From IMG/VR virus record IMGVR_UViG_3300024520_000047, positions 62,001-126,000 of that record: a stretch of 64,000 nucleotides of DNA, one strand, 5' to 3'. Made by a program: the position numbers and the translations under genes. Below, in pieces: positions 1 through 64,000 of the stretch (within the stretch, counting starts at the first letter, position 1; each line of letters opens with the position of its first letter). Below the pieces are notes generated by a model. That model was given only the letters and a program-made list of their open reading frames with translations, was not told the DNA's origin and did not search any database.

Positions 1-1953
1 TTTATTAGTGCATCCACACCAACAGGAAATTTTATAACAGTATCAGGTTCTTCTTATATGGAAGGATTTACAGTTTATACACCAACAGATGATTCAGCGG
101 CATTATATTTTAATGACTCAACTGCGGGAATTGTAACATCATTTCACAATGTACACTTTAAAGGTTCTAGCGTTTCTGGTGGTACTGGTGTTACATTAGG
201 GAAAGGACTTGTGATGGACAGTGGATTAGGTAGTGGACCACCTCCAGCTAAAATTATTTATACTGAATTAAGATATGGTGGTGGTAATTTAGATAGGTTA
301 GTTGAGGTTAATAAGGGGATTTTTGCATTAGATGGAATGCACGTACCAGGTGGTGGTACAATTAATAAGGGAATTCAAGTAAATGGTGGTAGAGCACAAA
401 TGATTAATGTAAATATTGGTAACCCTGGTTGTGGTATAGCATTAAGTGTTAGTGGTACATCTTCAAACAAACCAACAGTTGCTGGATTTGGTTTTAATAT
501 ATTTAATGTCCCAACAGGGATAGAAATAACATCAGATGATTATGATGTTGAGGTTCAACAAGGTAGATTAGATGCTGGAACTACAAACATATTAGTGTCA
601 AGTGGTGTAACGGGGTCAAATGGTAAATTAAATCTAACTGCGTTTTCAATGGATTCAACAAAGTTGTCTATTCCATATGGTTGGGTTAATTCACCACATA
701 CATTTCAATTTTCAGATATTGGTGAGTCACAAAATTTATCACCAATATTACGAAGTTGGTCAAACTTTGAAGTTGGACACGCAAATAAGGGGTTTGAAAC
801 TAATCTTGGTCGTGGTTCTGAATATCAGAATGGGGTGCATGTTATAACAAGTGGTGCTAGTGGTCCCGTGGTTGTTACCACAACAGCAAAAACAGAAGGT
901 GATTTATTTTCATTCCAATCATTAACTGCTGGAGAACAAATATATTTGGGTAGTTCTCAAAGGTATCCTAGTGGTGATTATCTTAATTTTAATGGTTTTG
1001 AGGTTGAGTATACGGGGTCAACTGGTGGAACATATACAATAGAGTATTATTCTGGTGGTACATGGGTAGATATAAAATATCAAGTTGTACACCATAATTT
1101 AGGGTATAATTATGCAAACACATTATTTTCAAGAAATGTTGGTACTTTGGAGGATATTAGATTTGGTGTAGAGGAAAATAATGGTTGGTCGACCACTACA
1201 ATTGATGGTCAAGAGGGTAAATGGATTAGAATAACAATGGTTACACCACCCGCATCTTTACCACAAATTGATTTAGTGTGGTTGGAACCATCACATACAG
1301 AAGTTAATGATAATGGTATATTAAATTTTTATGGTAACGCACTTTATAAAGATAGTTTAATTTCTGCAGGTAATATATTTGGGGAGTCTGGTGGGGTAGT
1401 AACGGGACTATTCGATGTTGGTACTCCTATACCTAGTACAACTGGGTGGGAACATACAGCAAAAAACTCTGAATTAAATCAAAGTGGAGATGCAATATAC
1501 ATGCAAGCAATATTACCCAGAGGGCTCTGTACAGCATATCCACTAACCATAAAACCTTATTATATTTTAGAAGGGAGTGCTCCCATCAATACTACACCAA
1601 CACTAATAACCTCTTTTATAACACGTGAAGTGTCCAGTGTAAAAATTACTGACCCAACGGGAGGAATTATTAATACACCCCGAACAGTAGCGAATACCCA
1701 TACATTAACATCTAATGCCGCCGTCGCAATAACTTCTGACTTAGTTAGTGGTGTACCAACTAGTGATTATTCAGATAAAGCTCACACCCTCAATAATATA
1801 TCATTTGATATTGATGAATACTACGAAGGGGATGCAATATTCATTAGATTAGAATTAGATGATGATGGTCAACCAAATCAAAATGTTATTATTTATGCAG
1901 TAGAAGTAGAAGTAGTAAAATGGGCATTAGGTGAAAGAATTAGAGTTGAATAA
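1..1953 (+). CDS. Virion fibre/adhesin-like protein, 5'-truncated (beta-helix-like N-terminal part, beta-sandwich C-terminal part)
   Basis: Frame 1 is open from base 1, so the ATG at 58 is probably internal. The sequence is G/S/T/N-rich and beta-type, and lies next to fibre-like genes. Confidence 0.55.
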   Translation, partial: FISASTPTGNFITVSGSSYMEGFTVYTPTDDSAALYFNDSTAGIVTSFHNVHFKGSSVSGGTGVTLGKGLVMDSGLGSGPPPAKIIYTELRYGGGNLDRLVEVNKGIFALDGMHVPGGGTINKGIQVNGGRAQMINVNIGNPGCGIALSVSGTSSNKPTVAGFGFNIFNVPTGIEITSDDYDVEVQQGRLDAGTTNILVSSGVTGSNGKLNLTAFSMDSTKLSIPYGWVNSPHTFQFSDIGESQNLSPILRSWSNFEVGHANKGFETNLGRGSEYQNGVHVITSGASGPVVVTTTAKTEGDLFSFQSLTAGEQIYLGSSQRYPSGDYLNFNGFEVEYTGSTGGTYTIEYYSGGTWVDIKYQVVHHNLGYNYANTLFSRNVGTLEDIRFGVEENNGWSTTTIDGQEGKWIRITMVTPPASLPQIDLVWLEPSHTEVNDNGILNFYGNALYKDSLISAGNIFGESGGVVTGLFDVGTPIPSTTGWEHTAKNSELNQSGDAIYMQAILPRGLCTAYPLTIKPYYILEGSAPINTTPTLITSFITREVSSVKITDPTGGIINTPRTVANTHTLTSNAAVAITSDLVSGVPTSDYSDKAHTLNNISFDIDEYYEGDAIFIRLELDDDGQPNQNVIIYAVEVEVVKWALGERIRVE

Positions 1954-1964
1954 CATTATAAAAA

Positions 1965-2951
1965 ATGGCAGTAGCAAACTTATTATTATACGAAACAGGA
2001 TTTACGGGAACGGCATTTACTGTAGTTCATAATCTAGATAGGTTAAATCTAGATTATAGAATTGTATGTAGTGGGTCTAGTAGGCCTGATTTAATAGATA
2101 AAATTAATTTTACTACCGGAAATGAAAGAAATAGTTTTAGTGTTACTTTAACATCATCTAATGTAGGTATAATTCAATTATTAGACTATAATAAATATGC
2201 CCTTAATTTACCATCCCCAGAAAGAATTAATATAGGTTCACAGATGGGTTTTGTTAGTGGAACCACCCTTAATGGTACCACACTAGAATTAGGCAGAACT
2301 GGAGGTCTACCACCATTTTCAACAAACTTATCAAGTATAGATAAAGATAGGTATGTGACGGGTGCAACATTAAACTCAACAACTTTAGAATTAGAAAGAA
2401 ATGGTGGTTTGCCAGCTGTTACGGTTGATTTAGCAAATATTGATACAGATAAATTTGTTAGTGGTGGAACATTTAATACTGGAACAAGCAGTATAGATTT
2501 TATTGGTAATTCTTCGGATACGACATTTAGTGTGGGGATGGGGATTATTCAACACGATAGACAAAGCGTAAGTGCCACCATGGCTGGAGTAACACAGACA
2601 AGCTATACGGCAATACCAACACTTGACTTAACAACAGGCAATTTGGGGGGGACTGGAGATTATATTATGACTTTTAATTGTTATTTTGAAACGTCTAAAA
2701 AAGAGAGGGAGGTATCTTTTATAATGTCTGGTAATAGTTTTGGTCAATTATCTAATTCTGAAAGAGTTCAAAGAATTAGTAAGGATGAAGATAAGGACCC
2801 CTATACATTAGCCACCTCCGCTTATGTTGAAAATTTATCAAGTGGAAATGTAATTACGGTAGCATTCAAAAATAGTGGTAATGGTACTATCACCATATCT
2901 AATTCTACTTTAACCATAGATGGAATAAGAACAACAAATAACATATCATGA
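1965..2951 (+). CDS. Tail fibre-like protein with ~34-aa repeats and a C-terminal jelly-roll (BclA/C1q-like) domain
   Basis: Repeats: FVSGTTLNGTTLELGRTGGLP / YVTGATLNSTTLELERNGGLP / FVSGGTFNTGTSSIDF. The C-terminal strand pattern (GDYIMTFNCYF...LSSGNVITVAF...STLTIDGI) is typical of TNF/C1q-like heads. Confidence 0.55.
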   Translation: MAVANLLLYETGFTGTAFTVVHNLDRLNLDYRIVCSGSSRPDLIDKINFTTGNERNSFSVTLTSSNVGIIQLLDYNKYALNLPSPERINIGSQMGFVSGTTLNGTTLELGRTGGLPPFSTNLSSIDKDRYVTGATLNSTTLELERNGGLPAVTVDLANIDTDKFVSGGTFNTGTSSIDFIGNSSDTTFSVGMGIIQHDRQSVSATMAGVTQTSYTAIPTLDLTTGNLGGTGDYIMTFNCYFETSKKEREVSFIMSGNSFGQLSNSERVQRISKDEDKDPYTLATSAYVENLSSGNVITVAFKNSGNGTITISNSTLTIDGIRTTNNIS

Positions 2952-2952
2952 T

Positions 2953-3687
2953 ATGAATTATAATTTATTTGGATACGATATAAATGGTGAAACGGTGGGT
3001 GTTGATTTACAAAGTTGGCACTTAGAAGATTTAAATGGTAACGAGTCCTTTGTTTTGGTTAGTGGTCAAACATTAAGTGGGTATACAAATATTACCTCTA
3101 TAGAAAATATGTATAATTTAGGTATTAAACCTTGTGATACATATCAAACATGGCAAAAAGGTGTGAGATTATGTGGTTATGAAACTGGTTGGTCAGCGAT
3201 GACAAATACAGAAAAAGATTATATTATTGATGCATATGCTTATCCTGAAGGTTCTACAGAAATAATAACTTATTTAATGAGCTCAAAGGGAATGACACAA
3301 AATGAAGCCGAAAGTTATTTAATTAATAAGTGGCATACTTACTGGAATAGTTTCTTAGAAGATTGCCCACAAAGATGGAGTAACGCAGCTAAAGTTACTG
3401 TGGGGTATTTACCGTTTAGTGCATCATCACAATTATTAGACACAGTAAATGTTTTAGTTGATAAATACTTAATTGCTGGGAGACTAGGTATCGGCTATGG
3501 GGACACAAGTGATGGTTTAATGAATTTTATTATGTCGTCAAGTGGTTACGTTGGAAACGGATTAGAAGAATATTGTGTGGCACACGGTTTCATTTTGAAA
3601 AAAAATGATTATAATAGTTTTAGAAATGATTTACAAAATACAATTATTGACCCTTATTTTTGGTCAGAAATTGAACGGTACATCTAA
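2953..3687 (+). CDS. Hypothetical protein, possibly a fibre-associated or assembly protein
   Basis: 244-aa ORF starting 1 nt after the fibre gene. Function is inferred from position only. Confidence 0.45.
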   Translation: MNYNLFGYDINGETVGVDLQSWHLEDLNGNESFVLVSGQTLSGYTNITSIENMYNLGIKPCDTYQTWQKGVRLCGYETGWSAMTNTEKDYIIDAYAYPEGSTEIITYLMSSKGMTQNEAESYLINKWHTYWNSFLEDCPQRWSNAAKVTVGYLPFSASSQLLDTVNVLVDKYLIAGRLGIGYGDTSDGLMNFIMSSSGYVGNGLEEYCVAHGFILKKNDYNSFRNDLQNTIIDPYFWSEIERYI

Positions 3688-3713
3688 ATAATTTTTTAAA
3701 ACTTTTTAAGCTA

Positions 3714-4370
3714 GTGGAAACAACAATTAAATTTAAAATGGTGGATACTTGTAGTATCCAACTGGGAGACCACTTTAATACTATGGTAGGTAATTATATA
3801 ACCATAGCAAAAGTCATAAACCCAGATAGAGTAATACTTCACCACGATAATGAAAATCATAAGTATATTGAGGCTAATCAAAAACAATATTACGGTTTAA
3901 TAGAAGCGTTAGCAAATAGTAATCTATTAAAAAATAATAGTAAAATTGTTGACTTAGGGTGTGGCCTATGTACAACACTATATAATTTAAGTTTACAATT
4001 TTTACATTATAATATAAATGCCAATTTTTATGGAATAGAACATAATAAAGAGTTAATAGATACTTTTACTAATTATTTAAGTCCCTTATGGACTAGTAAT
4101 AAACCGTCTTTATCCTTAGAAGATATAATGAAAAGTGACCTAACCAATTATGATTTAATTTTATCATACCAACCACTTAAAGGTGATAACGTTAGAAACA
4201 TGTATAATAAAATTTCTAATGAAATGAAAAGTGGTTCTATTTTTTATGAACACAGACATAAGGAGAAGGAATGTAGGGAAATATTAAATAATTGTATGTC
4301 TAAAAATAACATAGAACCTATAACTTTGCTATTTGGGGGTGAAAAACAACCTCTATTTATAAAAAAATAA
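3714..4370 (+). CDS. Class I SAM-dependent methyltransferase
   Basis: Motif I IVDLGCG, acidic end of beta2 FYGIEHN, then EDIMKSDLTNYDLILSY and MKSGSIFY. Confidence 0.8.
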   Translation: METTIKFKMVDTCSIQLGDHFNTMVGNYITIAKVINPDRVILHHDNENHKYIEANQKQYYGLIEALANSNLLKNNSKIVDLGCGLCTTLYNLSLQFLHYNINANFYGIEHNKELIDTFTNYLSPLWTSNKPSLSLEDIMKSDLTNYDLILSYQPLKGDNVRNMYNKISNEMKSGSIFYEHRHKEKECREILNNCMSKNNIEPITLLFGGEKQPLFIKK

Positions 4371-4390
4371 AAACCACATAATTAATATAT

Positions 4391-4774
4391 TCAATTAAGG
4401 CAAATTGGTCCTGTTGTGGATGGTTGGAATACCTTTAAAGACTGTAATTCTTCTCTAAATTTTTGTGTAAAAACTATTTTAGGTACACCATCTTCCCCCT
4501 TTTCAATTATAATGTCCTCATTCTCACTTAATAAATGCAAGCCATCTCTCATTATTTGTGCGTGAAGTATTTCCAACATATCTAATATTTGTTTTTTGGA
4601 AATTGTAGGGTCACCATACTCATTATAGTTAGATAGTGCCACCCTCTCTACCTCAACCATAAACATATCAAATTCAACACCAGGAAATTTAGACAATAAA
4701 CCGTCCTGTGCTTGGGGATTTTTTTTGAAAAAATCACGTAACGTTTTCAAGTATATGTGAATATCTACTTCCAT
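4391..4774 (-). CDS. Hypothetical protein
   Basis: 127-aa ORF with TATTTATA 4 nt upstream of the ATG. Confidence 0.7.
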   Translation of the reverse strand: MEVDIHIYLKTLRDFFKKNPQAQDGLLSKFPGVEFDMFMVEVERVALSNYNEYGDPTISKKQILDMLEILHAQIMRDGLHLLSENEDIIIEKGEDGVPKIVFTQKFREELQSLKVFQPSTTGPICLN

Positions 4775-4843
4775 AATATATAAATATTTTTATTATTACA
4801 ATAATAATAAAAATTTTCTATTTAACAAAATAAAAAATAATTT

Positions 4844-6169
4844 TTACTTAACCAGAACAATTTCTCCTTGGTCTATTTTTGATTGTAGTAATGGTGGAAT
4901 TTGAACTTTGGGAGAATTACGTATATTGATTACCTCTAAATTTTTAAGATTGACTAAAGACTCTGGGAGTGATTCTAAATCTGGATTATTGGGGACTGAA
5001 ATGAACTGTAACTCTTTAAGTCTATTTCCTAAATCTTCAGGCATTGACTTTAATATTCCTTCAACATGTAATACTTGTAATTTAGGGAAATCTAAAATTT
5101 GTGGATGTAAAGGCATGGAGGGTATATCCTCATCATCCCCTCTCCTGTTTCCTTTTTCAAAATCAAATCTAATTAATGTCTTAGGTAATTTATCAAAGAA
5201 TTCATCAAAGCCATATAAAGCAATAAATCTAGAAACTGAATCATTCGGGTAGTTGATTTGGACTTTGTCTCCAAAATCCTTATTTAAGGACTTGGCAAAT
5301 TCATGTTTAAAGAATTCTTTAAGTTCTAACCCGTCCTCTTGTAACCATTTTTCTAAACTAATTGACCTATCATCGTGGTCCATAAATTGATTACTGGGAA
5401 AATGAAATTGATATTTGGGTCGGGGTTCACCCATACCTCTACCACTTCCTACAATATCGTTTTTATCTCTAATAATATATAAGGGTCCTTGTTTAGAATA
5501 GGTGTCGTAATAATTCCATCCAGTTGAAGCTGTACACCATCTTGTTAAAGGAGCACCTGCCATATCACAACTTACTTCTTTGGTCATTGGCGCAACTACC
5601 TCCCAACGGTCTCCATCGTACATATAATCCACATCCTCTCGCTTTCTTCTTTCCTTTTCTTCAGATTTAGTGACCACTTCCTCTTCCATAGAAAAATCTT
5701 TGGTTAGGTCGTATAATTCATCTACATCATTAATTTGATTGATGTCTCTTTTGTTTGCGTCTATTCTACCTTTAAATCGGTCGAACTTCGCTAAATCCTC
5801 AGTCACTTTATATAAATCCTCAACAAATCTCTCTTGTAGGGTTTTAATTACATCATTCCATTCGGGGGTACCATAACTAAATTCTTCATCAGCTTTTTGT
5901 TGCAACCCTAAATATTGTTTGATTATCCATTGAGTGTAGGACCCAACTTTTTCTATATTACCATCATCTATATCGGCATCTTCCTCTGCCTTACTCGTTG
6001 GGTCAGCTAACATAATAGCTCTCATAACATCCAAAGGAACTTTGGCTGGTATAACTTTCCCATTCTTTTTCTTCTTAGGTTTAGTATACCTATCAATGAA
6101 AATCTCATACCGTGATACTTCCTCGGTAATAATTTCCTCAACTTGCATAAGAAGACTTGTAAAACTCAT
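4844..6169 (-). CDS. Leucine-rich-repeat protein with a central 'WCT' (PcfJ-like) domain
   Basis: Central TRWCTAS...YYDTYSKQGPLYII...KYQFHFPSNQFMDHDD. C-terminal LRRs: FPKLQVLHVEGILKSMPEDLGNRLKELQFISVPNNPDLESLPESLVNLKNLEVINIRN. Confidence 0.7.
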   Translation of the reverse strand: MSFTSLLMQVEEIITEEVSRYEIFIDRYTKPKKKKNGKVIPAKVPLDVMRAIMLADPTSKAEEDADIDDGNIEKVGSYTQWIIKQYLGLQQKADEEFSYGTPEWNDVIKTLQERFVEDLYKVTEDLAKFDRFKGRIDANKRDINQINDVDELYDLTKDFSMEEEVVTKSEEKERRKREDVDYMYDGDRWEVVAPMTKEVSCDMAGAPLTRWCTASTGWNYYDTYSKQGPLYIIRDKNDIVGSGRGMGEPRPKYQFHFPSNQFMDHDDRSISLEKWLQEDGLELKEFFKHEFAKSLNKDFGDKVQINYPNDSVSRFIALYGFDEFFDKLPKTLIRFDFEKGNRRGDDEDIPSMPLHPQILDFPKLQVLHVEGILKSMPEDLGNRLKELQFISVPNNPDLESLPESLVNLKNLEVINIRNSPKVQIPPLLQSKIDQGEIVLVK

Positions 6170-6211
6170 AAACGATTTTTATAATAAATATCCAGTTATA
6201 AGATAAATTCA

Positions 6212-6496
6212 CTAACAACTTAAGTTATATCTCGTAACAATTTTTTTAGATACATTATCTTGATTACCTTCTTTACAGACCATAGAGTAAGCCTTCTTAA
6301 TTGCTGCGAAAGCATCTGTAAAATTTCCCTTTACCAAATTCTTTCCTCTGTAAATTCTACCTTCGGTAGAACCTTTGGTATTTTTTGTACCCGCATGCCC
6401 CCTTACAGTTTTAGGCATTACCGTTTTTTGACGTACATCATACGTTCCGATTCTACATATATAAGAACCCATTTTTGTTGCTTTACTTACACGCAT
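6212..6496 (-). CDS. Small basic hypothetical protein (probable early gene)
   Basis: 94 aa, K/R-rich, with its own Bacteroidota-type promoter at 6526-6556. Confidence 0.65.
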   Translation of the reverse strand: MRVSKATKMGSYICRIGTYDVRQKTVMPKTVRGHAGTKNTKGSTEGRIYRGKNLVKGNFTDAFAAIKKAYSMVCKEGNQDNVSKKIVTRYNLSC

Positions 6497-6525
6497 TTTT
6501 AATTTTTTTAAAGATTAATAAAGTA

Positions 6526-6556
6526 CAAAGATAACAAATTTTTTTTTATCTACCAA
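6526..6556 (-). promoter_or_regulatory. Bacteroidota primary-sigma promoter (-33 TTG / -7 TAnnTTTG)
   Basis: The minus strand reads TTG-N20-TATCTTTG upstream of 6212..6496. Confidence 0.7.
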
Positions 6557-7712
6557 CTTCTTTTAAGTAATTTTTTTGTGTTAACTCCCACGACATATCT
6601 ATAATATCCCAATAAAATAATTGTTCTTCTTTTATTTTTCCTTGATTCCACAGTTTTTCATACCGTCTCAAAGCCTTTGGTTTCCACCATTTACAAGTAT
6701 ATTGGACATCCTCTTCAAATTTTTTCTTTAATCTTAAGGAAGTCTCTGGTATTTCACTCTTTAAAAATTCATTTCCATTTTCATATAATTGTGCTAAAAA
6801 TACCCCCCTTTTAAATCCATGGTCATATGTAGACGGTTTGATTCCACAATGTTTGAAAACTTTATTAATAATATTTTGTTTAGGGCCCGTCGCACTAATT
6901 GCTTTTTTATGTTCTTCTGGGTAGTTTTCTTTCAACCATTGGTTCCACGGTAAATAGACACCATCATCTGGTTTAAGTCTAACTTGCCCCGCAGTTTCAC
7001 CTAATGTTTTAAAATGAGGCATTCCATTATACATTGAATGAACCCCATATAATGAAGTAGTCCCTACAGCAATTAATTTATCCCCATATTTTTCTTCCCA
7101 TGCATCTCTAATGGTTTTACAGGTAGTAAGAGCAGCAATTAATTTTCCCATTATTAAATTATACCCTCCCGGTTGTGTGGAGACAATGGTAGTCGCAATA
7201 CAGGTATTGTTCAATTTATGATTATCAAACTTATCTTTTTTGGTCCACCCTATATAGTGGTCTCTTACTTTAATACTAGTTACATCGGACCCTATACATA
7301 TCTGACCTAAAATCTTTTGGGTAGGCCTGTCCTTTACCCAAAATTTCATATTCCTTCCAGGATTCGCTACCCATTCCATAGTATGAATAAGTTTGCGCAC
7401 ATTAACCCATTGAGTTACTCCTTTACCCTTTTCTGCTTTTTCAACATAGGGGTCCAACTCTTCTATTTCTTTTATAGTTTGGTGGATGTCCCAGATATTA
7501 GTAGGTGCCCACAATTCTTTTTTATAATCAAATAAAGTTTTTTTTATTTTGGACATTTTTCCTCCTTTATTCATTTCTTGCCACTTCTTATATAAAGTTT
7601 GTTCTTCTACTGTCATTTCTTTCAGCATATCTAAATTTTCTATAAGTTTTTCTTTCATGCCTTCAAAATCAAAGGTCTCTTCTTCTTGAAATAATTCCAA
7701 CTGATTTTCCAT
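6546..7712 (-). CDS. DUF4338 / Druantia DruA-like protein
   Basis: Motifs NPGRNMKFWVKD...ILGQICIGSDVTSIKVRDHYIGW, STQPGGYNLIMGKLIAAL, TTSLYG..SMYNG and LGETAG are characteristic of this family. Confidence 0.75.
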   Translation of the reverse strand: MENQLELFQEEETFDFEGMKEKLIENLDMLKEMTVEEQTLYKKWQEMNKGGKMSKIKKTLFDYKKELWAPTNIWDIHQTIKEIEELDPYVEKAEKGKGVTQWVNVRKLIHTMEWVANPGRNMKFWVKDRPTQKILGQICIGSDVTSIKVRDHYIGWTKKDKFDNHKLNNTCIATTIVSTQPGGYNLIMGKLIAALTTCKTIRDAWEEKYGDKLIAVGTTSLYGVHSMYNGMPHFKTLGETAGQVRLKPDDGVYLPWNQWLKENYPEEHKKAISATGPKQNIINKVFKHCGIKPSTYDHGFKRGVFLAQLYENGNEFLKSEIPETSLRLKKKFEEDVQYTCKWWKPKALRRYEKLWNQGKIKEEQLFYWDIIDMSWELTQKNYLKEVGR

Positions 7713-7713
7713 A

Positions 7714-7881
7714 CTATATAAATAAATTTTTAATGTCCAGAATTAAACTAATTAACCCATACCCAGTTAAAATAGTATAGATTATTATTAAAATAAAAAC
7801 TAATTTTTCTTTTTTCCCTTTAACCACCTCAGTAGTATTTAAATCTTGGAGTGGTTTATTTTTACATCCTTTACAAGCCAT
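7714..7881 (-). CDS. Small membrane protein with N-terminal CxxC (not in ORF track)
   Basis: 55 aa: MACKGCKNKPLQDLNTTEVVKGKKEKLVFILIIIYTILTGYGLISLILDIKNLFI. It fills the gap between dnaJ and the DruA-like gene and has one TM helix. Confidence 0.7.
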   Translation of the reverse strand: MACKGCKNKPLQDLNTTEVVKGKKEKLVFILIIIYTILTGYGLISLILDIKNLFI

Positions 7882-7883
7882 AA

Positions 7884-8849
7884 TTATATATTAAAATTTT
7901 CACTTTTTCTTAAATTATTTAATAATTCTTCTTCATCTATAGTTATAGAGAGTGGTGTAGTTGGCTTTATAAAGACAAATAAATTTCCCTTAAACCCATC
8001 TGGGGATGTAGCCGTGTAAAATCCCTTTCCTTTTAACTGAAGAGGTTTATCATAATCCTGATATTTTGGAGTTGCTACTTTTAATGGCCCATCAAAATGT
8101 GGTATTATTATTTCCTTCCCCAATATTAAATTAACAAAACTCATTTCTACCTCATACCTTAAATCTGCACCTTGTCGCTGGAAATGTTGATGTTGGTTAA
8201 CTACTAAGATAAGAATTATATCTCCATCAATGCCTCCCCAAATACCGTGACCTTTTCCACGTAATCTCATCATGTGTCCTTCTTCTATTCCTTTAGGTAT
8301 TTTAAATTTTATTTCTTCTATTATTTCATTTCCACCATTTAAAAATCCTACACCAAAACAATCATTACAAACAGTATTGATTAGTTGTCTAAAAAATCCG
8401 TTACCCGCCATTCTTTCAATTACACCAGCACCGTTACATATGGGGCACGATTTATTATTTGAGACTCGTCTATGGGTTTTTATTATTTTTTCATTTCCAA
8501 AATAACAATCTTCAAGTGTTACAGTAACTTTTACTTTTATATCGTTACCTTTTCTATGTCGAGGGCGTTGCTGCATTCCATCACGACCAAAAAATCTTTC
8601 AAATATATCAAAAGGGTCACTACCACGATTTGAGAAAAAATCGTGTAATTGTGGTCCTCCATTATCGTATTGTGCTTTTTTAGTTGTGTCACTAAGTACA
8701 CCATACGCTTCAGAAATCTCTTTAAATTTTTCTTCCCCTTGGGGATTTTTATCTGGGTGATACTTTAAAGAAAGTTTACGATAACTTTTTTTTATTTCTT
8801 CAGTGGTGGCGTCTTTACTTATGCCAAGTATTTCATAATAATTTTTCAT
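7884..8849 (-). CDS. dnaJ: DnaJ/Hsp40 co-chaperone with a reduced zinc-finger region
   Basis: J domain NYYEILG...KYHPDKN, a G/F-rich linker, two CxxCxGxG motifs ([16 protein letters not shown]) and a DnaJ C-terminal domain. Confidence 0.93.
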
Positions 8850-9482
8850 ATGTTAGAAACTAAATATCAAATAGTAATTTTTAATAATCAATCCAAAAAA
8901 AGGATAATTGCTACATCTAATATCTATAGCAACATAAATAAAAAATATAACAAAATAACTAAAAAATCAAATGTTATATTTCCTATTAAATATAATAAAA
9001 AAAAAGAATGTGTGTTTGAGATAGCTTTAGTGTGTATAGGAAAATGTAAAACTAAACCAATTCATAAACGTGATGACTTAGGGAGACTTATCGAAATCAC
9101 CACTAAAAATAAAAAATACCACATATTAAAAATAAAGGGTTTTGAGATAGAAGAAAAAATATATGACCACCAGCAAAGAAAAAGAATCTATTTTGAAGAA
9201 TTATTCGTAAACTATCTGTCCAGTAAAAATATTATACAAATGTATAGTTTAAATAATAAAATTATTGTTCAAAACAATAATGAATATTTTCTTTTTAGTT
9301 TAAAAAATGTATCTGAATCTCAAAGATTTATGGATATTATACAAGAATATTTTTCTAATATAAAAAAATATAATTGTCTACTAAGTAGAGACTTGTCTAC
9401 AGCACAAAGAAAAGAAATTTATAATCTATTAGAGGATAAAGGGTTTGAGAGGTCTTTATTGTATAAACACTACACCTACTAA
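8850..9482 (+). CDS. Hypothetical basic protein
   Basis: 210-aa ORF with no competing long ORF, divergent from dnaJ. Confidence 0.65.
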
Positions 9483-9910
9483 TCCTTTTTAAACTTAAAC
9501 AACGCAGTCCCTATTTGTAATTCATACTCATCAGGGATATCTGTACTATGAATTACAATATCTCCATCGGTATTAATTTCTTCTATCTCTCGTAAAATTT
9601 TAATAAAGTCTTGTTCATTCACTGTAAGTTCTACACACACATTTTGTGTTTCAAAAGGAAACTCATCAATATTTTCAGATATATTTAAAAAATGAGCTAA
9701 ATACCCTTCTGGAAGTGGTTTACTGTCCTTATATTTTTCTTCTAAATACTCATCACTAAATTGAGGCATCTTGGTGGGGGGTTTATTTATATCATCTTTA
9801 TTAAAAGATTTAATATTATCAATTAGACTATTTTTGTGTTTCTGGGTTTGTTGATTGTCGTTCTCTATCTGTTGATTTAACCACTTTATCTTTTGGTTTA
9901 TCTGTGCCAT
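9479..9910 (-). CDS. Hypothetical protein
   Basis: 143-aa ORF overlapping the 3' end of the upstream gene. Confidence 0.6.
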   Translation of the reverse strand: MAQINQKIKWLNQQIENDNQQTQKHKNSLIDNIKSFNKDDINKPPTKMPQFSDEYLEEKYKDSKPLPEGYLAHFLNISENIDEFPFETQNVCVELTVNEQDFIKILREIEEINTDGDIVIHSTDIPDEYELQIGTALFKFKKD

Positions 9911-10307
9911 TTGAAGATTTATTTAAGTTCGGTAAGGGACTAAGTTTAACATTAAAATCAATATTCTTTAATTCTTCTAAATTCTTGGACTGGAACAATT
10001 CTTCTAATTCTCTAGTCTTAGCTTGTAATAATTTATCTTTTTCTTCTTTATCTTTATTAAATTTAATAATTCTTAATAATTCATTTTCCAGAAATTTTAC
10101 ACTCTCTAAGGCATATCCACAATAAAAAGAAGCTAAACACCCTTCAGTGCTATTTGTATTTACTTTTATCGCAATCTTATCTTTATCGTATAGGCCTTCA
10201 TAAGCCCAATGAGATGGGAATTTTAAATCTATGATAAAATAATTCTCATGTTTTCTTATACCATAAAAGGTGTCTCCAAACTTTTGTATATTTTCAAATA
10301 AATTCAT
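9828..10307 (-). CDS. Hypothetical protein with a coiled-coil C-terminal half
   Basis: 159-aa ORF coupled by TAATG to the upstream small ORF. Confidence 0.7.
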   Translation of the reverse strand: MNLFENIQKFGDTFYGIRKHENYFIIDLKFPSHWAYEGLYDKDKIAIKVNTNSTEGCLASFYCGYALESVKFLENELLRIIKFNKDKEEKDKLLQAKTRELEELFQSKNLEELKNIDFNVKLSPLPNLNKSSNGTDKPKDKVVKSTDRERQSTNPETQK

Positions 10308-10486
10308 TAATATAAAATATAACTTAAAAAATAAGAAACTGAAGTAACTATAATAATTTCATCCACATAATTTAAAATAATTTTCTTAGGGGGGTTGCTC
10401 AATAGTTTAATCATTATTAAAACTAGATATTTTAACATTTCTAATGTAGAAGCAATGAATAGTATCAATAATATTAAACTTACCAC
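10307..10486 (-). CDS. Small two-TM membrane protein (not in ORF track)
   Basis: GTG start, 59 aa: MVSLILLILFIASTLEMLKYLVLIMIKLLSNPPKKIILNYVDEIIIVTSVSYFLSYILY. Its stop overlaps the next ATG (TAATG). Confidence 0.6.
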   Translation of the reverse strand: MVSLILLILFIASTLEMLKYLVLIMIKLLSNPPKKIILNYVDEIIIVTSVSYFLSYILY

Positions 10487-10492
10487 ATTCTT

Positions 10493-10666
10493 TTAATTTT
10501 TACTGTGATTTAAAATTTCCTTTCTAAGTTCTTGACAAAGCATCTTTAATTCTTGAGCTTCTTTTCGTGCACGTATTCCTGCACTTTTATTATCTTTTTC
10601 AAAAAATTTACTGGTGTCTACAGATAAATTCTCCACTAATTCTTTAATTTTTCCTAAAGTTTCCAT
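10493..10666 (-). CDS. Histone H1-like protein, Hc1 family (not in ORF track)
   Basis: 57 aa: METLGKIKELVENLSVDTSKFFEKDNKSAGIRARKEAQELKMLCQELRKEILNHSKN. The KF..K.NK.AG.RARK....LK.....LRK pattern matches Bacteroidota/Chlamydia Hc1 N-domains. Confidence 0.85.
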   Translation of the reverse strand: METLGKIKELVENLSVDTSKFFEKDNKSAGIRARKEAQELKMLCQELRKEILNHSKN

Positions 10667-10757
10667 GTGTTTTTAACTAATTTTTTTTATTTATTATCTA
10701 ACCTATAATTATATAGGTAGTAAGAAAAAATAACTCTAGTGGTGTGGGAAGTCAACT

Positions 10758-11228
10758 TTATTGGAGAAGATTATTTTCTAATGTTTTGTATAAATCAGTA
10801 TAAATATCTAATTCTGACTTAGTTTTCTTATCATCTATCTTAAATAGGGTGGAAAAAAATTTATCTACTTTATTAATTGTGTATTCATATTTTTCACCAT
10901 AAAAAGATTCTAGAAAAAAATTCCAAAAATAATCATAGTGTTCGCCTTCTTTTTTAAAGAAAATGCCTTCCTTATTCAAATCTACAATTACTTTACACCA
11001 ACACCATTTAAAATGATTTACAATATCTTCTTCAGTATGTGCGATATCTTTGCCTAAGTAAGTTTTATTAACTATAAGGTATAGTGATTTTACAAAGAAA
11101 AAAAATAATTCTGATTTTTCAACAATAATATCATTTGCTTTAAACCAAATATCCAAATCTTTCTTTGGAATGGGTTCGGTTACATACCTATAAAATTCTA
11201 TTGGGGATAATCCTTTTGATTTGCTCAT
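10758..11228 (-). CDS. Hypothetical protein
   Basis: 156-aa, aromatic-rich, helical ORF. Confidence 0.7.
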   Translation of the reverse strand: MSKSKGLSPIEFYRYVTEPIPKKDLDIWFKANDIIVEKSELFFFFVKSLYLIVNKTYLGKDIAHTEEDIVNHFKWCWCKVIVDLNKEGIFFKKEGEHYDYFWNFFLESFYGEKYEYTINKVDKFFSTLFKIDDKKTKSELDIYTDLYKTLENNLLQ

Positions 11229-11283
11229 ATTAAAAATGTAATTAAATTGTTAAAATTTTAAATATATAATTTAAACTTATTAC

Positions 11284-11310
11284 AAAAAACCCCCAGAATT
11301 TGGGGGTTTT
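11284..11310 (-). terminator. Rho-independent terminator (possibly bidirectional)
   Basis: AAAACCCCCA-GAATT-TGGGGGTTTT hairpin with A/T tracts on both sides, downstream of 11349..12557. Confidence 0.8.
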
Positions 11311-11348
11311 AGTATAAAAAAATAAATTGTTATTTCCTCAATATTTTT

Positions 11349-12557
11349 TTAAGGTAACGGTATATTATTATCATTCAAATATTGTGTAAACCACTCTAAA
11401 GCTTGTTCATCTCCCACAGCTTGTAAGTCCTCATAAGTTTTTTTAAGTACTGATGGGTTTTTCATTGCGTCTTCAGGAATTTCTATAAGTTGTCCATCAG
11501 CTGACTTATATTCCGCGTATGGAAATTGTTGCTCTTTACCAGCTATTGCATCAGCGGGTTTTCCTTTACCCATCGCTAACAATAACTCATTTTCATCATG
11601 TTTGCTGGCGTATGCTATAATTTGGTCATCCTCTAATTTAACTCTTTTCATCCACGCATATTGGCAATCTAAGGGTTTTGCTTGTAAAATTGCTAGAAAA
11701 ACATCTTCTAGATATTGTTCTTTTGTTCCTCCAGTAGCATCATCACCACCAAAATTTTGCCATTTTTCAAAATCTCCTGGTTGGTTATTATACATTAGAA
11801 AATCTGATGTACAATTAGAGGTGTCATAAGGTCCTTCAATCCCTAATGATGCCATAACTTCTTCACAGGTAGGGAAAGGTAATTCATTTGGATTTTCCAT
11901 ACATGGGTTATTTTTGCTTATTTCTTCAAATTTCTCTTTCACCTCTTCGGATTCCCCTGTACTTTCTCCTTGACGGGCATCAGGAAATTTATTATCTAAC
12001 AAACTATTAGCTTTCTTATTAGTTTCCAACGAAATCCAATCTTCATCGCCTTTTTTTCTTGTATGCCAAATACCGTCTATTACTGTATATTCGTAGGTGT
12101 TATCACCTTTAATGTTATATGCTTTAGTACTATCTTTAGATGCTGTATCATCTTCTGGTTTTTCCTCTGTCTTAACTGTAGTTTCTACTTTTTTAATAAC
12201 TTCTTGTTTTTGTTCTGGAGTAACATTTCTCGGTACAATCATAAATGCATATACATCTTTATTCTTTCCATCTTTTCTGGTAGAAAATATCAACTGGTCA
12301 GGAGTTAAATCTTTAATGCCTGTCTCCATTTTAATGTACTGAAATACGTCATCATCTGCTTGTAAATTATCTTTATCAAATTGAAATCCTCTTTTTGCTA
12401 CTAACCTCCAATCGTTATCCCCTTTCTTTCTAATTTTAAGCTTGTCCCCAAATAATCCACCACGTTTAACTGTAGTTTGTTCAGAGATTACTGGAGTACC
12501 CATTAATTCCATTATTCTTGAGTATTCTTCATTTAGATTTTGTTTTGTATAATTCAT
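11349..12557 (-). CDS. Acidic hypothetical protein, probable head-packaged/virion protein
   Basis: N-terminus LNEEYSRIMELMG...ISEQ, plus a small aromatic module YEYTVIDGIWHTRKKGDEDW. Confidence 0.65.
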   Translation of the reverse strand: MNYTKQNLNEEYSRIMELMGTPVISEQTTVKRGGLFGDKLKIRKKGDNDWRLVAKRGFQFDKDNLQADDDVFQYIKMETGIKDLTPDQLIFSTRKDGKNKDVYAFMIVPRNVTPEQKQEVIKKVETTVKTEEKPEDDTASKDSTKAYNIKGDNTYEYTVIDGIWHTRKKGDEDWISLETNKKANSLLDNKFPDARQGESTGESEEVKEKFEEISKNNPCMENPNELPFPTCEEVMASLGIEGPYDTSNCTSDFLMYNNQPGDFEKWQNFGGDDATGGTKEQYLEDVFLAILQAKPLDCQYAWMKRVKLEDDQIIAYASKHDENELLLAMGKGKPADAIAGKEQQFPYAEYKSADGQLIEIPEDAMKNPSVLKKTYEDLQAVGDEQALEWFTQYLNDNNIPLP

Positions 12558-13225
12558 TTTCTTTTATTATTTAATAATGATTTTACTTCTTTAATAGCTT
12601 CCGCTACCATATAATTAGGATTTGGTTTTTGTTTCCCGTATCTATTTGGTATAGCTTCACTCCATTCATCACTTTTTAATTTATTGTATTTTCTTTTAAC
12701 TTTTTTAATTACCTTATCACCCAACTTAGATGGTACTGTATTACCTATTGGTTGACCGTCAGTTCCTTTGGTTGTTTCGTTTCCAGTCATACTTGACCCT
12801 TCTATATAATCTCTAACTCTCTTTTTAAAACTATCTGAAGGTTCAGTTTGGTACTCTGCATCTTCTAATCCCATTCCTCTCCAGTCTTCTATATATTCTT
12901 CTTGTTCTGAACTATTTCTATACATAGGAGATTCATAATCCGTTTTAGAATTGTTTTGGTGTGGGAAATCAGGGTGAGAATTATTTTTGAAATTTAAATA
13001 GTCTTTAATTTTACCAGCAACTAATTTCATTGCTTCACTATTTTGTTGTCCTGCTGTCTTTAAAGTTTTGTCCGTTTCTACTTTACCGGGAAAATTATTA
13101 GAATCTTTAGCTTCCTGTAATTTAGTTTTAAGTCTCTTTTTTAATAAGTCTTTTTTAACCATAGGCTTTAACTCTTTTTCTAAAATTTTACTAACTCTTC
13201 TATCTAATTGTATGTTTTTTCTCAT
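12554..13225 (-). CDS. Hypothetical protein
   Basis: 223-aa ORF with TATTTATA at 13247-13254 upstream. Confidence 0.7.
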   Translation of the reverse strand: MRKNIQLDRRVSKILEKELKPMVKKDLLKKRLKTKLQEAKDSNNFPGKVETDKTLKTAGQQNSEAMKLVAGKIKDYLNFKNNSHPDFPHQNNSKTDYESPMYRNSSEQEEYIEDWRGMGLEDAEYQTEPSDSFKKRVRDYIEGSSMTGNETTKGTDGQPIGNTVPSKLGDKVIKKVKRKYNKLKSDEWSEAIPNRYGKQKPNPNYMVAEAIKEVKSLLNNKRK

Positions 13226-13262
13226 TTGAATGTCTTTTGTATATCATATAAATATATTGTAA

Positions 13263-14315
13263 TTATGATTCGTACTTAGGTTTGTTACCTTTCATAGTAT
13301 AATATTTACCAATGGGGCGGTCCATTTTTGTAACCCCAACTATGCCCGCGTCTGGGTCTGTAACTGGAGACTTATAAAAAGCTCTTCTAATCATCTCATC
13401 CATTTCTTCTTCATTTGTAGTTTTTTTCTTTTTTTCTGCCCTCATTTTCTTTTTCCTATTCTTTTCTAAATCCTCACGAAATTTGCTTTCAAGTTCAGTG
13501 ATAATTATGTTTTTTAAATAAGAAACAGGTTTACTTGTTTTTTTAGAAACATTTTCAATTGCTTCTTTTATGGTCTTATTCTCATAAAATTCTAATGCGT
13601 TAATATCCCCCTGATTACAATAGGGGAAATGACTACATTTTTTCTTTACTCGTACATAAGTTCCACCAGGTCCACCCCATTTTGGGAAATTGGGGTCCTG
13701 AACGGCTTTCCAATTCTTATAGTTTTTAGCCCATATCTGTGGTTGTGAATATGACCCCGATGAACCCGCACCGGTCTGTTCATCCATCTCTTCTTCTTCA
13801 TTTAAAGGTTTGTTCTGAACTGTCGAACCTTGTTTGTCTGGGTCCCAACCCATAGGGGGGGCATAGGCACCAGCAGAACCACTACTAGTTTGTTCACCCA
13901 TCTCTTCTTCGCCTTGGATTGTGTCTTCGTGAGCCTTTGCAGAAAACGGAGAAACATTATCTATGTTTATTTCTTCATTGTTTGCGTGGTCTGAAATATA
14001 ATCATGTAATTTTTCACCATAGATTCCATATAATCTTTTAATTAAAGCCTTGGGATTTTTCCTTAAATATCGTAATACTGGTGGTGGTACATCTTCACCA
14101 TATTGTCCAAATACTCCTTGTATTTCTTTTTCTCTTGGTGTGGGTGTAAATTTTGATTTACTATAAGTGTCTTTCATTTCTCCCGATTCATTGGTTACTT
14201 GGGTAAGATTACTTCTAGCTTTAGCCCCCTTTGCTCCACCACCCATAGGGAGTTCATCTAATACATTTTGTGTCATATTACTAGCGTCTCTTTTATATTT
14301 TTGAACTGTATTCAT
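13263..14315 (-). CDS. Hypothetical protein with a duplicated EQTxxGSxGxY motif and a CxxFPYC motif
   Basis: MGEQTSSGSAGAYAPP and MDEQTGAGSSGSYSQP, plus KKCSHFPYCNQGD. Confidence 0.7.
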   Translation of the reverse strand: MNTVQKYKRDASNMTQNVLDELPMGGGAKGAKARSNLTQVTNESGEMKDTYSKSKFTPTPREKEIQGVFGQYGEDVPPPVLRYLRKNPKALIKRLYGIYGEKLHDYISDHANNEEINIDNVSPFSAKAHEDTIQGEEEMGEQTSSGSAGAYAPPMGWDPDKQGSTVQNKPLNEEEEMDEQTGAGSSGSYSQPQIWAKNYKNWKAVQDPNFPKWGGPGGTYVRVKKKCSHFPYCNQGDINALEFYENKTIKEAIENVSKKTSKPVSYLKNIIITELESKFREDLEKNRKKKMRAEKKKKTTNEEEMDEMIRRAFYKSPVTDPDAGIVGVTKMDRPIGKYYTMKGNKPKYES

Positions 14316-14316
14316 A

Positions 14317-14574
14317 TTATTTTACATTTTTTATCTGTGCATCCCAGAAACTTCTACGTAACCAAAATGTTTTATATAATTCAATTAAAACTTTAGTACT
14401 TACATCAACCATTTCAGCTCTGTTAGTTTTCGCTAATTTCCCATTCTTCTTTTTGAGTTCAGATTCAACCACATCCACCACATCTTTTTCAAATTTGGCA
14501 GACCCTAAGAAATCTTTCAATTCTTTTCTAGCAATTCTTTCTATTTCTTTTTTATCGGTAGCGGTTAATCCCAT
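14317..14574 (-). CDS. Hypothetical protein
   Basis: 85 aa, with TATTTATA at 14588-14595 upstream. Confidence 0.7.
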   Translation of the reverse strand: MGLTATDKKEIERIARKELKDFLGSAKFEKDVVDVVESELKKKNGKLAKTNRAEMVDVSTKVLIELYKTFWLRRSFWDAQIKNVK

Positions 14575-14612
14575 AATTACATTTTACTATAAATATAATG
14601 AAAGAAGAGAAG

Positions 14613-15065
14613 TTATAAGATGATTTGGAGAATAATAAGGCCAATACTGACTGCTGCACCACCCACTAGAAAACCGTTTTTTTGTCTTTTATATTTTTTA
14701 GCTTTTTTTTCTGACATTAAACGTAAATCTTCTTTATGTTGGATAACCTGATTAAGGTTTTGAATATCTTGTAAAAAGATTTGTTCTTTGGATTTGTATT
14801 GTGTTATAATACTGTCTTTAAGACTAAGTTGTTGTTTAGTGATTTCATAATTTATTTTTACTATGGACAGTTCTTCTTTACAGAAATCACCCAATTCAAT
14901 TTCCTCAATAGCTTTTAATAGATGCGTTTTAGGAATACACACAATAGTGTCCCCATTAATCGTAACGTTTTGAGAAATACTCGGTAATATCGCTGCTATT
15001 AAAAGTGCCAATGTTATCCAAAGTTTTCTTAAATTCAGTTTTAAGGGTAGATAATTTATCATCAT
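14613..15065 (-). CDS. Exported coiled-coil protein with a C-terminal TM anchor (spanin-like candidate)
   Basis: Signal-like RKLWITLALLIAAILPSIS-Q, then a coiled coil and a C-terminal hydrophobic GFLVGGAAVSIGLIILQIIL. It overlaps the upstream gene by 110 nt. The exact start is uncertain. Confidence 0.55.
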   Translation of the reverse strand: MMINYLPLKLNLRKLWITLALLIAAILPSISQNVTINGDTIVCIPKTHLLKAIEEIELGDFCKEELSIVKINYEITKQQLSLKDSIITQYKSKEQIFLQDIQNLNQVIQHKEDLRLMSEKKAKKYKRQKNGFLVGGAAVSIGLIILQIIL

Positions 15066-15309
15066 TTTCTTTAATATTTTTATTTAAACCTTCAATAGAA
15101 TCTGAAAGTAAAATAATATTATTGTTATACAATTCTCTTTGTTTTGCATTAGTTTGTATAACCTTTTGTAGGCTATCTATCTTATTATTTAATATATATT
15201 CATTAACTGCTTCTGTACTAGATTCGGGTCTAGTCAGTATGCTAAAAACTAAAGCTATTATTAATACTACTATTAATATAAGTTGGTAATGTTTCAATAC
15301 CTTGTTCAT
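14956..15309 (-). CDS. N-terminal TM plus coiled-coil protein (i-spanin-like candidate)
   Basis: LILIVVLIIALVFSIL followed by a heptad-rich segment, close to the amidase gene. Confidence 0.6.
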   Translation of the reverse strand: MNKVLKHYQLILIVVLIIALVFSILTRPESSTEAVNEYILNNKIDSLQKVIQTNAKQRELYNNNIILLSDSIEGLNKNIKENDDKLSTLKTEFKKTLDNIGTFNSSDITEYFSKRYD

Positions 15310-15313
15310 AATC

Positions 15314-15907
15314 TTATATTTCTGGTCCCAAATCTTCTTCGGTTGTTGTTTCTGTTTTTCTTCGACTTGCTAAAAGTTTTGCCCATTTTCCAGAAAATAC
15401 TGTAAAATACGTTTTTAATTTTTCTAACAATTCAACAAATTCTACATCTATTTTTACCATATTAGCATTGCCAATATATACACCATCTACTTCCGCAATA
15501 GAATAGTAAAATCTTATATCGAACTTAAGAAGTTCCCCGGACCACTCTACATTATTTTTATATATGTTTAAAGGATGAAATTCTGCCATATCGGATACCT
15601 GTTCTACAAATTCATCCATAGTTTCTTGGTACACAGATTGTTCATCACCTGTAAGTTCTAATTCTTGTTCTGTCATTCCATGAACAATAATTTTACCACC
15701 ACTTACCGTATATTCTTTAGTTTTTTCTTCTTTTTCTTTGGGTGTTTTAATTTCATCGTCTTGGATGGCAGTTTCAAAATCCACACTGTCTTCTTCTACT
15801 TGTTCTTTTATAAGCCTAGAAACATTAAGGATTTGTTTCATATCTTCGTATGCGGTGTTACCATATTTTCCATCTATGGTTCTTCTATTATAAGTTTTCT
15901 TATTCAT
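15314..15907 (-). CDS. Acidic hypothetical protein
   Basis: 197-aa ORF overlapping the amidase stop. Confidence 0.7.
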   Translation of the reverse strand: MNKKTYNRRTIDGKYGNTAYEDMKQILNVSRLIKEQVEEDSVDFETAIQDDEIKTPKEKEEKTKEYTVSGGKIIVHGMTEQELELTGDEQSVYQETMDEFVEQVSDMAEFHPLNIYKNNVEWSGELLKFDIRFYYSIAEVDGVYIGNANMVKIDVEFVELLEKLKTYFTVFSGKWAKLLASRRKTETTTEEDLGPEI

Positions 15908-16499
15908 CTATATATTGTTTTAATTTTTCAAAATCAAAAGAAGGACTCAAGTCTGTCCATAACTCATTGTAATTACTTCTAGTCACTATGCCTTTAAAAT
16001 CTTCTACCCCATCTATTCTAGTGTTATGACCTATTAATTTTAAAGATATATTTAATTCAGTACATAACCTTTTAATAAGTTTTGCAGTTGCCTTTATTTG
16101 TTTATCTGAATATGCCGCCCAATAAGTGTGGTCTCTCCATCTTTTTTGGTAGACATCTCCTTTATAAATATCACCAATCCAATTGGCGTACTTATTATTT
16201 AATTGATTATATTTTAACCATCCCAAATTTTCTAAACAAATAACTATTACCTTTTTATCAAGATATTCTACCCCAATAAAATCTGAATAATAATTTTCAT
16301 CAAAATTTTGAATTGTCTCCCCGTCATTAGAAATTATATAGGTGGGTATTTTTCTATAATCACCATCTAATCTATGAATCAAAGAATTTTTATAATAATT
16401 TAATGGGCGAGAAGTATGACATAATACAATTTGTTCTTTAAAATGTTTATCGTTATGACAAAACAAATTATCTACACTATGCTGGACCATCGTTTCCAC
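15900..16499 (-). CDS. N-acetylmuramoyl-L-alanine amidase (Amidase_2-like), divergent
   Basis: QIVLCHT, YIISNDGETIQ, IVICLENLG, YSDKQIKATAKLIKRLC and TDLSPSFDF follow the Amidase_2 pattern. The usual Zn-ligand His positions appear partly substituted. Confidence 0.75.
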   Translation of the reverse strand: METMVQHSVDNLFCHNDKHFKEQIVLCHTSRPLNYYKNSLIHRLDGDYRKIPTYIISNDGETIQNFDENYYSDFIGVEYLDKKVIVICLENLGWLKYNQLNNKYANWIGDIYKGDVYQKRWRDHTYWAAYSDKQIKATAKLIKRLCTELNISLKLIGHNTRIDGVEDFKGIVTRSNYNELWTDLSPSFDFEKLKQYIDE

Positions 16500-17658
16500 T
16501 ACGTTTTTTATATTTTAATATCTTTTTTTTGTGTTTATCAATATCCTCAGGGGAGGTAGGAATCGTGGCTTTAACACTCTCGGCTTTTCCCTCTTCCTCT
16601 GCCCCTGATTTAGAAGGTGTCTGAGAAAGTTGTGAATTTTCTTTTTCATCCCCCTTTTTCTTATTTAAACCTAACGTTTCTTCTAATTTTTTCAAGTCTT
16701 TTTCAGTAGGTTTTATGGGCGGTGGTTCCTTTATATCTTTTTCCTTACTCCCTATTATTGTACTTAAGTGGTTTTTTTGTTCTTCTGTTAGCTCTTCTGG
16801 TACTTTAGAAAAGTTATCTTTTTCTTGAGATTTGTTAGTTATAATTAATTTGGTACTATTAGCATTTCGACTAAATGCAAAATTCATCGCTACTATCATT
16901 GCTATAGCTAATGGGTCAAATACAAAAATAATTAATAATAAAAACCAGTTCACCACCTTATCCATTGATTTACCAGTTAATTCAGAAATATACTTTAGTG
17001 GGCCTAATTCTCTTTGTTCTTCATTAGAAATTTGTAATTCTACCAATTGTATATCTAGTTTTAAAATAGAGTCTTGGACCACTTCTAATTTTTTATTAAG
17101 TGTATCACGTTCTTGAATAGTTAATGTGAGTTCCTTTTTAAGGTCACGGCGTGCACTAGAAGAGCTTGTGGTAATTACTTGTTGTGTTTCTCTGTCAACA
17201 TATTGTACTTGATGGGGGTTTGATAAAGAAACCCTTAAATCAGAAATAGATTGATTTAATTGTAATTTCTCAGTTTGGAAATCTTTTTTATTGTCTTGGT
17301 AGGTAATTTGTTTTTGTTGTAAAACAGCTAATCCTTTATCTAATAATTCAGATTGAACTGCGGTTTGTTGGTAGGCGTTAGAGAGAAATCCATAAATTCC
17401 ACCTGATGTAATTACCATTAGGATGAATACCGCAACTACAAAATAGAAACGGAGAAATTTATTAATGGTAGTCCAGTATTGGTATAGTAAGGATGCAACC
17501 ACCAATTTAGCCACTTCTAGACTTCCAGCCATTATAATGACTTCAAATTGTGCACCCGCAAATAATTTACTTAAACCAAAAACTGAATAAAATGCTGCAC
17601 ACCCCGCAACACTTAAAGCAGAAAGGGCAATAAGAATAGGGAATAATATTTTTTTCAT
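16477..17658 (-). CDS. Multi-pass membrane protein with a long coiled coil
   Basis: Three N-terminal TM segments, a coiled coil of roughly 130 aa, a further TM (WFLLLIIFVFDPLAIAMIVA) and a charged tail. Confidence 0.75.
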   Translation of the reverse strand: MKKILFPILIALSALSVAGCAAFYSVFGLSKLFAGAQFEVIIMAGSLEVAKLVVASLLYQYWTTINKFLRFYFVVAVFILMVITSGGIYGFLSNAYQQTAVQSELLDKGLAVLQQKQITYQDNKKDFQTEKLQLNQSISDLRVSLSNPHQVQYVDRETQQVITTSSSSARRDLKKELTLTIQERDTLNKKLEVVQDSILKLDIQLVELQISNEEQRELGPLKYISELTGKSMDKVVNWFLLLIIFVFDPLAIAMIVAMNFAFSRNANSTKLIITNKSQEKDNFSKVPEELTEEQKNHLSTIIGSKEKDIKEPPPIKPTEKDLKKLEETLGLNKKKGDEKENSQLSQTPSKSGAEEEGKAESVKATIPTSPEDIDKHKKKILKYKKRSGNDGPA

Positions 17659-17687
17659 AGACTTTTTTTATATACAATAAATATCTT

Positions 17688-18482
17688 TTACTGTATATAA
17701 TCTAACAAAACTCTACTTTCGTTACGTAGTTTTCTTAAAGCCTTTTCTTTTATTTGTCTTACTCTCTCTTTTGTTAAATTAAAATCTTCACCAATATCCG
17801 ATAAAGTTCGTGGGGTTCCACTTAATCCAAAATAATCAGATATGATAATAATTTCTCTTTCATCTAAAATACCCATTATCCTTTTTAATTCATTTTTAAA
17901 TTGTTGGGTGGTGTCCCCGATATCTTCTGGATTTTTTGCATCCTCATTTTTAATTAGAGATAATAATGTGTCACCATCTTCATTAATAGGTTTTCCTAGA
18001 TTAACAGTATAAGGTAAATTAGATAACTTATCGTTTAACATACCCCCGTCTTCTCGTTCATTTTTTTTAGCTCTATGTAATTCTTGAACTACATTTGCAG
18101 GTAATCTTATTGTCCGTGCATGTTCATTTAAACATTGGAGGATAGATTGTTTAATCCACCACACCGCATAAGAAATGAAACGATACCCCTTTGACCAGTC
18201 GAAATTATTAATGGCTTTCATTAATCCATAATTTCCTTCCGCTATCAGGTCTGGAAAATCAACTCCTTGATTTTGGTATTCTTTTGCAACACTAATTACA
18301 AATCTTAAATTACCCACCATTAATTCTTCTTCAATTTTCTTTTTTTGTTCTGGGCTTGGGTTATTTAACATAATATGTGCAAGACATTTTTCTCGTTCTA
18401 CCGTTAATACATCTAATTTTCTCACATCTTTCAAATAATGTGAAATTTCATCTTGGTTAATAAATGGTCCTGTTTTTTTCAT
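17688..18482 (-). CDS. rpoD: Phage-encoded sigma-70 family factor (RpoD/SigA-like, no region 1.1)
   Basis: Region 1.2 ISHYLKDV; region 2 NLRFVISVAKEY...DLIAEGNYGLMKA...FISYAVWWIKQSI; region 3 RTIRLP; region 4.2 LTKERVRQIKEKALRKLR. Confidence 0.92.
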   Translation of the reverse strand: MKKTGPFINQDEISHYLKDVRKLDVLTVEREKCLAHIMLNNPSPEQKKKIEEELMVGNLRFVISVAKEYQNQGVDFPDLIAEGNYGLMKAINNFDWSKGYRFISYAVWWIKQSILQCLNEHARTIRLPANVVQELHRAKKNEREDGGMLNDKLSNLPYTVNLGKPINEDGDTLLSLIKNEDAKNPEDIGDTTQQFKNELKRIMGILDEREIIIISDYFGLSGTPRTLSDIGEDFNLTKERVRQIKEKALRKLRNESRVLLDYIQ

Positions 18483-18510
18483 AAATTTAATTTTATTGTC
18501 ATATACCTAA

Positions 18511-18550
18511 TCAATTAGCATACCATATATAATTAACTGACATATTGTCA
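18511..18550 (-). promoter_or_regulatory. sigma54-like -24/-12 element plus an upstream TGACA-N3-TGTCA palindrome
   Basis: The minus strand reads TGGTATG-CTAA-TTGA (GG-N10-GA) at 18511-18525. A perfect inverted repeat TGACATATTGTCA lies at 18538-18550. Confidence 0.5.
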
Positions 18551-18560
18551 TATCTGTATG

Positions 18561-19094
18561 TTATTTACCACTAACTGAATCTAGGAATTTTTTTTCATCT
18601 AAGGTCAATGAATCTATACCTTTATCGTAAATTTTTTCTAAAACCTCGTCCAAAGTATAAGTCTTTTTTGTACTTTTATTTACTGCTTTATTTATAAATT
18701 GATTAGTATATTCTTGTAATGTTTCATTAATGTGATATAAATTTTCTCCTAATTTTTCTTTAACAATATCTTCATCTCGTTTTAAAGTATTACCTCTTAA
18801 ATTAGTTAAATGCTTTTCAAGTTCTTCATCTAACCTCATTCCTAATTTACGTGGTTTAGGTACTAAAAAATAACTAAGAATATTTTCATCAAAAGTAGTA
18901 TTTAAATAAAAATGGATGTCTTCTAAAGTATCATAACTTTCAAAATGTGCCAATATCAGATTATCGTGATGAACATATTTTAAATATGGTCCACCAATAA
19001 CAAACCCTAAAGTACTGACTATTTGGTTTAAAGAGGTTTTAATATCTTTAAAATCTCCTAAAATAAATAAAAGATAACTTTTTTTTCTTTTCAT
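18561..19094 (-). CDS. Hypothetical protein with a C-terminal DUF6576-like motif
   Basis: C-terminus LDEVLEKIYDKGIDSLTLDEKKFLD, as seen at the end of Bacteroidota rhomboid-family proteins. Confidence 0.7.
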   Translation of the reverse strand: MKRKKSYLLFILGDFKDIKTSLNQIVSTLGFVIGGPYLKYVHHDNLILAHFESYDTLEDIHFYLNTTFDENILSYFLVPKPRKLGMRLDEELEKHLTNLRGNTLKRDEDIVKEKLGENLYHINETLQEYTNQFINKAVNKSTKKTYTLDEVLEKIYDKGIDSLTLDEKKFLDSVSGK

Positions 19095-19116
19095 ATCTAT
19101 AAATAGTTTTATTTAA

Positions 19117-19148
19117 CAAATATAGTAATATTTATTAGTATAACCAAA
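19117..19148 (-). promoter_or_regulatory. Bacteroidota primary-sigma promoter (-33 TTTG / -7 TAnnTTTG)
   Basis: The minus strand reads TTTG-N20-TATATTTG upstream of 18561..19094 and the sigma gene. Confidence 0.7.
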
Positions 19149-19165
19149 TTAATTTTATAAAAATT

Positions 19166-21676
19166 ATGTCCGATAATTTAATGCCACAATATCATTTTGA
19201 TGATTCAAAAGATACTCACCGTATTGGTGTTAAAAAAAACAAATTAACACATCATCGAGACCCCGAAGATAATGTAAAGGAGTTTGAGTTAAATACGGGT
19301 GTACCCGTGGAAAAATACGGTAAAGATGAAAATCGTATAACATACGATAGTGCGTCATATGAAGGAGAACCATGGTTTATTAGTAAATCATTTAATGATG
19401 AGGAAACCAATAAAAGGCCTTTACACCCCACAAAAGATTATTTACACCCTCATGATAGTCACACAGGTGATGACCATTTAGAAATGGGGACTGGTAACTA
19501 CTATCCCCAATATAAAGTGCCTTTTATGGATAATAATAATGTAGATAGTGTAAATTATGATGAGGATGGGAAATTAAAATTAGATAAAAAAATAAATGAA
19601 ACCATTTCACCTTCTGTCAATATTTATAATAAAAATAAAAATAATAATAGTATGAGTAATTTAACTGAACAAATAGATAGAATTAAACAAATGATTCTAT
19701 TCAAAGAAGGCATGAGTTTTAAGGATGTAAAAAACTTAACTGAACAAGAAAAATCCGACTCTACAGCTGTTGCACCATCTTCAGATGGTGGTGATTCAAG
19801 TGTTACTGTAGACAAAGCAGAACCTTCTGTAGGTGCAGCAAAAGCTGCAGAGGTCTCTAAACTAACTAAGTCAGCGGAGAGGGAAAAAACCCCATTAGTA
19901 GAACCCTCTAAGGAAGAGCCTTCTAAGGAAGAACCAAAAGAGGAACCAAAAGAGGAACCAAAAGAGGAACCAAAAGAGGAACCAAAAGAGGAACCAAAAG
20001 AGGAGCCAAAAGAGGAGCCAAAAGAGGAAGAGCCGGTTGAGGAAGCTCCTGAAGAAGCCCCTGCAAACCCAACCACAGTACAATTAACACAACCCATTAT
20101 CGCGACTGTTACAGGCGTAAAAGAAGGTCTAGCATCTATGTTATCTGACCCTGAAGTACAACGAGCCATTAATAATATTAAAAACTTTAAAGCGGACCCA
20201 GAGAAAAAAGCCACCTTATATGATGAATTTATAGCGGCCTCCCGACATTACGGAGAGGTACCAGGTACAATCGGAGTGGACCAAGAAAAAACTGAAGCTT
20301 ATAATGATTATGTTTCAAAATATGTTCCTTATTATGCACTAGCAATACCTGAAGGTCAATTAAGTAGAGCTAACACATTAGACGCTACTATGGAAAATGC
20401 TAATGTAGGGTTGGATAATATTATTGACGCTGGGGTGGGATTAGATTACGCATACACTCTGGGTAAAACAGCAGGTGCTAACGCTTGGATGGCGTATGCT
20501 GCGTTATCACAATTAGTAAATGCTAATATTTACATAGAAAGAGCAAATTATTTAGCTAGTGATGAAGGTCAAGCTGCATTCGAACAAGCAAACACAGATA
20601 ATGTTAATTTTTATGGTACTTACATTACGCCTAATACCCAAGAGTATTGGTTACCTAATGTTTATCCAGAATATTCTACCCTAAGTAGTGATATCGGCAC
20701 TATGGAAAGTAATTTTACCTACACCGCTCCTGAACCTGCTCCATCTGAAGAAGAGGGTCCACGAGGGGAGAAACCTACAGAGGAAGAAGAAGAAGGCCCA
20801 GACAAAGAAGAGAGCCCTAAAGGAGAATCATCTAAATCTATTATTATACCATTTCAGGGTACTAATTATGAATTAAATACTGGTGGTATTTCAAGAGATA
20901 GTAAATTTACAAAAAATGACGCTACAATAAAATCTGGAAAAGAAGGACCAGAATTAACTCTAAATGCAGAACACGCGAAATACGGTAAAGGATATTATAA
21001 TGGTGTAATGAACCCAGATAATAATGTATTTTATGTAACATTTTATAATGATAGAGGTGATGGTCAGAACAAATATAAAATAGAAGCAAAATTAAGTAAA
21101 TATAAAGTTAAGAGTAGACAAAAAGCCCCAGCTAGAACAAGTAAAACAGCTATGAGTCGTGGTTCATATGATTCACCAATGGGTATAGTTGGTACTAGTG
21201 GTAAATTTACCGGTGTAAGTCCAAAAGCCATGGGTCCTTTTAATCAAGACCCATATGCCCAACAATCATCCAACGCTGAAGAAGAAGGTGATGACGAATC
21301 TAAAAAGAAAGAAAATTTAGCAGAAAGACGATTACCTAGAGGATATTATAAAAATAGAAAACCTAAAGTTATGAAAAGACCTAAACAATTAACAGAAGCA
21401 CCAATTAGAAAATCTAAAGGAAAAAAAATTATTAAACTTAGAGAATCAGATTTATATCGGATTGTAGAAAGAGTTCTTAATGAAAATAAAAAAGGTAAAG
21501 GATGTGCAGAATCTGAAGGTGGTTCTGGATGTATCAAAAAAGGAAGTTATACAGATAAATCTGGTAAGAAATATACTTGGCATATCTTAAATAATAAAAA
21601 AGGTGGTATCTGGAGAGGTTGTACTAGTAGAAAAGATTGTGAAGAAATATTAGATGCCTTCCACGCTAACTCTTAA
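19166..21676 (+). CDS. Large acidic low-complexity protein, probable head-packaged protein; possible second start at 19652
   Basis: 836 aa with EEPK repeats and LTEQIDRIKQM and KLRESDLYRIVERVLNE motifs. TATTTAT precedes both 19166 and 19652. Confidence 0.75.
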   Translation: MSDNLMPQYHFDDSKDTHRIGVKKNKLTHHRDPEDNVKEFELNTGVPVEKYGKDENRITYDSASYEGEPWFISKSFNDEETNKRPLHPTKDYLHPHDSHTGDDHLEMGTGNYYPQYKVPFMDNNNVDSVNYDEDGKLKLDKKINETISPSVNIYNKNKNNNSMSNLTEQIDRIKQMILFKEGMSFKDVKNLTEQEKSDSTAVAPSSDGGDSSVTVDKAEPSVGAAKAAEVSKLTKSAEREKTPLVEPSKEEPSKEEPKEEPKEEPKEEPKEEPKEEPKEEPKEEPKEEEPVEEAPEEAPANPTTVQLTQPIIATVTGVKEGLASMLSDPEVQRAINNIKNFKADPEKKATLYDEFIAASRHYGEVPGTIGVDQEKTEAYNDYVSKYVPYYALAIPEGQLSRANTLDATMENANVGLDNIIDAGVGLDYAYTLGKTAGANAWMAYAALSQLVNANIYIERANYLASDEGQAAFEQANTDNVNFYGTYITPNTQEYWLPNVYPEYSTLSSDIGTMESNFTYTAPEPAPSEEEGPRGEKPTEEEEEGPDKEESPKGESSKSIIIPFQGTNYELNTGGISRDSKFTKNDATIKSGKEGPELTLNAEHAKYGKGYYNGVMNPDNNVFYVTFYNDRGDGQNKYKIEAKLSKYKVKSRQKAPARTSKTAMSRGSYDSPMGIVGTSGKFTGVSPKAMGPFNQDPYAQQSSNAEEEGDDESKKKENLAERRLPRGYYKNRKPKVMKRPKQLTEAPIRKSKGKKIIKLRESDLYRIVERVLNENKKGKGCAESEGGSGCIKKGSYTDKSGKKYTWHILNNKKGGIWRGCTSRKDCEEILDAFHANS
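19928..20023 (+). repeat. Coding 12-bp tandem repeat, 8 units (EEPK)
   Basis: Eight GARGARCCAAAA units, preceded by two EPSK variants. Confidence 0.95.
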
Positions 21677-21700
21677 ATAAGATTAAAAACCAAAACTATT

Positions 21701-21763
21701 ATGTGTGACTGTAAAGAATGTAACTGTGGTACAAAATGTAAATGTACTTGTTGCAATTGTTAA
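21701..21763 (+). CDS. Metallothionein-like micropeptide, 20 aa with 9 Cys (not in ORF track)
   Basis: MCDCKECNCGTKCKCTCCNC*. It has an A-rich leader, starts 24 nt after the upstream stop and is followed by a terminator. Confidence 0.7.
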   Translation: MCDCKECNCGTKCKCTCCNC

Positions 21764-21780
21764 AAACTAAATAATTAATT

Positions 21781-21809
21781 AAAAGGGGATTGAACGATTC
21801 CCTTTTTTT
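21781..21809 (+). terminator. Rho-independent terminator
   Basis: AAAAGGGGAT-TGAACG-ATTCCCTTTT followed by more T residues. Confidence 0.8.
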
Positions 21810-21832
21810 ATTTATATTTATAACTAAAGACC

Positions 21833-22174
21833 ATGGAGAAACCATACATATCAGAATTAGACATTAAGAAAGCCGTCAAAAAAGTATTGGCAGAAGACAA
21901 TAGATTGCCCGTAGACGACTATGAGTTTGAGATGGACGATTCTACCTATGATGACATTTATGAACACCAAGGACCTGTAAGACACTTTAGGGGGTCTATC
22001 TACTATGATGGGTATGTTCCTGAGACTGATGACGTAGAGTATGACCGGAAGGTTGCACAAAAACTTTTAGAGTATGAAAGAAATAAATTAGGAAGTGCTG
22101 AAACGTATGTTGGGGGTGTTGGTTTTAAAAATCGTGGTAACCTTATTGAGCCTTTCGATAATATGGATTTCTAA
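21833..22174 (+). CDS. Acidic hypothetical protein
   Basis: 113 aa with TATTTATA at 21815-21822. N-terminus ISELDIKKAVKKVLAED. Confidence 0.7.
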   Translation: MEKPYISELDIKKAVKKVLAEDNRLPVDDYEFEMDDSTYDDIYEHQGPVRHFRGSIYYDGYVPETDDVEYDRKVAQKLLEYERNKLGSAETYVGGVGFKNRGNLIEPFDNMDF

Positions 22175-24489
22175 ACAATACAGGACACATTACTTACTTT
22201 CTTAACAGTAATTGTCTGGTCTGACCATTCCTTAATTAAATTATTATGAGAAATTACAAAGATTCTTTCAAAGTAATCTTTAATCTTCATAAAGAACTTG
22301 CCCACCAATTCTAAATTTTCATCACTTACTTTTGCAAATGCTTCATCAAAGCAAACAATATTAGGTTTAGGTAATGCACACACTTTAGATAATACAGAGC
22401 GTAAAGCTAATGACGCTATAGTTTTTTCATAACCACTACCAGAAGACATTAATTTCTCAATAGATGTATCATTGTCTATCATCCAAAATTCCAATTCATT
22501 ACGGTCATTAATTCTTAATTGTAATGTAAATTCACAACTATCCGATAGTAACCTATTTAATTCACTATTAAGATAGGGAATTGTATTTCGTAATATAAGT
22601 TTAGAAATTCCATTTTTCCCATAAGCAATTAAATAAGCCTTAAATATTTTATCAACCTCTTCTTCTTTTTTAATTTCATTAATCCTACCAACATTTTCTT
22701 TAATGCTAACTTTATGTTGTTTTATGTTTCCCTTAGTTTCACTAATTTTAATTTTAAAACCATCTATCTCAGCGGTTAATGTATCCAATAAAGTTCTAGC
22801 GGAAATAAGTTTCTTTTCTATTTCTTGATTTTCCTCTAATTTAATTTTGTTAGATTCCCACTCTTTGAGAGTGTTTTGTTTTTGAATTAAATTCAAACTT
22901 TCTTCTTTAATTTCTAAATCAATTTTTATTTTACGTAATTTATCTCTTTCATAGGTGTCCCACTTTATCTCTATATCACTTAATTCCATATTTTTTTCTA
23001 ATAATTCTTTTCTAGATGTTTGTAAGGTAAGTAATTCCTCAGTTATTTCGTGAAGTTCTTTAAGTTTCTTTTCAATTTCAGAACTGTGGTCCACATCATC
23101 TAATTTTCTATTACACGTTGGGCAAATTTCACCATCCTCTAAAGCTTGTATTAATTCTTCTAATTCACTAACCTGTTTGGTTGTTAATTTTTCTTGTACT
23201 TCTAGGTTTGTTAATTCTTTTTTTAATTCAGTATGTTTTTCTTCATCGTGTTTGGTAGGAGGTTTAGATATGTGAATTTCCTCTAATCTGGTTTGGTGTG
23301 TTTCAATTTTATTCTCTATATTGCCAATTTCTGTTTTAATATTTGTAGGATTAACTTTTAATAATTCGGAGGCAATCTCATTATGTTTGCTATAAAGTAA
23401 TTTTTCTTTATACTCCATTCCATTTTCATACCTCTCGTTAAGTTCTATAATTTTATTTTCATACTCTTCAATATTTTCTATAAATGCACCACTTTCATCT
23501 TCATAATTTTTATTTTCTTCTTTTAAAGTTTGTGTGTCATATAAATTAGAAATTAACTTTTTATTCCATTCAGAATATATTTCTTTAGCGGTTTCTTCTT
23601 TTTTTCTTAAATGGTCTAACCCTATAAATCTTGTTAATATTTGGCCTCTATGTGTGGGTTTAGCTTCTAGTAAGTCTTCCAGATTATTGGATGTTGTAAG
23701 TATGGTTAATAAAAAATCATCCATAGTTCCTATAGATTTTTTTAAAAACTCTTCTGTTTCTCGTCGTTGTTCTCCTTGTAAATTTTGTAAGGTGCCTTCC
23801 GCTAATCTTTTACTCAAGTTAAGTTCAGTCCTAACACTCCACTCACCCTTTTTAGTTAATTTTCTTATTATTCCTCGTTCTATAATGTAATTTTCACCAT
23901 CAATTTCTACCTCACCCTTAACTAATACGATATCTTTATCGGTAAACCTATTAAAGACCTCAATAGCTTTATTGGACTTAGTAGTTACATTAAAAAATAA
24001 AAAAAGAAGAAGGTCTACAGTTAATGTAGTTTTACCACCAAAATTAGAAGGTGTAGAATCTATGACCGTTATACCATTATATTTAGTAAAATCTATTCTA
24101 TTATTTTCACCAAAAGAAAGAAAATTATTAAATTCAATCCACTTAATAAACCATTTCTTATGTTGTGATATATCTTGGGTTGATACTTTTTCCTCCACTC
24201 TAGAATCTAACTTCATTAACTTATCCCAATTAACATCTACATCGTGGTCTTTTAAAAATTCTTTTACTAGTTGCTTTTGGTAGTTGGGGTCAACGACATT
24301 TTCTGTGACAGCTTGGGTTGTGGTGGTTTCTCCAATTCCATTAATGCGAGTCACCACATTAACCCTTTCAGAATTATATTTCTTTCTAAAATAAGTTTTT
24401 AATCTTTTTATTTTTTCTTGGGTGAAATTTTCGGGACTATCTTCCCATATAACTTTTATATAGGGGTTATCTAAAGTGGTAGGGTCCAT
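22171..24489 (-). CDS. sbcC: Rad50/SbcC (T4 gp46-like) ATPase with an extra ~110-aa N-terminal domain
   Basis: IEFNNFLSFG, Walker A variant SNFGGKTT, a coiled coil with CPTC zinc hook, signature variant SGSGYEK, Walker B IVCFDE and H-loop ISHN. Confidence 0.9.
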   Translation of the reverse strand: MDPTTLDNPYIKVIWEDSPENFTQEKIKRLKTYFRKKYNSERVNVVTRINGIGETTTTQAVTENVVDPNYQKQLVKEFLKDHDVDVNWDKLMKLDSRVEEKVSTQDISQHKKWFIKWIEFNNFLSFGENNRIDFTKYNGITVIDSTPSNFGGKTTLTVDLLLFLFFNVTTKSNKAIEVFNRFTDKDIVLVKGEVEIDGENYIIERGIIRKLTKKGEWSVRTELNLSKRLAEGTLQNLQGEQRRETEEFLKKSIGTMDDFLLTILTTSNNLEDLLEAKPTHRGQILTRFIGLDHLRKKEETAKEIYSEWNKKLISNLYDTQTLKEENKNYEDESGAFIENIEEYENKIIELNERYENGMEYKEKLLYSKHNEIASELLKVNPTNIKTEIGNIENKIETHQTRLEEIHISKPPTKHDEEKHTELKKELTNLEVQEKLTTKQVSELEELIQALEDGEICPTCNRKLDDVDHSSEIEKKLKELHEITEELLTLQTSRKELLEKNMELSDIEIKWDTYERDKLRKIKIDLEIKEESLNLIQKQNTLKEWESNKIKLEENQEIEKKLISARTLLDTLTAEIDGFKIKISETKGNIKQHKVSIKENVGRINEIKKEEEVDKIFKAYLIAYGKNGISKLILRNTIPYLNSELNRLLSDSCEFTLQLRINDRNELEFWMIDNDTSIEKLMSSGSGYEKTIASLALRSVLSKVCALPKPNIVCFDEAFAKVSDENLELVGKFFMKIKDYFERIFVISHNNLIKEWSDQTITVKKVSNVSCIV

Positions 24490-24495
24490 TATATA

Positions 24496-24804
24496 TTATT
24501 TGTTTGGTCGATTCTCTTCAAACCATTCTATTATAGCATTAATGGCCCATACACCACCACTAGCTAACATTCCATCAAAAAATACATTTAAATGGGGAAT
24601 ATTTGTTAATGGACTAGTGGGTGAAAATAAAATAAAAGAAAATAGAAACCCAACCCATGTAGAAGTACACATAACACAACCTAGTAAATCCCCAATAAAC
24701 TTAGAGTGAGAGGTTAACCAGTTTCTACTCTTATCAAAAATACTCCCGTATACCAATATTTGCGTCATTCCATATGCTGCTATCATCCATATTATTAAAT
24801 CCAT
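24496..24804 (-). CDS. DUF1360-like membrane protein
   Basis: Hydrophobic segments plus the LLGCVMCTSTWVG motif. Confidence 0.7.
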   Translation of the reverse strand: MDLIIWMIAAYGMTQILVYGSIFDKSRNWLTSHSKFIGDLLGCVMCTSTWVGFLFSFILFSPTSPLTNIPHLNVFFDGMLASGGVWAINAIIEWFEENRPNK

Positions 24805-24806
24805 AA

Positions 24807-25415
24807 TTAATCTTTATATAATTCATCATCTAATCTAGATGATTTTAGGTGAGTTGCTTTAGTTCCACTAAATCTTCTAAAGTGATTTAAAACATCCTCA
24901 TACTCTTCAATCTTTTCTTGAAGTTCTTTTATTTGTTGTTTAAGGGTGGTGTTATCATCAGTAAAATTTTGTAATTCTGATTTTTGTTTACCATATTCTT
25001 TAAACTTTTTAACCCATTCCTCATTATCTGTTGTTAATCTACCAACTTCTATAGTTAAAGAATTAACCTTCTCTGAATATTCCCGTAATTGTGTATCATC
25101 AGTAACTAATTTTTCTATTTCCACAATTTTTTCAACAGGCACTTCCACAATTTTTTCAACAATTTTCTCAACAGGTACTTTTATAATTTTCTCCACTTCT
25201 TTTACTATTTCTTTTTCCACCTCTTTTTCTATAATTTCTTTTCCAGCTTTAACTGGCGTACGTCCAAATTTTTCAATAGCAAAACCACCCTTTAAACATC
25301 CTAAAATTAAATTATTTTTATCCTCTATTTTATTTAATTCACAAAACATCTCCATTTCCTTATTTAAATGTGAAGGTATTTTAAAAATTTGTGAGTGTTT
25401 CGTTTTCATTTTCAA
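24807..25415 (-). CDS. Coiled-coil protein with VEKIVEVP-type repeats
   Basis: EKEVEKEIVKEVEKIIKVPVEKIVEKIVEVPVEKIVEIEK followed by a heptad-rich C-terminus. Confidence 0.75.
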   Translation of the reverse strand: MKMKTKHSQIFKIPSHLNKEMEMFCELNKIEDKNNLILGCLKGGFAIEKFGRTPVKAGKEIIEKEVEKEIVKEVEKIIKVPVEKIVEKIVEVPVEKIVEIEKLVTDDTQLREYSEKVNSLTIEVGRLTTDNEEWVKKFKEYGKQKSELQNFTDDNTTLKQQIKELQEKIEEYEDVLNHFRRFSGTKATHLKSSRLDDELYKD

Positions 25416-26163
25416 TATCTGCTATATCAGTAATCTTAAAATTTAGATAGGGTGATTTATTATCTATATCTTTAAAAATATACTTATCCGTTTGGACTTC
25501 GTAAATACCATAACCATGATTTCTGACTGCTTCACCAAAATTCTGTTGTATTAAGGACCCTATCATATATGCTTTTTTACCATTAGGGATATCTACCACT
25601 TGTCGTTTATGAATGTCTCCCGCCAACACCAAATCACATCCAGAAAACTCTTGGGTGTTATATCCGTCTTCAAAAGCAAATCCCATATCGGTAACTAAAC
25701 CTTGTATTGGCCCATGGAATAAACCTATATATGTATGTTCTTTTGTTGGTGTGAAAGCTGGCTTGTGGTTATGATTAACCAATGAATATATTACCCACAT
25801 TATGTTCTCATCTTCCATAACACCATTTTCTTTTAAATAAATAATATTTTCATTATTCATAGTAAAAATTAAGGGACTCAGGGTGTCTAACCTTTCTAAA
25901 TTATTTTCTAAAAAATCATGATTACCTATCAAAACTAAGGTTTTACAAATATTTGCACATTCCTTTAATGTCCAAATAACCATATCTACCAATTCTGGTG
26001 TCATTTGATTTTTAGAATGAACCAAATCTCCAGTAAATATAATCCTATCAGGTTGTAATTCTTTCCATTCTTTAAAGCAAGCACTTAATATTTCTCTATA
26101 ATGTTTATGGTCTTTAAAGAGTTTAATGTGTAAATCAGAAAAATGTATTAACTTATTAATCAT
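25381..26163 (-). CDS. sbcD: Mre11/SbcD (T4 gp47-like) metallophosphoesterase nuclease, short form
   Basis: Motifs SDLH, TGDLVH, GNHD, LFHG, GDIHKRQ and GSLIQQNFGE. Confidence 0.9.
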   Translation of the reverse strand: MINKLIHFSDLHIKLFKDHKHYREILSACFKEWKELQPDRIIFTGDLVHSKNQMTPELVDMVIWTLKECANICKTLVLIGNHDFLENNLERLDTLSPLIFTMNNENIIYLKENGVMEDENIMWVIYSLVNHNHKPAFTPTKEHTYIGLFHGPIQGLVTDMGFAFEDGYNTQEFSGCDLVLAGDIHKRQVVDIPNGKKAYMIGSLIQQNFGEAVRNHGYGIYEVQTDKYIFKDIDNKSPYLNFKITDIADIENENETLTNF

Positions 26164-26933
26164 TTATTATCCTTATAATGTTCTAATAAAGATACCACCT
26201 CTTCCCTATAATCTCTACATTTAATGGGTTCATATTTTTCATTATTTTCATTAAACCACACAATATAAGAATCCCCCAATTGGAGGTTAGTGTTTTCTTC
26301 TATCAAATATCTATATAAAGATAGTTGTAATGAGTAGGTATTAAACTCACACACATCCAAATGAGAGATAGGCTCTTTAAATTGTTGCCACTTATTATTT
26401 CTTTTTATCTCTTTGTTAGTTTTCCAATCCCAAATTTGTAATTCATTAACTTTATTATTCCAAAATAACTGGTCTACCATCCCACAGACACCACACACAT
26501 CATCACCAACAATTAATTCAGATTTGATGGGTATTAGTTTACCATACGATTCTTCATAAAATTTATCAAATAAATTTTTAATTTTATTAAAAGCAGTTTC
26601 TACGTCATTATTTCCTAACACTCTAACAATCTTTTCCTTGGGGTATGGAAACACTTTATTGTTAAAATAATTTTCAGCATAGTTATGTAATAAATTTCCC
26701 TTTTCACAGGAGTAGTCTGCTTTATATTTCCATTCTTTTAATATTTCTTCCTTTGTAATCCCCCTATCTTTAGATTTTTTTTCTGACCAGTAATCACTAT
26801 CAAAAGGTTGTTTAAACTTACCTATAAGTCTAGTTGCGGAAAGCATTTCTTGTCCGTCAATATAATATGTGTGTGGTTCATCATAATATTTAATATTATT
26901 AAATACACTAAGTTCTATTCCAATATCTATCAT
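26160..26933 (-). CDS. PD-(D/E)XK (RecB/Cas4-like) exonuclease
   Basis: HTYY, SATRLI, GNLLHNYAE, SELIV...GMVDQL...IWDWKT and YSLQLSLY. Confidence 0.85.
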   Translation of the reverse strand: MIDIGIELSVFNNIKYYDEPHTYYIDGQEMLSATRLIGKFKQPFDSDYWSEKKSKDRGITKEEILKEWKYKADYSCEKGNLLHNYAENYFNNKVFPYPKEKIVRVLGNNDVETAFNKIKNLFDKFYEESYGKLIPIKSELIVGDDVCGVCGMVDQLFWNNKVNELQIWDWKTNKEIKRNNKWQQFKEPISHLDVCEFNTYSLQLSLYRYLIEENTNLQLGDSYIVWFNENNEKYEPIKCRDYREEVVSLLEHYKDNK

Positions 26934-27853
26934 GTCTCTAATTGTAATATGTCTTCATTTCTTATCTTACCATTAAGTTCCGCAATATCTTTATCTTTAG
27001 GCATTTTCACTACCCTAATTCTACCACGTAATTTACCTCCATTTAATTTTTCAAATAATTTTATAGAATCTTCCCAAGCATCGCCATCTAAACATATAAT
27101 AATCTGTGCTGTTGCCTGTTCATATAATTTTTCCCATAAATTATCACTTACCACTTTACCCAATAATGGTATACTATTTTCTAAAAAAAACATATCAAAT
27201 ACACCTTCAACTAAAAATATATCTTTATCCCAATCTATATTCTCTTCATTAAAAATGATAACACTTTTTTCTTGTTCAGGATTTTTATATTTAAGTTTGG
27301 TATTAATATAACTCCTCCCAACAAAATATTGTAATTTTCCAGTGGGTGTATAACTAGGTACTATAATTCTAAATTTATATTCTCCTTGGGTGGTAAATCC
27401 TATATCGTATTTTTCTATTAACTCTTTTCCTATATTTCTTTTTTTAAGATAATTTAGTGCTTGTTTTGCATTTAAATCATAGGGGGACACTTCACTTAAT
27501 TTAGTAAACCCATAAGGTAACTTTATATTCTTATTATATTTTTTTTGTTTTGGGGCAAATTCTTCAGGACATACAAGTTCAAAATTTTTAAATTGTGTGG
27601 TGTCTCCCCAGTCTTTAATGATACGTGAAATATGACCGTGGGTGTCATGTGTTTCAGTACAGGCCCAACATTTATATACCCCCATATGATAATTAATTTC
27701 TAAATTACCTTTACCGTCTCCTTTTTCTAAACCTTTAATGTCGTAGGAACAAACTGGGCAGTCAAATGATATTTGGCCTTTGTTGGGGTAGTGCTGATGA
27801 TATTCTCCGAATATCTCTTCTAATATTTCTATAATAAGTTCGTAATCTTCCAC
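26930..27853 (-). CDS. dnaG: DNA primase (Zn finger plus TOPRIM)
   Basis: CPVC...CWAC zinc-binding domain, YLKKRNI, RIIVPSY, FVGRS, KYKNP, LVEGVFD, LDGDA and KDIAE. Confidence 0.88.
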   Translation of the reverse strand: MEDYELIIEILEEIFGEYHQHYPNKGQISFDCPVCSYDIKGLEKGDGKGNLEINYHMGVYKCWACTETHDTHGHISRIIKDWGDTTQFKNFELVCPEEFAPKQKKYNKNIKLPYGFTKLSEVSPYDLNAKQALNYLKKRNIGKELIEKYDIGFTTQGEYKFRIIVPSYTPTGKLQYFVGRSYINTKLKYKNPEQEKSVIIFNEENIDWDKDIFLVEGVFDMFFLENSIPLLGKVVSDNLWEKLYEQATAQIIICLDGDAWEDSIKLFEKLNGGKLRGRIRVVKMPKDKDIAELNGKIRNEDILQLET

Positions 27854-27858
27854 ACTTA

Positions 27859-27887
27859 ATTATAATTTTATTAAACGAGAATGTCAA
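27859..27887 (-). promoter_or_regulatory. Consensus TTGACA-N17-TATAAT promoter in front of the primase operon, probably leaderless
   Basis: Minus strand: TTGACA (27882-27887), 17 nt, TATAAT (27859-27864). Only 5 nt separate it from the GTG start at 27853. Confidence 0.65.
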
Positions 27888-28484
27888 TTACCATAATTCG
27901 TTTTGTAACATATGTCCTCGCACGCAAGTATATGCGTCAGCCATATCAAAACATTCTTTTTTTAAATTTCCTTTGGGGGTGAGGGGAGGCCAAATAATGT
28001 GGGGTTCTAATATTTTTACTTGTTCCCATACAGCTAATTTTTTATCGGTGTCTTTAGGAAAACCACCAAATAAGACTTTTTTACCTTTGTCATTATAACT
28101 GTATAACGCGGGATGTGCATATTTTCTAGAATTATAGGTTGATATGAATGTGGGTATAACCCCTAGAATGTCGTATACGGTTTTTACAATCATTGAGTTG
28201 TATCTTAATAAAGCACCTACCGTATATAGATTATTAGATGTTAATAAGGGTTCTTCAATTATAACTTTAACTACCCCGAGACCTTTTAATTCTTCTAATT
28301 TTTTTTCAAAAGCTTCTGCTTTTTTTAAATGTTCTTCTATTTTATCTTCAGGTCTAGGATTAACGCGTGGGGAAAAATGGGTCAATTCCAATAACTTTTG
28401 ACTCTTTAAACCAAAAAGGGCCCATCCAATTGTTTTTGTAGAAATGTCTAACCCTAATACTTTGGGTTCGTTTTTTAATGCCAT
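27888..28484 (-). CDS. ruvC: RuvC-like Holliday junction resolvase (RNase H fold)
   Basis: VLGLDISTKTIGWA, VIIEEP and FDMADAY catalytic pattern. Confidence 0.8.
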   Translation of the reverse strand: MALKNEPKVLGLDISTKTIGWALFGLKSQKLLELTHFSPRVNPRPEDKIEEHLKKAEAFEKKLEELKGLGVVKVIIEEPLLTSNNLYTVGALLRYNSMIVKTVYDILGVIPTFISTYNSRKYAHPALYSYNDKGKKVLFGGFPKDTDKKLAVWEQVKILEPHIIWPPLTPKGNLKKECFDMADAYTCVRGHMLQNELW

Positions 28485-29611
28485 TAAAATCTGAATTTTA
28501 AATTAAAATATGATGAATTTGCCTTATATTTTTCAATTGGCCTATCTGGTTTTGCAATTGCTAACATGTCACCATTATCATCATACAACCCAATCGCTGT
28601 AATGTAAACAGGTTTGTTTACACTTCCTAGGTCATACTCCCCATTTGTGATTATGGGGTTCAAGGGTGCAGCGGTAGGATTTTTGGTTAAATAAAATTCA
28701 TTTCCACTTGCAGTACATAAGACATCAAGTACCCATTGTTTCTCAAAACTATAGAATGTTACTTGTGCATCACTACTACTAAATGAAGCCTGGGTTATGG
28801 CACTATATACGTATGTGGTACCTGTACATCCAGTGCCCGCAGGTATACATGTAGCGGCCGTCGATGCAGACCAATTAATATTTTGTGTTACAGCAGAACT
28901 AGTTAATACTATAAAACCCTTATCTAAATAACATACACCGATAGGTCTATCTACTCCACTGCCCGCATCTGTTGCGGTTGCTACCTGCTTATCTTGTGCA
29001 AAACTAAAATAGGTTGTAGAGTCGGGATACCCAGCTGGAGGTGAGGTAGTTGTATACCCATCAGACCATGATGTTGTTGGATTAGTAACAGGTCTACCAA
29101 AACCGTCTGCAAATAAAAAAGATACATTAGTACTTGGTGTGTCAACAGCAGGTGTTAGATTTTGATTTAAAACTGATGGATGTCCAAATCTTTCAGCTTC
29201 TACACTAGGGTCACTAGAAGCATCCCAAGGTAAATAATAAGAACTATAACAGTCAAAAGTACCACCAGTCACATGTGGTAATGTTAATTTAATTGTCCTA
29301 CCGTCTATTAATTCACCGTAGGTATTTTTAGGTATTTCTATTACTACCACATTAGTGGCGTCATCTATATCCTGTAATGCATTTGCACCCCATTCTAAAT
29401 CCCAACCATTAACTTCAAAATTAGCTGCAGGTAATCCAAACGAAGAATATAAATTAGAGAATGGTCTTCCATTATTTGGGTTACGTTGAGCGACTGTGAA
29501 TTTAAGTGCTGACCCAGTAACTTCGTTATACCCATTAAAATTAGGGTTTAATGTCCCAAACGGTATAATTTCTGACTCAACTGTCTTTGATGTTATTGGT
29601 TTAAAATCCAT
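28484..29611 (-). CDS. Tail/baseplate protein with the C-terminal half of a tail-collar-fibre (DUF3751-like) domain
   Basis: C-terminus VYITAIGLYDDNGDMLAIAKPDRPIEK...FNLKFRF. Confidence 0.65.
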   Translation of the reverse strand: MDFKPITSKTVESEIIPFGTLNPNFNGYNEVTGSALKFTVAQRNPNNGRPFSNLYSSFGLPAANFEVNGWDLEWGANALQDIDDATNVVVIEIPKNTYGELIDGRTIKLTLPHVTGGTFDCYSSYYLPWDASSDPSVEAERFGHPSVLNQNLTPAVDTPSTNVSFLFADGFGRPVTNPTTSWSDGYTTTSPPAGYPDSTTYFSFAQDKQVATATDAGSGVDRPIGVCYLDKGFIVLTSSAVTQNINWSASTAATCIPAGTGCTGTTYVYSAITQASFSSSDAQVTFYSFEKQWVLDVLCTASGNEFYLTKNPTAAPLNPIITNGEYDLGSVNKPVYITAIGLYDDNGDMLAIAKPDRPIEKYKANSSYFNLKFRF

Positions 29612-29638
29612 TTTTAAATATTTTTTATTTTTTTATTA

Positions 29639-30025
29639 TTAAGGTATTAATTCGTTACCACTAAGTTTAAGAAACTGTACACCAGAAAAAAAGAATTTTA
29701 CATAAGCACGTGCATCGATTACCTGATTACTTCCACTATCCTTACTATAGTTAATGGCTTGAGGTGAATAAACAAATAGGTTTACACCTTCTTTAGTGGT
29801 ATCTCTAACTGGGTTAATGGTTGAAATAAATTTAGTAGACACTAATGTAGTCGTTGCGTTCTCCCCCGGAGTATGTTTATCTGTTGCTGGTATACGTGCA
29901 CTTTGAGATATAGAATTATCTACATAATTAATTGCACTTTTATATGGTACACCCGACATCCCATTAGGGGTAAACCCAAAATTAGCTTTAAAGTAATTTA
30001 TTCTTGTTGTTGTATCACTTGCCAT
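29639..30025 (-). CDS. Hypothetical structural protein
   Basis: The ATG at 30025 lies directly after the upstream stop, so it is preferred over the track start at 30064. Confidence 0.6.
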   Translation of the reverse strand: MASDTTTRINYFKANFGFTPNGMSGVPYKSAINYVDNSISQSARIPATDKHTPGENATTTLVSTKFISTINPVRDTTKEGVNLFVYSPQAINYSKDSGSNQVIDARAYVKFFFSGVQFLKLSGNELIP

Positions 30026-30026
30026 T

Positions 30027-31691
30027 TTATACTGATTTAAATTCAATAAAAGTTTTATATCCAACTACCCCTGTTGTAACAAAGTCTGTCGGATTTGTTG
30101 TGTATTCAGACATAGTTGTGTACCCACCCCCATAAAATCTTGCTTCGGTCTGACTGGTATCTAACGCTCTATAAAGAATAGGTGAGGTATCTCGTGTAAA
30201 ATTCTCGTACAAAGCCGGAAAACTTAAAATAAAGTTAAGTGTTAGGGTTGCATTAATTGTGGATGTGTCTGAAGCATCCGCAACTTGTAAATTAAAAGGA
30301 ACCGTATAAATTTTATTAATTCCTGTTCCAGAAACACTAACAAAATTAACAAATTCACTTTCTAATGCAGTAAAGAATTTTTCTATTTCATATAATAATG
30401 TGGTTACCCCCATTTTAGGTTCTAAATTATTATTAACAGGATTAGGTATACTTTTAAATGTAGAAATAAAATTAGTTATCCCGGGTTGTTTTTCATATTG
30501 TGGGGTGCCCGCCATAAACATACCAAATGTTTCCCATGCAGATGTTGATTCTGTTGCAGAACGACCATCAAGATTACCAGACATAGATTTAAATAAGGTT
30601 GCGGTAGTGGGTGTTACATTAATTTGGTTTGTCTGTAAAATATAATACGCGTTAGTGTCGGGATTATTATCCAATATATATCTAGCTGTAGGGATTACAG
30701 TATCTAAATTAGTAGCATTATTAAACTGAGTTTGTACTGGTGAACCAGCCGTTTGTGCTTGGTATATGTTATAAAAACCACCCGTATCTGCGTTAAACCC
30801 ATACTGGGGGTAATATACCACATTGGGTTGTAAAATTGAAGCAAATGTATAACCAAAATCAATTGCTCCACTAATATCTATCCCTAAAGCACCTGCACCC
30901 GCAAATTTACCACCATTCACTTCATATAAACTATTAGTCATAGAGAATGGTGAAGAAAATTTAATCGCTTGAGTTGAGACCCCGAGTTGTGGGCCATCAC
31001 CAATTACTTCTTGTTGATTGCTATTCATATAAACAGCACCAAAGAATCTCTTAAATAAAGTTTCACTATTATTACCTACTAATTTTATTTTAGTCTGGGT
31101 GGGTGCGAGTGAACCTCCGGTTTTCTTAAATATTCTATGTACAACATTTAAATTCGTGTCCTTACCTTGTTCTTCTAATGTCTCAAAAAATTCTTTCATA
31201 TTTAATGACCAAGCTGCCCCACTCCCATCAAAAATAGCATTAAAATAATCAGTAAATTGACTCATATTTAAACCACCAAATTCGTGATGATTGGCATTAT
31301 ATAAAGCTAATACTTTAAACATAGCTAAATAATCGTGTAAATATACATTTACTGTAGCTTTATTTGTCCAAGTATAGTTTCCATATTCTTTATACCCCAA
31401 CATCATTTGACTAGTCTGTGTAAGTAAATCAGAAGCTCCTTCTATGTAGGTAATTTTATCTTTTATATCATATCCGTCATTAACGCCAAAAATACAATTT
31501 AAATGACTGCCTGTAACTCCAGGTACGAACCCACTACTTAAATTTTGACTATTTCTGTAGTCTTTATCGCTGTCTCCTAAAGCAAATTTAACAATTTGGT
31601 CGGCTAAACTACCTTGCAATAGAAATTTTCTCCCTCTTTCTGTGACGTGAAGGTCTAAATATTCTGTTGTTGCACTTGTAACGTATCCCAT
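30027..31691 (-). CDS. Tail/baseplate protein with a DUF3751-like N-terminal motif
   Basis: N-terminus LHVTERGRKFLLQG...IVKFALGDSDKDY. Confidence 0.65.
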   Translation of the reverse strand: MGYVTSATTEYLDLHVTERGRKFLLQGSLADQIVKFALGDSDKDYRNSQNLSSGFVPGVTGSHLNCIFGVNDGYDIKDKITYIEGASDLLTQTSQMMLGYKEYGNYTWTNKATVNVYLHDYLAMFKVLALYNANHHEFGGLNMSQFTDYFNAIFDGSGAAWSLNMKEFFETLEEQGKDTNLNVVHRIFKKTGGSLAPTQTKIKLVGNNSETLFKRFFGAVYMNSNQQEVIGDGPQLGVSTQAIKFSSPFSMTNSLYEVNGGKFAGAGALGIDISGAIDFGYTFASILQPNVVYYPQYGFNADTGGFYNIYQAQTAGSPVQTQFNNATNLDTVIPTARYILDNNPDTNAYYILQTNQINVTPTTATLFKSMSGNLDGRSATESTSAWETFGMFMAGTPQYEKQPGITNFISTFKSIPNPVNNNLEPKMGVTTLLYEIEKFFTALESEFVNFVSVSGTGINKIYTVPFNLQVADASDTSTINATLTLNFILSFPALYENFTRDTSPILYRALDTSQTEARFYGGGYTTMSEYTTNPTDFVTTGVVGYKTFIEFKSV

Positions 31692-31754
31692 TTTTTCTTT
31701 TCTATTATATAATTATCTTAACTTTTATTTCCGAATAGTAAATCATTCTACATT

Positions 31755-34700
31755 TTAAGCTAATCTCGTATATTGATACCCATATTTCGGTGTACCAGTG
31801 ATTTTATATCTATGTGTTTCAAAAAACATAAGATTATGAACTGACATAGCTAGTCCAATACATAAAATATAAGTATCCATACCATTATCAGTAATTTTAA
31901 ATTCGTCTCCCAGATTTGAATGTGCTCGTGCATAGGACGTACTACCACCAATATACTTTGGTTTATTACTATTTACTTTAATTTTAGTTAAAGGTACACA
32001 TGGTTGGGTTACTTTAATAGACCCACTAGTTTTATAACCACTTTCTATTACCCAATAAAAACTCCCACCATTAGCTTCTGTTATTCTATTATGCCCATAT
32101 TGTCCTACAGAATATAATTCTAAATCAAATTCAGTATCTCCATTTTTATTTAAATAATTATGAAAAATTACATCATAGCCAATACTATATTTATTTGTGT
32201 ATCGTGAAGAAAAAGAATTAGTGTCTCGTGCTGGTTCTAAACTCATTAAGTTAGCGTTGGGTGAATTAAGTCCACTCATTAAAGGAGATGTTTCGTCAGG
32301 AACTTCATATGTTTGGTGTCTGCTCAATCTTTGTGAACTAGTCCCATCCTCCCCAATGGGTGGGTCACCACTAATTAGTATAGATGTAGATAGGGGTGCA
32401 GGACCACATAATGCCTCACCGGTTGGTGTGGTGCTAGTACAACATTCGGGACTATAAGTTCCATCTGGACATAAACACCCAGCATTAGGGTCTGGAGTAA
32501 TTAAAACAGGTCCTTTTATGTCTAAAAATACTGAAGGCAAACATTGGCATTCAGTACATCCAGTTGTAAGTACCATTGATAATGAAGTGCTGCCACTTAA
32601 AAACTCATCTAAATCCGCTGCAAAAGTACCACCAGAAAATATATCTCCTATATTTGTACACCTATCTAATGCCCCCGCCAATGGAGGTGTCGGTAATGTA
32701 CACCCAACGGTTGGATTAAAATCCCATCCCCAATTCCTCAATCCTCTTACAGTATTTAATCCTGTTTGTGCTGCTCCAACATCTATTTGGCTATTTACCC
32801 CATAAGTTGCACTATACCAATCATTCCACCCTAAAGAACTTCCCAATTGTGATGGGTCAAAAGGCTCTGTTGCTGAACCTGGTTCATATAATACGGTGGG
32901 ATTATAATTTACAGCAGTAATAGCACTATATGGATTTGAATGGGTTATTGCTGATAATGTACCTAATTGAGATATCACTGTTGGATTATCTCCCTTTGCG
33001 TTAAATGTTGCTTCTGAAATGGTATTACCATACATAGCACCATACAAATGTAAAGGAAATGCTTGTACCGATGAATTTTGACTACCGACTACAGGATAAA
33101 CAAAACCTCTAAATGCATTATAAAAAGAATAGGTTTTATGAAATAAGTCTTGGCTATATAACCATGAAGGTGTGGGTTGTGGATTTTTAGCTGTATCATT
33201 AAAATAATCAGCGTCAAACCCCATACTATTATTATTACAACACGCCCATTGATTCCAATCATCCGCTATGCCATAAGGGGGATAGTGAGCTTGATTTCCA
33301 GTAGCCTCTGCCCCACATGTGGTATATCTATTCCCACAGGGTCCCCCCCTATTTCCACCATGATACCCTAAATTTTGATTAAGTCTCCAAGTTATATCAT
33401 TGGGGTTAGTTCCTTGCATTAGACCATTATAAAAATTTAATAGTCCAAGAGTTGTAGTTTGTGTTTGAAGTGGCGTGGGATTTGTTAAATCATACCAAAC
33501 CTTATTTCCTAATGCACAAAATCCACCATTAGAGAATCTTGGTTGTGCCTCTGATTCATCAAATATATTAACAATCATAACATTGCGGTCCATACCTCTA
33601 TATTTTTCGCAAGGAACATTTATATGATTAACCCTAATAGTACATGTTCCCGCTGAAATACCGGGACTTAATTCGATATATGGTCCGAGAAAACTATCTG
33701 CACGGACACCCTCCACTCTACCTTCAGTTATGGTATTATCAAATGGACTACAATCTTGACATCCAAATAAGCCAGGTCCCTCATAACCCACATCAGGGCA
33801 ACAATTACCTTCACATAAGTTAAAGACTTCCCCCCCATTTAAATTAAGACCAGAACTTAGGGGTGGTGTCCCAGGCCACGCTGCTGCCACAGATTCCGCA
33901 GTATATCCACTTAAATACGTTTCTCCTGAAAATACATTTGGGTCAAATGTCATACCAGGAGTTAACGTATTGGCAGTAAAAGTTATGCCCGTGTATTCTA
34001 CAATACCTGAACTATAGGAAATAGAACCACCACCCACACCTAAAGTGTTAAAAGTACAACCTGTGGTCCAAAACTCCGCTCTACCTCCAGTTGCTGTAGA
34101 AATAGCATTTGGTGGCAGTACTGGAAACCCCGTATAGTCTCCAGTTCTTACCCCTCTACCATCCGCTTGTAAATATAATCCAGTAACTGGTTCTGGATAT
34201 TTAAGGGTAGGAGGTTCATCCATACCGTTTAAGTTGATGGATGGTGGTGTAAAAGTGCCTCCGTAACCATAAGTCGTATTAGTACACTCATTGCCTGTTG
34301 AATAGGTGGTAACTAGATTTTGGTCTGCGCCACAAAATGTTATTCTTGTACTATGGTTATTATTAGGACCATTTGCTGCCCAATCCCACGAATCCAATTT
34401 ACCATTCCAAGGATAATAAGATGTATTGAGCCACGCTTCACCATATACTGGTATGTGGAATATCTTTCCGGTGTAATTGGGTGTACTAGCCGTAACCCCA
34501 GCAAACCATTCGGTTAATCCATCTTTTGCTGCCTGAGCGTTATCAATACCCGTCGAGCTAACATCATAAAAACAATATACATTAGTACACGATAAAATTG
34601 TGGCGGTGGTCGCAGTAGTTAAAATACAATTAATTAATTTCTGACCTCTATGTCCTCTAACATCAGGCATATCGAACCAACAATTACCACTTAATGAACC

Positions 34701-34985
34701 ATTTTCTGGTCTACAATCATTGTTGGGTGGACCTAAACCATCATCATTAATCAATCCCTGTGTGGTCCCATATACTGGGTCTAATGGGTACCCTGATGGT
34801 ACTGGTGATATACCGTCAACCCAAACTGAGCTGGTACGTCTATAATCATAATCTCGGTCATCTAATGAAAATTGACTTACTAGGTCGAAGAGTCCTTTAG
34901 AGTTTTCTCTAAGCATTAACTCCTTTCCTTTGTCAGTTAAGAAAAGTTCTAGGGTATGTAATTTATCTAGTTCTAGAAACCCCAT
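31755..34985 (-). CDS. Large Cys-rich tail/baseplate protein with a DUF3751-like N-terminus and a vWA-like domain
   Basis: LFLTDKGKELML...FSLDDRDYDY, plus VYCFYDVSS and further blocks shared with 41211..50516. Confidence 0.65.
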   Translation of the reverse strand: MGFLELDKLHTLELFLTDKGKELMLRENSKGLFDLVSQFSLDDRDYDYRRTSSVWVDGISPVPSGYPLDPVYGTTQGLINDDGLGPPNNDCRPENGSLSGNCWFDMPDVRGHRGQKLINCILTTATTATILSCTNVYCFYDVSSTGIDNAQAAKDGLTEWFAGVTASTPNYTGKIFHIPVYGEAWLNTSYYPWNGKLDSWDWAANGPNNNHSTRITFCGADQNLVTTYSTGNECTNTTYGYGGTFTPPSINLNGMDEPPTLKYPEPVTGLYLQADGRGVRTGDYTGFPVLPPNAISTATGGRAEFWTTGCTFNTLGVGGGSISYSSGIVEYTGITFTANTLTPGMTFDPNVFSGETYLSGYTAESVAAAWPGTPPLSSGLNLNGGEVFNLCEGNCCPDVGYEGPGLFGCQDCSPFDNTITEGRVEGVRADSFLGPYIELSPGISAGTCTIRVNHINVPCEKYRGMDRNVMIVNIFDESEAQPRFSNGGFCALGNKVWYDLTNPTPLQTQTTTLGLLNFYNGLMQGTNPNDITWRLNQNLGYHGGNRGGPCGNRYTTCGAEATGNQAHYPPYGIADDWNQWACCNNNSMGFDADYFNDTAKNPQPTPSWLYSQDLFHKTYSFYNAFRGFVYPVVGSQNSSVQAFPLHLYGAMYGNTISEATFNAKGDNPTVISQLGTLSAITHSNPYSAITAVNYNPTVLYEPGSATEPFDPSQLGSSLGWNDWYSATYGVNSQIDVGAAQTGLNTVRGLRNWGWDFNPTVGCTLPTPPLAGALDRCTNIGDIFSGGTFAADLDEFLSGSTSLSMVLTTGCTECQCLPSVFLDIKGPVLITPDPNAGCLCPDGTYSPECCTSTTPTGEALCGPAPLSTSILISGDPPIGEDGTSSQRLSRHQTYEVPDETSPLMSGLNSPNANLMSLEPARDTNSFSSRYTNKYSIGYDVIFHNYLNKNGDTEFDLELYSVGQYGHNRITEANGGSFYWVIESGYKTSGSIKVTQPCVPLTKIKVNSNKPKYIGGSTSYARAHSNLGDEFKITDNGMDTYILCIGLAMSVHNLMFFETHRYKITGTPKYGYQYTRLA

Positions 34986-34994
34986 ATATCTATA

Positions 34995-37451
34995 TTAAAA
35001 ATCAATTTTTATAGACCAAGTCTGGGTACCAACTCTTTTAGTGGGATTTTTAAGTTTTGCAATAGCCATTAAGTCTTTATCGTTATCAAAAAGACCAATT
35101 TCTGTTATACGAACAGCGTCACCTGTTGTCCATGTTGGATTAAGAGAAGTATTAAATTGGTTTTTAGCCAATGTAATATCATATCTCATTTCGTAAATAG
35201 TTGCCATTATATCCGTATTTAAACTACCATAAAAGAAATATTCATCACCAAACTGTAAATTAGTTGGTTCTTGGCTATTATTTAATGGGATATTAATATA
35301 ATCATGTAAATTATAGGTTGAAGCACTTATAACAGTATCGTTAGTTAAATAAAATGGACAATTTGATATTAACTCAGAACCGTCAATCGGGGTACCGCCA
35401 CTTGTATATGTCGGTATTTGAGATGTTATGTCTAAAATTTGCCATTGGGCTGGGTCTGGTGGAACACCGTAAGAAGTCTTTTGGAAAATAATATTAAATT
35501 TATCCACTTGGACACCTGAGCCACTATATGGTAAACATAAGGAATTATTATACGCTCTAATATAAGGAAATTCCGAACCAAAATTCATTACAATGTCTCT
35601 ATTACCCGCGGATGTATCACCAATAATTTTATTATAGTAATTACAGTGAAGGCCTGATGTATGGCCAGAACTACTCTCCAACATGTAGGTTAACCAAACC
35701 TGTTCCATATTAGGTAACCCATTAAAGAAACCTAATGAACTATTATTAGTGTCACATCCAGTTCCTGCGGGAATTAATTCAAGTTTTGGCATTGGTAATG
35801 TCCAATTTCTATTTGATTTATAACTCAACGCAGCAACCAATTCTTGGTCATCTATTACTATTATTTGTAAATCTGGGAATACTTTACCGACTCTATTTGG
35901 TATTGAGGTGGAACCAGTAATTGTCGCTACATTATCATCCCACAAATGGAAATACCTAATACCGGGATAATTCATATCAGCATTTGGTGTAGATTCTATA
36001 TATTGGGGGTCTGAAATGTTAGCAAAACCAGGTGGGCTCACATAAAATGTTTGACCTAATGTACATTCATCTCCAGCTCCAGTTCCTGTTCCACTCCCAT
36101 CATTACCACCTTTTTTCTTATGCCACATCAAGGTTGGTAGATGTAATTTAAAATTTTGTTCTTCACCAACGGCGTTAGAAGCTCCTTGTCCTGTAGGTTC
36201 TAATGCAAATTTCTCACCATAAAAATTAGAAATAGTTTCATTACTATAATGTAGTATAGCAATACATCTTTGTTCTGATGGTAATATGGTTCTTATTTTT
36301 CCAAATGAATCTCTTATGTATGTTCCAGAACTTTGTGGAAGATATCCGGGTATAGGGGGGGTGGCTTGCCCATAAAAATCATTTACATTTGTGGTGTCGA
36401 ATTGTCCACTATCACTATTATACCCAAGCCATTCTTTAGTACCACAATAACCACTAGAGCCATAATCGTTTACTGTCTCAAACAAAGCCGTATTTACTCC
36501 TGCAACCGTACCCCAATTTAAAGTAGTGTTACTAGTTTCATATAATTGTGTCCAATTAATATTCATATTCCACACATTCACATCCGCTACTGAAACATCA
36601 CAATTATTATCGAAAGATAATGAACCTGGTGACCAATATGGTATGGGTGTATCTTCTCCATAAAAATTAAGGATTCCGCCTGAAGGATATATAATCACAT
36701 GTGAACATCCTGAATTAGCGGGGAACATACTATAATCTGGTAAAGTGCGGTCTACAGGTACTCTAATAGTAGTTTCAGTATTAGCACTAGCAATGATAGT
36801 ACCTCCAGTCATATCTGTAACACCAGATGTAACGGTATAAAATAAATAAGGCACTGGATTATTTTGTGGGATATTAAGAAGGTCTGTTCCACAATTTGGA
36901 ACAGTGGTTTGGTATGGATTTATATACTGTACCATTAATATATCCCCCACTACTGGAGTATAATCAATACTATTACATGTCCCACTCATTAAAACCATTT
37001 CACTCCCACCTGTCATACTCGTAAGTGGATAACACCAATTGGGTGATAAAGCGTATTCCGCACTAGTAAAAGCAGAGTAAGGGATTGTGGTGTCCCCACT
37101 AAAAAACCCTCTTTGTCTTGCAGTATTATAAACTGTATTTTCTGAATGCATATCAGTTAAAACAGCATAAGTTTGACCACTATCTGCCCCAATAGGGATG
37201 GGGTATTTGACTTGCATTTTATTTCTTTCTCTTGCTTGGTTAGCAATATTTTGTGCATTCCATTTTGGTTCTGTAACGAAAATGCCGTTAGAGTTTGTTA
37301 AAACATCAGTGTAACAATTATAACACATTTCACTATCTCCTAACTGAAATAGGCTTAATGTTAATTGACCTTTAGATAGTTTTTTTCTGCCGGCATCGGT
37401 TACTCTCACATTTATTAAACCACTGCTTGCTGTTTTTAATATATAACTCAT
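34995..37451 (-). CDS. Tail/baseplate protein: DUF3751-like N- and C-halves around a large insertion
   Basis: N-terminus VRVTDAGRKKLSKG...FQLGDSE and C-terminus VRITEIGLFDNDKDLMAIAKL...IKIDF. Confidence 0.7.
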   Translation of the reverse strand: MSYILKTASSGLINVRVTDAGRKKLSKGQLTLSLFQLGDSEMCYNCYTDVLTNSNGIFVTEPKWNAQNIANQARERNKMQVKYPIPIGADSGQTYAVLTDMHSENTVYNTARQRGFFSGDTTIPYSAFTSAEYALSPNWCYPLTSMTGGSEMVLMSGTCNSIDYTPVVGDILMVQYINPYQTTVPNCGTDLLNIPQNNPVPYLFYTVTSGVTDMTGGTIIASANTETTIRVPVDRTLPDYSMFPANSGCSHVIIYPSGGILNFYGEDTPIPYWSPGSLSFDNNCDVSVADVNVWNMNINWTQLYETSNTTLNWGTVAGVNTALFETVNDYGSSGYCGTKEWLGYNSDSGQFDTTNVNDFYGQATPPIPGYLPQSSGTYIRDSFGKIRTILPSEQRCIAILHYSNETISNFYGEKFALEPTGQGASNAVGEEQNFKLHLPTLMWHKKKGGNDGSGTGTGAGDECTLGQTFYVSPPGFANISDPQYIESTPNADMNYPGIRYFHLWDDNVATITGSTSIPNRVGKVFPDLQIIVIDDQELVAALSYKSNRNWTLPMPKLELIPAGTGCDTNNSSLGFFNGLPNMEQVWLTYMLESSSGHTSGLHCNYYNKIIGDTSAGNRDIVMNFGSEFPYIRAYNNSLCLPYSGSGVQVDKFNIIFQKTSYGVPPDPAQWQILDITSQIPTYTSGGTPIDGSELISNCPFYLTNDTVISASTYNLHDYINIPLNNSQEPTNLQFGDEYFFYGSLNTDIMATIYEMRYDITLAKNQFNTSLNPTWTTGDAVRITEIGLFDNDKDLMAIAKLKNPTKRVGTQTWSIKIDF

Positions 37452-37520
37452 CTTTTATTTTATTTATTTATAAATATTATAACTATTATTTTTGCTTAAA
37501 GTAAACTCATTAACATACCA

Positions 37521-40500
37521 TTAATATACTATTACTGAGTCACCATCATTATCATCAACTTCTGCTAAATAAAAAATATCTGGTTTAATTTCAAATGAAT
37601 ACGTTGGTGATATTTTAGAATTAAACATACTTGCTCTCTTCATCACTAACGGGTAATCATTAATTATTTCAACATTATAGGTGTAAGTTCCTGGTTCTGG
37701 GACTACTACCTTACATTCTACAGTCCCCAATCCTGTGACTGGGAATCCATACGCGTTAGTTCCAGTTTTTAAACTACCGTCTTCTTCTACTATTCTAGTA
37801 ACTGGATATTCTTTCTTTTGTACTACATTACCATCTGAATCATAAACAGTAAAAATAGCGTTACTAGAATATATAAATGACATATTATTCACTTCTACCA
37901 TAATAATTGGGTTTTTAGTAAATGCAATTCCTGTTAATGTGACATCGGTGAAATAAAATGTGGTAAGTACATCATTCACATCTAAGCCACCCGGATAAGT
38001 AATATTTAAAAGTTGTAGAGTATTGTTATTTAATCTCTTAAAATCCCCACCTTCTTGTAATACAACACCGTTTAAAGCTACACCTATGGCACCTCTAGGT
38101 ATTGGATATAATTGAACATAATAGTTTAATCCGTTAGTGTAAATGGTATTTACGGTATCATAAGTTCCTGTTACGACAGGGACTGTTGCTGGAACTAAAA
38201 TTCTATTAATCTCATATGATTGTGGTGTATTAGCTACACCATAAATAAATTGTAATACATCATCTTCAGATAGAACATTTGCTGGGAATGTAAAAACATC
38301 ACCGTCTCTAAAATAATCAGCGTCACCAACAAAGGTACCTGGAAATAATGTAAGTCCGTTTAATGTTACCTGAACTTGTCCTTGTGCTGGTAATTCTAGT
38401 ACAATAGTAAAAGGCTTATCTGCCATTAAAAATGGAACTATAGTATCACCAGTAGTGGTCCCTGAAGCAGATTTTACAATAGCTTGTTGTATGTTCAAAC
38501 TAGAACACGCAAGGGGGTTACCATAATCGAAAGAATTGGTTAATAAATTTATCTCGGGTTCTGGAGGTAAAACATTAAATATAAAATCGGTCTCTTCATT
38601 ATAAATTCCCAAAACATTGTTGGGGTCATCACTACTTACAAACGAAGTGTCCCACCAAGTATTATATTTATCTTCTGGTGGACAATCTGTAGGGGGTATA
38701 ATTAAATTTCCTGTCCCTACTTCTAAATTCTGTATTTTAGATTTACTTATATAATTTGTTTTTATTAGGTATTGATAAACCTCATCTGCGGGTTCAAAAT
38801 CAATAATGTCTGTAAACGATAATGCTTCACCATTAACTTCCCAATCCTCTCTAAGAGAATAACTATCAATCATACCACTATCTATTATTCTCCCCGTTAT
38901 TGGGTTAATGTCAAATTTATTATCAATATAATTAAATGGATGAATCGTATAATAAGCTTTTACATCCTCATTTAACATATTAGTTATATTCTTATACCAT
39001 TTAAAAGATAATGTTATGGGTGTGTCATCCCCCTCTATATTTTGAAATATAGATGGGTCATAGATAACATATTTATCTACACTATCAGTTATTTTACCAC
39101 CACCTTTAGTCATTTCTACAGTAGGGTCTATTATAGTTTCCATAGTTGCTTTAACACCAGGATTAACCCACGGCACTGTTGGTTTTCCTATTCTACCACC
39201 CCCACCTAATGATTTAGTGTAATCGTTTGTGATATTTTTGGACATATCAATACCAAAAAAATTAGAATTATACAACGGAAATAATCTTGTTGCACTAGAA
39301 CCGTATCCACTACCAACAGTATAATCCCCACATTGTGTACCACTCAAAGCAATATGATAAAATCGTGTTGCGGGTTGTGAACTTTGTAGGTACCCTACAC
39401 TTTGAGCCCCTAAAAATCTCACTAAATCAAAATTGTCAGCATATGCGGGGGCACCACTTGTTTCACCAGTCCATGTAGTTTTATTTAATAAATTAAGATT
39501 CCATTCATAAGCTGGGTTGTATGCGTTTGGGGTACCTACATCGGCAAGAACCATAACGTCAGTCATCTGAATTCTGAAAATTTCACCTAGGGTACCACTC
39601 CTTTCAATTTTAACTCTAGTAGTTCCTTGGGAACCGTAAGTTCCCACACTAAAAGGGGAATTAGTTATTGGCCGTGAACCCACCAGTGATGATTCCGTAA
39701 GTAATGCGTCAGTACATGGTGAAGAAAAATCACCACAATATCTTACCTCCTCAATACCACTACTAAACCCATGCCTACTATCACCAGTATTAATTCGTAT
39801 GGAAACGTTTGCAGCTACCCCACCTTGAGTATTGTAATATAATGTTAACGTATGTGTGTGATTAACTTCACCGTATAAACCTAACTCATCCCTAAATCCA
39901 GCTAAAACTATACCAATATTATCGTTATCGGTACCGGTCGCACCCATAGTAACTTCATGCGTATAGTTACAATATTTACAATCACTCATTACATTTATAG
40001 GTATATTATTATTACCCGTTAACTGAAAAACATCACTCGCTACCCCATTCCACGCAATTACATCATTAGTGCCACCCGTAACAGTATAATCCTTTTGTGC
40101 ATCACCTAATGCGGCTGATGTGGTATATCTAGTAGCCGCGGTTAAAAGCTGTGACGCTACTGGATTGCCATCTATACCATAATCTTGTGTGGGATTAAAT
40201 GTTACCCAACTATTAGATATTCCATCGGCTAACCAATTATATAAAAATTTATTTATAGTTGTATTATAATAAAATTTTCCAATATCCGATAAAGCAGCTA
40301 AACCTCCAGGCCCTACATTAGCGCCTTCTGTCATGGGTGTAGATAAAGTACCTAAATACCAATCAGTATTACCATCAGTTCGTCTAGTAGCTGTCGTTCC
40401 AGTATAAAACCAAGCGTCGGGATTATCTACCTCAATGGAACCGTCTTTTTTATAACCACTATCATATCTAATTGTAAAACCAAAACCACTATAGAAATTT

Positions 40501-41192
40501 GGTCCGTATGCTACTGGAAATACAAATGTTGGATGGCTGTATTTGATTACCTTATCCCAACCAGTTAATATATCTGATGGTGTGAGTCCCGTGAATACTA
40601 CACCGGTACCACCAAAAATACTACTATTTAAAAAATAATCATCACTACATGTTCCATTAGAATTTAAATAGGTTGTGTCTACCTCTATCCCATCATACGC
40701 AGTTAAAGTGTAATTACCTGCGGGTAAATTTGAAAATGTGTGTTCTTCATTGCCGGTTAATCCAACATATGTTTTGTATGGAACACCATCCTGATAGAGA
40801 ATATATGTAAACTCTCCTTGGTCGTGTTCAAATGAATGTACCTTAATTGTACAAAAATCATTAATATTTGTTGTGCATCCAGAATTTGTGGTGGTAGCGG
40901 AAAGTGCGGGTTCTGGTTGTGTTTCTATTACAATAAAACTGGTATTAGCACTGAATATAGAATCGGTAACTGTGCCCGAATAAGTTCCTGCACATAAATC
41001 ATATATATTTAAAGTAGTTGCGGTATACCCACTGGGGCCCGCCCAATTTATATTATATGGAGAAGTGCCACCATCTAACGTTACCTCATCAATAAATCCA
41101 GTGCAACTATTAGATGTAATATTTTCTATAATATTTTGTTTATTATATGACCTAATATATGGTCCATCTGATATGTAATTAGAAATAGACAT
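37521..41192 (-). CDS. Large virion adhesin-like protein with SprB-like repeats and a lectin-like region
   Basis: GGTSPYNINWAGPSGYTATTLNIYDLCAGTYSGTVTD and FSNLPAGNYTLTAYD; a DNDNIGIVLAGF jelly-roll segment; two VxLNGxxL..G.DY-type repeats. Confidence 0.6.
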   Translation of the reverse strand: MSISNYISDGPYIRSYNKQNIIENITSNSCTGFIDEVTLDGGTSPYNINWAGPSGYTATTLNIYDLCAGTYSGTVTDSIFSANTSFIVIETQPEPALSATTTNSGCTTNINDFCTIKVHSFEHDQGEFTYILYQDGVPYKTYVGLTGNEEHTFSNLPAGNYTLTAYDGIEVDTTYLNSNGTCSDDYFLNSSIFGGTGVVFTGLTPSDILTGWDKVIKYSHPTFVFPVAYGPNFYSGFGFTIRYDSGYKKDGSIEVDNPDAWFYTGTTATRRTDGNTDWYLGTLSTPMTEGANVGPGGLAALSDIGKFYYNTTINKFLYNWLADGISNSWVTFNPTQDYGIDGNPVASQLLTAATRYTTSAALGDAQKDYTVTGGTNDVIAWNGVASDVFQLTGNNNIPINVMSDCKYCNYTHEVTMGATGTDNDNIGIVLAGFRDELGLYGEVNHTHTLTLYYNTQGGVAANVSIRINTGDSRHGFSSGIEEVRYCGDFSSPCTDALLTESSLVGSRPITNSPFSVGTYGSQGTTRVKIERSGTLGEIFRIQMTDVMVLADVGTPNAYNPAYEWNLNLLNKTTWTGETSGAPAYADNFDLVRFLGAQSVGYLQSSQPATRFYHIALSGTQCGDYTVGSGYGSSATRLFPLYNSNFFGIDMSKNITNDYTKSLGGGGRIGKPTVPWVNPGVKATMETIIDPTVEMTKGGGKITDSVDKYVIYDPSIFQNIEGDDTPITLSFKWYKNITNMLNEDVKAYYTIHPFNYIDNKFDINPITGRIIDSGMIDSYSLREDWEVNGEALSFTDIIDFEPADEVYQYLIKTNYISKSKIQNLEVGTGNLIIPPTDCPPEDKYNTWWDTSFVSSDDPNNVLGIYNEETDFIFNVLPPEPEINLLTNSFDYGNPLACSSLNIQQAIVKSASGTTTGDTIVPFLMADKPFTIVLELPAQGQVQVTLNGLTLFPGTFVGDADYFRDGDVFTFPANVLSEDDVLQFIYGVANTPQSYEINRILVPATVPVVTGTYDTVNTIYTNGLNYYVQLYPIPRGAIGVALNGVVLQEGGDFKRLNNNTLQLLNITYPGGLDVNDVLTTFYFTDVTLTGIAFTKNPIIMVEVNNMSFIYSSNAIFTVYDSDGNVVQKKEYPVTRIVEEDGSLKTGTNAYGFPVTGLGTVECKVVVPEPGTYTYNVEIINDYPLVMKRASMFNSKISPTYSFEIKPDIFYLAEVDDNDGDSVIVY

Positions 41193-41210
41193 TATTTATT
41201 ATATTTCATA

Positions 41211-44200
41211 TTAAGAATATTGGCTTCCTCCACCATAAGTTTTATTATTTTTACTGGTACCCAATACGACACCTCTAACATCATTTTGTGATACTTTATT
41301 ACCATATTTACTACCATCCCTACCTAACATTTTAATCCATTGACTTTGTGTTTTTTCTCCACAAGGATAATATTCTGGTGTCGTCTCCGTTGCACAACAC
41401 CATACTTGTGCTCCCAAATCATCTTGTGGTGGTACTTCAACAAAAGTATCTGTTCCACATTTATAATATGCCTTTCTACCATAAGTTAATGATGGTTTGG
41501 TTATATTATAATATGACGATTCCGTATTAATAACTTCATCATTAATTATAAGTTGTCCCGCTACAGTGTCAATATTTACATCTTCAATATTGCTAGGTGT
41601 AACTGAACTACCCAATGAATTAAGAATGCTGGTACTCAACGGTATAGTATTTAATTTATTGGTGTTTTGTGTCGCTGTAGGTAATATAGGTGATATTATT
41701 GGAAACACTCGACTAGTCCCTTTAACTCTAACTTTAGTATCTAATACATACATATACTCAGGATTAGATAACATTGGAGTTGATGTATCTTTAGATACTG
41801 GCAAATTAAGTTGTACCGTCATATTATTAAAGGTTATCATTTTATTTGCATTAATTTTTAAATTACTGGATTCACCACTTTCTATTTTTTTAACCCAATT
41901 ATTAGTTTTTTTAGAAGACTCAACTAAGGTGGTATTATCAATTAAAGTTTCTGACTTATTTGCTAAATCTACATATGAAAAAGATAATAAATTACTTAGG
42001 GTAATTGGTTCCGTCCTATAGTCTGTACTGATATCAGCAGTAGTGGTTTGTGTGGTGTATAAGGCACCCATCTCATTATTGGTATCTACTGGTTGTAATT
42101 GTCCATTAGTGTATAACGGTGTTATTTGTTTTGTAATGTCATTAGAATCCCAATATAATTTAATATCATTCACCAACGCTGATTGACAACTTTCTTCCGT
42201 AATAAGAAAATATGGGTATTCAGGATTACTACTATCTACTATGTTGGTACCTACGCGTACAGTCATTGTGGTTGCTGTTGTTGCGGTACTAGTCCATTTT
42301 GGGGTCGTTAATGATTCAATTTGTGCAGATGCAAATAACCTTTCACCTTCATTTAAAGTTATAGTTCCCGTATCTAAACTTGCAATAATATTTTTCTCTA
42401 TAAGAATTTCATCTGGTAAATTTGTAGTTATTGAGTTATAGTCGTAGGTATTTCTGTTTTCTTCTGTTTTATTAACTGGTATTGTAAGGAAAGTGTCCGC
42501 GTTTGAATTATCTGTCTCATTAGCTCCAACGGTATAACTAGCTAATGTAGTAGTCGCTGAAGTAACACCAGATAAGGATTTTTGTATAGTTAATCTAACT
42601 TGGAAATCTAAAATACCTGAATCCGCATTAAGTCCATCTACTGGAAAATATGTATTACTTTTGGTTCTACTGTTAACAAATGTTCCTTCTGTATTTCTAG
42701 TGGGTCTGAGTATATTACTCTTCCCATTAATAATAGCTGAGTTTAATAATGAATAATATTCATAATCATTACTTGGTACATTACCCTTATCTTTTGTGTA
42801 TGTTTTATATCTATCCAAATAATTCCACCATGTGGGGTCTTGATATTGGATATTAATTGTTGTTGTAAGTCTTGCCCTTAAACATATATCTTTAGTAGCT
42901 TGATAATATGAATATTGTGTTGGTGTTCTCTCCACATAATAAGGTCCACAATTAGTCCATAAAGCATTGGTTGGAACAAAGGGTATAAATCCTTTTGGGT
43001 TATTTATAAATTTAAATGGTTGTGATAATATTCTATCTGAATAAAATAATCGTGTATTTAAATTTATATCGTCTCCCACCATACATATGTCATGTACTTG
43101 GTCAGATGAAACTCTGGTTTGTGAAGTATCTGTATAAGCACTAAGATTTGTATAAGCTGAATACACTATACTTGTAAATGCACTCAATGTACTCCCTGTT
43201 TGTGTTTCCAAATAATCTCCCCAAGAACCTTGTGTGGTTAAGATAATGGAATTATTACCTGTGGGTATTGGTGCTTCACCAGATATGTTTTGTGAATTTG
43301 TAGCACTTCTTCTTAACTGAGTAGTTAAAGTAAAACCTTCAAACTCACCATCACTATTATAATTTATAGTCTTGGGATTAAATACTCCATTGGTGAGTCC
43401 TACACATCTGGTGGCCCACTCTTCATAATTACTATAAGTTCTGGTAGATGTACCTACTTTTTCTGTACCACCCGCTATTGATTTTTTTCTTAGACTAACA
43501 CCAAATTGTTTTAAATCACTAGGTGTTGTAAAACTAACCACCGTATTTCTATTTCTTTGGGTTTCTATAGTGTCTAACCATCCACCCAAATAAGTAACTT
43601 CTTTGCCGTCTTCAGTTTTAAAAACCTCAGATGTTGGTCCTGTAGTGGTACCTACTAATGTGGGACTGTTATACGGTTGTGGTGCACTAGATGTAAATGG
43701 GTCGAGTGTTGGTATTAAATAAACCTGACTATCTACAATTTCATAATCATTTACATTTAATTCTGTTTGATTTTTTAATAATTCTTTTGATATGTCTACT
43801 TCCAGTCTATTTCCAGTTACATTCCCTTTTGCAAAATCTACAACAGTACTTTTAATTACCCCAGTTTGATGTCTAGCAGCTGCACCTAAATTTGTTGGAC
43901 ATGAATTAGTTACTGGTACAGTTGTAAATATCTGGCTATTATCTACACCAGTATTCTGAAATTGTAAATAAGTACACTCATGTGTTCCACACACTACTTG
44001 TAATTGCATATTATAACTCCCAACTCTATCGTCACTTATAAAATTATAGTTAGGTGTATCTACAATCCAATCCATTTCTTGAAAAACTAAAGCTCCATTA
44101 ACACCAAACTGGCCTTGTGGGGGGATGATGAAATATCTATCACGTATGACGGGTGTGGTTTCTATAGCATTAGTACCGGTTCCATTATCCGTTAAATAAG

Positions 44201-47200
44201 TGCTATTACTTAGTTTTTCAAGATAAAATTTATTTCTATCTGAGGACATACTTTGAATTTGAAAACTTAGTGTGGTTGTTTCTTCAAACAAAGTTTTTAG
44301 TGTTGTTGAAAAACCGGCATAAGAGGTGTCAGATGTATCTATGATTGTATTTGTTTGGACATCTGGTATGTGAAGAAAATACCTTACTGCTGGATTATTG
44401 GTGGGGTCGGATATATCTCTATATTCCCATCTATAAAATTCTATTTGTGTACTATCAGTAATATTTAACTCATATTTTACCCTTCCTTCAAATATAAATA
44501 ATTTATTTTGTTGGCGATATCTATCAAAATATATAACCATCTCATCTGCCAAACAACAAGGGTTTAATATTGCTTTAGACCACTCAAGAGACTTTGCTTC
44601 ATTAGTTATGGCCCAAAATGTATCATCGGTACCTGTAGTCCACCAATTAGGTGGTGAGGTTTGTCCCGCATCTTCATTCATTTTGAAACCTTGTATATGT
44701 GCAGGAACATCATTAACACTAATTAAATAAAAATCTAACTCTACATTTTGTAATATAGAATTGCCTTCACCACTATAATCTGTTTCTTGGCATTCACAAA
44801 CCGCAACGGGGTCTTCACCCGGTGAAGGGGAATCTGGATTACATGCGTCTTCAGTGTCGTTGGTTACTACTACTATTTCTTCCGCCACACATTCCACCCA
44901 ACATTTTGAGTGTCCACCATCACATAAACTTAATGGAAATTGTGTGGTACCACAGTTATTAATGTTTGTCATTGTAAACGCATGACCCGCTAATAATGTA
45001 TTTTCTGGACAACATACCGTATCCCCTTCTTGATAGAAAATGCCAGCGTTCTCTCTACTCCAAACATTATTCCCAGTGCACGCACATGGGTCAACCATTT
45101 CCTCACAAATTTTGTATGTGGACTCAAAACAGTCTTGCCCTCCTACATTAAAAATACCATCTTTAAATGTTACTGGGTCTACAGTATAGGTAAATCCTGT
45201 AGGTATTGGGTTTTCTGGTATAACTATTTCCTGATATGGGTCACAATTATCACCTTCTGTAAAATTATTTCCACCTAAGAATGGTATACCACCGGGTTCA
45301 ATATCTACTGGTTGCCACCCACATGGTGGAGGCCAACAAGGTGGACCTGCAGGTGGTCCGGGTGGACCCCCCGGAGTAGGACCAGTAGTGGATGGTGGAG
45401 TTTCTTCTGGGTCTGGGTTGTAATTATCAGGATTACCATCAGTACCACTTTCACCACTAACCCATTCATAGAAATTACCATTTTGAACTATTATATCTCC
45501 AAACTCATACGTATCATTTATGTTCCATAGTGGTGCTGTAAATTCTTCATTTCCACAAACTCTTATACAAATATCACAGTTTACTAATGAAAGTGTACTG
45601 TTACCTTCTAAGAAAATAGCTAAGTCTTGTTGGAATTGTTGTTCAAAAAATAAAGCTGTGTCGGTACATACATTACGTGCCTGTGCAGTACACGTATTAC
45701 AAATATTAGTAACACAATTTGGGGTGCCATTACATCTATGACATCTTTGGTTTATACATGGATTAGGTGAAAAATTTGTGGGACAATCAGGACTAAAACA
45801 ATTTGGGTCGGTACAGTCCCCACACAGTGTTGTACATCCAGATACACCTAAATCATATTTTGCTCCCCATCCAAAATTATTAAGTCCAGAACCGACATAA
45901 CCACTCATTGTATTTGTAGCGGTTAATGCGGTATATGGGTTATGTAAGGTTATTGCTGTTAACGTTCCGCCAACTGTTGTTACAGTGGGATTTTCAATTA
46001 ATTGTGATGGGTCTACAGTCCCAGAAAACATTGCACCATAAACATGTAATGGAAACATCATTGTCTCATTCTGGTCTTGGTGTACAATGGGATACATAAA
46101 CGAATTAAATGTTGTGTATGATGCATGTGCAGAAGTAAAAGCACTGAAATCCTCAGAATATGGTGGAGTGGGTTGTATTACTGCGGTTGTTGTATTAATA
46201 AGTGGTGAGTTCCAATCATCCATTGGATTGTAAGGTAACCCTTGGGCGAGCTCCCACGCGGGTGGTGACCCCGTTTTGTCATTTGCCTCACATTGTGCCC
46301 CCGGGTCGAATGTCCCACCCCTACTTCCGTGGTAAGCGTTAACCACAGCCCCCGAAGATTCAACAACAAATGTAAACATTAAAACATTGGTAGATAAATT
46401 AGGTGGAAATGTATAAAATCCACCACTAACACCGGTCCCACCAACACAACTACCAACACTTGTTCCAGTATATGTGGTACCACTTGGTAAATTAGAAAAA
46501 TTATTTTGGGAGCCATATAATGTATTTTGCCAATTACAACATGTCGGAGTGTCAAAGGTCCCACCTGATATCGGAATAGTTGCCCATCTCAACCACCTTT
46601 CATCAGCTAAGGGTATGTGGTAAACATTACCTGTAAAACCAGATAAAGAAGTTGCCCAAGTGTTTATGCTATCTCTGGTTGCTAGAGCTGTATCAAATGG
46701 GTTTGATGATGTATCATAAAAAGCGTATATATCTGTATCTAGAGGAACTGGGGTTACTTGTACATTTGTTACATTTAAACAAATTTCTGACGTAAAATAA
46801 TGTGGGTCAACACCGTTATCTGAATTCCACGCGTCATTTCCAGCTGGATACGTAACACATTCTGTTGGTACAGTACGAATACACGAATCGGTACATAAAT
46901 CGTAGGTGTATCCAGAGGGGCATGTGTTGGTTTCGGTATTAAATATACCACCTACCTCATCTAAACTAGAAAAGATGGTGTTGGCTGTATATGCACTCAC
47001 CCCTGCGGGCGTAGCAAATATATCAAAATCTGTGTTTACAGTAAAAGTACCTACAGGGAATGGTCCAACTATTTCACAACCAAAAGACGCTGGACCAAAT
47101 GCTGTCGCGTTTGCACCTTCTAATAAGAGTGTATTACTTCCAGCATTTAAGGTAACGGGCCAAACCCACCAATAATTAAAATTTTGAAGAGCCCCAGCTG

Positions 47201-50200
47201 TACCATCCCAAGGATTTTCAACTATCTGTGTACCATTTAATGTAGCTCTTATTTGGTTATCCCCCGCCATTCCAAAAAGATATTCCCCATCAGCTGGTGC
47301 AGTTACACATCTTGAAAACCCAAAGAATTGAGTGGTACTAGTCATTGTTGCATTATTAACTCCGACTTGATTTAGTCTACCTTGGGTGGTTGTTCCAGCG
47401 GCGTCCCAAAACGGATTAGCCACCGTACCAATTACATTAAAATTAGCAGCTGTAGCACCACTTCCACATGTTGTGTAAGTACCCGGTATACAAAAGCGGG
47501 CACCAAATTGGCCATAACTACTAACCCCATCTGCCTTTACAATAGTCTCCCCTGTGGTTACAGTACTTGCGGTGTAGGTGACGCATGACTCACTTACTTC
47601 ATCATACGTATATCCCTCTGGACAATCACATATCTCTTCTCCCGTACCACACGGACCTTGCACAATTATACAATTTGGGTCTGTTAAGTTGGGTATATTT
47701 GGGTCTGTAATATCATTTATTAAATAATAACTTAATAGGTGATTTGGGTCCATTACATCTTGGGTAATACCACTTAGGATAGAGGTCATATCACCTAACC
47801 AGTCTGAGGTGTCTGGTATATCATATATTGTAGTACTACTATAATATATGTCGCCCATATATTCAGTACCACCTAAAGTTATTTTATTTTGCCATGTTGC
47901 ACCACTAAATAAAAGTCCACCACAAGTATTTGCCGCTTCTACTAATATATCATTAAATATGGGCTCACAACATGTTACAAATGAACCAAAACATTCTGTA
48001 TCATCACATAACGGTTCGTGTTTATAGACAAATTTATCTCTATGGAAAATAGAATTTTCATACTTAATACCACCCGTCCAAATAGTAGTTGCTGGAATAA
48101 ATTGTTCCACTAATCTAATCCAATAATCTCCAAGATTTTCTACATACGCAATCATTTTTTCGTATGTGTACTTATTGCTAGGAACACCACATACATTTTC
48201 ACTATCTAAATAATTTAAGTATATATTCAATAATGTGGGGTATCCACCACCATGTCCGTCATCTATAGTTAATCTATTTTTAACATTTATTAAAACTCTC
48301 CAAAATTTTTCAGCAAATTCAAAGAAAGATAATTTAGACGCATCTACAACAATTTCTGTCCAATCTGGACCACCTATGCCGGGATACGGGGATGATAATG
48401 CTGTAGGACCAAATGGACAACCATACCTTTTAGATAGATTCCACACATCCCACTCTAAGCCTTGACCAACATTAAGATATAATTCAACATTTTTAACATT
48501 TAATACAAGTTTATCTGTATTGGTGTAATAATAAGTTCCTCTATCTCTTAAATTATATTGTCTTAAATTGTAAGTGTCTTTTTTTACCCATGATTTTTTA
48601 TTGTCTGGCGTTCTAACAATTGGAAATCCTAAATTCATATCGGGAAATTTCCTATATAAATCCAAATATGGTTCTCCGTAAGTAAATTTATTTAATTTAG
48701 TTTTTAAAACAGGCGTATTTCCAGTAAACACGGAAGTGGCGGTATCAACAACCCTTTTACCCCTATGTTCAGTAGTCTCTTCAAACCACCCTTCTCCAGC
48801 TTGAAAATAAGCATCTGGACCATATCTTGGTTTTGTAGGAAACCCTCTTTCATCCACAGGATAAGCATACCTACCAACCTTAGTTTCTTTAACGACTGTT
48901 TCGTACCCGTATGTAAATCCAGTAATGGTAATGGGTGGGAATGTACCCGATAATTCAGTGAAATATGAATCTCTAACTGGTACTTCTTCAGTGTAGGTTC
49001 CATCAGAAATATACGCTATTCGTTCATTAAACTGTTTCATGTTAATTGGTGCTCCCGCCACATAAACATGTTCATTAAATTCAATTAGAGCTTCAGGTGC
49101 ACCAATAAATCTAAGCATAAACTCAATGCTTTTTCTGGTACCCTTAGATTTAAATAAATAAGCGGTATTAACTAATAGTCGTCTATATAATTCTGTATCT
49201 AATTCAGCTGGTGTGGGATTAGTAACTTGCCCTTCATATAACGTATCTGGATTTCTAGAAAAAATAGAATCTAAAAATCCCTTGTTTTCAATTGCTGACG
49301 GTGTTTTCCAACCTAGAGTTCTTGCAAAGTTTTTAAGTAAGGTATTGGGCATATTATCTACACCATCATAAGTTACATTGGTCATGTAAACTAATCCGTC
49401 TATATATTTCTTTATTACATCAAAACTTCTACCATATATCTTCAATACCTTATCTACTTTTTCATCTATAGTATCAAACTCCTTAAATGCTGCAGTAGTT
49501 AAAAATCTAGAAATTAAATTCGTTTTATATGAATCAAATGAATCACCAATATCATATAAATCTTCCAAATATTTTTCAAATGGGAAACCATTTATCCTAA
49601 TATTCCAAAAATCTGTAGTAGGCCAAGTAATTGACTTAGTAGCTTGTATTATTTTTCCACTATCTGTTTCGGTAGGTTGTTGGAATTTAGCGGTGTACTT
49701 GGGTGTACTTTTTCTTTCCACCAAAAATTTCTCCATGTCATTCAACTGGTCAAATGCCTTTTCTGTTTCTGTAGTGGTGGGTTTAATATAAAAGGAATCT
49801 ATTGTGGTAACGGAATTACCAAATGGTTTTCCGTCAACAGCTATAGTTAAAAACCCATTTGTTGTATTTCCTGATGTGGGTTTTAAATATTGTAAGGGAT
49901 ATTCTTTATCGTTATAAAATAACGCATATTTCTTAAAAGATAAAACTAAATTTCTAAGTTCAATACTATCACTAGAAGTTAGTGTATCTTTAGCTTGTTT
50001 GGTATAATCAATACTAAAAGGATTATATATCGTATATAGATTTAAATCTATGAATGTTTGATTGTCACTGGGTTCATATGTGATATTAACTGCGGTGTCT
50101 CCAGTATTATAGTCTGACCATGTTCTTACATTATTAAATAAGATGGCGGCAGGAAATTTCTTAATTACATTTTGGACTGCAACTTTAATTCGTTCTCTTA

Positions 50201-50516
50201 ATGAACCATATAAGGCGTAATTACTTACTTTTGACCTATCAAAATTTATAAAAACCTCTAAACTATTACTAACATATAACTTTGCTTGTGTTATATCCTC
50301 TATCTGTAAGGTATCTAATGTTATCGGTTCGGAAAAATTACCTAAGGAAAAATCTCTGGAATCTTTTGGTGCGGCATTCGAGTATATGCTAAAATTACCC
50401 AGGGTAAATTGAGAAGTGCCGTCCGTAAATTGGTTTCCAACTAACTTATCCCCAAATAGGTCTGCTCCATTACCCGGAATTTGTGGGGTATTACTATTAT
50501 AAATACCGTTCGCCAT
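41211..50516 (-). CDS. Giant (3101 aa) baseplate wedge/tail protein: P2 gpI / T4 gp7-like core with appended Cys-rich, vWA-like and carbohydrate-binding-like modules
   Basis: LLKNFARTLGW...YRRLLVNTAYLFKSKGTRKSIEFML; CPEGYTYD..C and CPSGYTYD..C; IYAFYDTSS; WNINDTYEFGDIIVQNGNFY. Confidence 0.7.
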   Translation of the reverse strand: MANGIYNSNTPQIPGNGADLFGDKLVGNQFTDGTSQFTLGNFSIYSNAAPKDSRDFSLGNFSEPITLDTLQIEDITQAKLYVSNSLEVFINFDRSKVSNYALYGSLRERIKVAVQNVIKKFPAAILFNNVRTWSDYNTGDTAVNITYEPSDNQTFIDLNLYTIYNPFSIDYTKQAKDTLTSSDSIELRNLVLSFKKYALFYNDKEYPLQYLKPTSGNTTNGFLTIAVDGKPFGNSVTTIDSFYIKPTTTETEKAFDQLNDMEKFLVERKSTPKYTAKFQQPTETDSGKIIQATKSITWPTTDFWNIRINGFPFEKYLEDLYDIGDSFDSYKTNLISRFLTTAAFKEFDTIDEKVDKVLKIYGRSFDVIKKYIDGLVYMTNVTYDGVDNMPNTLLKNFARTLGWKTPSAIENKGFLDSIFSRNPDTLYEGQVTNPTPAELDTELYRRLLVNTAYLFKSKGTRKSIEFMLRFIGAPEALIEFNEHVYVAGAPINMKQFNERIAYISDGTYTEEVPVRDSYFTELSGTFPPITITGFTYGYETVVKETKVGRYAYPVDERGFPTKPRYGPDAYFQAGEGWFEETTEHRGKRVVDTATSVFTGNTPVLKTKLNKFTYGEPYLDLYRKFPDMNLGFPIVRTPDNKKSWVKKDTYNLRQYNLRDRGTYYYTNTDKLVLNVKNVELYLNVGQGLEWDVWNLSKRYGCPFGPTALSSPYPGIGGPDWTEIVVDASKLSFFEFAEKFWRVLINVKNRLTIDDGHGGGYPTLLNIYLNYLDSENVCGVPSNKYTYEKMIAYVENLGDYWIRLVEQFIPATTIWTGGIKYENSIFHRDKFVYKHEPLCDDTECFGSFVTCCEPIFNDILVEAANTCGGLLFSGATWQNKITLGGTEYMGDIYYSSTTIYDIPDTSDWLGDMTSILSGITQDVMDPNHLLSYYLINDITDPNIPNLTDPNCIIVQGPCGTGEEICDCPEGYTYDEVSESCVTYTASTVTTGETIVKADGVSSYGQFGARFCIPGTYTTCGSGATAANFNVIGTVANPFWDAAGTTTQGRLNQVGVNNATMTSTTQFFGFSRCVTAPADGEYLFGMAGDNQIRATLNGTQIVENPWDGTAGALQNFNYWWVWPVTLNAGSNTLLLEGANATAFGPASFGCEIVGPFPVGTFTVNTDFDIFATPAGVSAYTANTIFSSLDEVGGIFNTETNTCPSGYTYDLCTDSCIRTVPTECVTYPAGNDAWNSDNGVDPHYFTSEICLNVTNVQVTPVPLDTDIYAFYDTSSNPFDTALATRDSINTWATSLSGFTGNVYHIPLADERWLRWATIPISGGTFDTPTCCNWQNTLYGSQNNFSNLPSGTTYTGTSVGSCVGGTGVSGGFYTFPPNLSTNVLMFTFVVESSGAVVNAYHGSRGGTFDPGAQCEANDKTGSPPAWELAQGLPYNPMDDWNSPLINTTTAVIQPTPPYSEDFSAFTSAHASYTTFNSFMYPIVHQDQNETMMFPLHVYGAMFSGTVDPSQLIENPTVTTVGGTLTAITLHNPYTALTATNTMSGYVGSGLNNFGWGAKYDLGVSGCTTLCGDCTDPNCFSPDCPTNFSPNPCINQRCHRCNGTPNCVTNICNTCTAQARNVCTDTALFFEQQFQQDLAIFLEGNSTLSLVNCDICIRVCGNEEFTAPLWNINDTYEFGDIIVQNGNFYEWVSGESGTDGNPDNYNPDPEETPPSTTGPTPGGPPGPPAGPPCWPPPCGWQPVDIEPGGIPFLGGNNFTEGDNCDPYQEIVIPENPIPTGFTYTVDPVTFKDGIFNVGGQDCFESTYKICEEMVDPCACTGNNVWSRENAGIFYQEGDTVCCPENTLLAGHAFTMTNINNCGTTQFPLSLCDGGHSKCWVECVAEEIVVVTNDTEDACNPDSPSPGEDPVAVCECQETDYSGEGNSILQNVELDFYLISVNDVPAHIQGFKMNEDAGQTSPPNWWTTGTDDTFWAITNEAKSLEWSKAILNPCCLADEMVIYFDRYRQQNKLFIFEGRVKYELNITDSTQIEFYRWEYRDISDPTNNPAVRYFLHIPDVQTNTIIDTSDTSYAGFSTTLKTLFEETTTLSFQIQSMSSDRNKFYLEKLSNSTYLTDNGTGTNAIETTPVIRDRYFIIPPQGQFGVNGALVFQEMDWIVDTPNYNFISDDRVGSYNMQLQVVCGTHECTYLQFQNTGVDNSQIFTTVPVTNSCPTNLGAAARHQTGVIKSTVVDFAKGNVTGNRLEVDISKELLKNQTELNVNDYEIVDSQVYLIPTLDPFTSSAPQPYNSPTLVGTTTGPTSEVFKTEDGKEVTYLGGWLDTIETQRNRNTVVSFTTPSDLKQFGVSLRKKSIAGGTEKVGTSTRTYSNYEEWATRCVGLTNGVFNPKTINYNSDGEFEGFTLTTQLRRSATNSQNISGEAPIPTGNNSIILTTQGSWGDYLETQTGSTLSAFTSIVYSAYTNLSAYTDTSQTRVSSDQVHDICMVGDDINLNTRLFYSDRILSQPFKFINNPKGFIPFVPTNALWTNCGPYYVERTPTQYSYYQATKDICLRARLTTTINIQYQDPTWWNYLDRYKTYTKDKGNVPSNDYEYYSLLNSAIINGKSNILRPTRNTEGTFVNSRTKSNTYFPVDGLNADSGILDFQVRLTIQKSLSGVTSATTTLASYTVGANETDNSNADTFLTIPVNKTEENRNTYDYNSITTNLPDEILIEKNIIASLDTGTITLNEGERLFASAQIESLTTPKWTSTATTATTMTVRVGTNIVDSSNPEYPYFLITEESCQSALVNDIKLYWDSNDITKQITPLYTNGQLQPVDTNNEMGALYTTQTTTADISTDYRTEPITLSNLLSFSYVDLANKSETLIDNTTLVESSKKTNNWVKKIESGESSNLKINANKMITFNNMTVQLNLPVSKDTSTPMLSNPEYMYVLDTKVRVKGTSRVFPIISPILPTATQNTNKLNTIPLSTSILNSLGSSVTPSNIEDVNIDTVAGQLIINDEVINTESSYYNITKPSLTYGRKAYYKCGTDTFVEVPPQDDLGAQVWCCATETTPEYYPCGEKTQSQWIKMLGRDGSKYGNKVSQNDVRGVVLGTSKNNKTYGGGSQYS

Positions 50517-51427
50517 TATTGTTGTGCAATATTATTAAACGCTTTTGTAAAGTCTATATTATTACCTCTATCTTGTCTCACCTCATAAAGTGGTGCTCCA
50601 AATTGGTCTCGTGTTTCGTATAAATTATATTGCTTATATATATTATTATCACTATCGTAAATTGTATATATCCCATCACTAAGTGATTTAGTTTGATTTC
50701 CATATAACGCGATTCCTAGACTATCTACATCGTAGTCTACCATTTCAATTTCTATAGTTATTGGATTAAAATGTGTATTCGTTATAACCACATTCTGTGC
50801 TGGTTGACCAATGTAGGGTAAGGCTGTAGGTTTATTGGATGGGGCTGAGGTGGGTGTTAATGTACAAAAAAGTAAATTACTACCCCCGTTAATATACCTA
50901 TATCTAATCGCTTTTTGGTTACTATTTGTTAAATTTTGAGTTATTGGTTCACAAAAGAATGAAGATGTTACAATTCTATAAAAATTTGGTATCTTAGTTC
51001 CATCAGCATTTAAATATTCTATGCGGTAACCAACCAAACCATTATTTACAAACTTATTTCTAGAATTTAATGGTACATTATTAATATCAAAAACTAATCC
51101 TTTTACATTGGGTAATGATGATAAAACACCACAATCAGTAATAGTTGTTCTGATTTCTAAAGGTCTAATAACCAAAGTATATATACCTTTATTGTTAAAT
51201 TCATTATTAGGTAATCTTAAATTATATACCCCACCTAATAACTCAATACCATTATTTCCACCAGTATTTGCATTATGATAATAAGGACTTAAAATACTTT
51301 TTGCATCCAAAGTCGTTATTGTTGCCTGTTCTACACTTTCCCTAGAGGGGGTATAGAGTGATAATATTTCTACATCTTCTGGAGAAACATCTGATAATCT
51401 TTTTATTCCGTAAGTACCTAAAGCCAT
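50516..51427 (-). CDS. Hypothetical protein in the baseplate cluster
   Basis: 303 aa, coupled by TAATG to the giant gene. Confidence 0.7.
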   Translation of the reverse strand: MALGTYGIKRLSDVSPEDVEILSLYTPSRESVEQATITTLDAKSILSPYYHNANTGGNNGIELLGGVYNLRLPNNEFNNKGIYTLVIRPLEIRTTITDCGVLSSLPNVKGLVFDINNVPLNSRNKFVNNGLVGYRIEYLNADGTKIPNFYRIVTSSFFCEPITQNLTNSNQKAIRYRYINGGSNLLFCTLTPTSAPSNKPTALPYIGQPAQNVVITNTHFNPITIEIEMVDYDVDSLGIALYGNQTKSLSDGIYTIYDSDNNIYKQYNLYETRDQFGAPLYEVRQDRGNNIDFTKAFNNIAQQ

Positions 51428-51433
51428 ATTAAA

Positions 51434-53962
51434 TTATATTTGTCTTTTTATGTTATAAAATCCATAACCGTAAATTTCTAATCCACCAATTGTGTTTATT
51501 TCTCCTAATCTTTGGTTTGGTTCAAAAACCGATTGTTTACCTCTTTCAATAAATACTTCCGATTGTATTTCTGTGGGTTGGCAAACATTCATTAATACCT
51601 CTTCTTTTGTTAGGGGGTCCATACAGAGTTCTATCTCACTCCCATCTAAAAAATTTGTACCTTCTTCAGGAAAATCTGTAGAATATATACATGAGCCATC
51701 ATCTATTGTCGCCTCTGGGTTATAATTTAGTGCCACAGGGTCCGTACATCCTTCTTCAGAATAAAAACATGAGCCATCATCAAATATCGCTAAAGGGTTA
51801 AAATTTAAAGCTGAGGGGTCGGTGCAACCTGAACCAGAACCTGGTAAGTTATAATCACAACACTGTGCACGCGGCACTAAATTATCTTCTACAAATTGTA
51901 CATCAATTAAAGGTAATGGTGCGGCATCAGGGTTGGCTGGATTATTAATATTAAAAACGACATCACTGAAGGACTGTCCATCACAAAGTGTTTGGAAATT
52001 TGTTGCTTGTGGGTCAATGCAACCTAAACCATATTCACATAATGTTTGTACATGAACTGTAGCGTCTTCATTAAAATTTAATGCTGAATAACCAGGATAT
52101 ATAGGTGCTGGCCAACTTCCACCAATACTGGTACCACCATCATCCATACAACCAGGGGTAATATCTATATCACAAGAGCCATCCTCTATTATTTGTACTG
52201 TTAAATTTTGGGGAAATTGGGTTCCATTACTACTCAATGGAACACCTCCAGTCGAACCACATGATGTCTGGTCACACGGTATTCCTGTGACGGGGTCCAT
52301 ACACCATTGAGCGTTATCGGGTATTCCATCACCAGTTAAATCTATTACACAAAAATAATTATCACTGGTGGAGACACTACAACCATATTGTTGACTATAA
52401 CAACATGTTTCATTTCCAAATGGTAGTAGTGTGGTTATGGGCTCCCCTAAACAGTCTTTGGTATTTAAACTAGAATAATTATCTGCAGCTGGATTCATAC
52501 ACCCTTCATTTGTACAAGAACAAAGAGGTCTTTCATTAGAAGGCCAAGTACCACCCTGTCTTCTAGCAGACTTATCCCAAAAGTTTCCCGTACCATATAA
52601 TGAACTGCTGGGTTTTTGGTTTGTCATTTGGTTCCACGCACTTAACGATATCTCCCCACTACCACCACACGCCAACCAAATATTGTTTGTACATACGGTA
52701 GCATTTCCATAATTATCTAGATGGTTAGTTACAGTCGAAGGTTGTGGTATGTATTCATTGTTACTATTAAGACATACGGAACAATCTAAATTTCCCTCAT
52801 AACAAAAATCATCTGCGGTATCTAAATGATTAGTAGCGCCTCCGGGAGCATTAGGGTCGACTGGTGGGTCAGCATACTCATAACATGTTTGATTACCAAG
52901 AGAATCATATACGTATTTATTAGTTCTTAATTTTCCATCACAATTCATAAGAGCTAAAGGGTCATAACTGCCAAAATTTGGGTCTGTACACCCAAATGAT
53001 ACATAACCACAACAGAGGTCTGCTCCTTCTCGGTCTGTCGTGGAGTTATCTAACGTATAGAGGCTTTTCCTTCTCCACATAGTAGACACAGTATTTTGTT
53101 GTGCTGAACTTATTCTACCGAAAGCATTACCTACGTTCCATCCTGTATGTAAATAACCTTTAAAACCACCATTCACTAATTTGTCTAGATTTCTACCACT
53201 CGGGTATGCAATATTAATCTTACCGGCACTCCCCTTATAAGCAGACGAAGGAATATTATGACTTCCATTCCACCATCCGCCCGCATAAATTAATTTTGGC
53301 CCTGAATTCGCTTCACCGTCTACTACAGTTTCACAATCATACTGATTTTTATTGTCAAATCCTAAAGCAGACACTTCGGCAGGTATAGAAGCATTTCCAT
53401 ATACTGCAAAGTTGCTATAATAGCTTTCTAGTAATTGCATACAATTTTGAGGACACGCTCCATTTGCATTGCCTATATTTGTAGATGTTGCATTATTCAC
53501 AACATCTTGGGTAATTAACCCGTAAGAGTCTGGATTAGTACACCCAACATTTATGTTTGTACTAAAATAACAAAAGCTCCACTTATTCTTCCAGTCATTC
53601 CTTACACCTACACAGTGTCTGCAGGGCTCGTTTTTGGTGGGAGGTAAACATCCACTTCCTGGTATTGATTCGTGGGCCGACCAAGCTTGCATCGGACAAC
53701 CAACACACTTCCCTTTTGTTGCAAAAATTAATTGCCCTATTTCATAATCATAATATTCTTGCCATGGAGCAGCAGTTCCAATTCTTCCAAAAAAATCACA
53801 ACAAAATCCTTTATTCTGGTAAGTTCCAAGACCACTATGGTCAGGCACACCTCCCTCATCTTCACATTCATCATTAAATGTTGGCATAGCATTCCACCAC
53901 ATATTTGAGGGGCTGGGCCCGTGCACATATGCACCACACGGATTTTTTTTTCCTCTTGCCAT
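51434..53962 (-). CDS. Cys-rich structural protein with GCxDP...DDGSC repeats
   Basis: About 8 variably degenerate units, e.g. GCTDPSALNFNPLAIFDDGSC and GCTDPVALNYNPEATIDDGSC. Confidence 0.7.
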   Translation of the reverse strand: MARGKKNPCGAYVHGPSPSNMWWNAMPTFNDECEDEGGVPDHSGLGTYQNKGFCCDFFGRIGTAAPWQEYYDYEIGQLIFATKGKCVGCPMQAWSAHESIPGSGCLPPTKNEPCRHCVGVRNDWKNKWSFCYFSTNINVGCTNPDSYGLITQDVVNNATSTNIGNANGACPQNCMQLLESYYSNFAVYGNASIPAEVSALGFDNKNQYDCETVVDGEANSGPKLIYAGGWWNGSHNIPSSAYKGSAGKINIAYPSGRNLDKLVNGGFKGYLHTGWNVGNAFGRISSAQQNTVSTMWRRKSLYTLDNSTTDREGADLCCGYVSFGCTDPNFGSYDPLALMNCDGKLRTNKYVYDSLGNQTCYEYADPPVDPNAPGGATNHLDTADDFCYEGNLDCSVCLNSNNEYIPQPSTVTNHLDNYGNATVCTNNIWLACGGSGEISLSAWNQMTNQKPSSSLYGTGNFWDKSARRQGGTWPSNERPLCSCTNEGCMNPAADNYSSLNTKDCLGEPITTLLPFGNETCCYSQQYGCSVSTSDNYFCVIDLTGDGIPDNAQWCMDPVTGIPCDQTSCGSTGGVPLSSNGTQFPQNLTVQIIEDGSCDIDITPGCMDDGGTSIGGSWPAPIYPGYSALNFNEDATVHVQTLCEYGLGCIDPQATNFQTLCDGQSFSDVVFNINNPANPDAAPLPLIDVQFVEDNLVPRAQCCDYNLPGSGSGCTDPSALNFNPLAIFDDGSCFYSEEGCTDPVALNYNPEATIDDGSCIYSTDFPEEGTNFLDGSEIELCMDPLTKEEVLMNVCQPTEIQSEVFIERGKQSVFEPNQRLGEINTIGGLEIYGYGFYNIKRQI

Positions 53963-54032
53963 TATAAAATAAAGTTAAATATAAGTTTATATATGTTATT
54001 TATTTCCATATTCTTTTTTTTTTAATTATACA

Positions 54033-55298
54033 CTACCCTTCAATTTCCTCCACAACATTACATGGAACACATGGGACCCATAATGTACTTTCATGTGTTG
54101 GTTTACCCATACACTCATATAAGTTAGATGTGGTGGGATTACAATACCAACAACACCCATTATATGAAACTGTAGCTTGTCTAACATATGGTTTAATGTT
54201 GCTCCATTCACCAGAGGGAATTGTTTCACCAAACTCCGCACATTGACATGGGTCACTAGCGGTTTCATCACAACATTCCCACTCTAAATTATCCACATTC
54301 CACCCACTGCTATATGCTTGGAAATAAGTTTTATCATCTTTAAAGTCTGTATATGTAATATTATTAACCGTATAAGAAGTAAAGCTATCTGTAACTTCAA
54401 TTATCTCACCACTTAAATCTTCCACTAAAACTTGAGTCATTCCTGTAGGTGGTAAGGAATTGGGCCCATAAGTTGTAAACAACGAAAGTCTACTATCTGT
54501 TGTATACCCAGTAACCACATATGGGACATCAATACTATTAAAACTAAAAAAGTCATATACGTCGGGATTACTATCACCACTATAGATATAACTTTGATAA
54601 ATAGAATCACACGCAATTGGGTCCCCCATATTTGGTGGATGTATTTCTATTACACCAAAAGGGTTGGGTATATTTGCTTGTGATGTGTAGGGTAATGAAA
54701 TTATTTTTTTAATCGTCGTAGTGCCCCAGGGGTTAACTTGTTTTAATGAAATCGTATACCCTTCTAAATTAGCTCCAGCATACGTATGATTTGCACTCGT
54801 AACTCCCACAGTTAATGTAGTCACAGGTGTGTTGTCACCCCAATCAATTATATAATCACCAAACGTTAAAAATCGTTTAAACTCAGTATCAGAAGTATTA
54901 TGTACTGTAACTGTTAATCCTGTAGCAACATAAACAAAATTATTAATAACATCTCGTTGTACTATCAGACCATCAAATGGTGTGTATACCCCAATATCAT
55001 TAAAATCTTCAGTTAAAATAATTGGAACTGTAAACCCAGTTAAACAAGGGGGGTCTTTTGGTAATTGTGATTGTTGTGAAGCTATGGAACGCCATCTATT
55101 ACATATATAGTCTTCTTTAATCTGTGCTTTCCAATATTCACAATATCCACCGTTATTAAAATAGCAATTTTCACATTGGGGTGTGCTGGGAGATATAGGT
55201 TGTGGTAAGGCAGTATAACTGGGTGGTAACTGGGGGGGTATAACCTCAACCTGACCAGGGTAAAATCGTCGTTTAATTATGAAAGAGTACTTTTCCAT
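54033..55298 (-). CDS. Structural protein with a HiPIP-like 4-Cys motif, a PKD domain and a C-terminal CBM5/12-like Cys-rich module
   Basis: CENC-x7-C-x12-C-x2-W; YIIDWGDNT...NHTYA...YTISL (PKD); WSNIKPYVRQATVSYNG. Confidence 0.65.
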   Translation of the reverse strand: MEKYSFIIKRRFYPGQVEVIPPQLPPSYTALPQPISPSTPQCENCYFNNGGYCEYWKAQIKEDYICNRWRSIASQQSQLPKDPPCLTGFTVPIILTEDFNDIGVYTPFDGLIVQRDVINNFVYVATGLTVTVHNTSDTEFKRFLTFGDYIIDWGDNTPVTTLTVGVTSANHTYAGANLEGYTISLKQVNPWGTTTIKKIISLPYTSQANIPNPFGVIEIHPPNMGDPIACDSIYQSYIYSGDSNPDVYDFFSFNSIDVPYVVTGYTTDSRLSLFTTYGPNSLPPTGMTQVLVEDLSGEIIEVTDSFTSYTVNNITYTDFKDDKTYFQAYSSGWNVDNLEWECCDETASDPCQCAEFGETIPSGEWSNIKPYVRQATVSYNGCCWYCNPTTSNLYECMGKPTHESTLWVPCVPCNVVEEIEG

Positions 55299-56317
55299 TA
55301 TGGTGAATTAAAATATTCGTAAAAGTTTAGTGATGTATTTTGAGTTGCACCAACCCTATCATTAGTAGCATTATACATAGTATATGTGTAATTATTTTTA
55401 TTTAATTCTACTCTATAATAAAAATAATTTTGTGTGGGAAAACTATAAGGTGTAGGTAAACTAGTCTGTGGTGTATTTAAAAATGAAGTTACTACACCAG
55501 TTTTTCCATTATAAAATTTACATGACATATAAAATACAGACAAATCTAAAAATGTATTTTCTTTTAACCAATAAATGTAATACCCATCATTATTATTAAA
55601 TGGGTCCAATTCAAACTGAGGAATGGGTGAATTTTGTTCATCTAATGGTTTACAATTCCATCTTCCACCTAAATTTCCGCTACACCCAGAGTTTAATGTA
55701 GGCATAAATAACTTTTTCCCATTAATCGGGTTAAGTAATATACTAACATACAATTGTTGTTCATTTCGTATTGGTGAATCGTATAGGTCCAGTTTAAAAA
55801 AACTTTTAACAAAACTTTTTTCATTCCTGTATGTTTCTTCCACAGTGAAATCTTGTAATTCATAACCGTATAACCCCGTATCTCCAGTTGTTATTATCCC
55901 TGACGGTATATACATTGGTGGTCCATCTGGTGGACCCGGATATGCTTCTTCCCACTGGTCAGGGCATGGTGCAGTAGGATTTAAAGTAGCGTCATTAAAT
56001 TGAAAAGTCTGATTTGGGGCTTTTCTATATGTAACATCAAAGCCTGTATTAGTGGAATCCAAAAGATAGCCAAAATTAAAATTATAAAATATGTTTGGGC
56101 TTGGGTCTCCATCAATAAGAGGAGCGTGGGCATATCGTGTAACCTCATAGTCTTTCTTTAAACCTAATAATTTAGCTAATGTTTCCTTTTCATAATCAGC
56201 TACCAAATCTCCCCTTCCCACTTCATCAGTTGTATTTTGAATGGGTATTATTAGGTCTCTATCAAGATTGTCGTCTTGGAGTCTATTAAGTCTTAATTTA
56301 TATTTATTCACAGCCAT
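55298..56317 (-). CDS. Hypothetical structural protein
   Basis: 339 aa, translationally coupled within the baseplate cluster. Confidence 0.7.
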   Translation of the reverse strand: MAVNKYKLRLNRLQDDNLDRDLIIPIQNTTDEVGRGDLVADYEKETLAKLLGLKKDYEVTRYAHAPLIDGDPSPNIFYNFNFGYLLDSTNTGFDVTYRKAPNQTFQFNDATLNPTAPCPDQWEEAYPGPPDGPPMYIPSGIITTGDTGLYGYELQDFTVEETYRNEKSFVKSFFKLDLYDSPIRNEQQLYVSILLNPINGKKLFMPTLNSGCSGNLGGRWNCKPLDEQNSPIPQFELDPFNNNDGYYIYWLKENTFLDLSVFYMSCKFYNGKTGVVTSFLNTPQTSLPTPYSFPTQNYFYYRVELNKNNYTYTMYNATNDRVGATQNTSLNFYEYFNSP

Positions 56318-57995
56318 CTATAACTAAATTTTCTAATGTGTCCGATGCACCACTCACACTAATGGTGGTATTAAATGCAGTGGACCTTAATCTTCTATGG
56401 ACAAAAAATTCAATATCCCGTTTTGGGTAGTGTGAATTATTTAAAAACGGATAATCTACCCCATGACTTCCCTCAACAAATCCAATATCATATATGTCTC
56501 TCCATTTCCATATTTTTTCATCCTCAAAATATGTGGAATAGCTCGGTATATTTGCAACAATGTCTGATTGCCCTGTTTCGATATAATTTGAATATACTCT
56601 TATGGGGACATTATAATGTGGTTTATAAACATACCCCCACCCACTATCTAGATTATTACCAAAAATTGTATTCTTAAAATTAAAATTATGTCTAATTTCA
56701 CTAATTGTTCTTTCTTTTAATTCATACATATTATACTCGGTAAACGCACCTCTTAATTTATCACCTACTTGTAACGCTTTTCCTGAATTAATGTTGGGGT
56801 TTGGTGGGTTAGGTAAGATAATACCAGAAATTGGTTGTAAATCACCGGGATGTCCTCTAACAATCTGATTAGATAAATTATCGTGAACAAAATAATATGG
56901 ATAATTCCACGACCAACCATATGTGGGTGGATAATCAAAATACCCTAAATTATTTCTTAACATTACAGTAACAAATAAAGTAGTTAATGGCCTCTGTAAA
57001 TTGTCCAAGTATCTTTTTACATCAATATCTTCAATAAATGAATATAAATACGTAGGGTAGTCCACCTTAACACTTTCTCTTCCCACACCATCTGGATTAT
57101 CTAAACCTTTTTGAAACTTGCTTACGGTTTTAAATATTCCTTCAGCAAATGCACATTTATTTAAATTATAATCCTTAACATTCGTAATAATTTCATGTTC
57201 TATAACATAATAAGAAGAAATAGATTTTGTGTCATTAGGATTTAATTGTCGTTTAAATGTACCCAATGAATTTTGTGGTATTGTAGGTCCCACTAAATTA
57301 ACTACAGGAATAAAAACTGAAAATACATTTTTATCTGAATTTCTTGTTTGGTTTCCGATACTATATACCGGATAAGTGTCTACATTATTGGGAAACGTAT
57401 AACCATCAATGTTTAATTTAACGTATTGCCCCATTTTTAATCCATGTGGTGCCGCACAGTTAAATTCTATTAAAGTTTTACCACCCTTTCCAATATTATT
57501 AACAGAAAATGGAATTCCATCCGATGCCGTAAAATTTAAAACATCGCCCCCTTCTTCTGCTTGATATACCATTGGTTGTGTAGAGTTACACTCTGTGGGA
57601 ATGCTTATATATAAATTCCAATTAGTTTCATCACCAACAGATTCATCTACATCTGTTCTAATAAAATCAAATTCTTGAAACTCGGGAAACCCATTCCATG
57701 TTAAATAATTTATTGGTCCTACACTATATAAATTAAAAAATAATCTTGACGTAGTTTGAAATGCGGTCCCAGAATATGCGTTATCAATATATGGTTGTAA
57801 TTTCCCGTACACCCTATATAATGAAATGTTTTGTCTTTCATCATTAAATCTTTCACCTAAATTTAATGGAACACTTATGTCGCCCTCTATTAATTCGAGA
57901 GATTGTTGTTCTAACTCTATATTCAACTTCTGGTCTAATGGTGGTGCGCCTTTAAACTTTTGTTCCGCGGGTATTATTTTTATATTTTTACTCAT
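56304..57995 (-). CDS. Hypothetical structural protein
   Basis: The ATG at 57995 (ATGAGTAA overlap with the upstream stop) is preferred over 58019. Confidence 0.7.
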   Translation of the reverse strand: MSKNIKIIPAEQKFKGAPPLDQKLNIELEQQSLELIEGDISVPLNLGERFNDERQNISLYRVYGKLQPYIDNAYSGTAFQTTSRLFFNLYSVGPINYLTWNGFPEFQEFDFIRTDVDESVGDETNWNLYISIPTECNSTQPMVYQAEEGGDVLNFTASDGIPFSVNNIGKGGKTLIEFNCAAPHGLKMGQYVKLNIDGYTFPNNVDTYPVYSIGNQTRNSDKNVFSVFIPVVNLVGPTIPQNSLGTFKRQLNPNDTKSISSYYVIEHEIITNVKDYNLNKCAFAEGIFKTVSKFQKGLDNPDGVGRESVKVDYPTYLYSFIEDIDVKRYLDNLQRPLTTLFVTVMLRNNLGYFDYPPTYGWSWNYPYYFVHDNLSNQIVRGHPGDLQPISGIILPNPPNPNINSGKALQVGDKLRGAFTEYNMYELKERTISEIRHNFNFKNTIFGNNLDSGWGYVYKPHYNVPIRVYSNYIETGQSDIVANIPSYSTYFEDEKIWKWRDIYDIGFVEGSHGVDYPFLNNSHYPKRDIEFFVHRRLRSTAFNTTISVSGASDTLENLVIDGCE

Positions 57996-60900
57996 CTTCT
58001 TTTGGTGGTAAATACTCATTTAAAAATCTATCGTAAGCTGATGCTCCTTGTCTCAACCCAAAATAATAAAATAATGTAGTACCTAATCTAATATCTTGGT
58101 TTGATAACGGTGCTGGTAAAGTAAAAACAAACTGTCCTTGGTCTGGTGGTCTTAAGTCTCCGCCATAAAATGATGGTGTACTCCAGTCCCCATCATGGTC
58201 ACCTTCTGGGGGTGTGGGGTTAGGTCGTGGGTACAAATTACCTTGTTGGTAACCAATTACTTCAATGGATGTATTATCACATATAGCCTGTGCTCCTTGA
58301 TTAAACGCATAATCGTTATTGAAGTTACCATACCCAATTCCTGCTTTTTGCCAAACATAATATGGGACTACTTGTGTATTTTCAATACCAAAAGAACCGC
58401 CCAACAAACAGTTTATTAAATCATAATCTTTTGTTAATAAAGGGTATACTGACGATATTGTTGTAATGCCGCCAATACCACTGCCGTAGAGTGATTGCCA
58501 TTGCCCACCTCCAGGTCCAAAACCATAGTAGGGGTCCTGAACGTCAGTAGTAAAAACTGACACTCCCGCCATATTATTTGTTGCTAACAATTGTGCAATA
58601 TCCCCATCAATTACTCTTCCTCTCCAAACTGCAGTTCCCATAGACCCTTTTCTCACATTTCCAACATTTCTATTGTAGGTCGCACCAGGTTCCGCGTCCG
58701 CTCCAAACCATTTATTAAGGCCAGACCACCTAAAATTATCAAAAACTTGTATGGATATTTTTCTTTCTATTTCTCTCCCTAATAATTCTTCACTGGGTTG
58801 GAAACTACTAGGTGTTAGTCTATCTATAAAAAAGCATTGTGTGTTCTCATTTGGATTATTTGATGCACAAATAGATGTTATACAGGGGTCCAAAGGACCT
58901 AGTTCACAAATAGTTGTTGGGAAATTAATTCCACAGTGTGCTACAGCTATAGCGCCAAATGCTTGAGAACCATGTACAGGCCAAGCCGTACTGCTGGCAA
59001 TATTTGGGTTCTGATGACCAAAACCCGTGGCTAATGAAAAGGGGGTACTCCTATAATAATAGTTTATCCCTTGGTCATCATCTTGTCTCCACACTACCCT
59101 ATCAGGATATAAGTAAATGGGGTTTGGGACTTCAGTTCCATCATCTAGTGTTTTTCTCCCTTTATTAGCAAATTTAAAATGATATAATGTACCATTAATC
59201 CAATTATTACTAAATTTCATATTAAATATGCCTTGACATAAACCAGTATAAATATTCGCTAATATTCTCCACCTATTCAAAGACCTAAACATCTGCCATA
59301 TATCGTTAAATAACCAAACAACTATTAATAATAAGGTAACTATCATATATATACCGAAAGCTATACCACCATAAGGGGGTGGTATAAAAACAGTTCCAAT
59401 CATAAAACCAATAACGCCCTTAACTCGGTCAGTTAAGGCTGGGTCAAATTGTAAAATCCAACAACCTCTGGGGGCACTATTATTTAATGCTCGCCAATGC
59501 TCGCCATTGCCCCCTCCTTGGGCAAATCCCAACATATCACATTTACTTATGCTATTTGGGTCATCCGCTATAACTTCTTGCATTTTACCCTTAACAGTAG
59601 TATATCCGGCAATATCCCATAGTGGAGGCATTACAAATTTATATGGTGGTCCACAGAAACATGGTTCACAATTTGGATAATCATATAATTTCTTTTGGAT
59701 ATAAAATGAGCCAAATAATACATCTATTAATGGATACATAACAAAAATAGCAACTAATATAATCATAACTATTTGGCCAATCCAAGACCCCAAATAAACA
59801 GCTAAACCAGGCGCAAAAGGATAGATGTATATCCATAATCCCATTAAGTTCATTGTATCCTCAGCATAAGCTGCAAAACTCATTACCGATAGAATTGCAC
59901 CAAACCCAATAGATAATGCCGCTAATAAAATGGTAACCATTTGTACTATTCTGGAAATTTGTTGTTGGGCAAAAAACGTATTTCCACCCCTAAAAGAATC
60001 ATTGACGGGAAATTCTTTATTGGTATCGGTGCATCTACTTTCTGCTGGAGGATTAATGGATTTAATTCCTATAAATCTCCATCTATTATTTGATTGGGGA
60101 TAAAGTGTCTCTGTGTCAGGTTGAACATTTTTCCTATAATTGTCTATAAAACTTGCAATTGTATATACTTTATTAGGTCCAAATTCATAAAAATAATCTT
60201 CACATTTATAAGCTGGGGAGTTTTCCCACGATAAATTAGAATCTAAAGGATAGTCCATAATATTATCCGAAAACGAATAACTAGGTGATGGCGAACCCGG
60301 TTCTGTATCATCTACATATTCTCTAATGTTTGGAATTAAATAACTTGCATTTCTTACTTCTGAACCACTCGAATCAAAACTAATTTTAAATCTATATTTT
60401 GCTTTAGTTGGAACGCCTTTTTTTGGGTCATTAGATATGACCTGTTCCCCATATTCGTTAGTTATTATAAAATCTAAGTTCATTGGTAACTGTGTAACCC
60501 ATGACCCATTACCGTCAATTACTTTACCCCCTTTTTCTAATGCAAAATATTCTAATTTTGGGGTACACCCATCATCTTCAGTTAAAATTGTATGTCTAAC
60601 AGATTCAATCACACCAGTTCCTGTAGTTAAATTACATAATTGTCCTTGATTTTTAGCTGGTGTCCCTTCAATGCCAACAAAATTACTATCATCATCTGTA
60701 ATTATAGAACCCATAAATGTCGCACTCGGGATTATTTCTACACCAGAATCTCTTAAATCAAAATCTATTCTTGATATTCCTATTTCACATAAATTATCAT
60801 CCCCCCAAAAAGGTACAACCTCAACAACTTTATTTTGTATTACTATTTGGGGTAACGTATCTAAATTTTCTGACTCTTTAAATTCTAATGCACTTTCAAA

Positions 60901-61479
60901 TTGTGAAGCGTCGATGCCTTGATTAATAAAATGATATGGTCTCATAGAATAACAACCAATGTTACTAACATCAATACTTGTATGGATTGTTTGGGTTCCT
61001 GTGGGAACGCCCCAAATCATAAAATCACCACTTTCATTAGTTTTTGTGGTATATTTATAATATTTTTCAAAAACCTCCAATACCACTGGATTATTTACAA
61101 CTTCATCCGCGGTAAAGAAATTACCGGTTGGGGTGTGGTTACATCCTTCAGAAACTTTAGGTAAAAGATTATATCTATAACCTTCTTCGTTTTTATCTGT
61201 TACTTGCTTATATGGGTATAATGTGGATATTATTGGGTCGTTTTCATCTTCTTCTGTAAGGGGAACAAAAACGGACACTTTAGCGTTAGGGATACCAAAA
61301 CCACCATTAGCTATAGCTCTCCCAACTACCACACCATAATCTGCACACATTCTGTTGTATATATCCGACTTTGATATTTTTAAACTTAGGATTTCAAGCA
61401 AATCAAAATCCTGTTCTAATCTTAGTTGGATATTCTTATCGTCGTTTACTGTAGTTCTTATTCTAACTGATTGAGGCAT
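57988..61479 (-). CDS. Large baseplate-cluster protein with internal transmembrane-like segments
   Basis: N-terminal beta-sandwich (GVVVGRAIANGGFGIPNAKVSVF...KTNESGDFMIWGVP) and three long central hydrophobic stretches. Confidence 0.7.
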   Translation of the reverse strand: MPQSVRIRTTVNDDKNIQLRLEQDFDLLEILSLKISKSDIYNRMCADYGVVVGRAIANGGFGIPNAKVSVFVPLTEEDENDPIISTLYPYKQVTDKNEEGYRYNLLPKVSEGCNHTPTGNFFTADEVVNNPVVLEVFEKYYKYTTKTNESGDFMIWGVPTGTQTIHTSIDVSNIGCYSMRPYHFINQGIDASQFESALEFKESENLDTLPQIVIQNKVVEVVPFWGDDNLCEIGISRIDFDLRDSGVEIIPSATFMGSIITDDDSNFVGIEGTPAKNQGQLCNLTTGTGVIESVRHTILTEDDGCTPKLEYFALEKGGKVIDGNGSWVTQLPMNLDFIITNEYGEQVISNDPKKGVPTKAKYRFKISFDSSGSEVRNASYLIPNIREYVDDTEPGSPSPSYSFSDNIMDYPLDSNLSWENSPAYKCEDYFYEFGPNKVYTIASFIDNYRKNVQPDTETLYPQSNNRWRFIGIKSINPPAESRCTDTNKEFPVNDSFRGGNTFFAQQQISRIVQMVTILLAALSIGFGAILSVMSFAAYAEDTMNLMGLWIYIYPFAPGLAVYLGSWIGQIVMIILVAIFVMYPLIDVLFGSFYIQKKLYDYPNCEPCFCGPPYKFVMPPLWDIAGYTTVKGKMQEVIADDPNSISKCDMLGFAQGGGNGEHWRALNNSAPRGCWILQFDPALTDRVKGVIGFMIGTVFIPPPYGGIAFGIYMIVTLLLIVVWLFNDIWQMFRSLNRWRILANIYTGLCQGIFNMKFSNNWINGTLYHFKFANKGRKTLDDGTEVPNPIYLYPDRVVWRQDDDQGINYYYRSTPFSLATGFGHQNPNIASSTAWPVHGSQAFGAIAVAHCGINFPTTICELGPLDPCITSICASNNPNENTQCFFIDRLTPSSFQPSEELLGREIERKISIQVFDNFRWSGLNKWFGADAEPGATYNRNVGNVRKGSMGTAVWRGRVIDGDIAQLLATNNMAGVSVFTTDVQDPYYGFGPGGGQWQSLYGSGIGGITTISSVYPLLTKDYDLINCLLGGSFGIENTQVVPYYVWQKAGIGYGNFNNDYAFNQGAQAICDNTSIEVIGYQQGNLYPRPNPTPPEGDHDGDWSTPSFYGGDLRPPDQGQFVFTLPAPLSNQDIRLGTTLFYYFGLRQGASAYDRFLNEYLPPKEDE

Positions 61480-61552
61480 AAAATATCTTTAACAAATAAA
61501 TAGTTATCCTATTAAAATCAAATTTAATTAAGCTTAGAAATATGTAAACTAA

Positions 61553-63406
61553 TTACGAAATAGTAGTTTGAGTAGTAGTTTTAATTCTTACCGCGATGTC
61601 TTTGGTTGGAAATTTAACTTGAAATGACTGGTCTGGTTGTGCAAATATTATCCCGTCTATCAATTCAATTTGTTTTGTAGCTTCGTCTAAGTACCGTTGG
61701 GATACCTCATTACTAGAATATTGTCCACCAACCTTATTAAAAATTCGTAAGTCTATTAAATTAACAACCCCATCTTGTAATGATATATTTCTACTCAATT
61801 CCCCAATATAGACATCTTGACCCATTTCCTTATTATCAGGTGAAAAGAAATCGTTTACAGTGTCAATTATATTTGTCACTAACTCTCCTTGATTAAATGA
61901 TGGCTCAACTACAATATCAACATCTATTGATAAATCAATTACTTGTGCAGGTTGGGTAACGATATAATCGTTTAACATCCTATAATCAGATAAATATTCG
62001 GCAATATTCTTCATTAGTGTGGTACTAACTTTTGAAGTTAAACTCCCATCACTCGCATATGATAACAAATTTACTAAAATTTTATTCTCTTCTTCTATTA
62101 TTCCTGTTTTTGCTGGTGCACCAAAAATCCCCGGCATTCCGTTTATTAAAGACCGGTAATCACTTACGGTTACTGCTCTTTTTTGTGCTGAAAAATTAAA
62201 TCCAATATAATTTCTTATTTCTTCTATGGTGGGTTGATTTGCACCACCAACAGCGGCGGTCACATTATTGACATTAAGTGAATCTAAAACAGATGTGTTT
62301 ATATTTGAATTGGGCCCATTAATTACAAAATCTATAGTGCCAAAGCTATTTATAGTATTGGGTCCAATATTTGTAGCTTTTCCCCCACCAACTCTATATT
62401 GAATAAAAAGAGTGGTATTTGCTCTGGGTGTAGTACCTAAAGAGATATTATTCATATACCTACTTAAATCCATATTAAACCCTTGTTGGGTAAAATCACT
62501 TAAACTATCTTGTGCACTATTGGTACCACCACCCAATGTTAAAAAGAAAAATCCTTCTGGTGTATATTCAGTTATAAACCGTTGGTCTACAGTTTCCCAT
62601 TTTCCCACTTTTACGCCAGGCATATCGGATTGTTTAGTACTATCTATGGTGAATACCTTATCTTGTGCTAAGGCATCTACCTCATACCATTTATTTTGTG
62701 AGGTTAAAAATTCTGTGGATTTGGGAATTGCTTGGGTTGTTGTACCATCTTTTTGTATTATTGCACTCACACCAAGTATGTTTTTCTCAGGTAAAAATAT
62801 TTTTAAAAATGGCATTACATCTGTCTCAGTAATTGGTTTTCTAAATACTTTTGTTACACCATTAACAACAACTTCTCGTTTGGTTATATTATAACTAACT
62901 ATCGTACCATTAGAATTAAAGTTAGGTATCTTAGTTCGGTTAGGAAATCCAGTGGCGTCATATGGTGTGGAAAAATCTACATCATATATATTTTCAAAAA
63001 CTTGACCCGCTCCCATTGCTTGTGAACCACGCCTCAACGTTCCTAAATACCTGACATCTTCTTTATCCCCACCACCAGTAACTTGTGCGACTGGTACGGT
63101 AATAGTAAAATCACAAACCGAGACAGATGGTCTATTAGATGGTATTTTTAATCCATAAGTTCTAGCTATATTAAAAAGAGAAGACTTTTGATTTGCATAA
63201 TCTAATACTGTTTCTTGTAAACTTCTATCTATATGATAATGTAAATTATCTGCTACAGCAGCATTTAAATCAAGAAAAACAGAAAAAATGGATGCATCGT
63301 TTGCATTTTGTATTAAATCGGGATATTGTTGTTGGACATAATTTAAAAGTTCACTTCTAATACCAACAAAATCTCTTTCAGTGTAGGATATCTTATTATT
63401 TGCCAT
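61553..63406 (-). CDS. Baseplate wedge subunit (T4 gp6 / baseplate J-like)
   Basis: YTERDFVGIRSELLNY, SLFNIARTYG, YRVGGG..TN and AVGGANQPTIEEIR...AQKRAVTVSDY. Confidence 0.88.
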   Translation of the reverse strand: MANNKISYTERDFVGIRSELLNYVQQQYPDLIQNANDASIFSVFLDLNAAVADNLHYHIDRSLQETVLDYANQKSSLFNIARTYGLKIPSNRPSVSVCDFTITVPVAQVTGGGDKEDVRYLGTLRRGSQAMGAGQVFENIYDVDFSTPYDATGFPNRTKIPNFNSNGTIVSYNITKREVVVNGVTKVFRKPITETDVMPFLKIFLPEKNILGVSAIIQKDGTTTQAIPKSTEFLTSQNKWYEVDALAQDKVFTIDSTKQSDMPGVKVGKWETVDQRFITEYTPEGFFFLTLGGGTNSAQDSLSDFTQQGFNMDLSRYMNNISLGTTPRANTTLFIQYRVGGGKATNIGPNTINSFGTIDFVINGPNSNINTSVLDSLNVNNVTAAVGGANQPTIEEIRNYIGFNFSAQKRAVTVSDYRSLINGMPGIFGAPAKTGIIEEENKILVNLLSYASDGSLTSKVSTTLMKNIAEYLSDYRMLNDYIVTQPAQVIDLSIDVDIVVEPSFNQGELVTNIIDTVNDFFSPDNKEMGQDVYIGELSRNISLQDGVVNLIDLRIFNKVGGQYSSNEVSQRYLDEATKQIELIDGIIFAQPDQSFQVKFPTKDIAVRIKTTTQTTIS

Positions 63407-63407
63407 A

Positions 63408-63866
63408 TTATATATTAATTATCACAAAATCCTTAGTTTCGAAGGCATTATTACTAATAGTATAACTAATTTTAACTTTAGCTGTATTTTCTTTAGTTCC
63501 TTGTCCAGCAATTCTATATACTCTAGGGTCATTATCACTCACAATAGTTCCTGGTGTCTCTTCAGCTTCTAAAGCGGGTTCAACAACAACAGAATTTATG
63601 GTGAGGTTTGGTATATATTTTGTTACTTGTTCTCTTATTTCACCTTCTATGGAATCAAATGTTGGAGAATCTAACGGTTCGAAAATATACTCATACAATC
63701 TAGTTCCAAAATCTGGTAAATAATATCTGCTTCCCTTTCTAGTTAATAAAAGATGAATTAAATCAGCTTTAATTTCTTCTTCTGCATTATCTGTTAATTT
63801 CAAATAATCACCGACATCACTGTCTTGAAATGGGAAATCTATTCCATATGTTCCAAATTCAGGCAT
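63408..63866 (-). CDS. Baseplate wedge subunit, T4 gp25 / GPW-gp25 family
   Basis: GIDFPF...IKADLIHLLLTRKGSRYYLPDFGTRLYEYIFEP. Confidence 0.92.
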   Translation of the reverse strand: MPEFGTYGIDFPFQDSDVGDYLKLTDNAEEEIKADLIHLLLTRKGSRYYLPDFGTRLYEYIFEPLDSPTFDSIEGEIREQVTKYIPNLTINSVVVEPALEAEETPGTIVSDNDPRVYRIAGQGTKENTAKVKISYTISNNAFETKDFVIINI

Positions 63867-63901
63867 AATTGTTTTTTATATAAATACTCGTAACTTAGAA
63901 T

Positions 63902-64000
63902 CTATATTGATATTATCAAAACTTGTTTATTATAAAAATGTTCTTTATAGTGAAGACCATAATTTTCAACAATCTCTGTTACTATCCTTTTAACATTGGG
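63902..64000 (-). CDS. 3' end of a gene entering from the right edge (partial)
   Basis: Open frame ...PNVKRIVTEIVENYGLHYKEHFYNKQVLIISI* ending at 63902. Confidence 0.5.
   Translation of the reverse strand, partial: PNVKRIVTEIVENYGLHYKEHFYNKQVLIISI

Follow-up and report, generated by a model that had tools for sequence, protein, structure and literature searches.

What is encoded in a stretch of 21 triplets, at the end of a phage transcription unit, in which nearly every second codon is a cysteine codon? The stretch is found in a 64-kb window (the whole stretch of DNA that was analysed, 64,000 nucleotides), which is part of the 245,874-bp IMG/VR contig 3300024520_000047. The window is from a phage, since it encodes baseplate wedge, virion structural, sigma factor and SbcC-like genes. 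The sigma-70-type factor is at 17688-18482, the baseplate wedge gene is at 61553-63406, and a 3101-aa ORF at 41211-50516 (-) lies among large minus-strand ORFs with few or no PHROG hits. An earlier note, made from the sequence alone, described the stretch as a hidden gene for a metallothionein-like micropeptide. The features of the locus are the following.

19166..21676 (+), upstream gene of 836 aa and unknown function, probably the first gene of the same transcription unit
21494..21673 (+), within it, the C-terminal domain of the 836-aa protein, with four invariant Cys and one invariant His
21677..21700 (+), 24-nt A-rich spacer and leader between the stop of the 836-aa gene and the start of the micro-gene, without a Shine-Dalgarno (SD) motif
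21701..21763 (+), micro-gene of 20 codons plus TAA, with nine Cys in the pattern M-C-x-C-x2-C-x-C-x3-C-x-C-x-C-C-x-C-stop
21781..21813 (+), intrinsic terminator, made of a stem-loop at 21781-21806 and a T-run, which ends the transcription unit of the 836-aa gene and the micro-gene

The sequence observation made in the earlier note was confirmed. The ATG is at 21701 and the TAA at 21761-21763, the translation is MCDCKECNCGTKCKCTCCNC, exactly as previously read, and nine of the ten TGY triplets in the stretch are in frame. When Cys codons were counted in every 20-codon window of all six frames, this was the only place with 7 to 9 of them, and the next best place in the 64 kb has 6. TGT plus TGC make up 0.030 of all trinucleotides, from which a binomial estimate gives about 3e-4 such windows expected by chance in the whole window. 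The A-rich leader is also typical of this genome, as had been claimed: only 1 of 40 genes in the window has an SD-like motif, and the 25 nt upstream of the starts are 48% A. The stem-loop and T-run are the only terminator-like site in 18900-22400 and the dominant feature of the predicted RNA fold. The terminator is conserved in three close relatives (loci L002, L003 and L005; family loci are numbered with the prefix L), whereas different terminator sequences occupy the same place in L022, L041 and L042.

To determine whether the ORF is conserved, degenerate DNA scans were performed. A back-translated pattern for the first nine residues found the ORF in three other large viral contigs, with synonymous changes (GAC to GAT, ACA to ACC), two replacements, and all Cys kept. 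A second pattern, which fixed only the ATG and the nine Cys codons, returned 62 viral stretches. Five of them are poly-Cys repeats, and the other 57, including the contig of the window, are ORFs of 19 or 20 codons that all stop directly after the last Cys, although the stop was not part of the pattern. The same pattern plus a stop codon was found in at least 120 metagenome contigs, many of them with TARA or "marine metagenome" names, and in 185,579 reference genomes there were two real hits, both Cytophagales MAGs. It should be noted that these contig counts include near-identical viruses from different samples. In total, there are 110 distinct coding sequences and 92 distinct peptides, all of 19-20 residues. 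Hence, conservation of the frame and the Cys pattern with synonymous change, which had been proposed beforehand as a check, was observed.

These results revealed that selection acts on the peptide and not on the nucleotides. Every Cys position shows both TGT and TGC (for example 62/34 at C13 and 63/33 at C18), Ser12 is encoded by AGT 30 times and by TCA or TCT 28 times, a switch that needs two base changes, and both TAA and TAG serve as the stop. The spacer residues are almost only E, K, N, T, D, G, S and Q. Among 1077 non-Cys residues there is no His, one Arg and one Tyr, and 3.6% are hydrophobic, aromatic or Pro, against 41.7% in the proteins of the window. The pN/pS at the spacer codons is about 0.66, which is only indicative since the pairs compared are not independent, while Cys never changes in canonical members. 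In lineages that use SD sites, a GGAG-type motif lies 6-7 nt before the ATG in the examples read. On the other hand, the RNA of the ORF is not unusually structured (z = -0.74), seven family loci gave no Rfam match, and ARAGORN found no tRNA.

Since the pattern itself had forced the Cys, the scans were repeated with subsets of them left free. With C4, C7 and C9 free, 71 stretches were returned, the 57 canonical members plus 14 chance hits, of which 11 are out of frame and none is family-like. With C13 and C15 free, the result was 58 stretches, the 57 members plus one nine-Cys variant with shifted spacing. With C17, C18 and C20 free, 76 stretches were returned, and beyond the 57 members these were ten 20-mers ending CCCG that still have nine Cys, one 8-Cys member and several shorter peptides. 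All nine Cys are also invariant in the family alignment. Thus, nine Cys in a fixed skeleton is the dominant form within a somewhat wider set of related micro-peptides. In this set (L217, L220-L224, L226, L231, L232, L235; also L218, L219, L225, L227-L230, L234, L236), a sister subfamily of 20-mers ends CGCDCCCG, still has nine Cys, is preceded by an SD site and is followed by a gene starting MVAAVKAFADRHLERF, and shorter peptides of 15-19 residues share the MCxCxxCxC head and have 7-8 Cys.

Concerning the genomic surroundings, 216 loci fall into 143 distinct flank contexts, with 28 upstream and 16 downstream gene clusters, and the only constant feature is the peptide itself, so the peptide is the selected unit. 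In the SD-less contexts named here group A, the micro-gene is followed by a conserved hairpin, a terminator and a dehydrogenase-like gene, while the upstream genes vary. This is the largest context (42 cases; L009:3415-4776 (+) and 41 related contexts). The dehydrogenase-like protein has an N-terminal PF07992 match, belongs with phrog_12409, gives a weak match to the uncharacterised protein VP0956 (PDB 3nlc) and resembles uncharacterised FAD/NAD-dependent dehydrogenases. A search of GenBank phages found for it only genes of 25-28% identity, annotated as NAD(FAD)-utilizing dehydrogenase in Campylobacter phages and also present in unannotated gut phage contigs, so no cultured relative of these marine phages was found. 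In the SD-type contexts of group B, the order is a PorV/PorQ-family outer-membrane beta-barrel protein with a signal peptide (NF033709, E=2e-25; L054:8274-9143 (+) and 21 related contexts), the micro-gene, and a 126-136 aa membrane/coiled-coil protein, tightly packed and without a terminator. The PorV-like protein had no counterpart in GenBank phages by tblastn. In the group of the window, the upstream protein is 113-926 aa and often ends in a Cys4-His domain, and the micro-gene is followed by a plain terminator and then by either a co-oriented 113-118 aa gene or a convergent gene. A terminator follows the micro-gene in 40 of 47 group A contexts, 23 of 38 other SD-less contexts and 1 of 42 SD-type contexts.

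In the two Cytophagales MAGs the gene stands alone among ordinary cellular genes: a beta-lactamase-family protein, a PhoD-like phosphatase, a sulfatase and an ABC-F protein in one, and a PhoPQ-related protein, an amidohydrolase and an FGE-sulfatase in the other. In one Cytophagales lineage (L087, L112, L142 and L200), the chromosomal micro-gene (L087:2512-2574 (+)) lies 27 nt upstream of the PhoD-like phosphatase gene (2602-4233), whose product appears to be a lipoprotein, and a TAccTTTG box of the Bacteroidetes -7 type lies about 30 nt upstream of the micro-gene. This hints at a link between metal supply and phosphate scavenging, but it rests on a single lineage and was kept as a lead and not as evidence. 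The assignment of the phage hosts to Bacteroidota is likewise indirect, since it is based on the SD-less leaders, the PorV-family neighbour and the two MAGs.

Regarding the neighbours in the window, the 836-aa protein and the downstream 113-aa protein had no Pfam, PHROG or NCBIfam hit. Homologous upstream genes of 113-926 aa accompany the micro-gene in 21 contexts. The C-terminal domain of about 60 residues (GKGC-x5-GSGC ... W-I-NNK-GG ... C-S-x3-C ... H) is often, but not always, encoded directly upstream of the micro-gene. An alignment of 12 distinct sequences (the window and L002, L042, L103, L114, L117, L137, L152, L163, L178, L182 and L207) showed invariant C24, C33, C63, C69 and H77. Its AF2 model is a moderate one (pLDDT 75.6) and predicts a three-stranded sheet plus a helix, without a Pfam family or a PDB fold match, and the ESM Atlas was uninformative. 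The domain is absent from the upstream proteins of L109, L133, L141, L147 and L022. Moreover, a short motif of the type I-K-L-T-E-x-D-L-Y-K-I-V-D-R-V-L recurs at the N-terminus or just before the C-terminal domain of several otherwise unrelated small acidic proteins around the micro-gene (about 21434-21490 for the 836-aa protein and 21833-21900 for the 113-aa protein in the window, and the N-termini of the upstream proteins in L042, L055, L103 and L117), which could be a shared targeting or interaction peptide.

Group A also carries an RNA-like element of about 90 nt between the micro-gene and the dehydrogenase-like gene (L009:3294-3396 (+) and 27 other loci), which is not present in the window. 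It has a 5-bp hairpin with an invariant loop (GAUUCAUAGCC), 13 nt after the micro-gene, followed by a terminator hairpin with invariant CUGUGGC and UUUGG, and then UAUAUU. Three hairpin pairs show double compensatory changes, and only one cell in the five pairs fails to pair. The element has no Rfam match and is not a tRNA. By eye only, CAUAGC in the hairpin could pair with the invariant GCUGUG in the 5' arm of the terminator, as an antiterminator.

Is this family already known? Only 1 of 9 family peptides is present, without a name, in a collection of 15 billion predicted proteins, so the family is almost never called by gene finders and the claim that it is overlooked is supported. Megablast of the locus and tblastn of the peptide against GenBank phages gave nothing, the latter probably because of the low-complexity filter, and distant blastn gave only spurious AT-rich hits. 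No description of the family was found in the literature, within open-access papers and preprints, where metallothionein "auxiliary metabolic genes" in viromes from metal-rich sites are mentioned only in passing (PMC12917443, PMC13317609). Those papers share the idea that phages carry metal-sequestering genes, but neither describes a 20-residue peptide, and the present family has no such similarity, is below calling thresholds and was found mostly in marine-named samples.

The most likely explanation, with a probability of about 0.55, is that the ORF encodes a minimal metallothionein-type peptide. The peptides have the low molecular mass, the very high Cys content (45%) in conserved CxC, CC and CxxC motifs, the polar spacers and the lack of His, with almost no aromatic residues, that are expected of metallothioneins in the operational sense, and like bmtA genes they are easily overlooked because of their size (PMC3323870). 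After removal of the start Met, the roughly 19-residue peptide would use its nine thiolates (CxC, CxC, CxC and CCxC motifs separated by small polar residues) to wrap a metal-thiolate cluster, which by analogy with nine-Cys metallothionein domains would hold about three divalent ions (Zn, Cd, Co) or a larger number of Cu(I). The peptide would then buffer, store or hand over trace metal, or quench oxidants, in the infected cell. In this phage it is probably transcribed together with the 836-aa gene, as its position 24 nt after that gene and before the only terminator of the region suggests. The analysis establishes that the gene is real, that its peptide is under selection, that the Cys skeleton is invariant in canonical members, that the gene moves between unrelated contexts and that it occurs in both phages and Cytophagales chromosomes. 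On the other hand, translation in vivo, metal binding with its stoichiometry and metal preference, and the benefit to the phage are inferred.

Nevertheless, no significant similarity to any metallothionein family was found. The only database matches are metallothioneins, but all are far from significant: PF01439 (Metallothio_2) at E=3 and 9.2 bits, against a cut-off of 23, and wheat Ec-1 (PDB 2kak) at E=7 in a PDB profile search, whereas the single-sequence PDB search gave nothing. This is normal between metallothionein families (PMC3323870), but it means that membership rests on inferred chemistry. Moreover, no metal-homeostasis genes (sensors, pumps, chaperones) appeared among the neighbours examined. 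At 19-20 residues the peptide is shorter than any known metallothionein, the smallest fungal ones having about 22-25 residues, and it is carried mainly by phages. It shares with the vertebrate beta-domain, which binds three divalent ions, nine Cys and repeated CxC motifs with K, E, S and T spacers, but that domain has about 30 residues and a different order of Cys spacings, and no vertebrate metallothionein match was found in Pfam, so the likeness put forward in the earlier note is compositional and not homology. The bacterial BmtA/SmtA proteins are also prokaryotic cytosolic Cys-rich metal buffers, used by marine cyanobacteria where free Zn is picomolar, but they are larger and contain a zinc-finger fold (PMC3323870). 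They also use His as a ligand. No member of the present family has His, and a 20-residue peptide cannot hold such a fold.

The interpretation given in the earlier note is therefore only partly supported. A genuine, conserved and overlooked protein-coding micro-gene with metallothionein composition holds, and its position fits co-transcription with the 836-aa gene. However, metal binding, metal specificity and a role in infection remain inference, the term "late-type" for the 836-aa gene has no support, the family is not confined to phages, and being the last ORF before a terminator is not a family trait, since in SD-type contexts the gene sits inside operons.

Other explanations must be weighed against this reading, since Cys-rich composition alone also fits redox or disulfide chemistry, Fe-S binding or a zinc-knuckle-like protein ligand. 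A metal-free thiol peptide, acting as a sacrificial antioxidant, a disulfide-exchange buffer or a cysteine store during infection, is unlikely but remains possible. The same composition would fit it, as would the dehydrogenase-like neighbour in group A, but the strictly conserved spacing and the invariant count of nine are what cluster geometry demands and would not be needed by a thiol pool. In addition, that neighbour matched disulfide-oxidoreductase models only over short stretches far below their cut-offs, and a terminator separates the two genes. It is also possible, although somewhat less likely, that the peptide is a dedicated metal donor or partner that loads or stabilises the Cys4-His domain of the upstream protein or, in other phages, the CxCxCxxC N-terminus of a second, unrelated upstream protein family. 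Twelve distinct upstream proteins, of about 125 to 836 aa, end in that domain directly before the micro-gene. Nevertheless, the five loci listed above keep the micro-gene without the domain, and most contexts (group A, group B and the bacterial copies) have no Cys-rich neighbour.

The serious rival was a cysteine-sensing leader peptide, in which ribosomes would pause at the Cys codons when Cys-tRNA is scarce and change the folding of the downstream RNA, thereby controlling termination or translation of the next gene, as in the polycysteine leaderless short ORFs of mycobacteria (10.1101/834739). Those are also unannotated and very rich in Cys codons, and the order of short ORF, terminator and co-oriented 113-aa gene in the window, together with the hairpin, terminator and conserved downstream gene of group A, would fit. 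However, the mycobacterial ORFs are the first of operons at cysteine-metabolism loci, whereas here the ORF is usually last in its unit or stands alone. In 16 of 38 SD-less contexts without the hairpin there is no co-oriented downstream gene, in L092 the gene stands alone with its own terminator and a convergent neighbour, and terminators are almost absent after SD-type copies. The neighbours examined are unknowns, a PorV-family protein, a dehydrogenase and a PhoD-like phosphatase, none of them a cysteine-metabolism gene, and in the window only the terminator is predicted to form, without a competing fold. Furthermore, a sensor needs only Cys codons and does not explain the fixed spacing, the polar spacers, the AGT/TCN switch at Ser12 or the fixed stop. 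This reading is thus disfavoured for the family as a whole, although a secondary regulatory role in group A cannot be excluded. A precursor of a ribosomally made, post-translationally modified product, or an Fe-S ligand, is very unlikely: the small size and the Cys content would fit it, but no modifying enzyme (radical SAM, cyclodehydratase, lanthipeptide synthetase) or Fe-S assembly gene was seen among the neighbours scanned, which differ between contexts, and 20 residues show no leader/core architecture. Finally, although the genome is AT-rich and TGT is fairly common (2.2% of trinucleotides), a chance ORF or a TGT-rich non-coding motif is effectively refuted by the conservation of frame, start, length and stop across 110 distinct sequences with synonymous variation.

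This locus thus belongs to a new, widespread and overlooked micro-gene family of metallothionein-like make-up, and it is a clean example that conserved genes of 20 codons can be recovered from raw sequence by pattern and codon-level tests. The family is abundant in marine viral and metagenomic assemblies yet almost absent from protein databases, so a recurrent phage function is currently invisible. A more far-reaching possibility, which is tentative and judged somewhat less likely than not, is that this is the shortest metallothionein-type peptide known, in a family exchanged between marine Bacteroidota and their phages, with which phages would control the trace-metal (Zn, Cd, Co, Cu) or thiol economy of infected cells. 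That would be a new class of auxiliary gene with possible weight in marine trace-metal cycling. If the peptide binds metals, it would set a new lower size limit for a metal-thiolate cluster peptide, give a chemically tractable 19-20-mer for cluster chemistry, and add trace-metal handling to the host processes that ocean phages reprogram, in an environment where free Zn is picomolar (PMC3323870).

What the first reader, a model, noticed from the sequence alone, without database searches (positions are those of the whole stretch)
32571..46739. The same vWA-like domain occurs in two different tail proteins, each copy with its own Cys-rich inserts
Seen: colinear blocks are shared by the 1076-aa protein (~32571-34586) and the 3101-aa protein (~45582-46739). 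They are VYCFYDVSS/IYAFYDTSS; YTGKIFHIPVYGEAWL/FTGNVYHIPLADERWL; VMIVNIFDES/VLMFTFVVES; GYHG/AYHG; QPTPSW/QPTPPY; FRGFVYPVV/FNSFMYPIV; FPLHLYGAM/FPLHVYGAM; NPTVISQLGTLSAITHSNPY/NPTVTTVGGTLTAITLHNPY; GLRNWGW/GLNNFGW; and FAADLDEFLSGSTSLSMV/FQQDLAIFLEGNSTLSLV. One copy spans ~670 aa and the other ~385 aa, because the loops differ. Known: a hydrophobic strand followed by DxSxS starts the vWA MIDAS site (here DxSS). Inference: a divergent Rossmann/vWA scaffold has been duplicated between virion proteins and displays variable loops, possibly as a receptor-binding platform.
Basis: partly seen in the sequence, partly recalled or inferred. Interest (0 to 1): 0.6.

Follow-up and report, generated by a model that had tools for sequence, protein, structure and literature searches.

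The report
Shared vWA-like domain in phage tail proteins
Two neighbouring baseplate or tail-fibre proteins of an uncultured jumbo phage carry old paralogous copies of an unannotated domain whose best structural match is the von Willebrand A adhesion fold, each copy with its own large insertions; the domain occurs in many uncultured phages and most likely helps the tail bind the host surface, which is untested.

Summary
All ten blocks are present, unique and colinear: P0001 (1076 aa) residues 136-805 and P0002 (3101 aa) residues 1263-1645. The similarity is far beyond chance (BLASTP 1e-14 and 9e-9; phmmer 8e-23; hhalign 100%, 8e-47). The 245.9-kb virus record holds only these two copies.

- **Age:** the paralogy is old. 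Syntenic metagenomic relatives keep both copies, and a tree with the two subfamilies held together is 103 lnL better than the free tree.
- **Spread:** the domain is not limited to these two proteins. A profile finds 189 protein clusters, in proteins of 99-3099 aa. These include collagen-stalked fibres, a crAss-like phage and proteins with tandem copies. No Pfam family matches.
- **Motif:** the canonical MIDAS motif DxSxS is not met. The family has D-x-[TS]-S followed by a hydrophobic residue, plus [DN]-E after the central strand.
- **Insertions:** P0001 carries a ~250-aa beta-rich subdomain. P0002 carries a 61-aa stretch with 12 Cys.

Receptor binding is plausible but untested.

The parts
31755..34985 (-). 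Gene of the 1076-aa protein P0001. It is the eighth gene downstream of the Baseplate_J gene in one minus-strand structural cluster.
   Evidence: ORF list and translation. 26 metagenomic orthologues of about 830-1300 aa. PHROG 'virion structural protein' hit on residues 124-186.
32541..34628 (-). Copy A of the domain (P0001 residues 120-815, 696 aa): vWA-like alpha/beta core split by insertions.
   Evidence: Block positions. AlphaFold model m5dac42d5efde, pTM 0.83. Structural matches.
33585..34328 (-). Main insertion of copy A (P0001 about 220-467), between the third core strand and the central strand ending in FDES. It is a beta-rich subdomain with conserved C-x3-CC and C-x2-C motifs.
   Evidence: DSSP of the model shows strands at model residues 191-348, with pLDDT mostly 73-94. 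Invariant Cys and 'FGCQxC' columns in the small family. No Pfam match.
41211..50516 (-). Gene of the 3101-aa protein P0002, the fifth gene downstream of the Baseplate_J gene.
   Evidence: Orthologues of 2547-3279 aa. Same gene order in L002, L003 and L004.
45537..46784 (-). Copy B of the domain (P0002 residues 1245-1660, 416 aa).
   Evidence: AlphaFold model m99250ce46cd4, pTM 0.74, core blocks at pLDDT about 90. Structural matches.
45663..45845 (-). Cys-rich insertion of copy B (P0002 residues 1558-1618): 12 Cys in 61 residues and three CxxC motifs. It lies between the GLxNFGW block and the C-terminal helix.
   Evidence: Low pLDDT at model residues 314-374. Present only in P0002, P0028 and P0029 among the giant-protein orthologues.
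46785..47630 (-). PA14-like segment directly N-terminal of copy B (P0002 residues 963-1244). It is absent from orthologues P0030 and P0034.
   Evidence: BLASTP colinearity gap. Pfam PA14 at E 0.003, below the family cut-off. Language-model features point to PA14 clusters at 0.82-0.86, which is a lead only.
61553..63866 (-). Baseplate anchor genes upstream of the cluster: gp25-like (63408-63866) and Baseplate_J/gp6-like (61553-63406).
   Evidence: Pfam GPW_gp25 at 8e-13 and Baseplate_J at 7e-7. PHROG baseplate wedge at 4e-19.

Best explanation
P0001 and P0002 are two baseplate-distal or tail-fibre proteins of an uncultured jumbo myophage, probably infecting Bacteroidota. Each contains one copy of a so far unannotated globular domain.

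The minimal core is about 210-330 aa. It is a three-layer alpha/beta/alpha sandwich whose strand and helix order and best structural matches are those of von Willebrand factor A (vWA) domains. The N- and C-terminal strands lie side by side and carry conserved cysteines, so the domain can sit as a knob inserted into a longer fibre.

The nearly invariant polar residues sit at the C-terminal ends of the central strands, on the face where vWA domains hold their MIDAS metal. In copy-B numbering they are D24, [TS]26, S27, E62, [DN]141, E142, Y151, H152, D212, Y231, N282 and Y284.

The most likely mechanism (inferred, not shown) is that this face binds a metal ion or directly a host-surface ligand, and that lineage-specific insertions around it tune or extend specificity. 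These insertions are a ~250-aa beta-rich subdomain in P0001 and a Cys-knot, with a PA14-like neighbour, in P0002.

The two copies are old paralogues, kept side by side in related phages. This suggests two non-redundant adhesion modules on one tail.
For: Homology of the two copies.

Both copies are conserved in syntenic relatives L003 and L004, with hmmsearch E 1e-76 to 1e-129.

Sister relation is not rejected and is favoured: the constrained tree is 103 lnL better, p-AU 0.99. Core identity between the two subfamilies is 33%, against 25-28% to other members.

Broad family: 189 clusters at E <= 1e-3 and 116 at <= 1e-10. Members occur in varied architectures, including tandem copies, a collagen-repeat stalk and SprB repeats, a neighbouring Peptidase_S74 fibre gene and a crAss-like tail region.

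Same core secondary-structure order in both models.

vWA is the commonest structural match:
- Rpn10, vWF A1, integrin I and beta-I domains, Sec23/24.
- Pilus-tip adhesins PilB, PitA, RrgA and GBS104.

All ten best named language-model neighbours belong to the vWA clan.

Conservation profile over 101 diverse copies.

The strand-1 pattern [DN]-h5-D-x-[TS]-S resembles the D-h5-D-G-S-S of vWF A domains. This comparison is from my own knowledge and is a lead, not a test.

Structural-module context: gp25 and Baseplate_J lie upstream.
Against: - SGNH hydrolases tie for the P0002 model.
- No Pfam VWA model matches any of 101 copies better than E 0.18, nor the record at E <= 1.
- The MIDAS motif is not canonical.
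- The window's own P0002 copy has V at the [DN]141 position, the only one of 101.
- No binding, metal or host data exist, and the host is unknown.
- Location of the proteins on the virion is inferred from gene order only.
Confidence: 0.5

Rival explanations
1. The domain is an enzyme. It would be a divergent SGNH-like or otherwise novel Ser/His-type carbohydrate esterase or hydrolase that modifies or cleaves a host surface polysaccharide during adsorption, as SGNH esterase domains do in some phage tailspikes and in viral haemagglutinin-esterases.
For: - Many nearly invariant polar residues lie at the C-terminal strand ends, including S27 followed by M or L, H152 (87 of 101) and H247 (57 of 101).
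- A weak profile hit to the torovirus haemagglutinin-esterase 3i1k, E 0.011.
Against: - There is no G-D-S block, no GxND block and no DxxH block.
- The position equivalent to the block V His is Q in 35 of 101 copies.
- In the P0001 model SGNH ranks about 1 Z unit below vWA (6.5 against 7.7), and it is absent from the 50 best rows of the second look.
- Language-model neighbours are all vWA clan, none SGNH.
- The haemagglutinin-esterase hit is not significant and covers only 91 profile positions.
Confidence: 0.22
2. The domain is a purely architectural module, serving as a spacer, oligomerisation module or attachment knob within the fibre or baseplate. The conserved residues would then stabilise the fold, or bind a structural Ca2+ or Zn2+, rather than bind a host ligand.
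For: - Conserved Cys at both termini and in the inserts suggest structural stapling.
- The domain lies mid-protein in the giant proteins, not at the distal C-terminus.
- The P0002 copy has lost D141.
Against: - In several family members the domain is the C-terminal globular part after a collagen-like stalk, as in P0070 with collagen at 147-195 and the domain at 222-589 of 650 aa. That is the usual place of a receptor-binding head.
- The high turnover of insertions around a constant core, together with a PA14-like neighbour, fits ligand recognition better.
Confidence: 0.18
3. The similarity is a compositional or chance artefact, or the ORFs are not real genes.
For: None found. Pfam has no match, so no external annotation confirms the genes.
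Against: - E-values down to 8e-47.
- Dozens of full-length orthologues, with synteny.
- 189 related clusters.
- Confident fold models.
Confidence: 0.01

Closest known systems
vWA domains of Gram-positive pilus-tip adhesins (RrgA 2ww8, GBS104 3tw0, PitA 7w6b, PilB 7b7p)
   Different: Those adhesins have a canonical MIDAS motif DxSxS...T...D and match Pfam VWA. This domain has D-x-[TS]-S-[ML] and no Pfam match. Its insertions are at other positions and unrelated in sequence, and it belongs to phages rather than bacterial pili.
Integrin I / beta-I domains, vWF A1 and A3, Rpn10, Sec23/24 trunk, Cachd1 vWA (Pfam clan vWA-like)
   Different: Sequence relationship is not detectable with Pfam HMMs. 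Extra conserved blocks (QPT, YP, NPTV, NPY, GLxNFGW) have no vWA counterpart that I know of. The core is 210-330 aa, against about 180-200 aa in those domains.
SGNH/GDSL esterases and O-acetyltransferases (PatB 7tjb/7trr, CJ0610C 8gr2, Ape1 8gld); SGNH domains of phage tailspikes and viral haemagglutinin-esterases
   Different: Blocks I (GDS), III (GxND) and V (DxxH) are absent. These proteins rank lower for the P0001 model.
Uncharacterised 1189-aa protein A0A7S9SUN3 of Virus NIOZ-UU157 (BFVD model)
   Same: It is the only clearly significant structural match in any library: Foldseek E 7e-7, probability 1.00, 16% identity. It is probably a member of the same unannotated family in an environmental virus.
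   Different: Its function is unknown too, and its architecture is different.

Membership tests
vWA (von Willebrand factor type A) superfamily | Three-layer alpha/beta/alpha fold with a vWA-type central sheet, an alternating strand-helix order and adjacent termini | tested here: inconclusive
vWA (von Willebrand factor type A) superfamily | MIDAS motif D-x-S-x-S after strand 1, plus Thr and Asp from later loops | tested here: not met
   Over 101 copies: D 98, x, T/S 98, S 94, then M/L/I/F in 75 instead of Ser. [DN]141-E142 follows the central strand (D 86, N 11; E 96). Two of the three strand-1 positions and the later acidic position fit, but the canonical motif does not. P0002 itself has V at position 141.
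vWA (von Willebrand factor type A) superfamily | Significant match to a Pfam vWA-clan model (VWA, VWA_2, VWA_4 and others) | tested here: not met
   No Pfam hit for P0001 or P0002. One of 101 copies hits VWA_4, at E 0.18. PF00092 finds nothing in the whole record at E <= 1.
SGNH/GDSL hydrolases | Conserved blocks I (GDS, Ser nucleophile), II (Gly), III (GxND) and V (DxxH) | tested here: not met
   No GDS: the motif is x-[TS]-S-[ML] preceded by D three residues earlier. No GxND: the motif is F-h-[DN]-E. No DxxH: H247 is H in 57 and Q in 35 copies, with no Asp three residues before it.
SGNH/GDSL hydrolases | SGNH-type flavodoxin-like fold | tested here: inconclusive
The unannotated phage domain family defined here (profile from alignments A2/A5) | Colinear signature [DN]-h5-D-x-[TS]-S ... 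E-R-W ... F-h-[DN]-E ... Y-H ... Q-P-T ... Y-P ... L-[HQ] ... N-P-Y ... G-L-x-x-[YF]-G-W | tested here: met
   Both window copies carry every block, with P0002 having V for [DN]141. hmmsearch gives full-length matches, E about 1e-119 for P0001, and P0002's closest orthologue P0028 at 9e-122.
PA14 domain (for P0002 residues 963-1244 only) | Match to Pfam PF07691 above its gathering score | tested here: not met
   18.0 bits against a cut-off of 24, E 0.003. P0028 gives 17.6 bits. Language-model features point to PA14 clusters at 0.82-0.86. This is a lead only.

The most novel reading that the evidence does not exclude
This is a new, widespread phage receptor-binding domain superfamily. It would be a vWA-derived, metal-dependent adhesin knob with a non-canonical metal site, whose loop positions serve as hot spots for whole inserted subdomains. 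It would be shared by jumbo myophages, crAss-like phages and collagen-stalked fibres of uncultured phages, largely of Bacteroidota. If so, it could serve as a sequence marker for locating host-recognition proteins in phage genomes that currently have no annotated tail fibres.
Probability: 0.3. Interest if true: 0.6.

Novelty: new variant of a known kind. Interest (0 to 1): 0.4.

Why it matters
Tail-fibre and baseplate proteins of uncultured marine and gut-type phages are mostly unannotated, so host-recognition genes cannot be located in them. A profile for this domain already marks at least 189 protein clusters, none of which Pfam recognises. In the cases examined it marks likely adhesion modules in very different phage types.

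If the conserved face proves to be a metal-dependent binding site, the family would extend the vWA adhesion principle to phage tails. It would also give a defined scaffold on which specificity evolves by insertion of subdomains.

The finding is a solid unannotated domain family. It is not a new biological principle.

Tried and rejected
- **Known phages:** megablast of 31000-51000 and tblastn of the P0002 domain and of whole P0001 against 50,697 GenBank phage records found no match. Only the gp6-like protein finds distant relatives at 27-30% identity: Flavobacterium phage immuto, Microcystis phage Mel-JY01 and LR756508.
- **Bacterial genomes:** scanning with alignment A5 failed because no stretch was conserved enough. 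With A2, 33 pattern hits were found but none was confirmed. This is a narrow pattern search and does not prove absence from bacteria.
- **The genome search 'relatives':** not available for a virus record.
- **Sequence and fold libraries:** Foldseek against the PDB found nothing at E < 0.1 for either model. The ESM Atlas shape search gave only generic Rossmann-like rows with TM <= 0.35. A profile against PDB sequences gave only torovirus HE at E 0.011, judged not significant. A Pfam scan of 101 copies at E <= 1 gave no recurrent family.
- **Diversity-generating retroelement** as the source of loop variation: no reverse transcriptase in the record.
- **Recent intragenomic duplication:** rejected, because both copies are conserved in divergent syntenic relatives.
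- **Third copy in the genome:** none found.
- I left it out of every alignment sent to remote tools afterwards. It remained in local scripts: the BLASTP comparison and the tree.
- **Literature:** nothing describes this domain.
- **Not used:** Read laying, the look-up of sequencing runs and complex prediction, because no claim here depends on them.
Full report
**Setting.** The window is bases 62001-126000 of a 245,874-bp linear IMG/VR virus record with 33% GC. CheckV estimates it as 77% complete. Genes for a gp25-like protein (63408-63866) and a Baseplate_J/gp6-like protein (61553-63406) open a long minus-strand cluster of large ORFs without annotation. SbcC-like, primase and RuvC-like genes lie downstream. 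The gp6-like protein is only 27-30% identical to those of Flavobacterium phage vB_FspM_immuto, Microcystis phage Mel-JY01 and an uncultured 484-kb phage. This is therefore an uncultured jumbo myophage without close cultured relatives. P0002 (3101 aa, 41211-50516) and P0001 (1076 aa, 31755-34985) are the fifth and eighth genes after the Baseplate_J gene. Their assignment as tail or baseplate proteins rests on this gene order and on weak PHROG hits to 'virion structural protein' and 'tail fiber protein'.

**Observation.** They lie at P0001 residues 136-805 and P0002 residues 1263-1645, at the window coordinates given. The statistical support is as follows:
- BLASTP gives two colinear segments, E 1e-14 and 9e-9.
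- phmmer with the P0002 domain against all ORFs of the record finds only P0001, at 8e-23, so the genome has exactly two copies.
- hhalign between the two orthologue families gives 100% probability, E 8e-47.

The difference in length (670 against 383 aa) is due to insertions between conserved blocks.

**Relatives.**
- P0001 has 26 metagenomic orthologues of about 830-1300 aa, with the domain at about residues 120-760.
- P0002 has ten orthologues of 2547-3279 aa. The most compact of these carry the domain in 319-332 aa (P0031, P0032).
- Loci L002, L003 and L004 show the same gene order as the window. In L003 and L004 both the giant protein and the ~900-1000-aa protein carry the domain, at E 1e-76 to 1e-129. 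The pair is therefore old and maintained.
- The free quick tree of 142 copies did not join the two subfamilies. The tree with them held together is 103 log-likelihood units better, with p-AU 0.99. Their mean core identity is 33%, against 25-28% to other members. Both results are consistent with one duplication in an ancestor of this phage group. The alignment profile was built from these two subfamilies, which may favour them slightly.

**A wider family.** A profile of 18 copies, searched against 1.84 billion representative proteins, finds 189 clusters at E <= 1e-3, 116 at <= 1e-10 and 23 at <= 1e-30. Lengths range from 99 to 3099 aa and the domain sits at many different positions. The smallest complete copies span 209-250 aa.
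- Six proteins carry two copies in tandem.
- Partner features include a collagen triple-helix stalk (P0070), SprB repeats (P0060) and a cEGF-like motif.
- Two neighbourhoods were inspected. One has a Peptidase_S74 fibre gene nearby (L005). One is crAss-like, next to a CrAss_Ring_3_4 gene and a Por_Secre_tail protein, which points to a Bacteroidota host (L006).
- All members are metagenomic and unnamed.
- No GenBank phage matched by tblastn, and a narrow pattern scan of bacterial genomes found none.
- P0037 shares the N-terminal 580 aa of P0002 but carries the domain about 1100 residues further along. The module has therefore moved within this protein family.

**Fold.**
- The model of copy B (416 aa, 36-row alignment) has pTM 0.74, with core blocks at pLDDT about 90.
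- The model of copy A (705 aa, 64 rows) has pTM 0.83.
- Both models show the same order of elements: a terminal strand, strand 1 ending in F-Y-D, a long helix, strand 2, short helices, a short strand, a helix, then an insertion. After the insertion comes a long central strand ending in [DV]-E-S, a long loop, a helix, a strand ending in Y-P, a helix carrying L-H and a loop region with the NPTV, NPY and GLxNFGW blocks. A second insertion, a helix carrying F..DL..FL and a terminal strand close the domain.
- Foldseek finds nothing significant in the PDB.
- The second look at Foldseek's candidates gives 50 of 50 vWA-fold rows for copy A. For copy B it gives a PatB/vWA tie, at 7.9 against 7.5.
- Language-model features of a minimal copy have only vWA-clan clusters among the ten best named neighbours, at 0.83-0.87. 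By the tool's own calibration this is a lead only.
- The only clearly significant structural match is an uncharacterised protein of Virus NIOZ-UU157, which is probably a family member.

**Conserved site.** Over 101 diverse copies the nearly invariant residues, in copy-B numbering, are:
- D24 (98)
- [TS]26 (98)
- S27 (94)
- E62 (97)
- [DN]141 (97)
- E142 (96)
- Y151 (99)
- H152 (87)
- P205 (88)
- D212 (88)
- Y231 and P232 (94 each)
- N282 (100)
- Y284 (96)
- L301 (96)

By the secondary structure of the models, most of these residues lie at or just after the C-terminal ends of the parallel strands, or at the start of the following helix. That is one face of the sheet, the face that carries the MIDAS site in vWA domains and the catalytic residues in SGNH enzymes. 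This placement is inferred from DSSP order, not from coordinates.

The strand-1 pattern [DN]-h5-D-x-[TS]-S resembles the D-h5-D-G-S-S of vWF A domains (my own knowledge). The canonical DxSxS is not met, because the fifth position is hydrophobic. SGNH blocks GDS, GxND and DxxH are absent, and H247 is Q in a third of the copies. The window's P0002 copy is the only one of 101 with V at position 141, whereas P0001 keeps FDES.

**Insertions.**
- In P0001 the segment between the short third strand and the central strand (about residues 220-467) is modelled as a beta-rich subdomain with pLDDT mostly 73-94. It carries Cys motifs that are invariant within the small family. It has no Pfam match.
- Further P0001 insertions follow FDES (about 479-539) and NPY (about 690-745).
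- In P0002 the main insertion (1558-1618) has 12 Cys in 61 residues and three CxxC motifs. It is shared only with P0028 and P0029, and is modelled with low confidence.
- Other giant-protein orthologues (P0034-P0036) instead carry Cys-rich insertions at three other loop positions.

Conserved Cys near both termini (C2, C406 and C410 in the two subfamilies) could staple the neighbouring terminal strands or bind zinc. Which of these applies was not tested.

**Function.**
- Shown: homology, conservation, modularity, location in a baseplate gene cluster, a vWA-like predicted architecture and a conserved polar face.
- Inferred: the face binds a metal and/or a host-surface ligand, and the domain is an adhesion module whose insertions and neighbours modulate specificity. 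One such neighbour is the PA14-like segment at P0002 963-1244, which is absent from orthologues P0030 and P0034.

I give this reading about 0.5, an enzymatic esterase or hydrolase role about 0.22, and a purely architectural role about 0.18.

**Comparison and novelty.** vWA domains with inserted arms on fibre-like adhesins are known (RrgA, GBS104, PitA, PilB), and phage proteins annotated with VWFA domains exist. The kind of thing is therefore known. What is new is the family itself. It is unrecognised by Pfam, has its own signature and a non-canonical site, is widespread in uncultured phages of several types, and is present twice in this tail module. I rate it a new variant of a known kind, with moderate interest.

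Noticed in passing
window 46785-47630 (-), P0002 residues 963-1244: This ~280-aa segment lies directly before the domain and is missing from orthologues P0030 and P0034. It looks PA14-like, that is, glycan-binding: Pfam PA14 at E 0.003, below the cut-off, in both P0002 and P0028, and language-model neighbours that are all PA14 clusters.
   Followed up: partly
window about 46359-46361 (-), P0002 residue 1385: The window's giant-protein copy has Val at the family's [DN]141 position (D 86, N 11, V 1 of 101 copies). Its closest orthologue P0028 and the P0001 copy keep Asp. This may be a degenerate site in this one copy.
   Followed up: partly
L006 2996-7945 (ENA scaffold, 76 kb): A 1649-aa protein with two copies of the domain sits in a crAss-like phage next to a CrAss_Ring_3_4 gene. 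The same contig encodes a 975-aa protein with a Por_Secre_tail (type IX secretion sorting) domain, which is odd for a phage gene and hints at a Bacteroidota host.
   Followed up: no
P0037 (2967 aa, JGI metagenome): It has the same N-terminal 580 aa as P0002 (32% identity), but the domain lies at 2136-2565 instead of about 1000-1660. It is followed by a segment similar to P0002 733-842. This shows domain shuffling within the giant-protein family.
   Followed up: partly
window 32361-32585 (-), P0001 residues 801-875: A second Cys-rich stretch (8 Cys in 75 residues, including the C-x-C and CC pairs at residues 837/839 and 848/849) lies just after the domain. P0002 also has Cys clusters at 826-875 and 1801-1900, outside the domain. 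Cys makes up 2.3-3.0% of these proteins, against 1.1% in the genome's ORFs.
   Followed up: no
window 28484-61479 (-): Ten further ORFs of the cluster have no Pfam match (1163, 571, 339, 421, 842, 303, 1223, 818, 554 and 375 aa), and all but one have no PHROG match. The exception is the 1223-aa ORF, with a weak 'tail fiber protein' PHROG hit at E 2e-4. Their order and sizes are conserved in metagenomic relatives L002-L004. This is a whole baseplate and fibre module without annotation.
   Followed up: partly
L005 1425-5273 (JGI contig, 33 kb): The phage contig that carries the collagen-stalked family member P0070 also encodes glutamine synthetase, carbamoyltransferase, thioredoxin and glutaredoxin genes, which are possible auxiliary metabolic genes.
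   Followed up: no
window 19166-21676 (+): An 836-aa ORF lies on the opposite strand to its neighbours, in a stretch with reversed GC and AT skew (20001-22000: GC skew +0.13, AT skew +0.22). It has no PHROG match.
   Followed up: no
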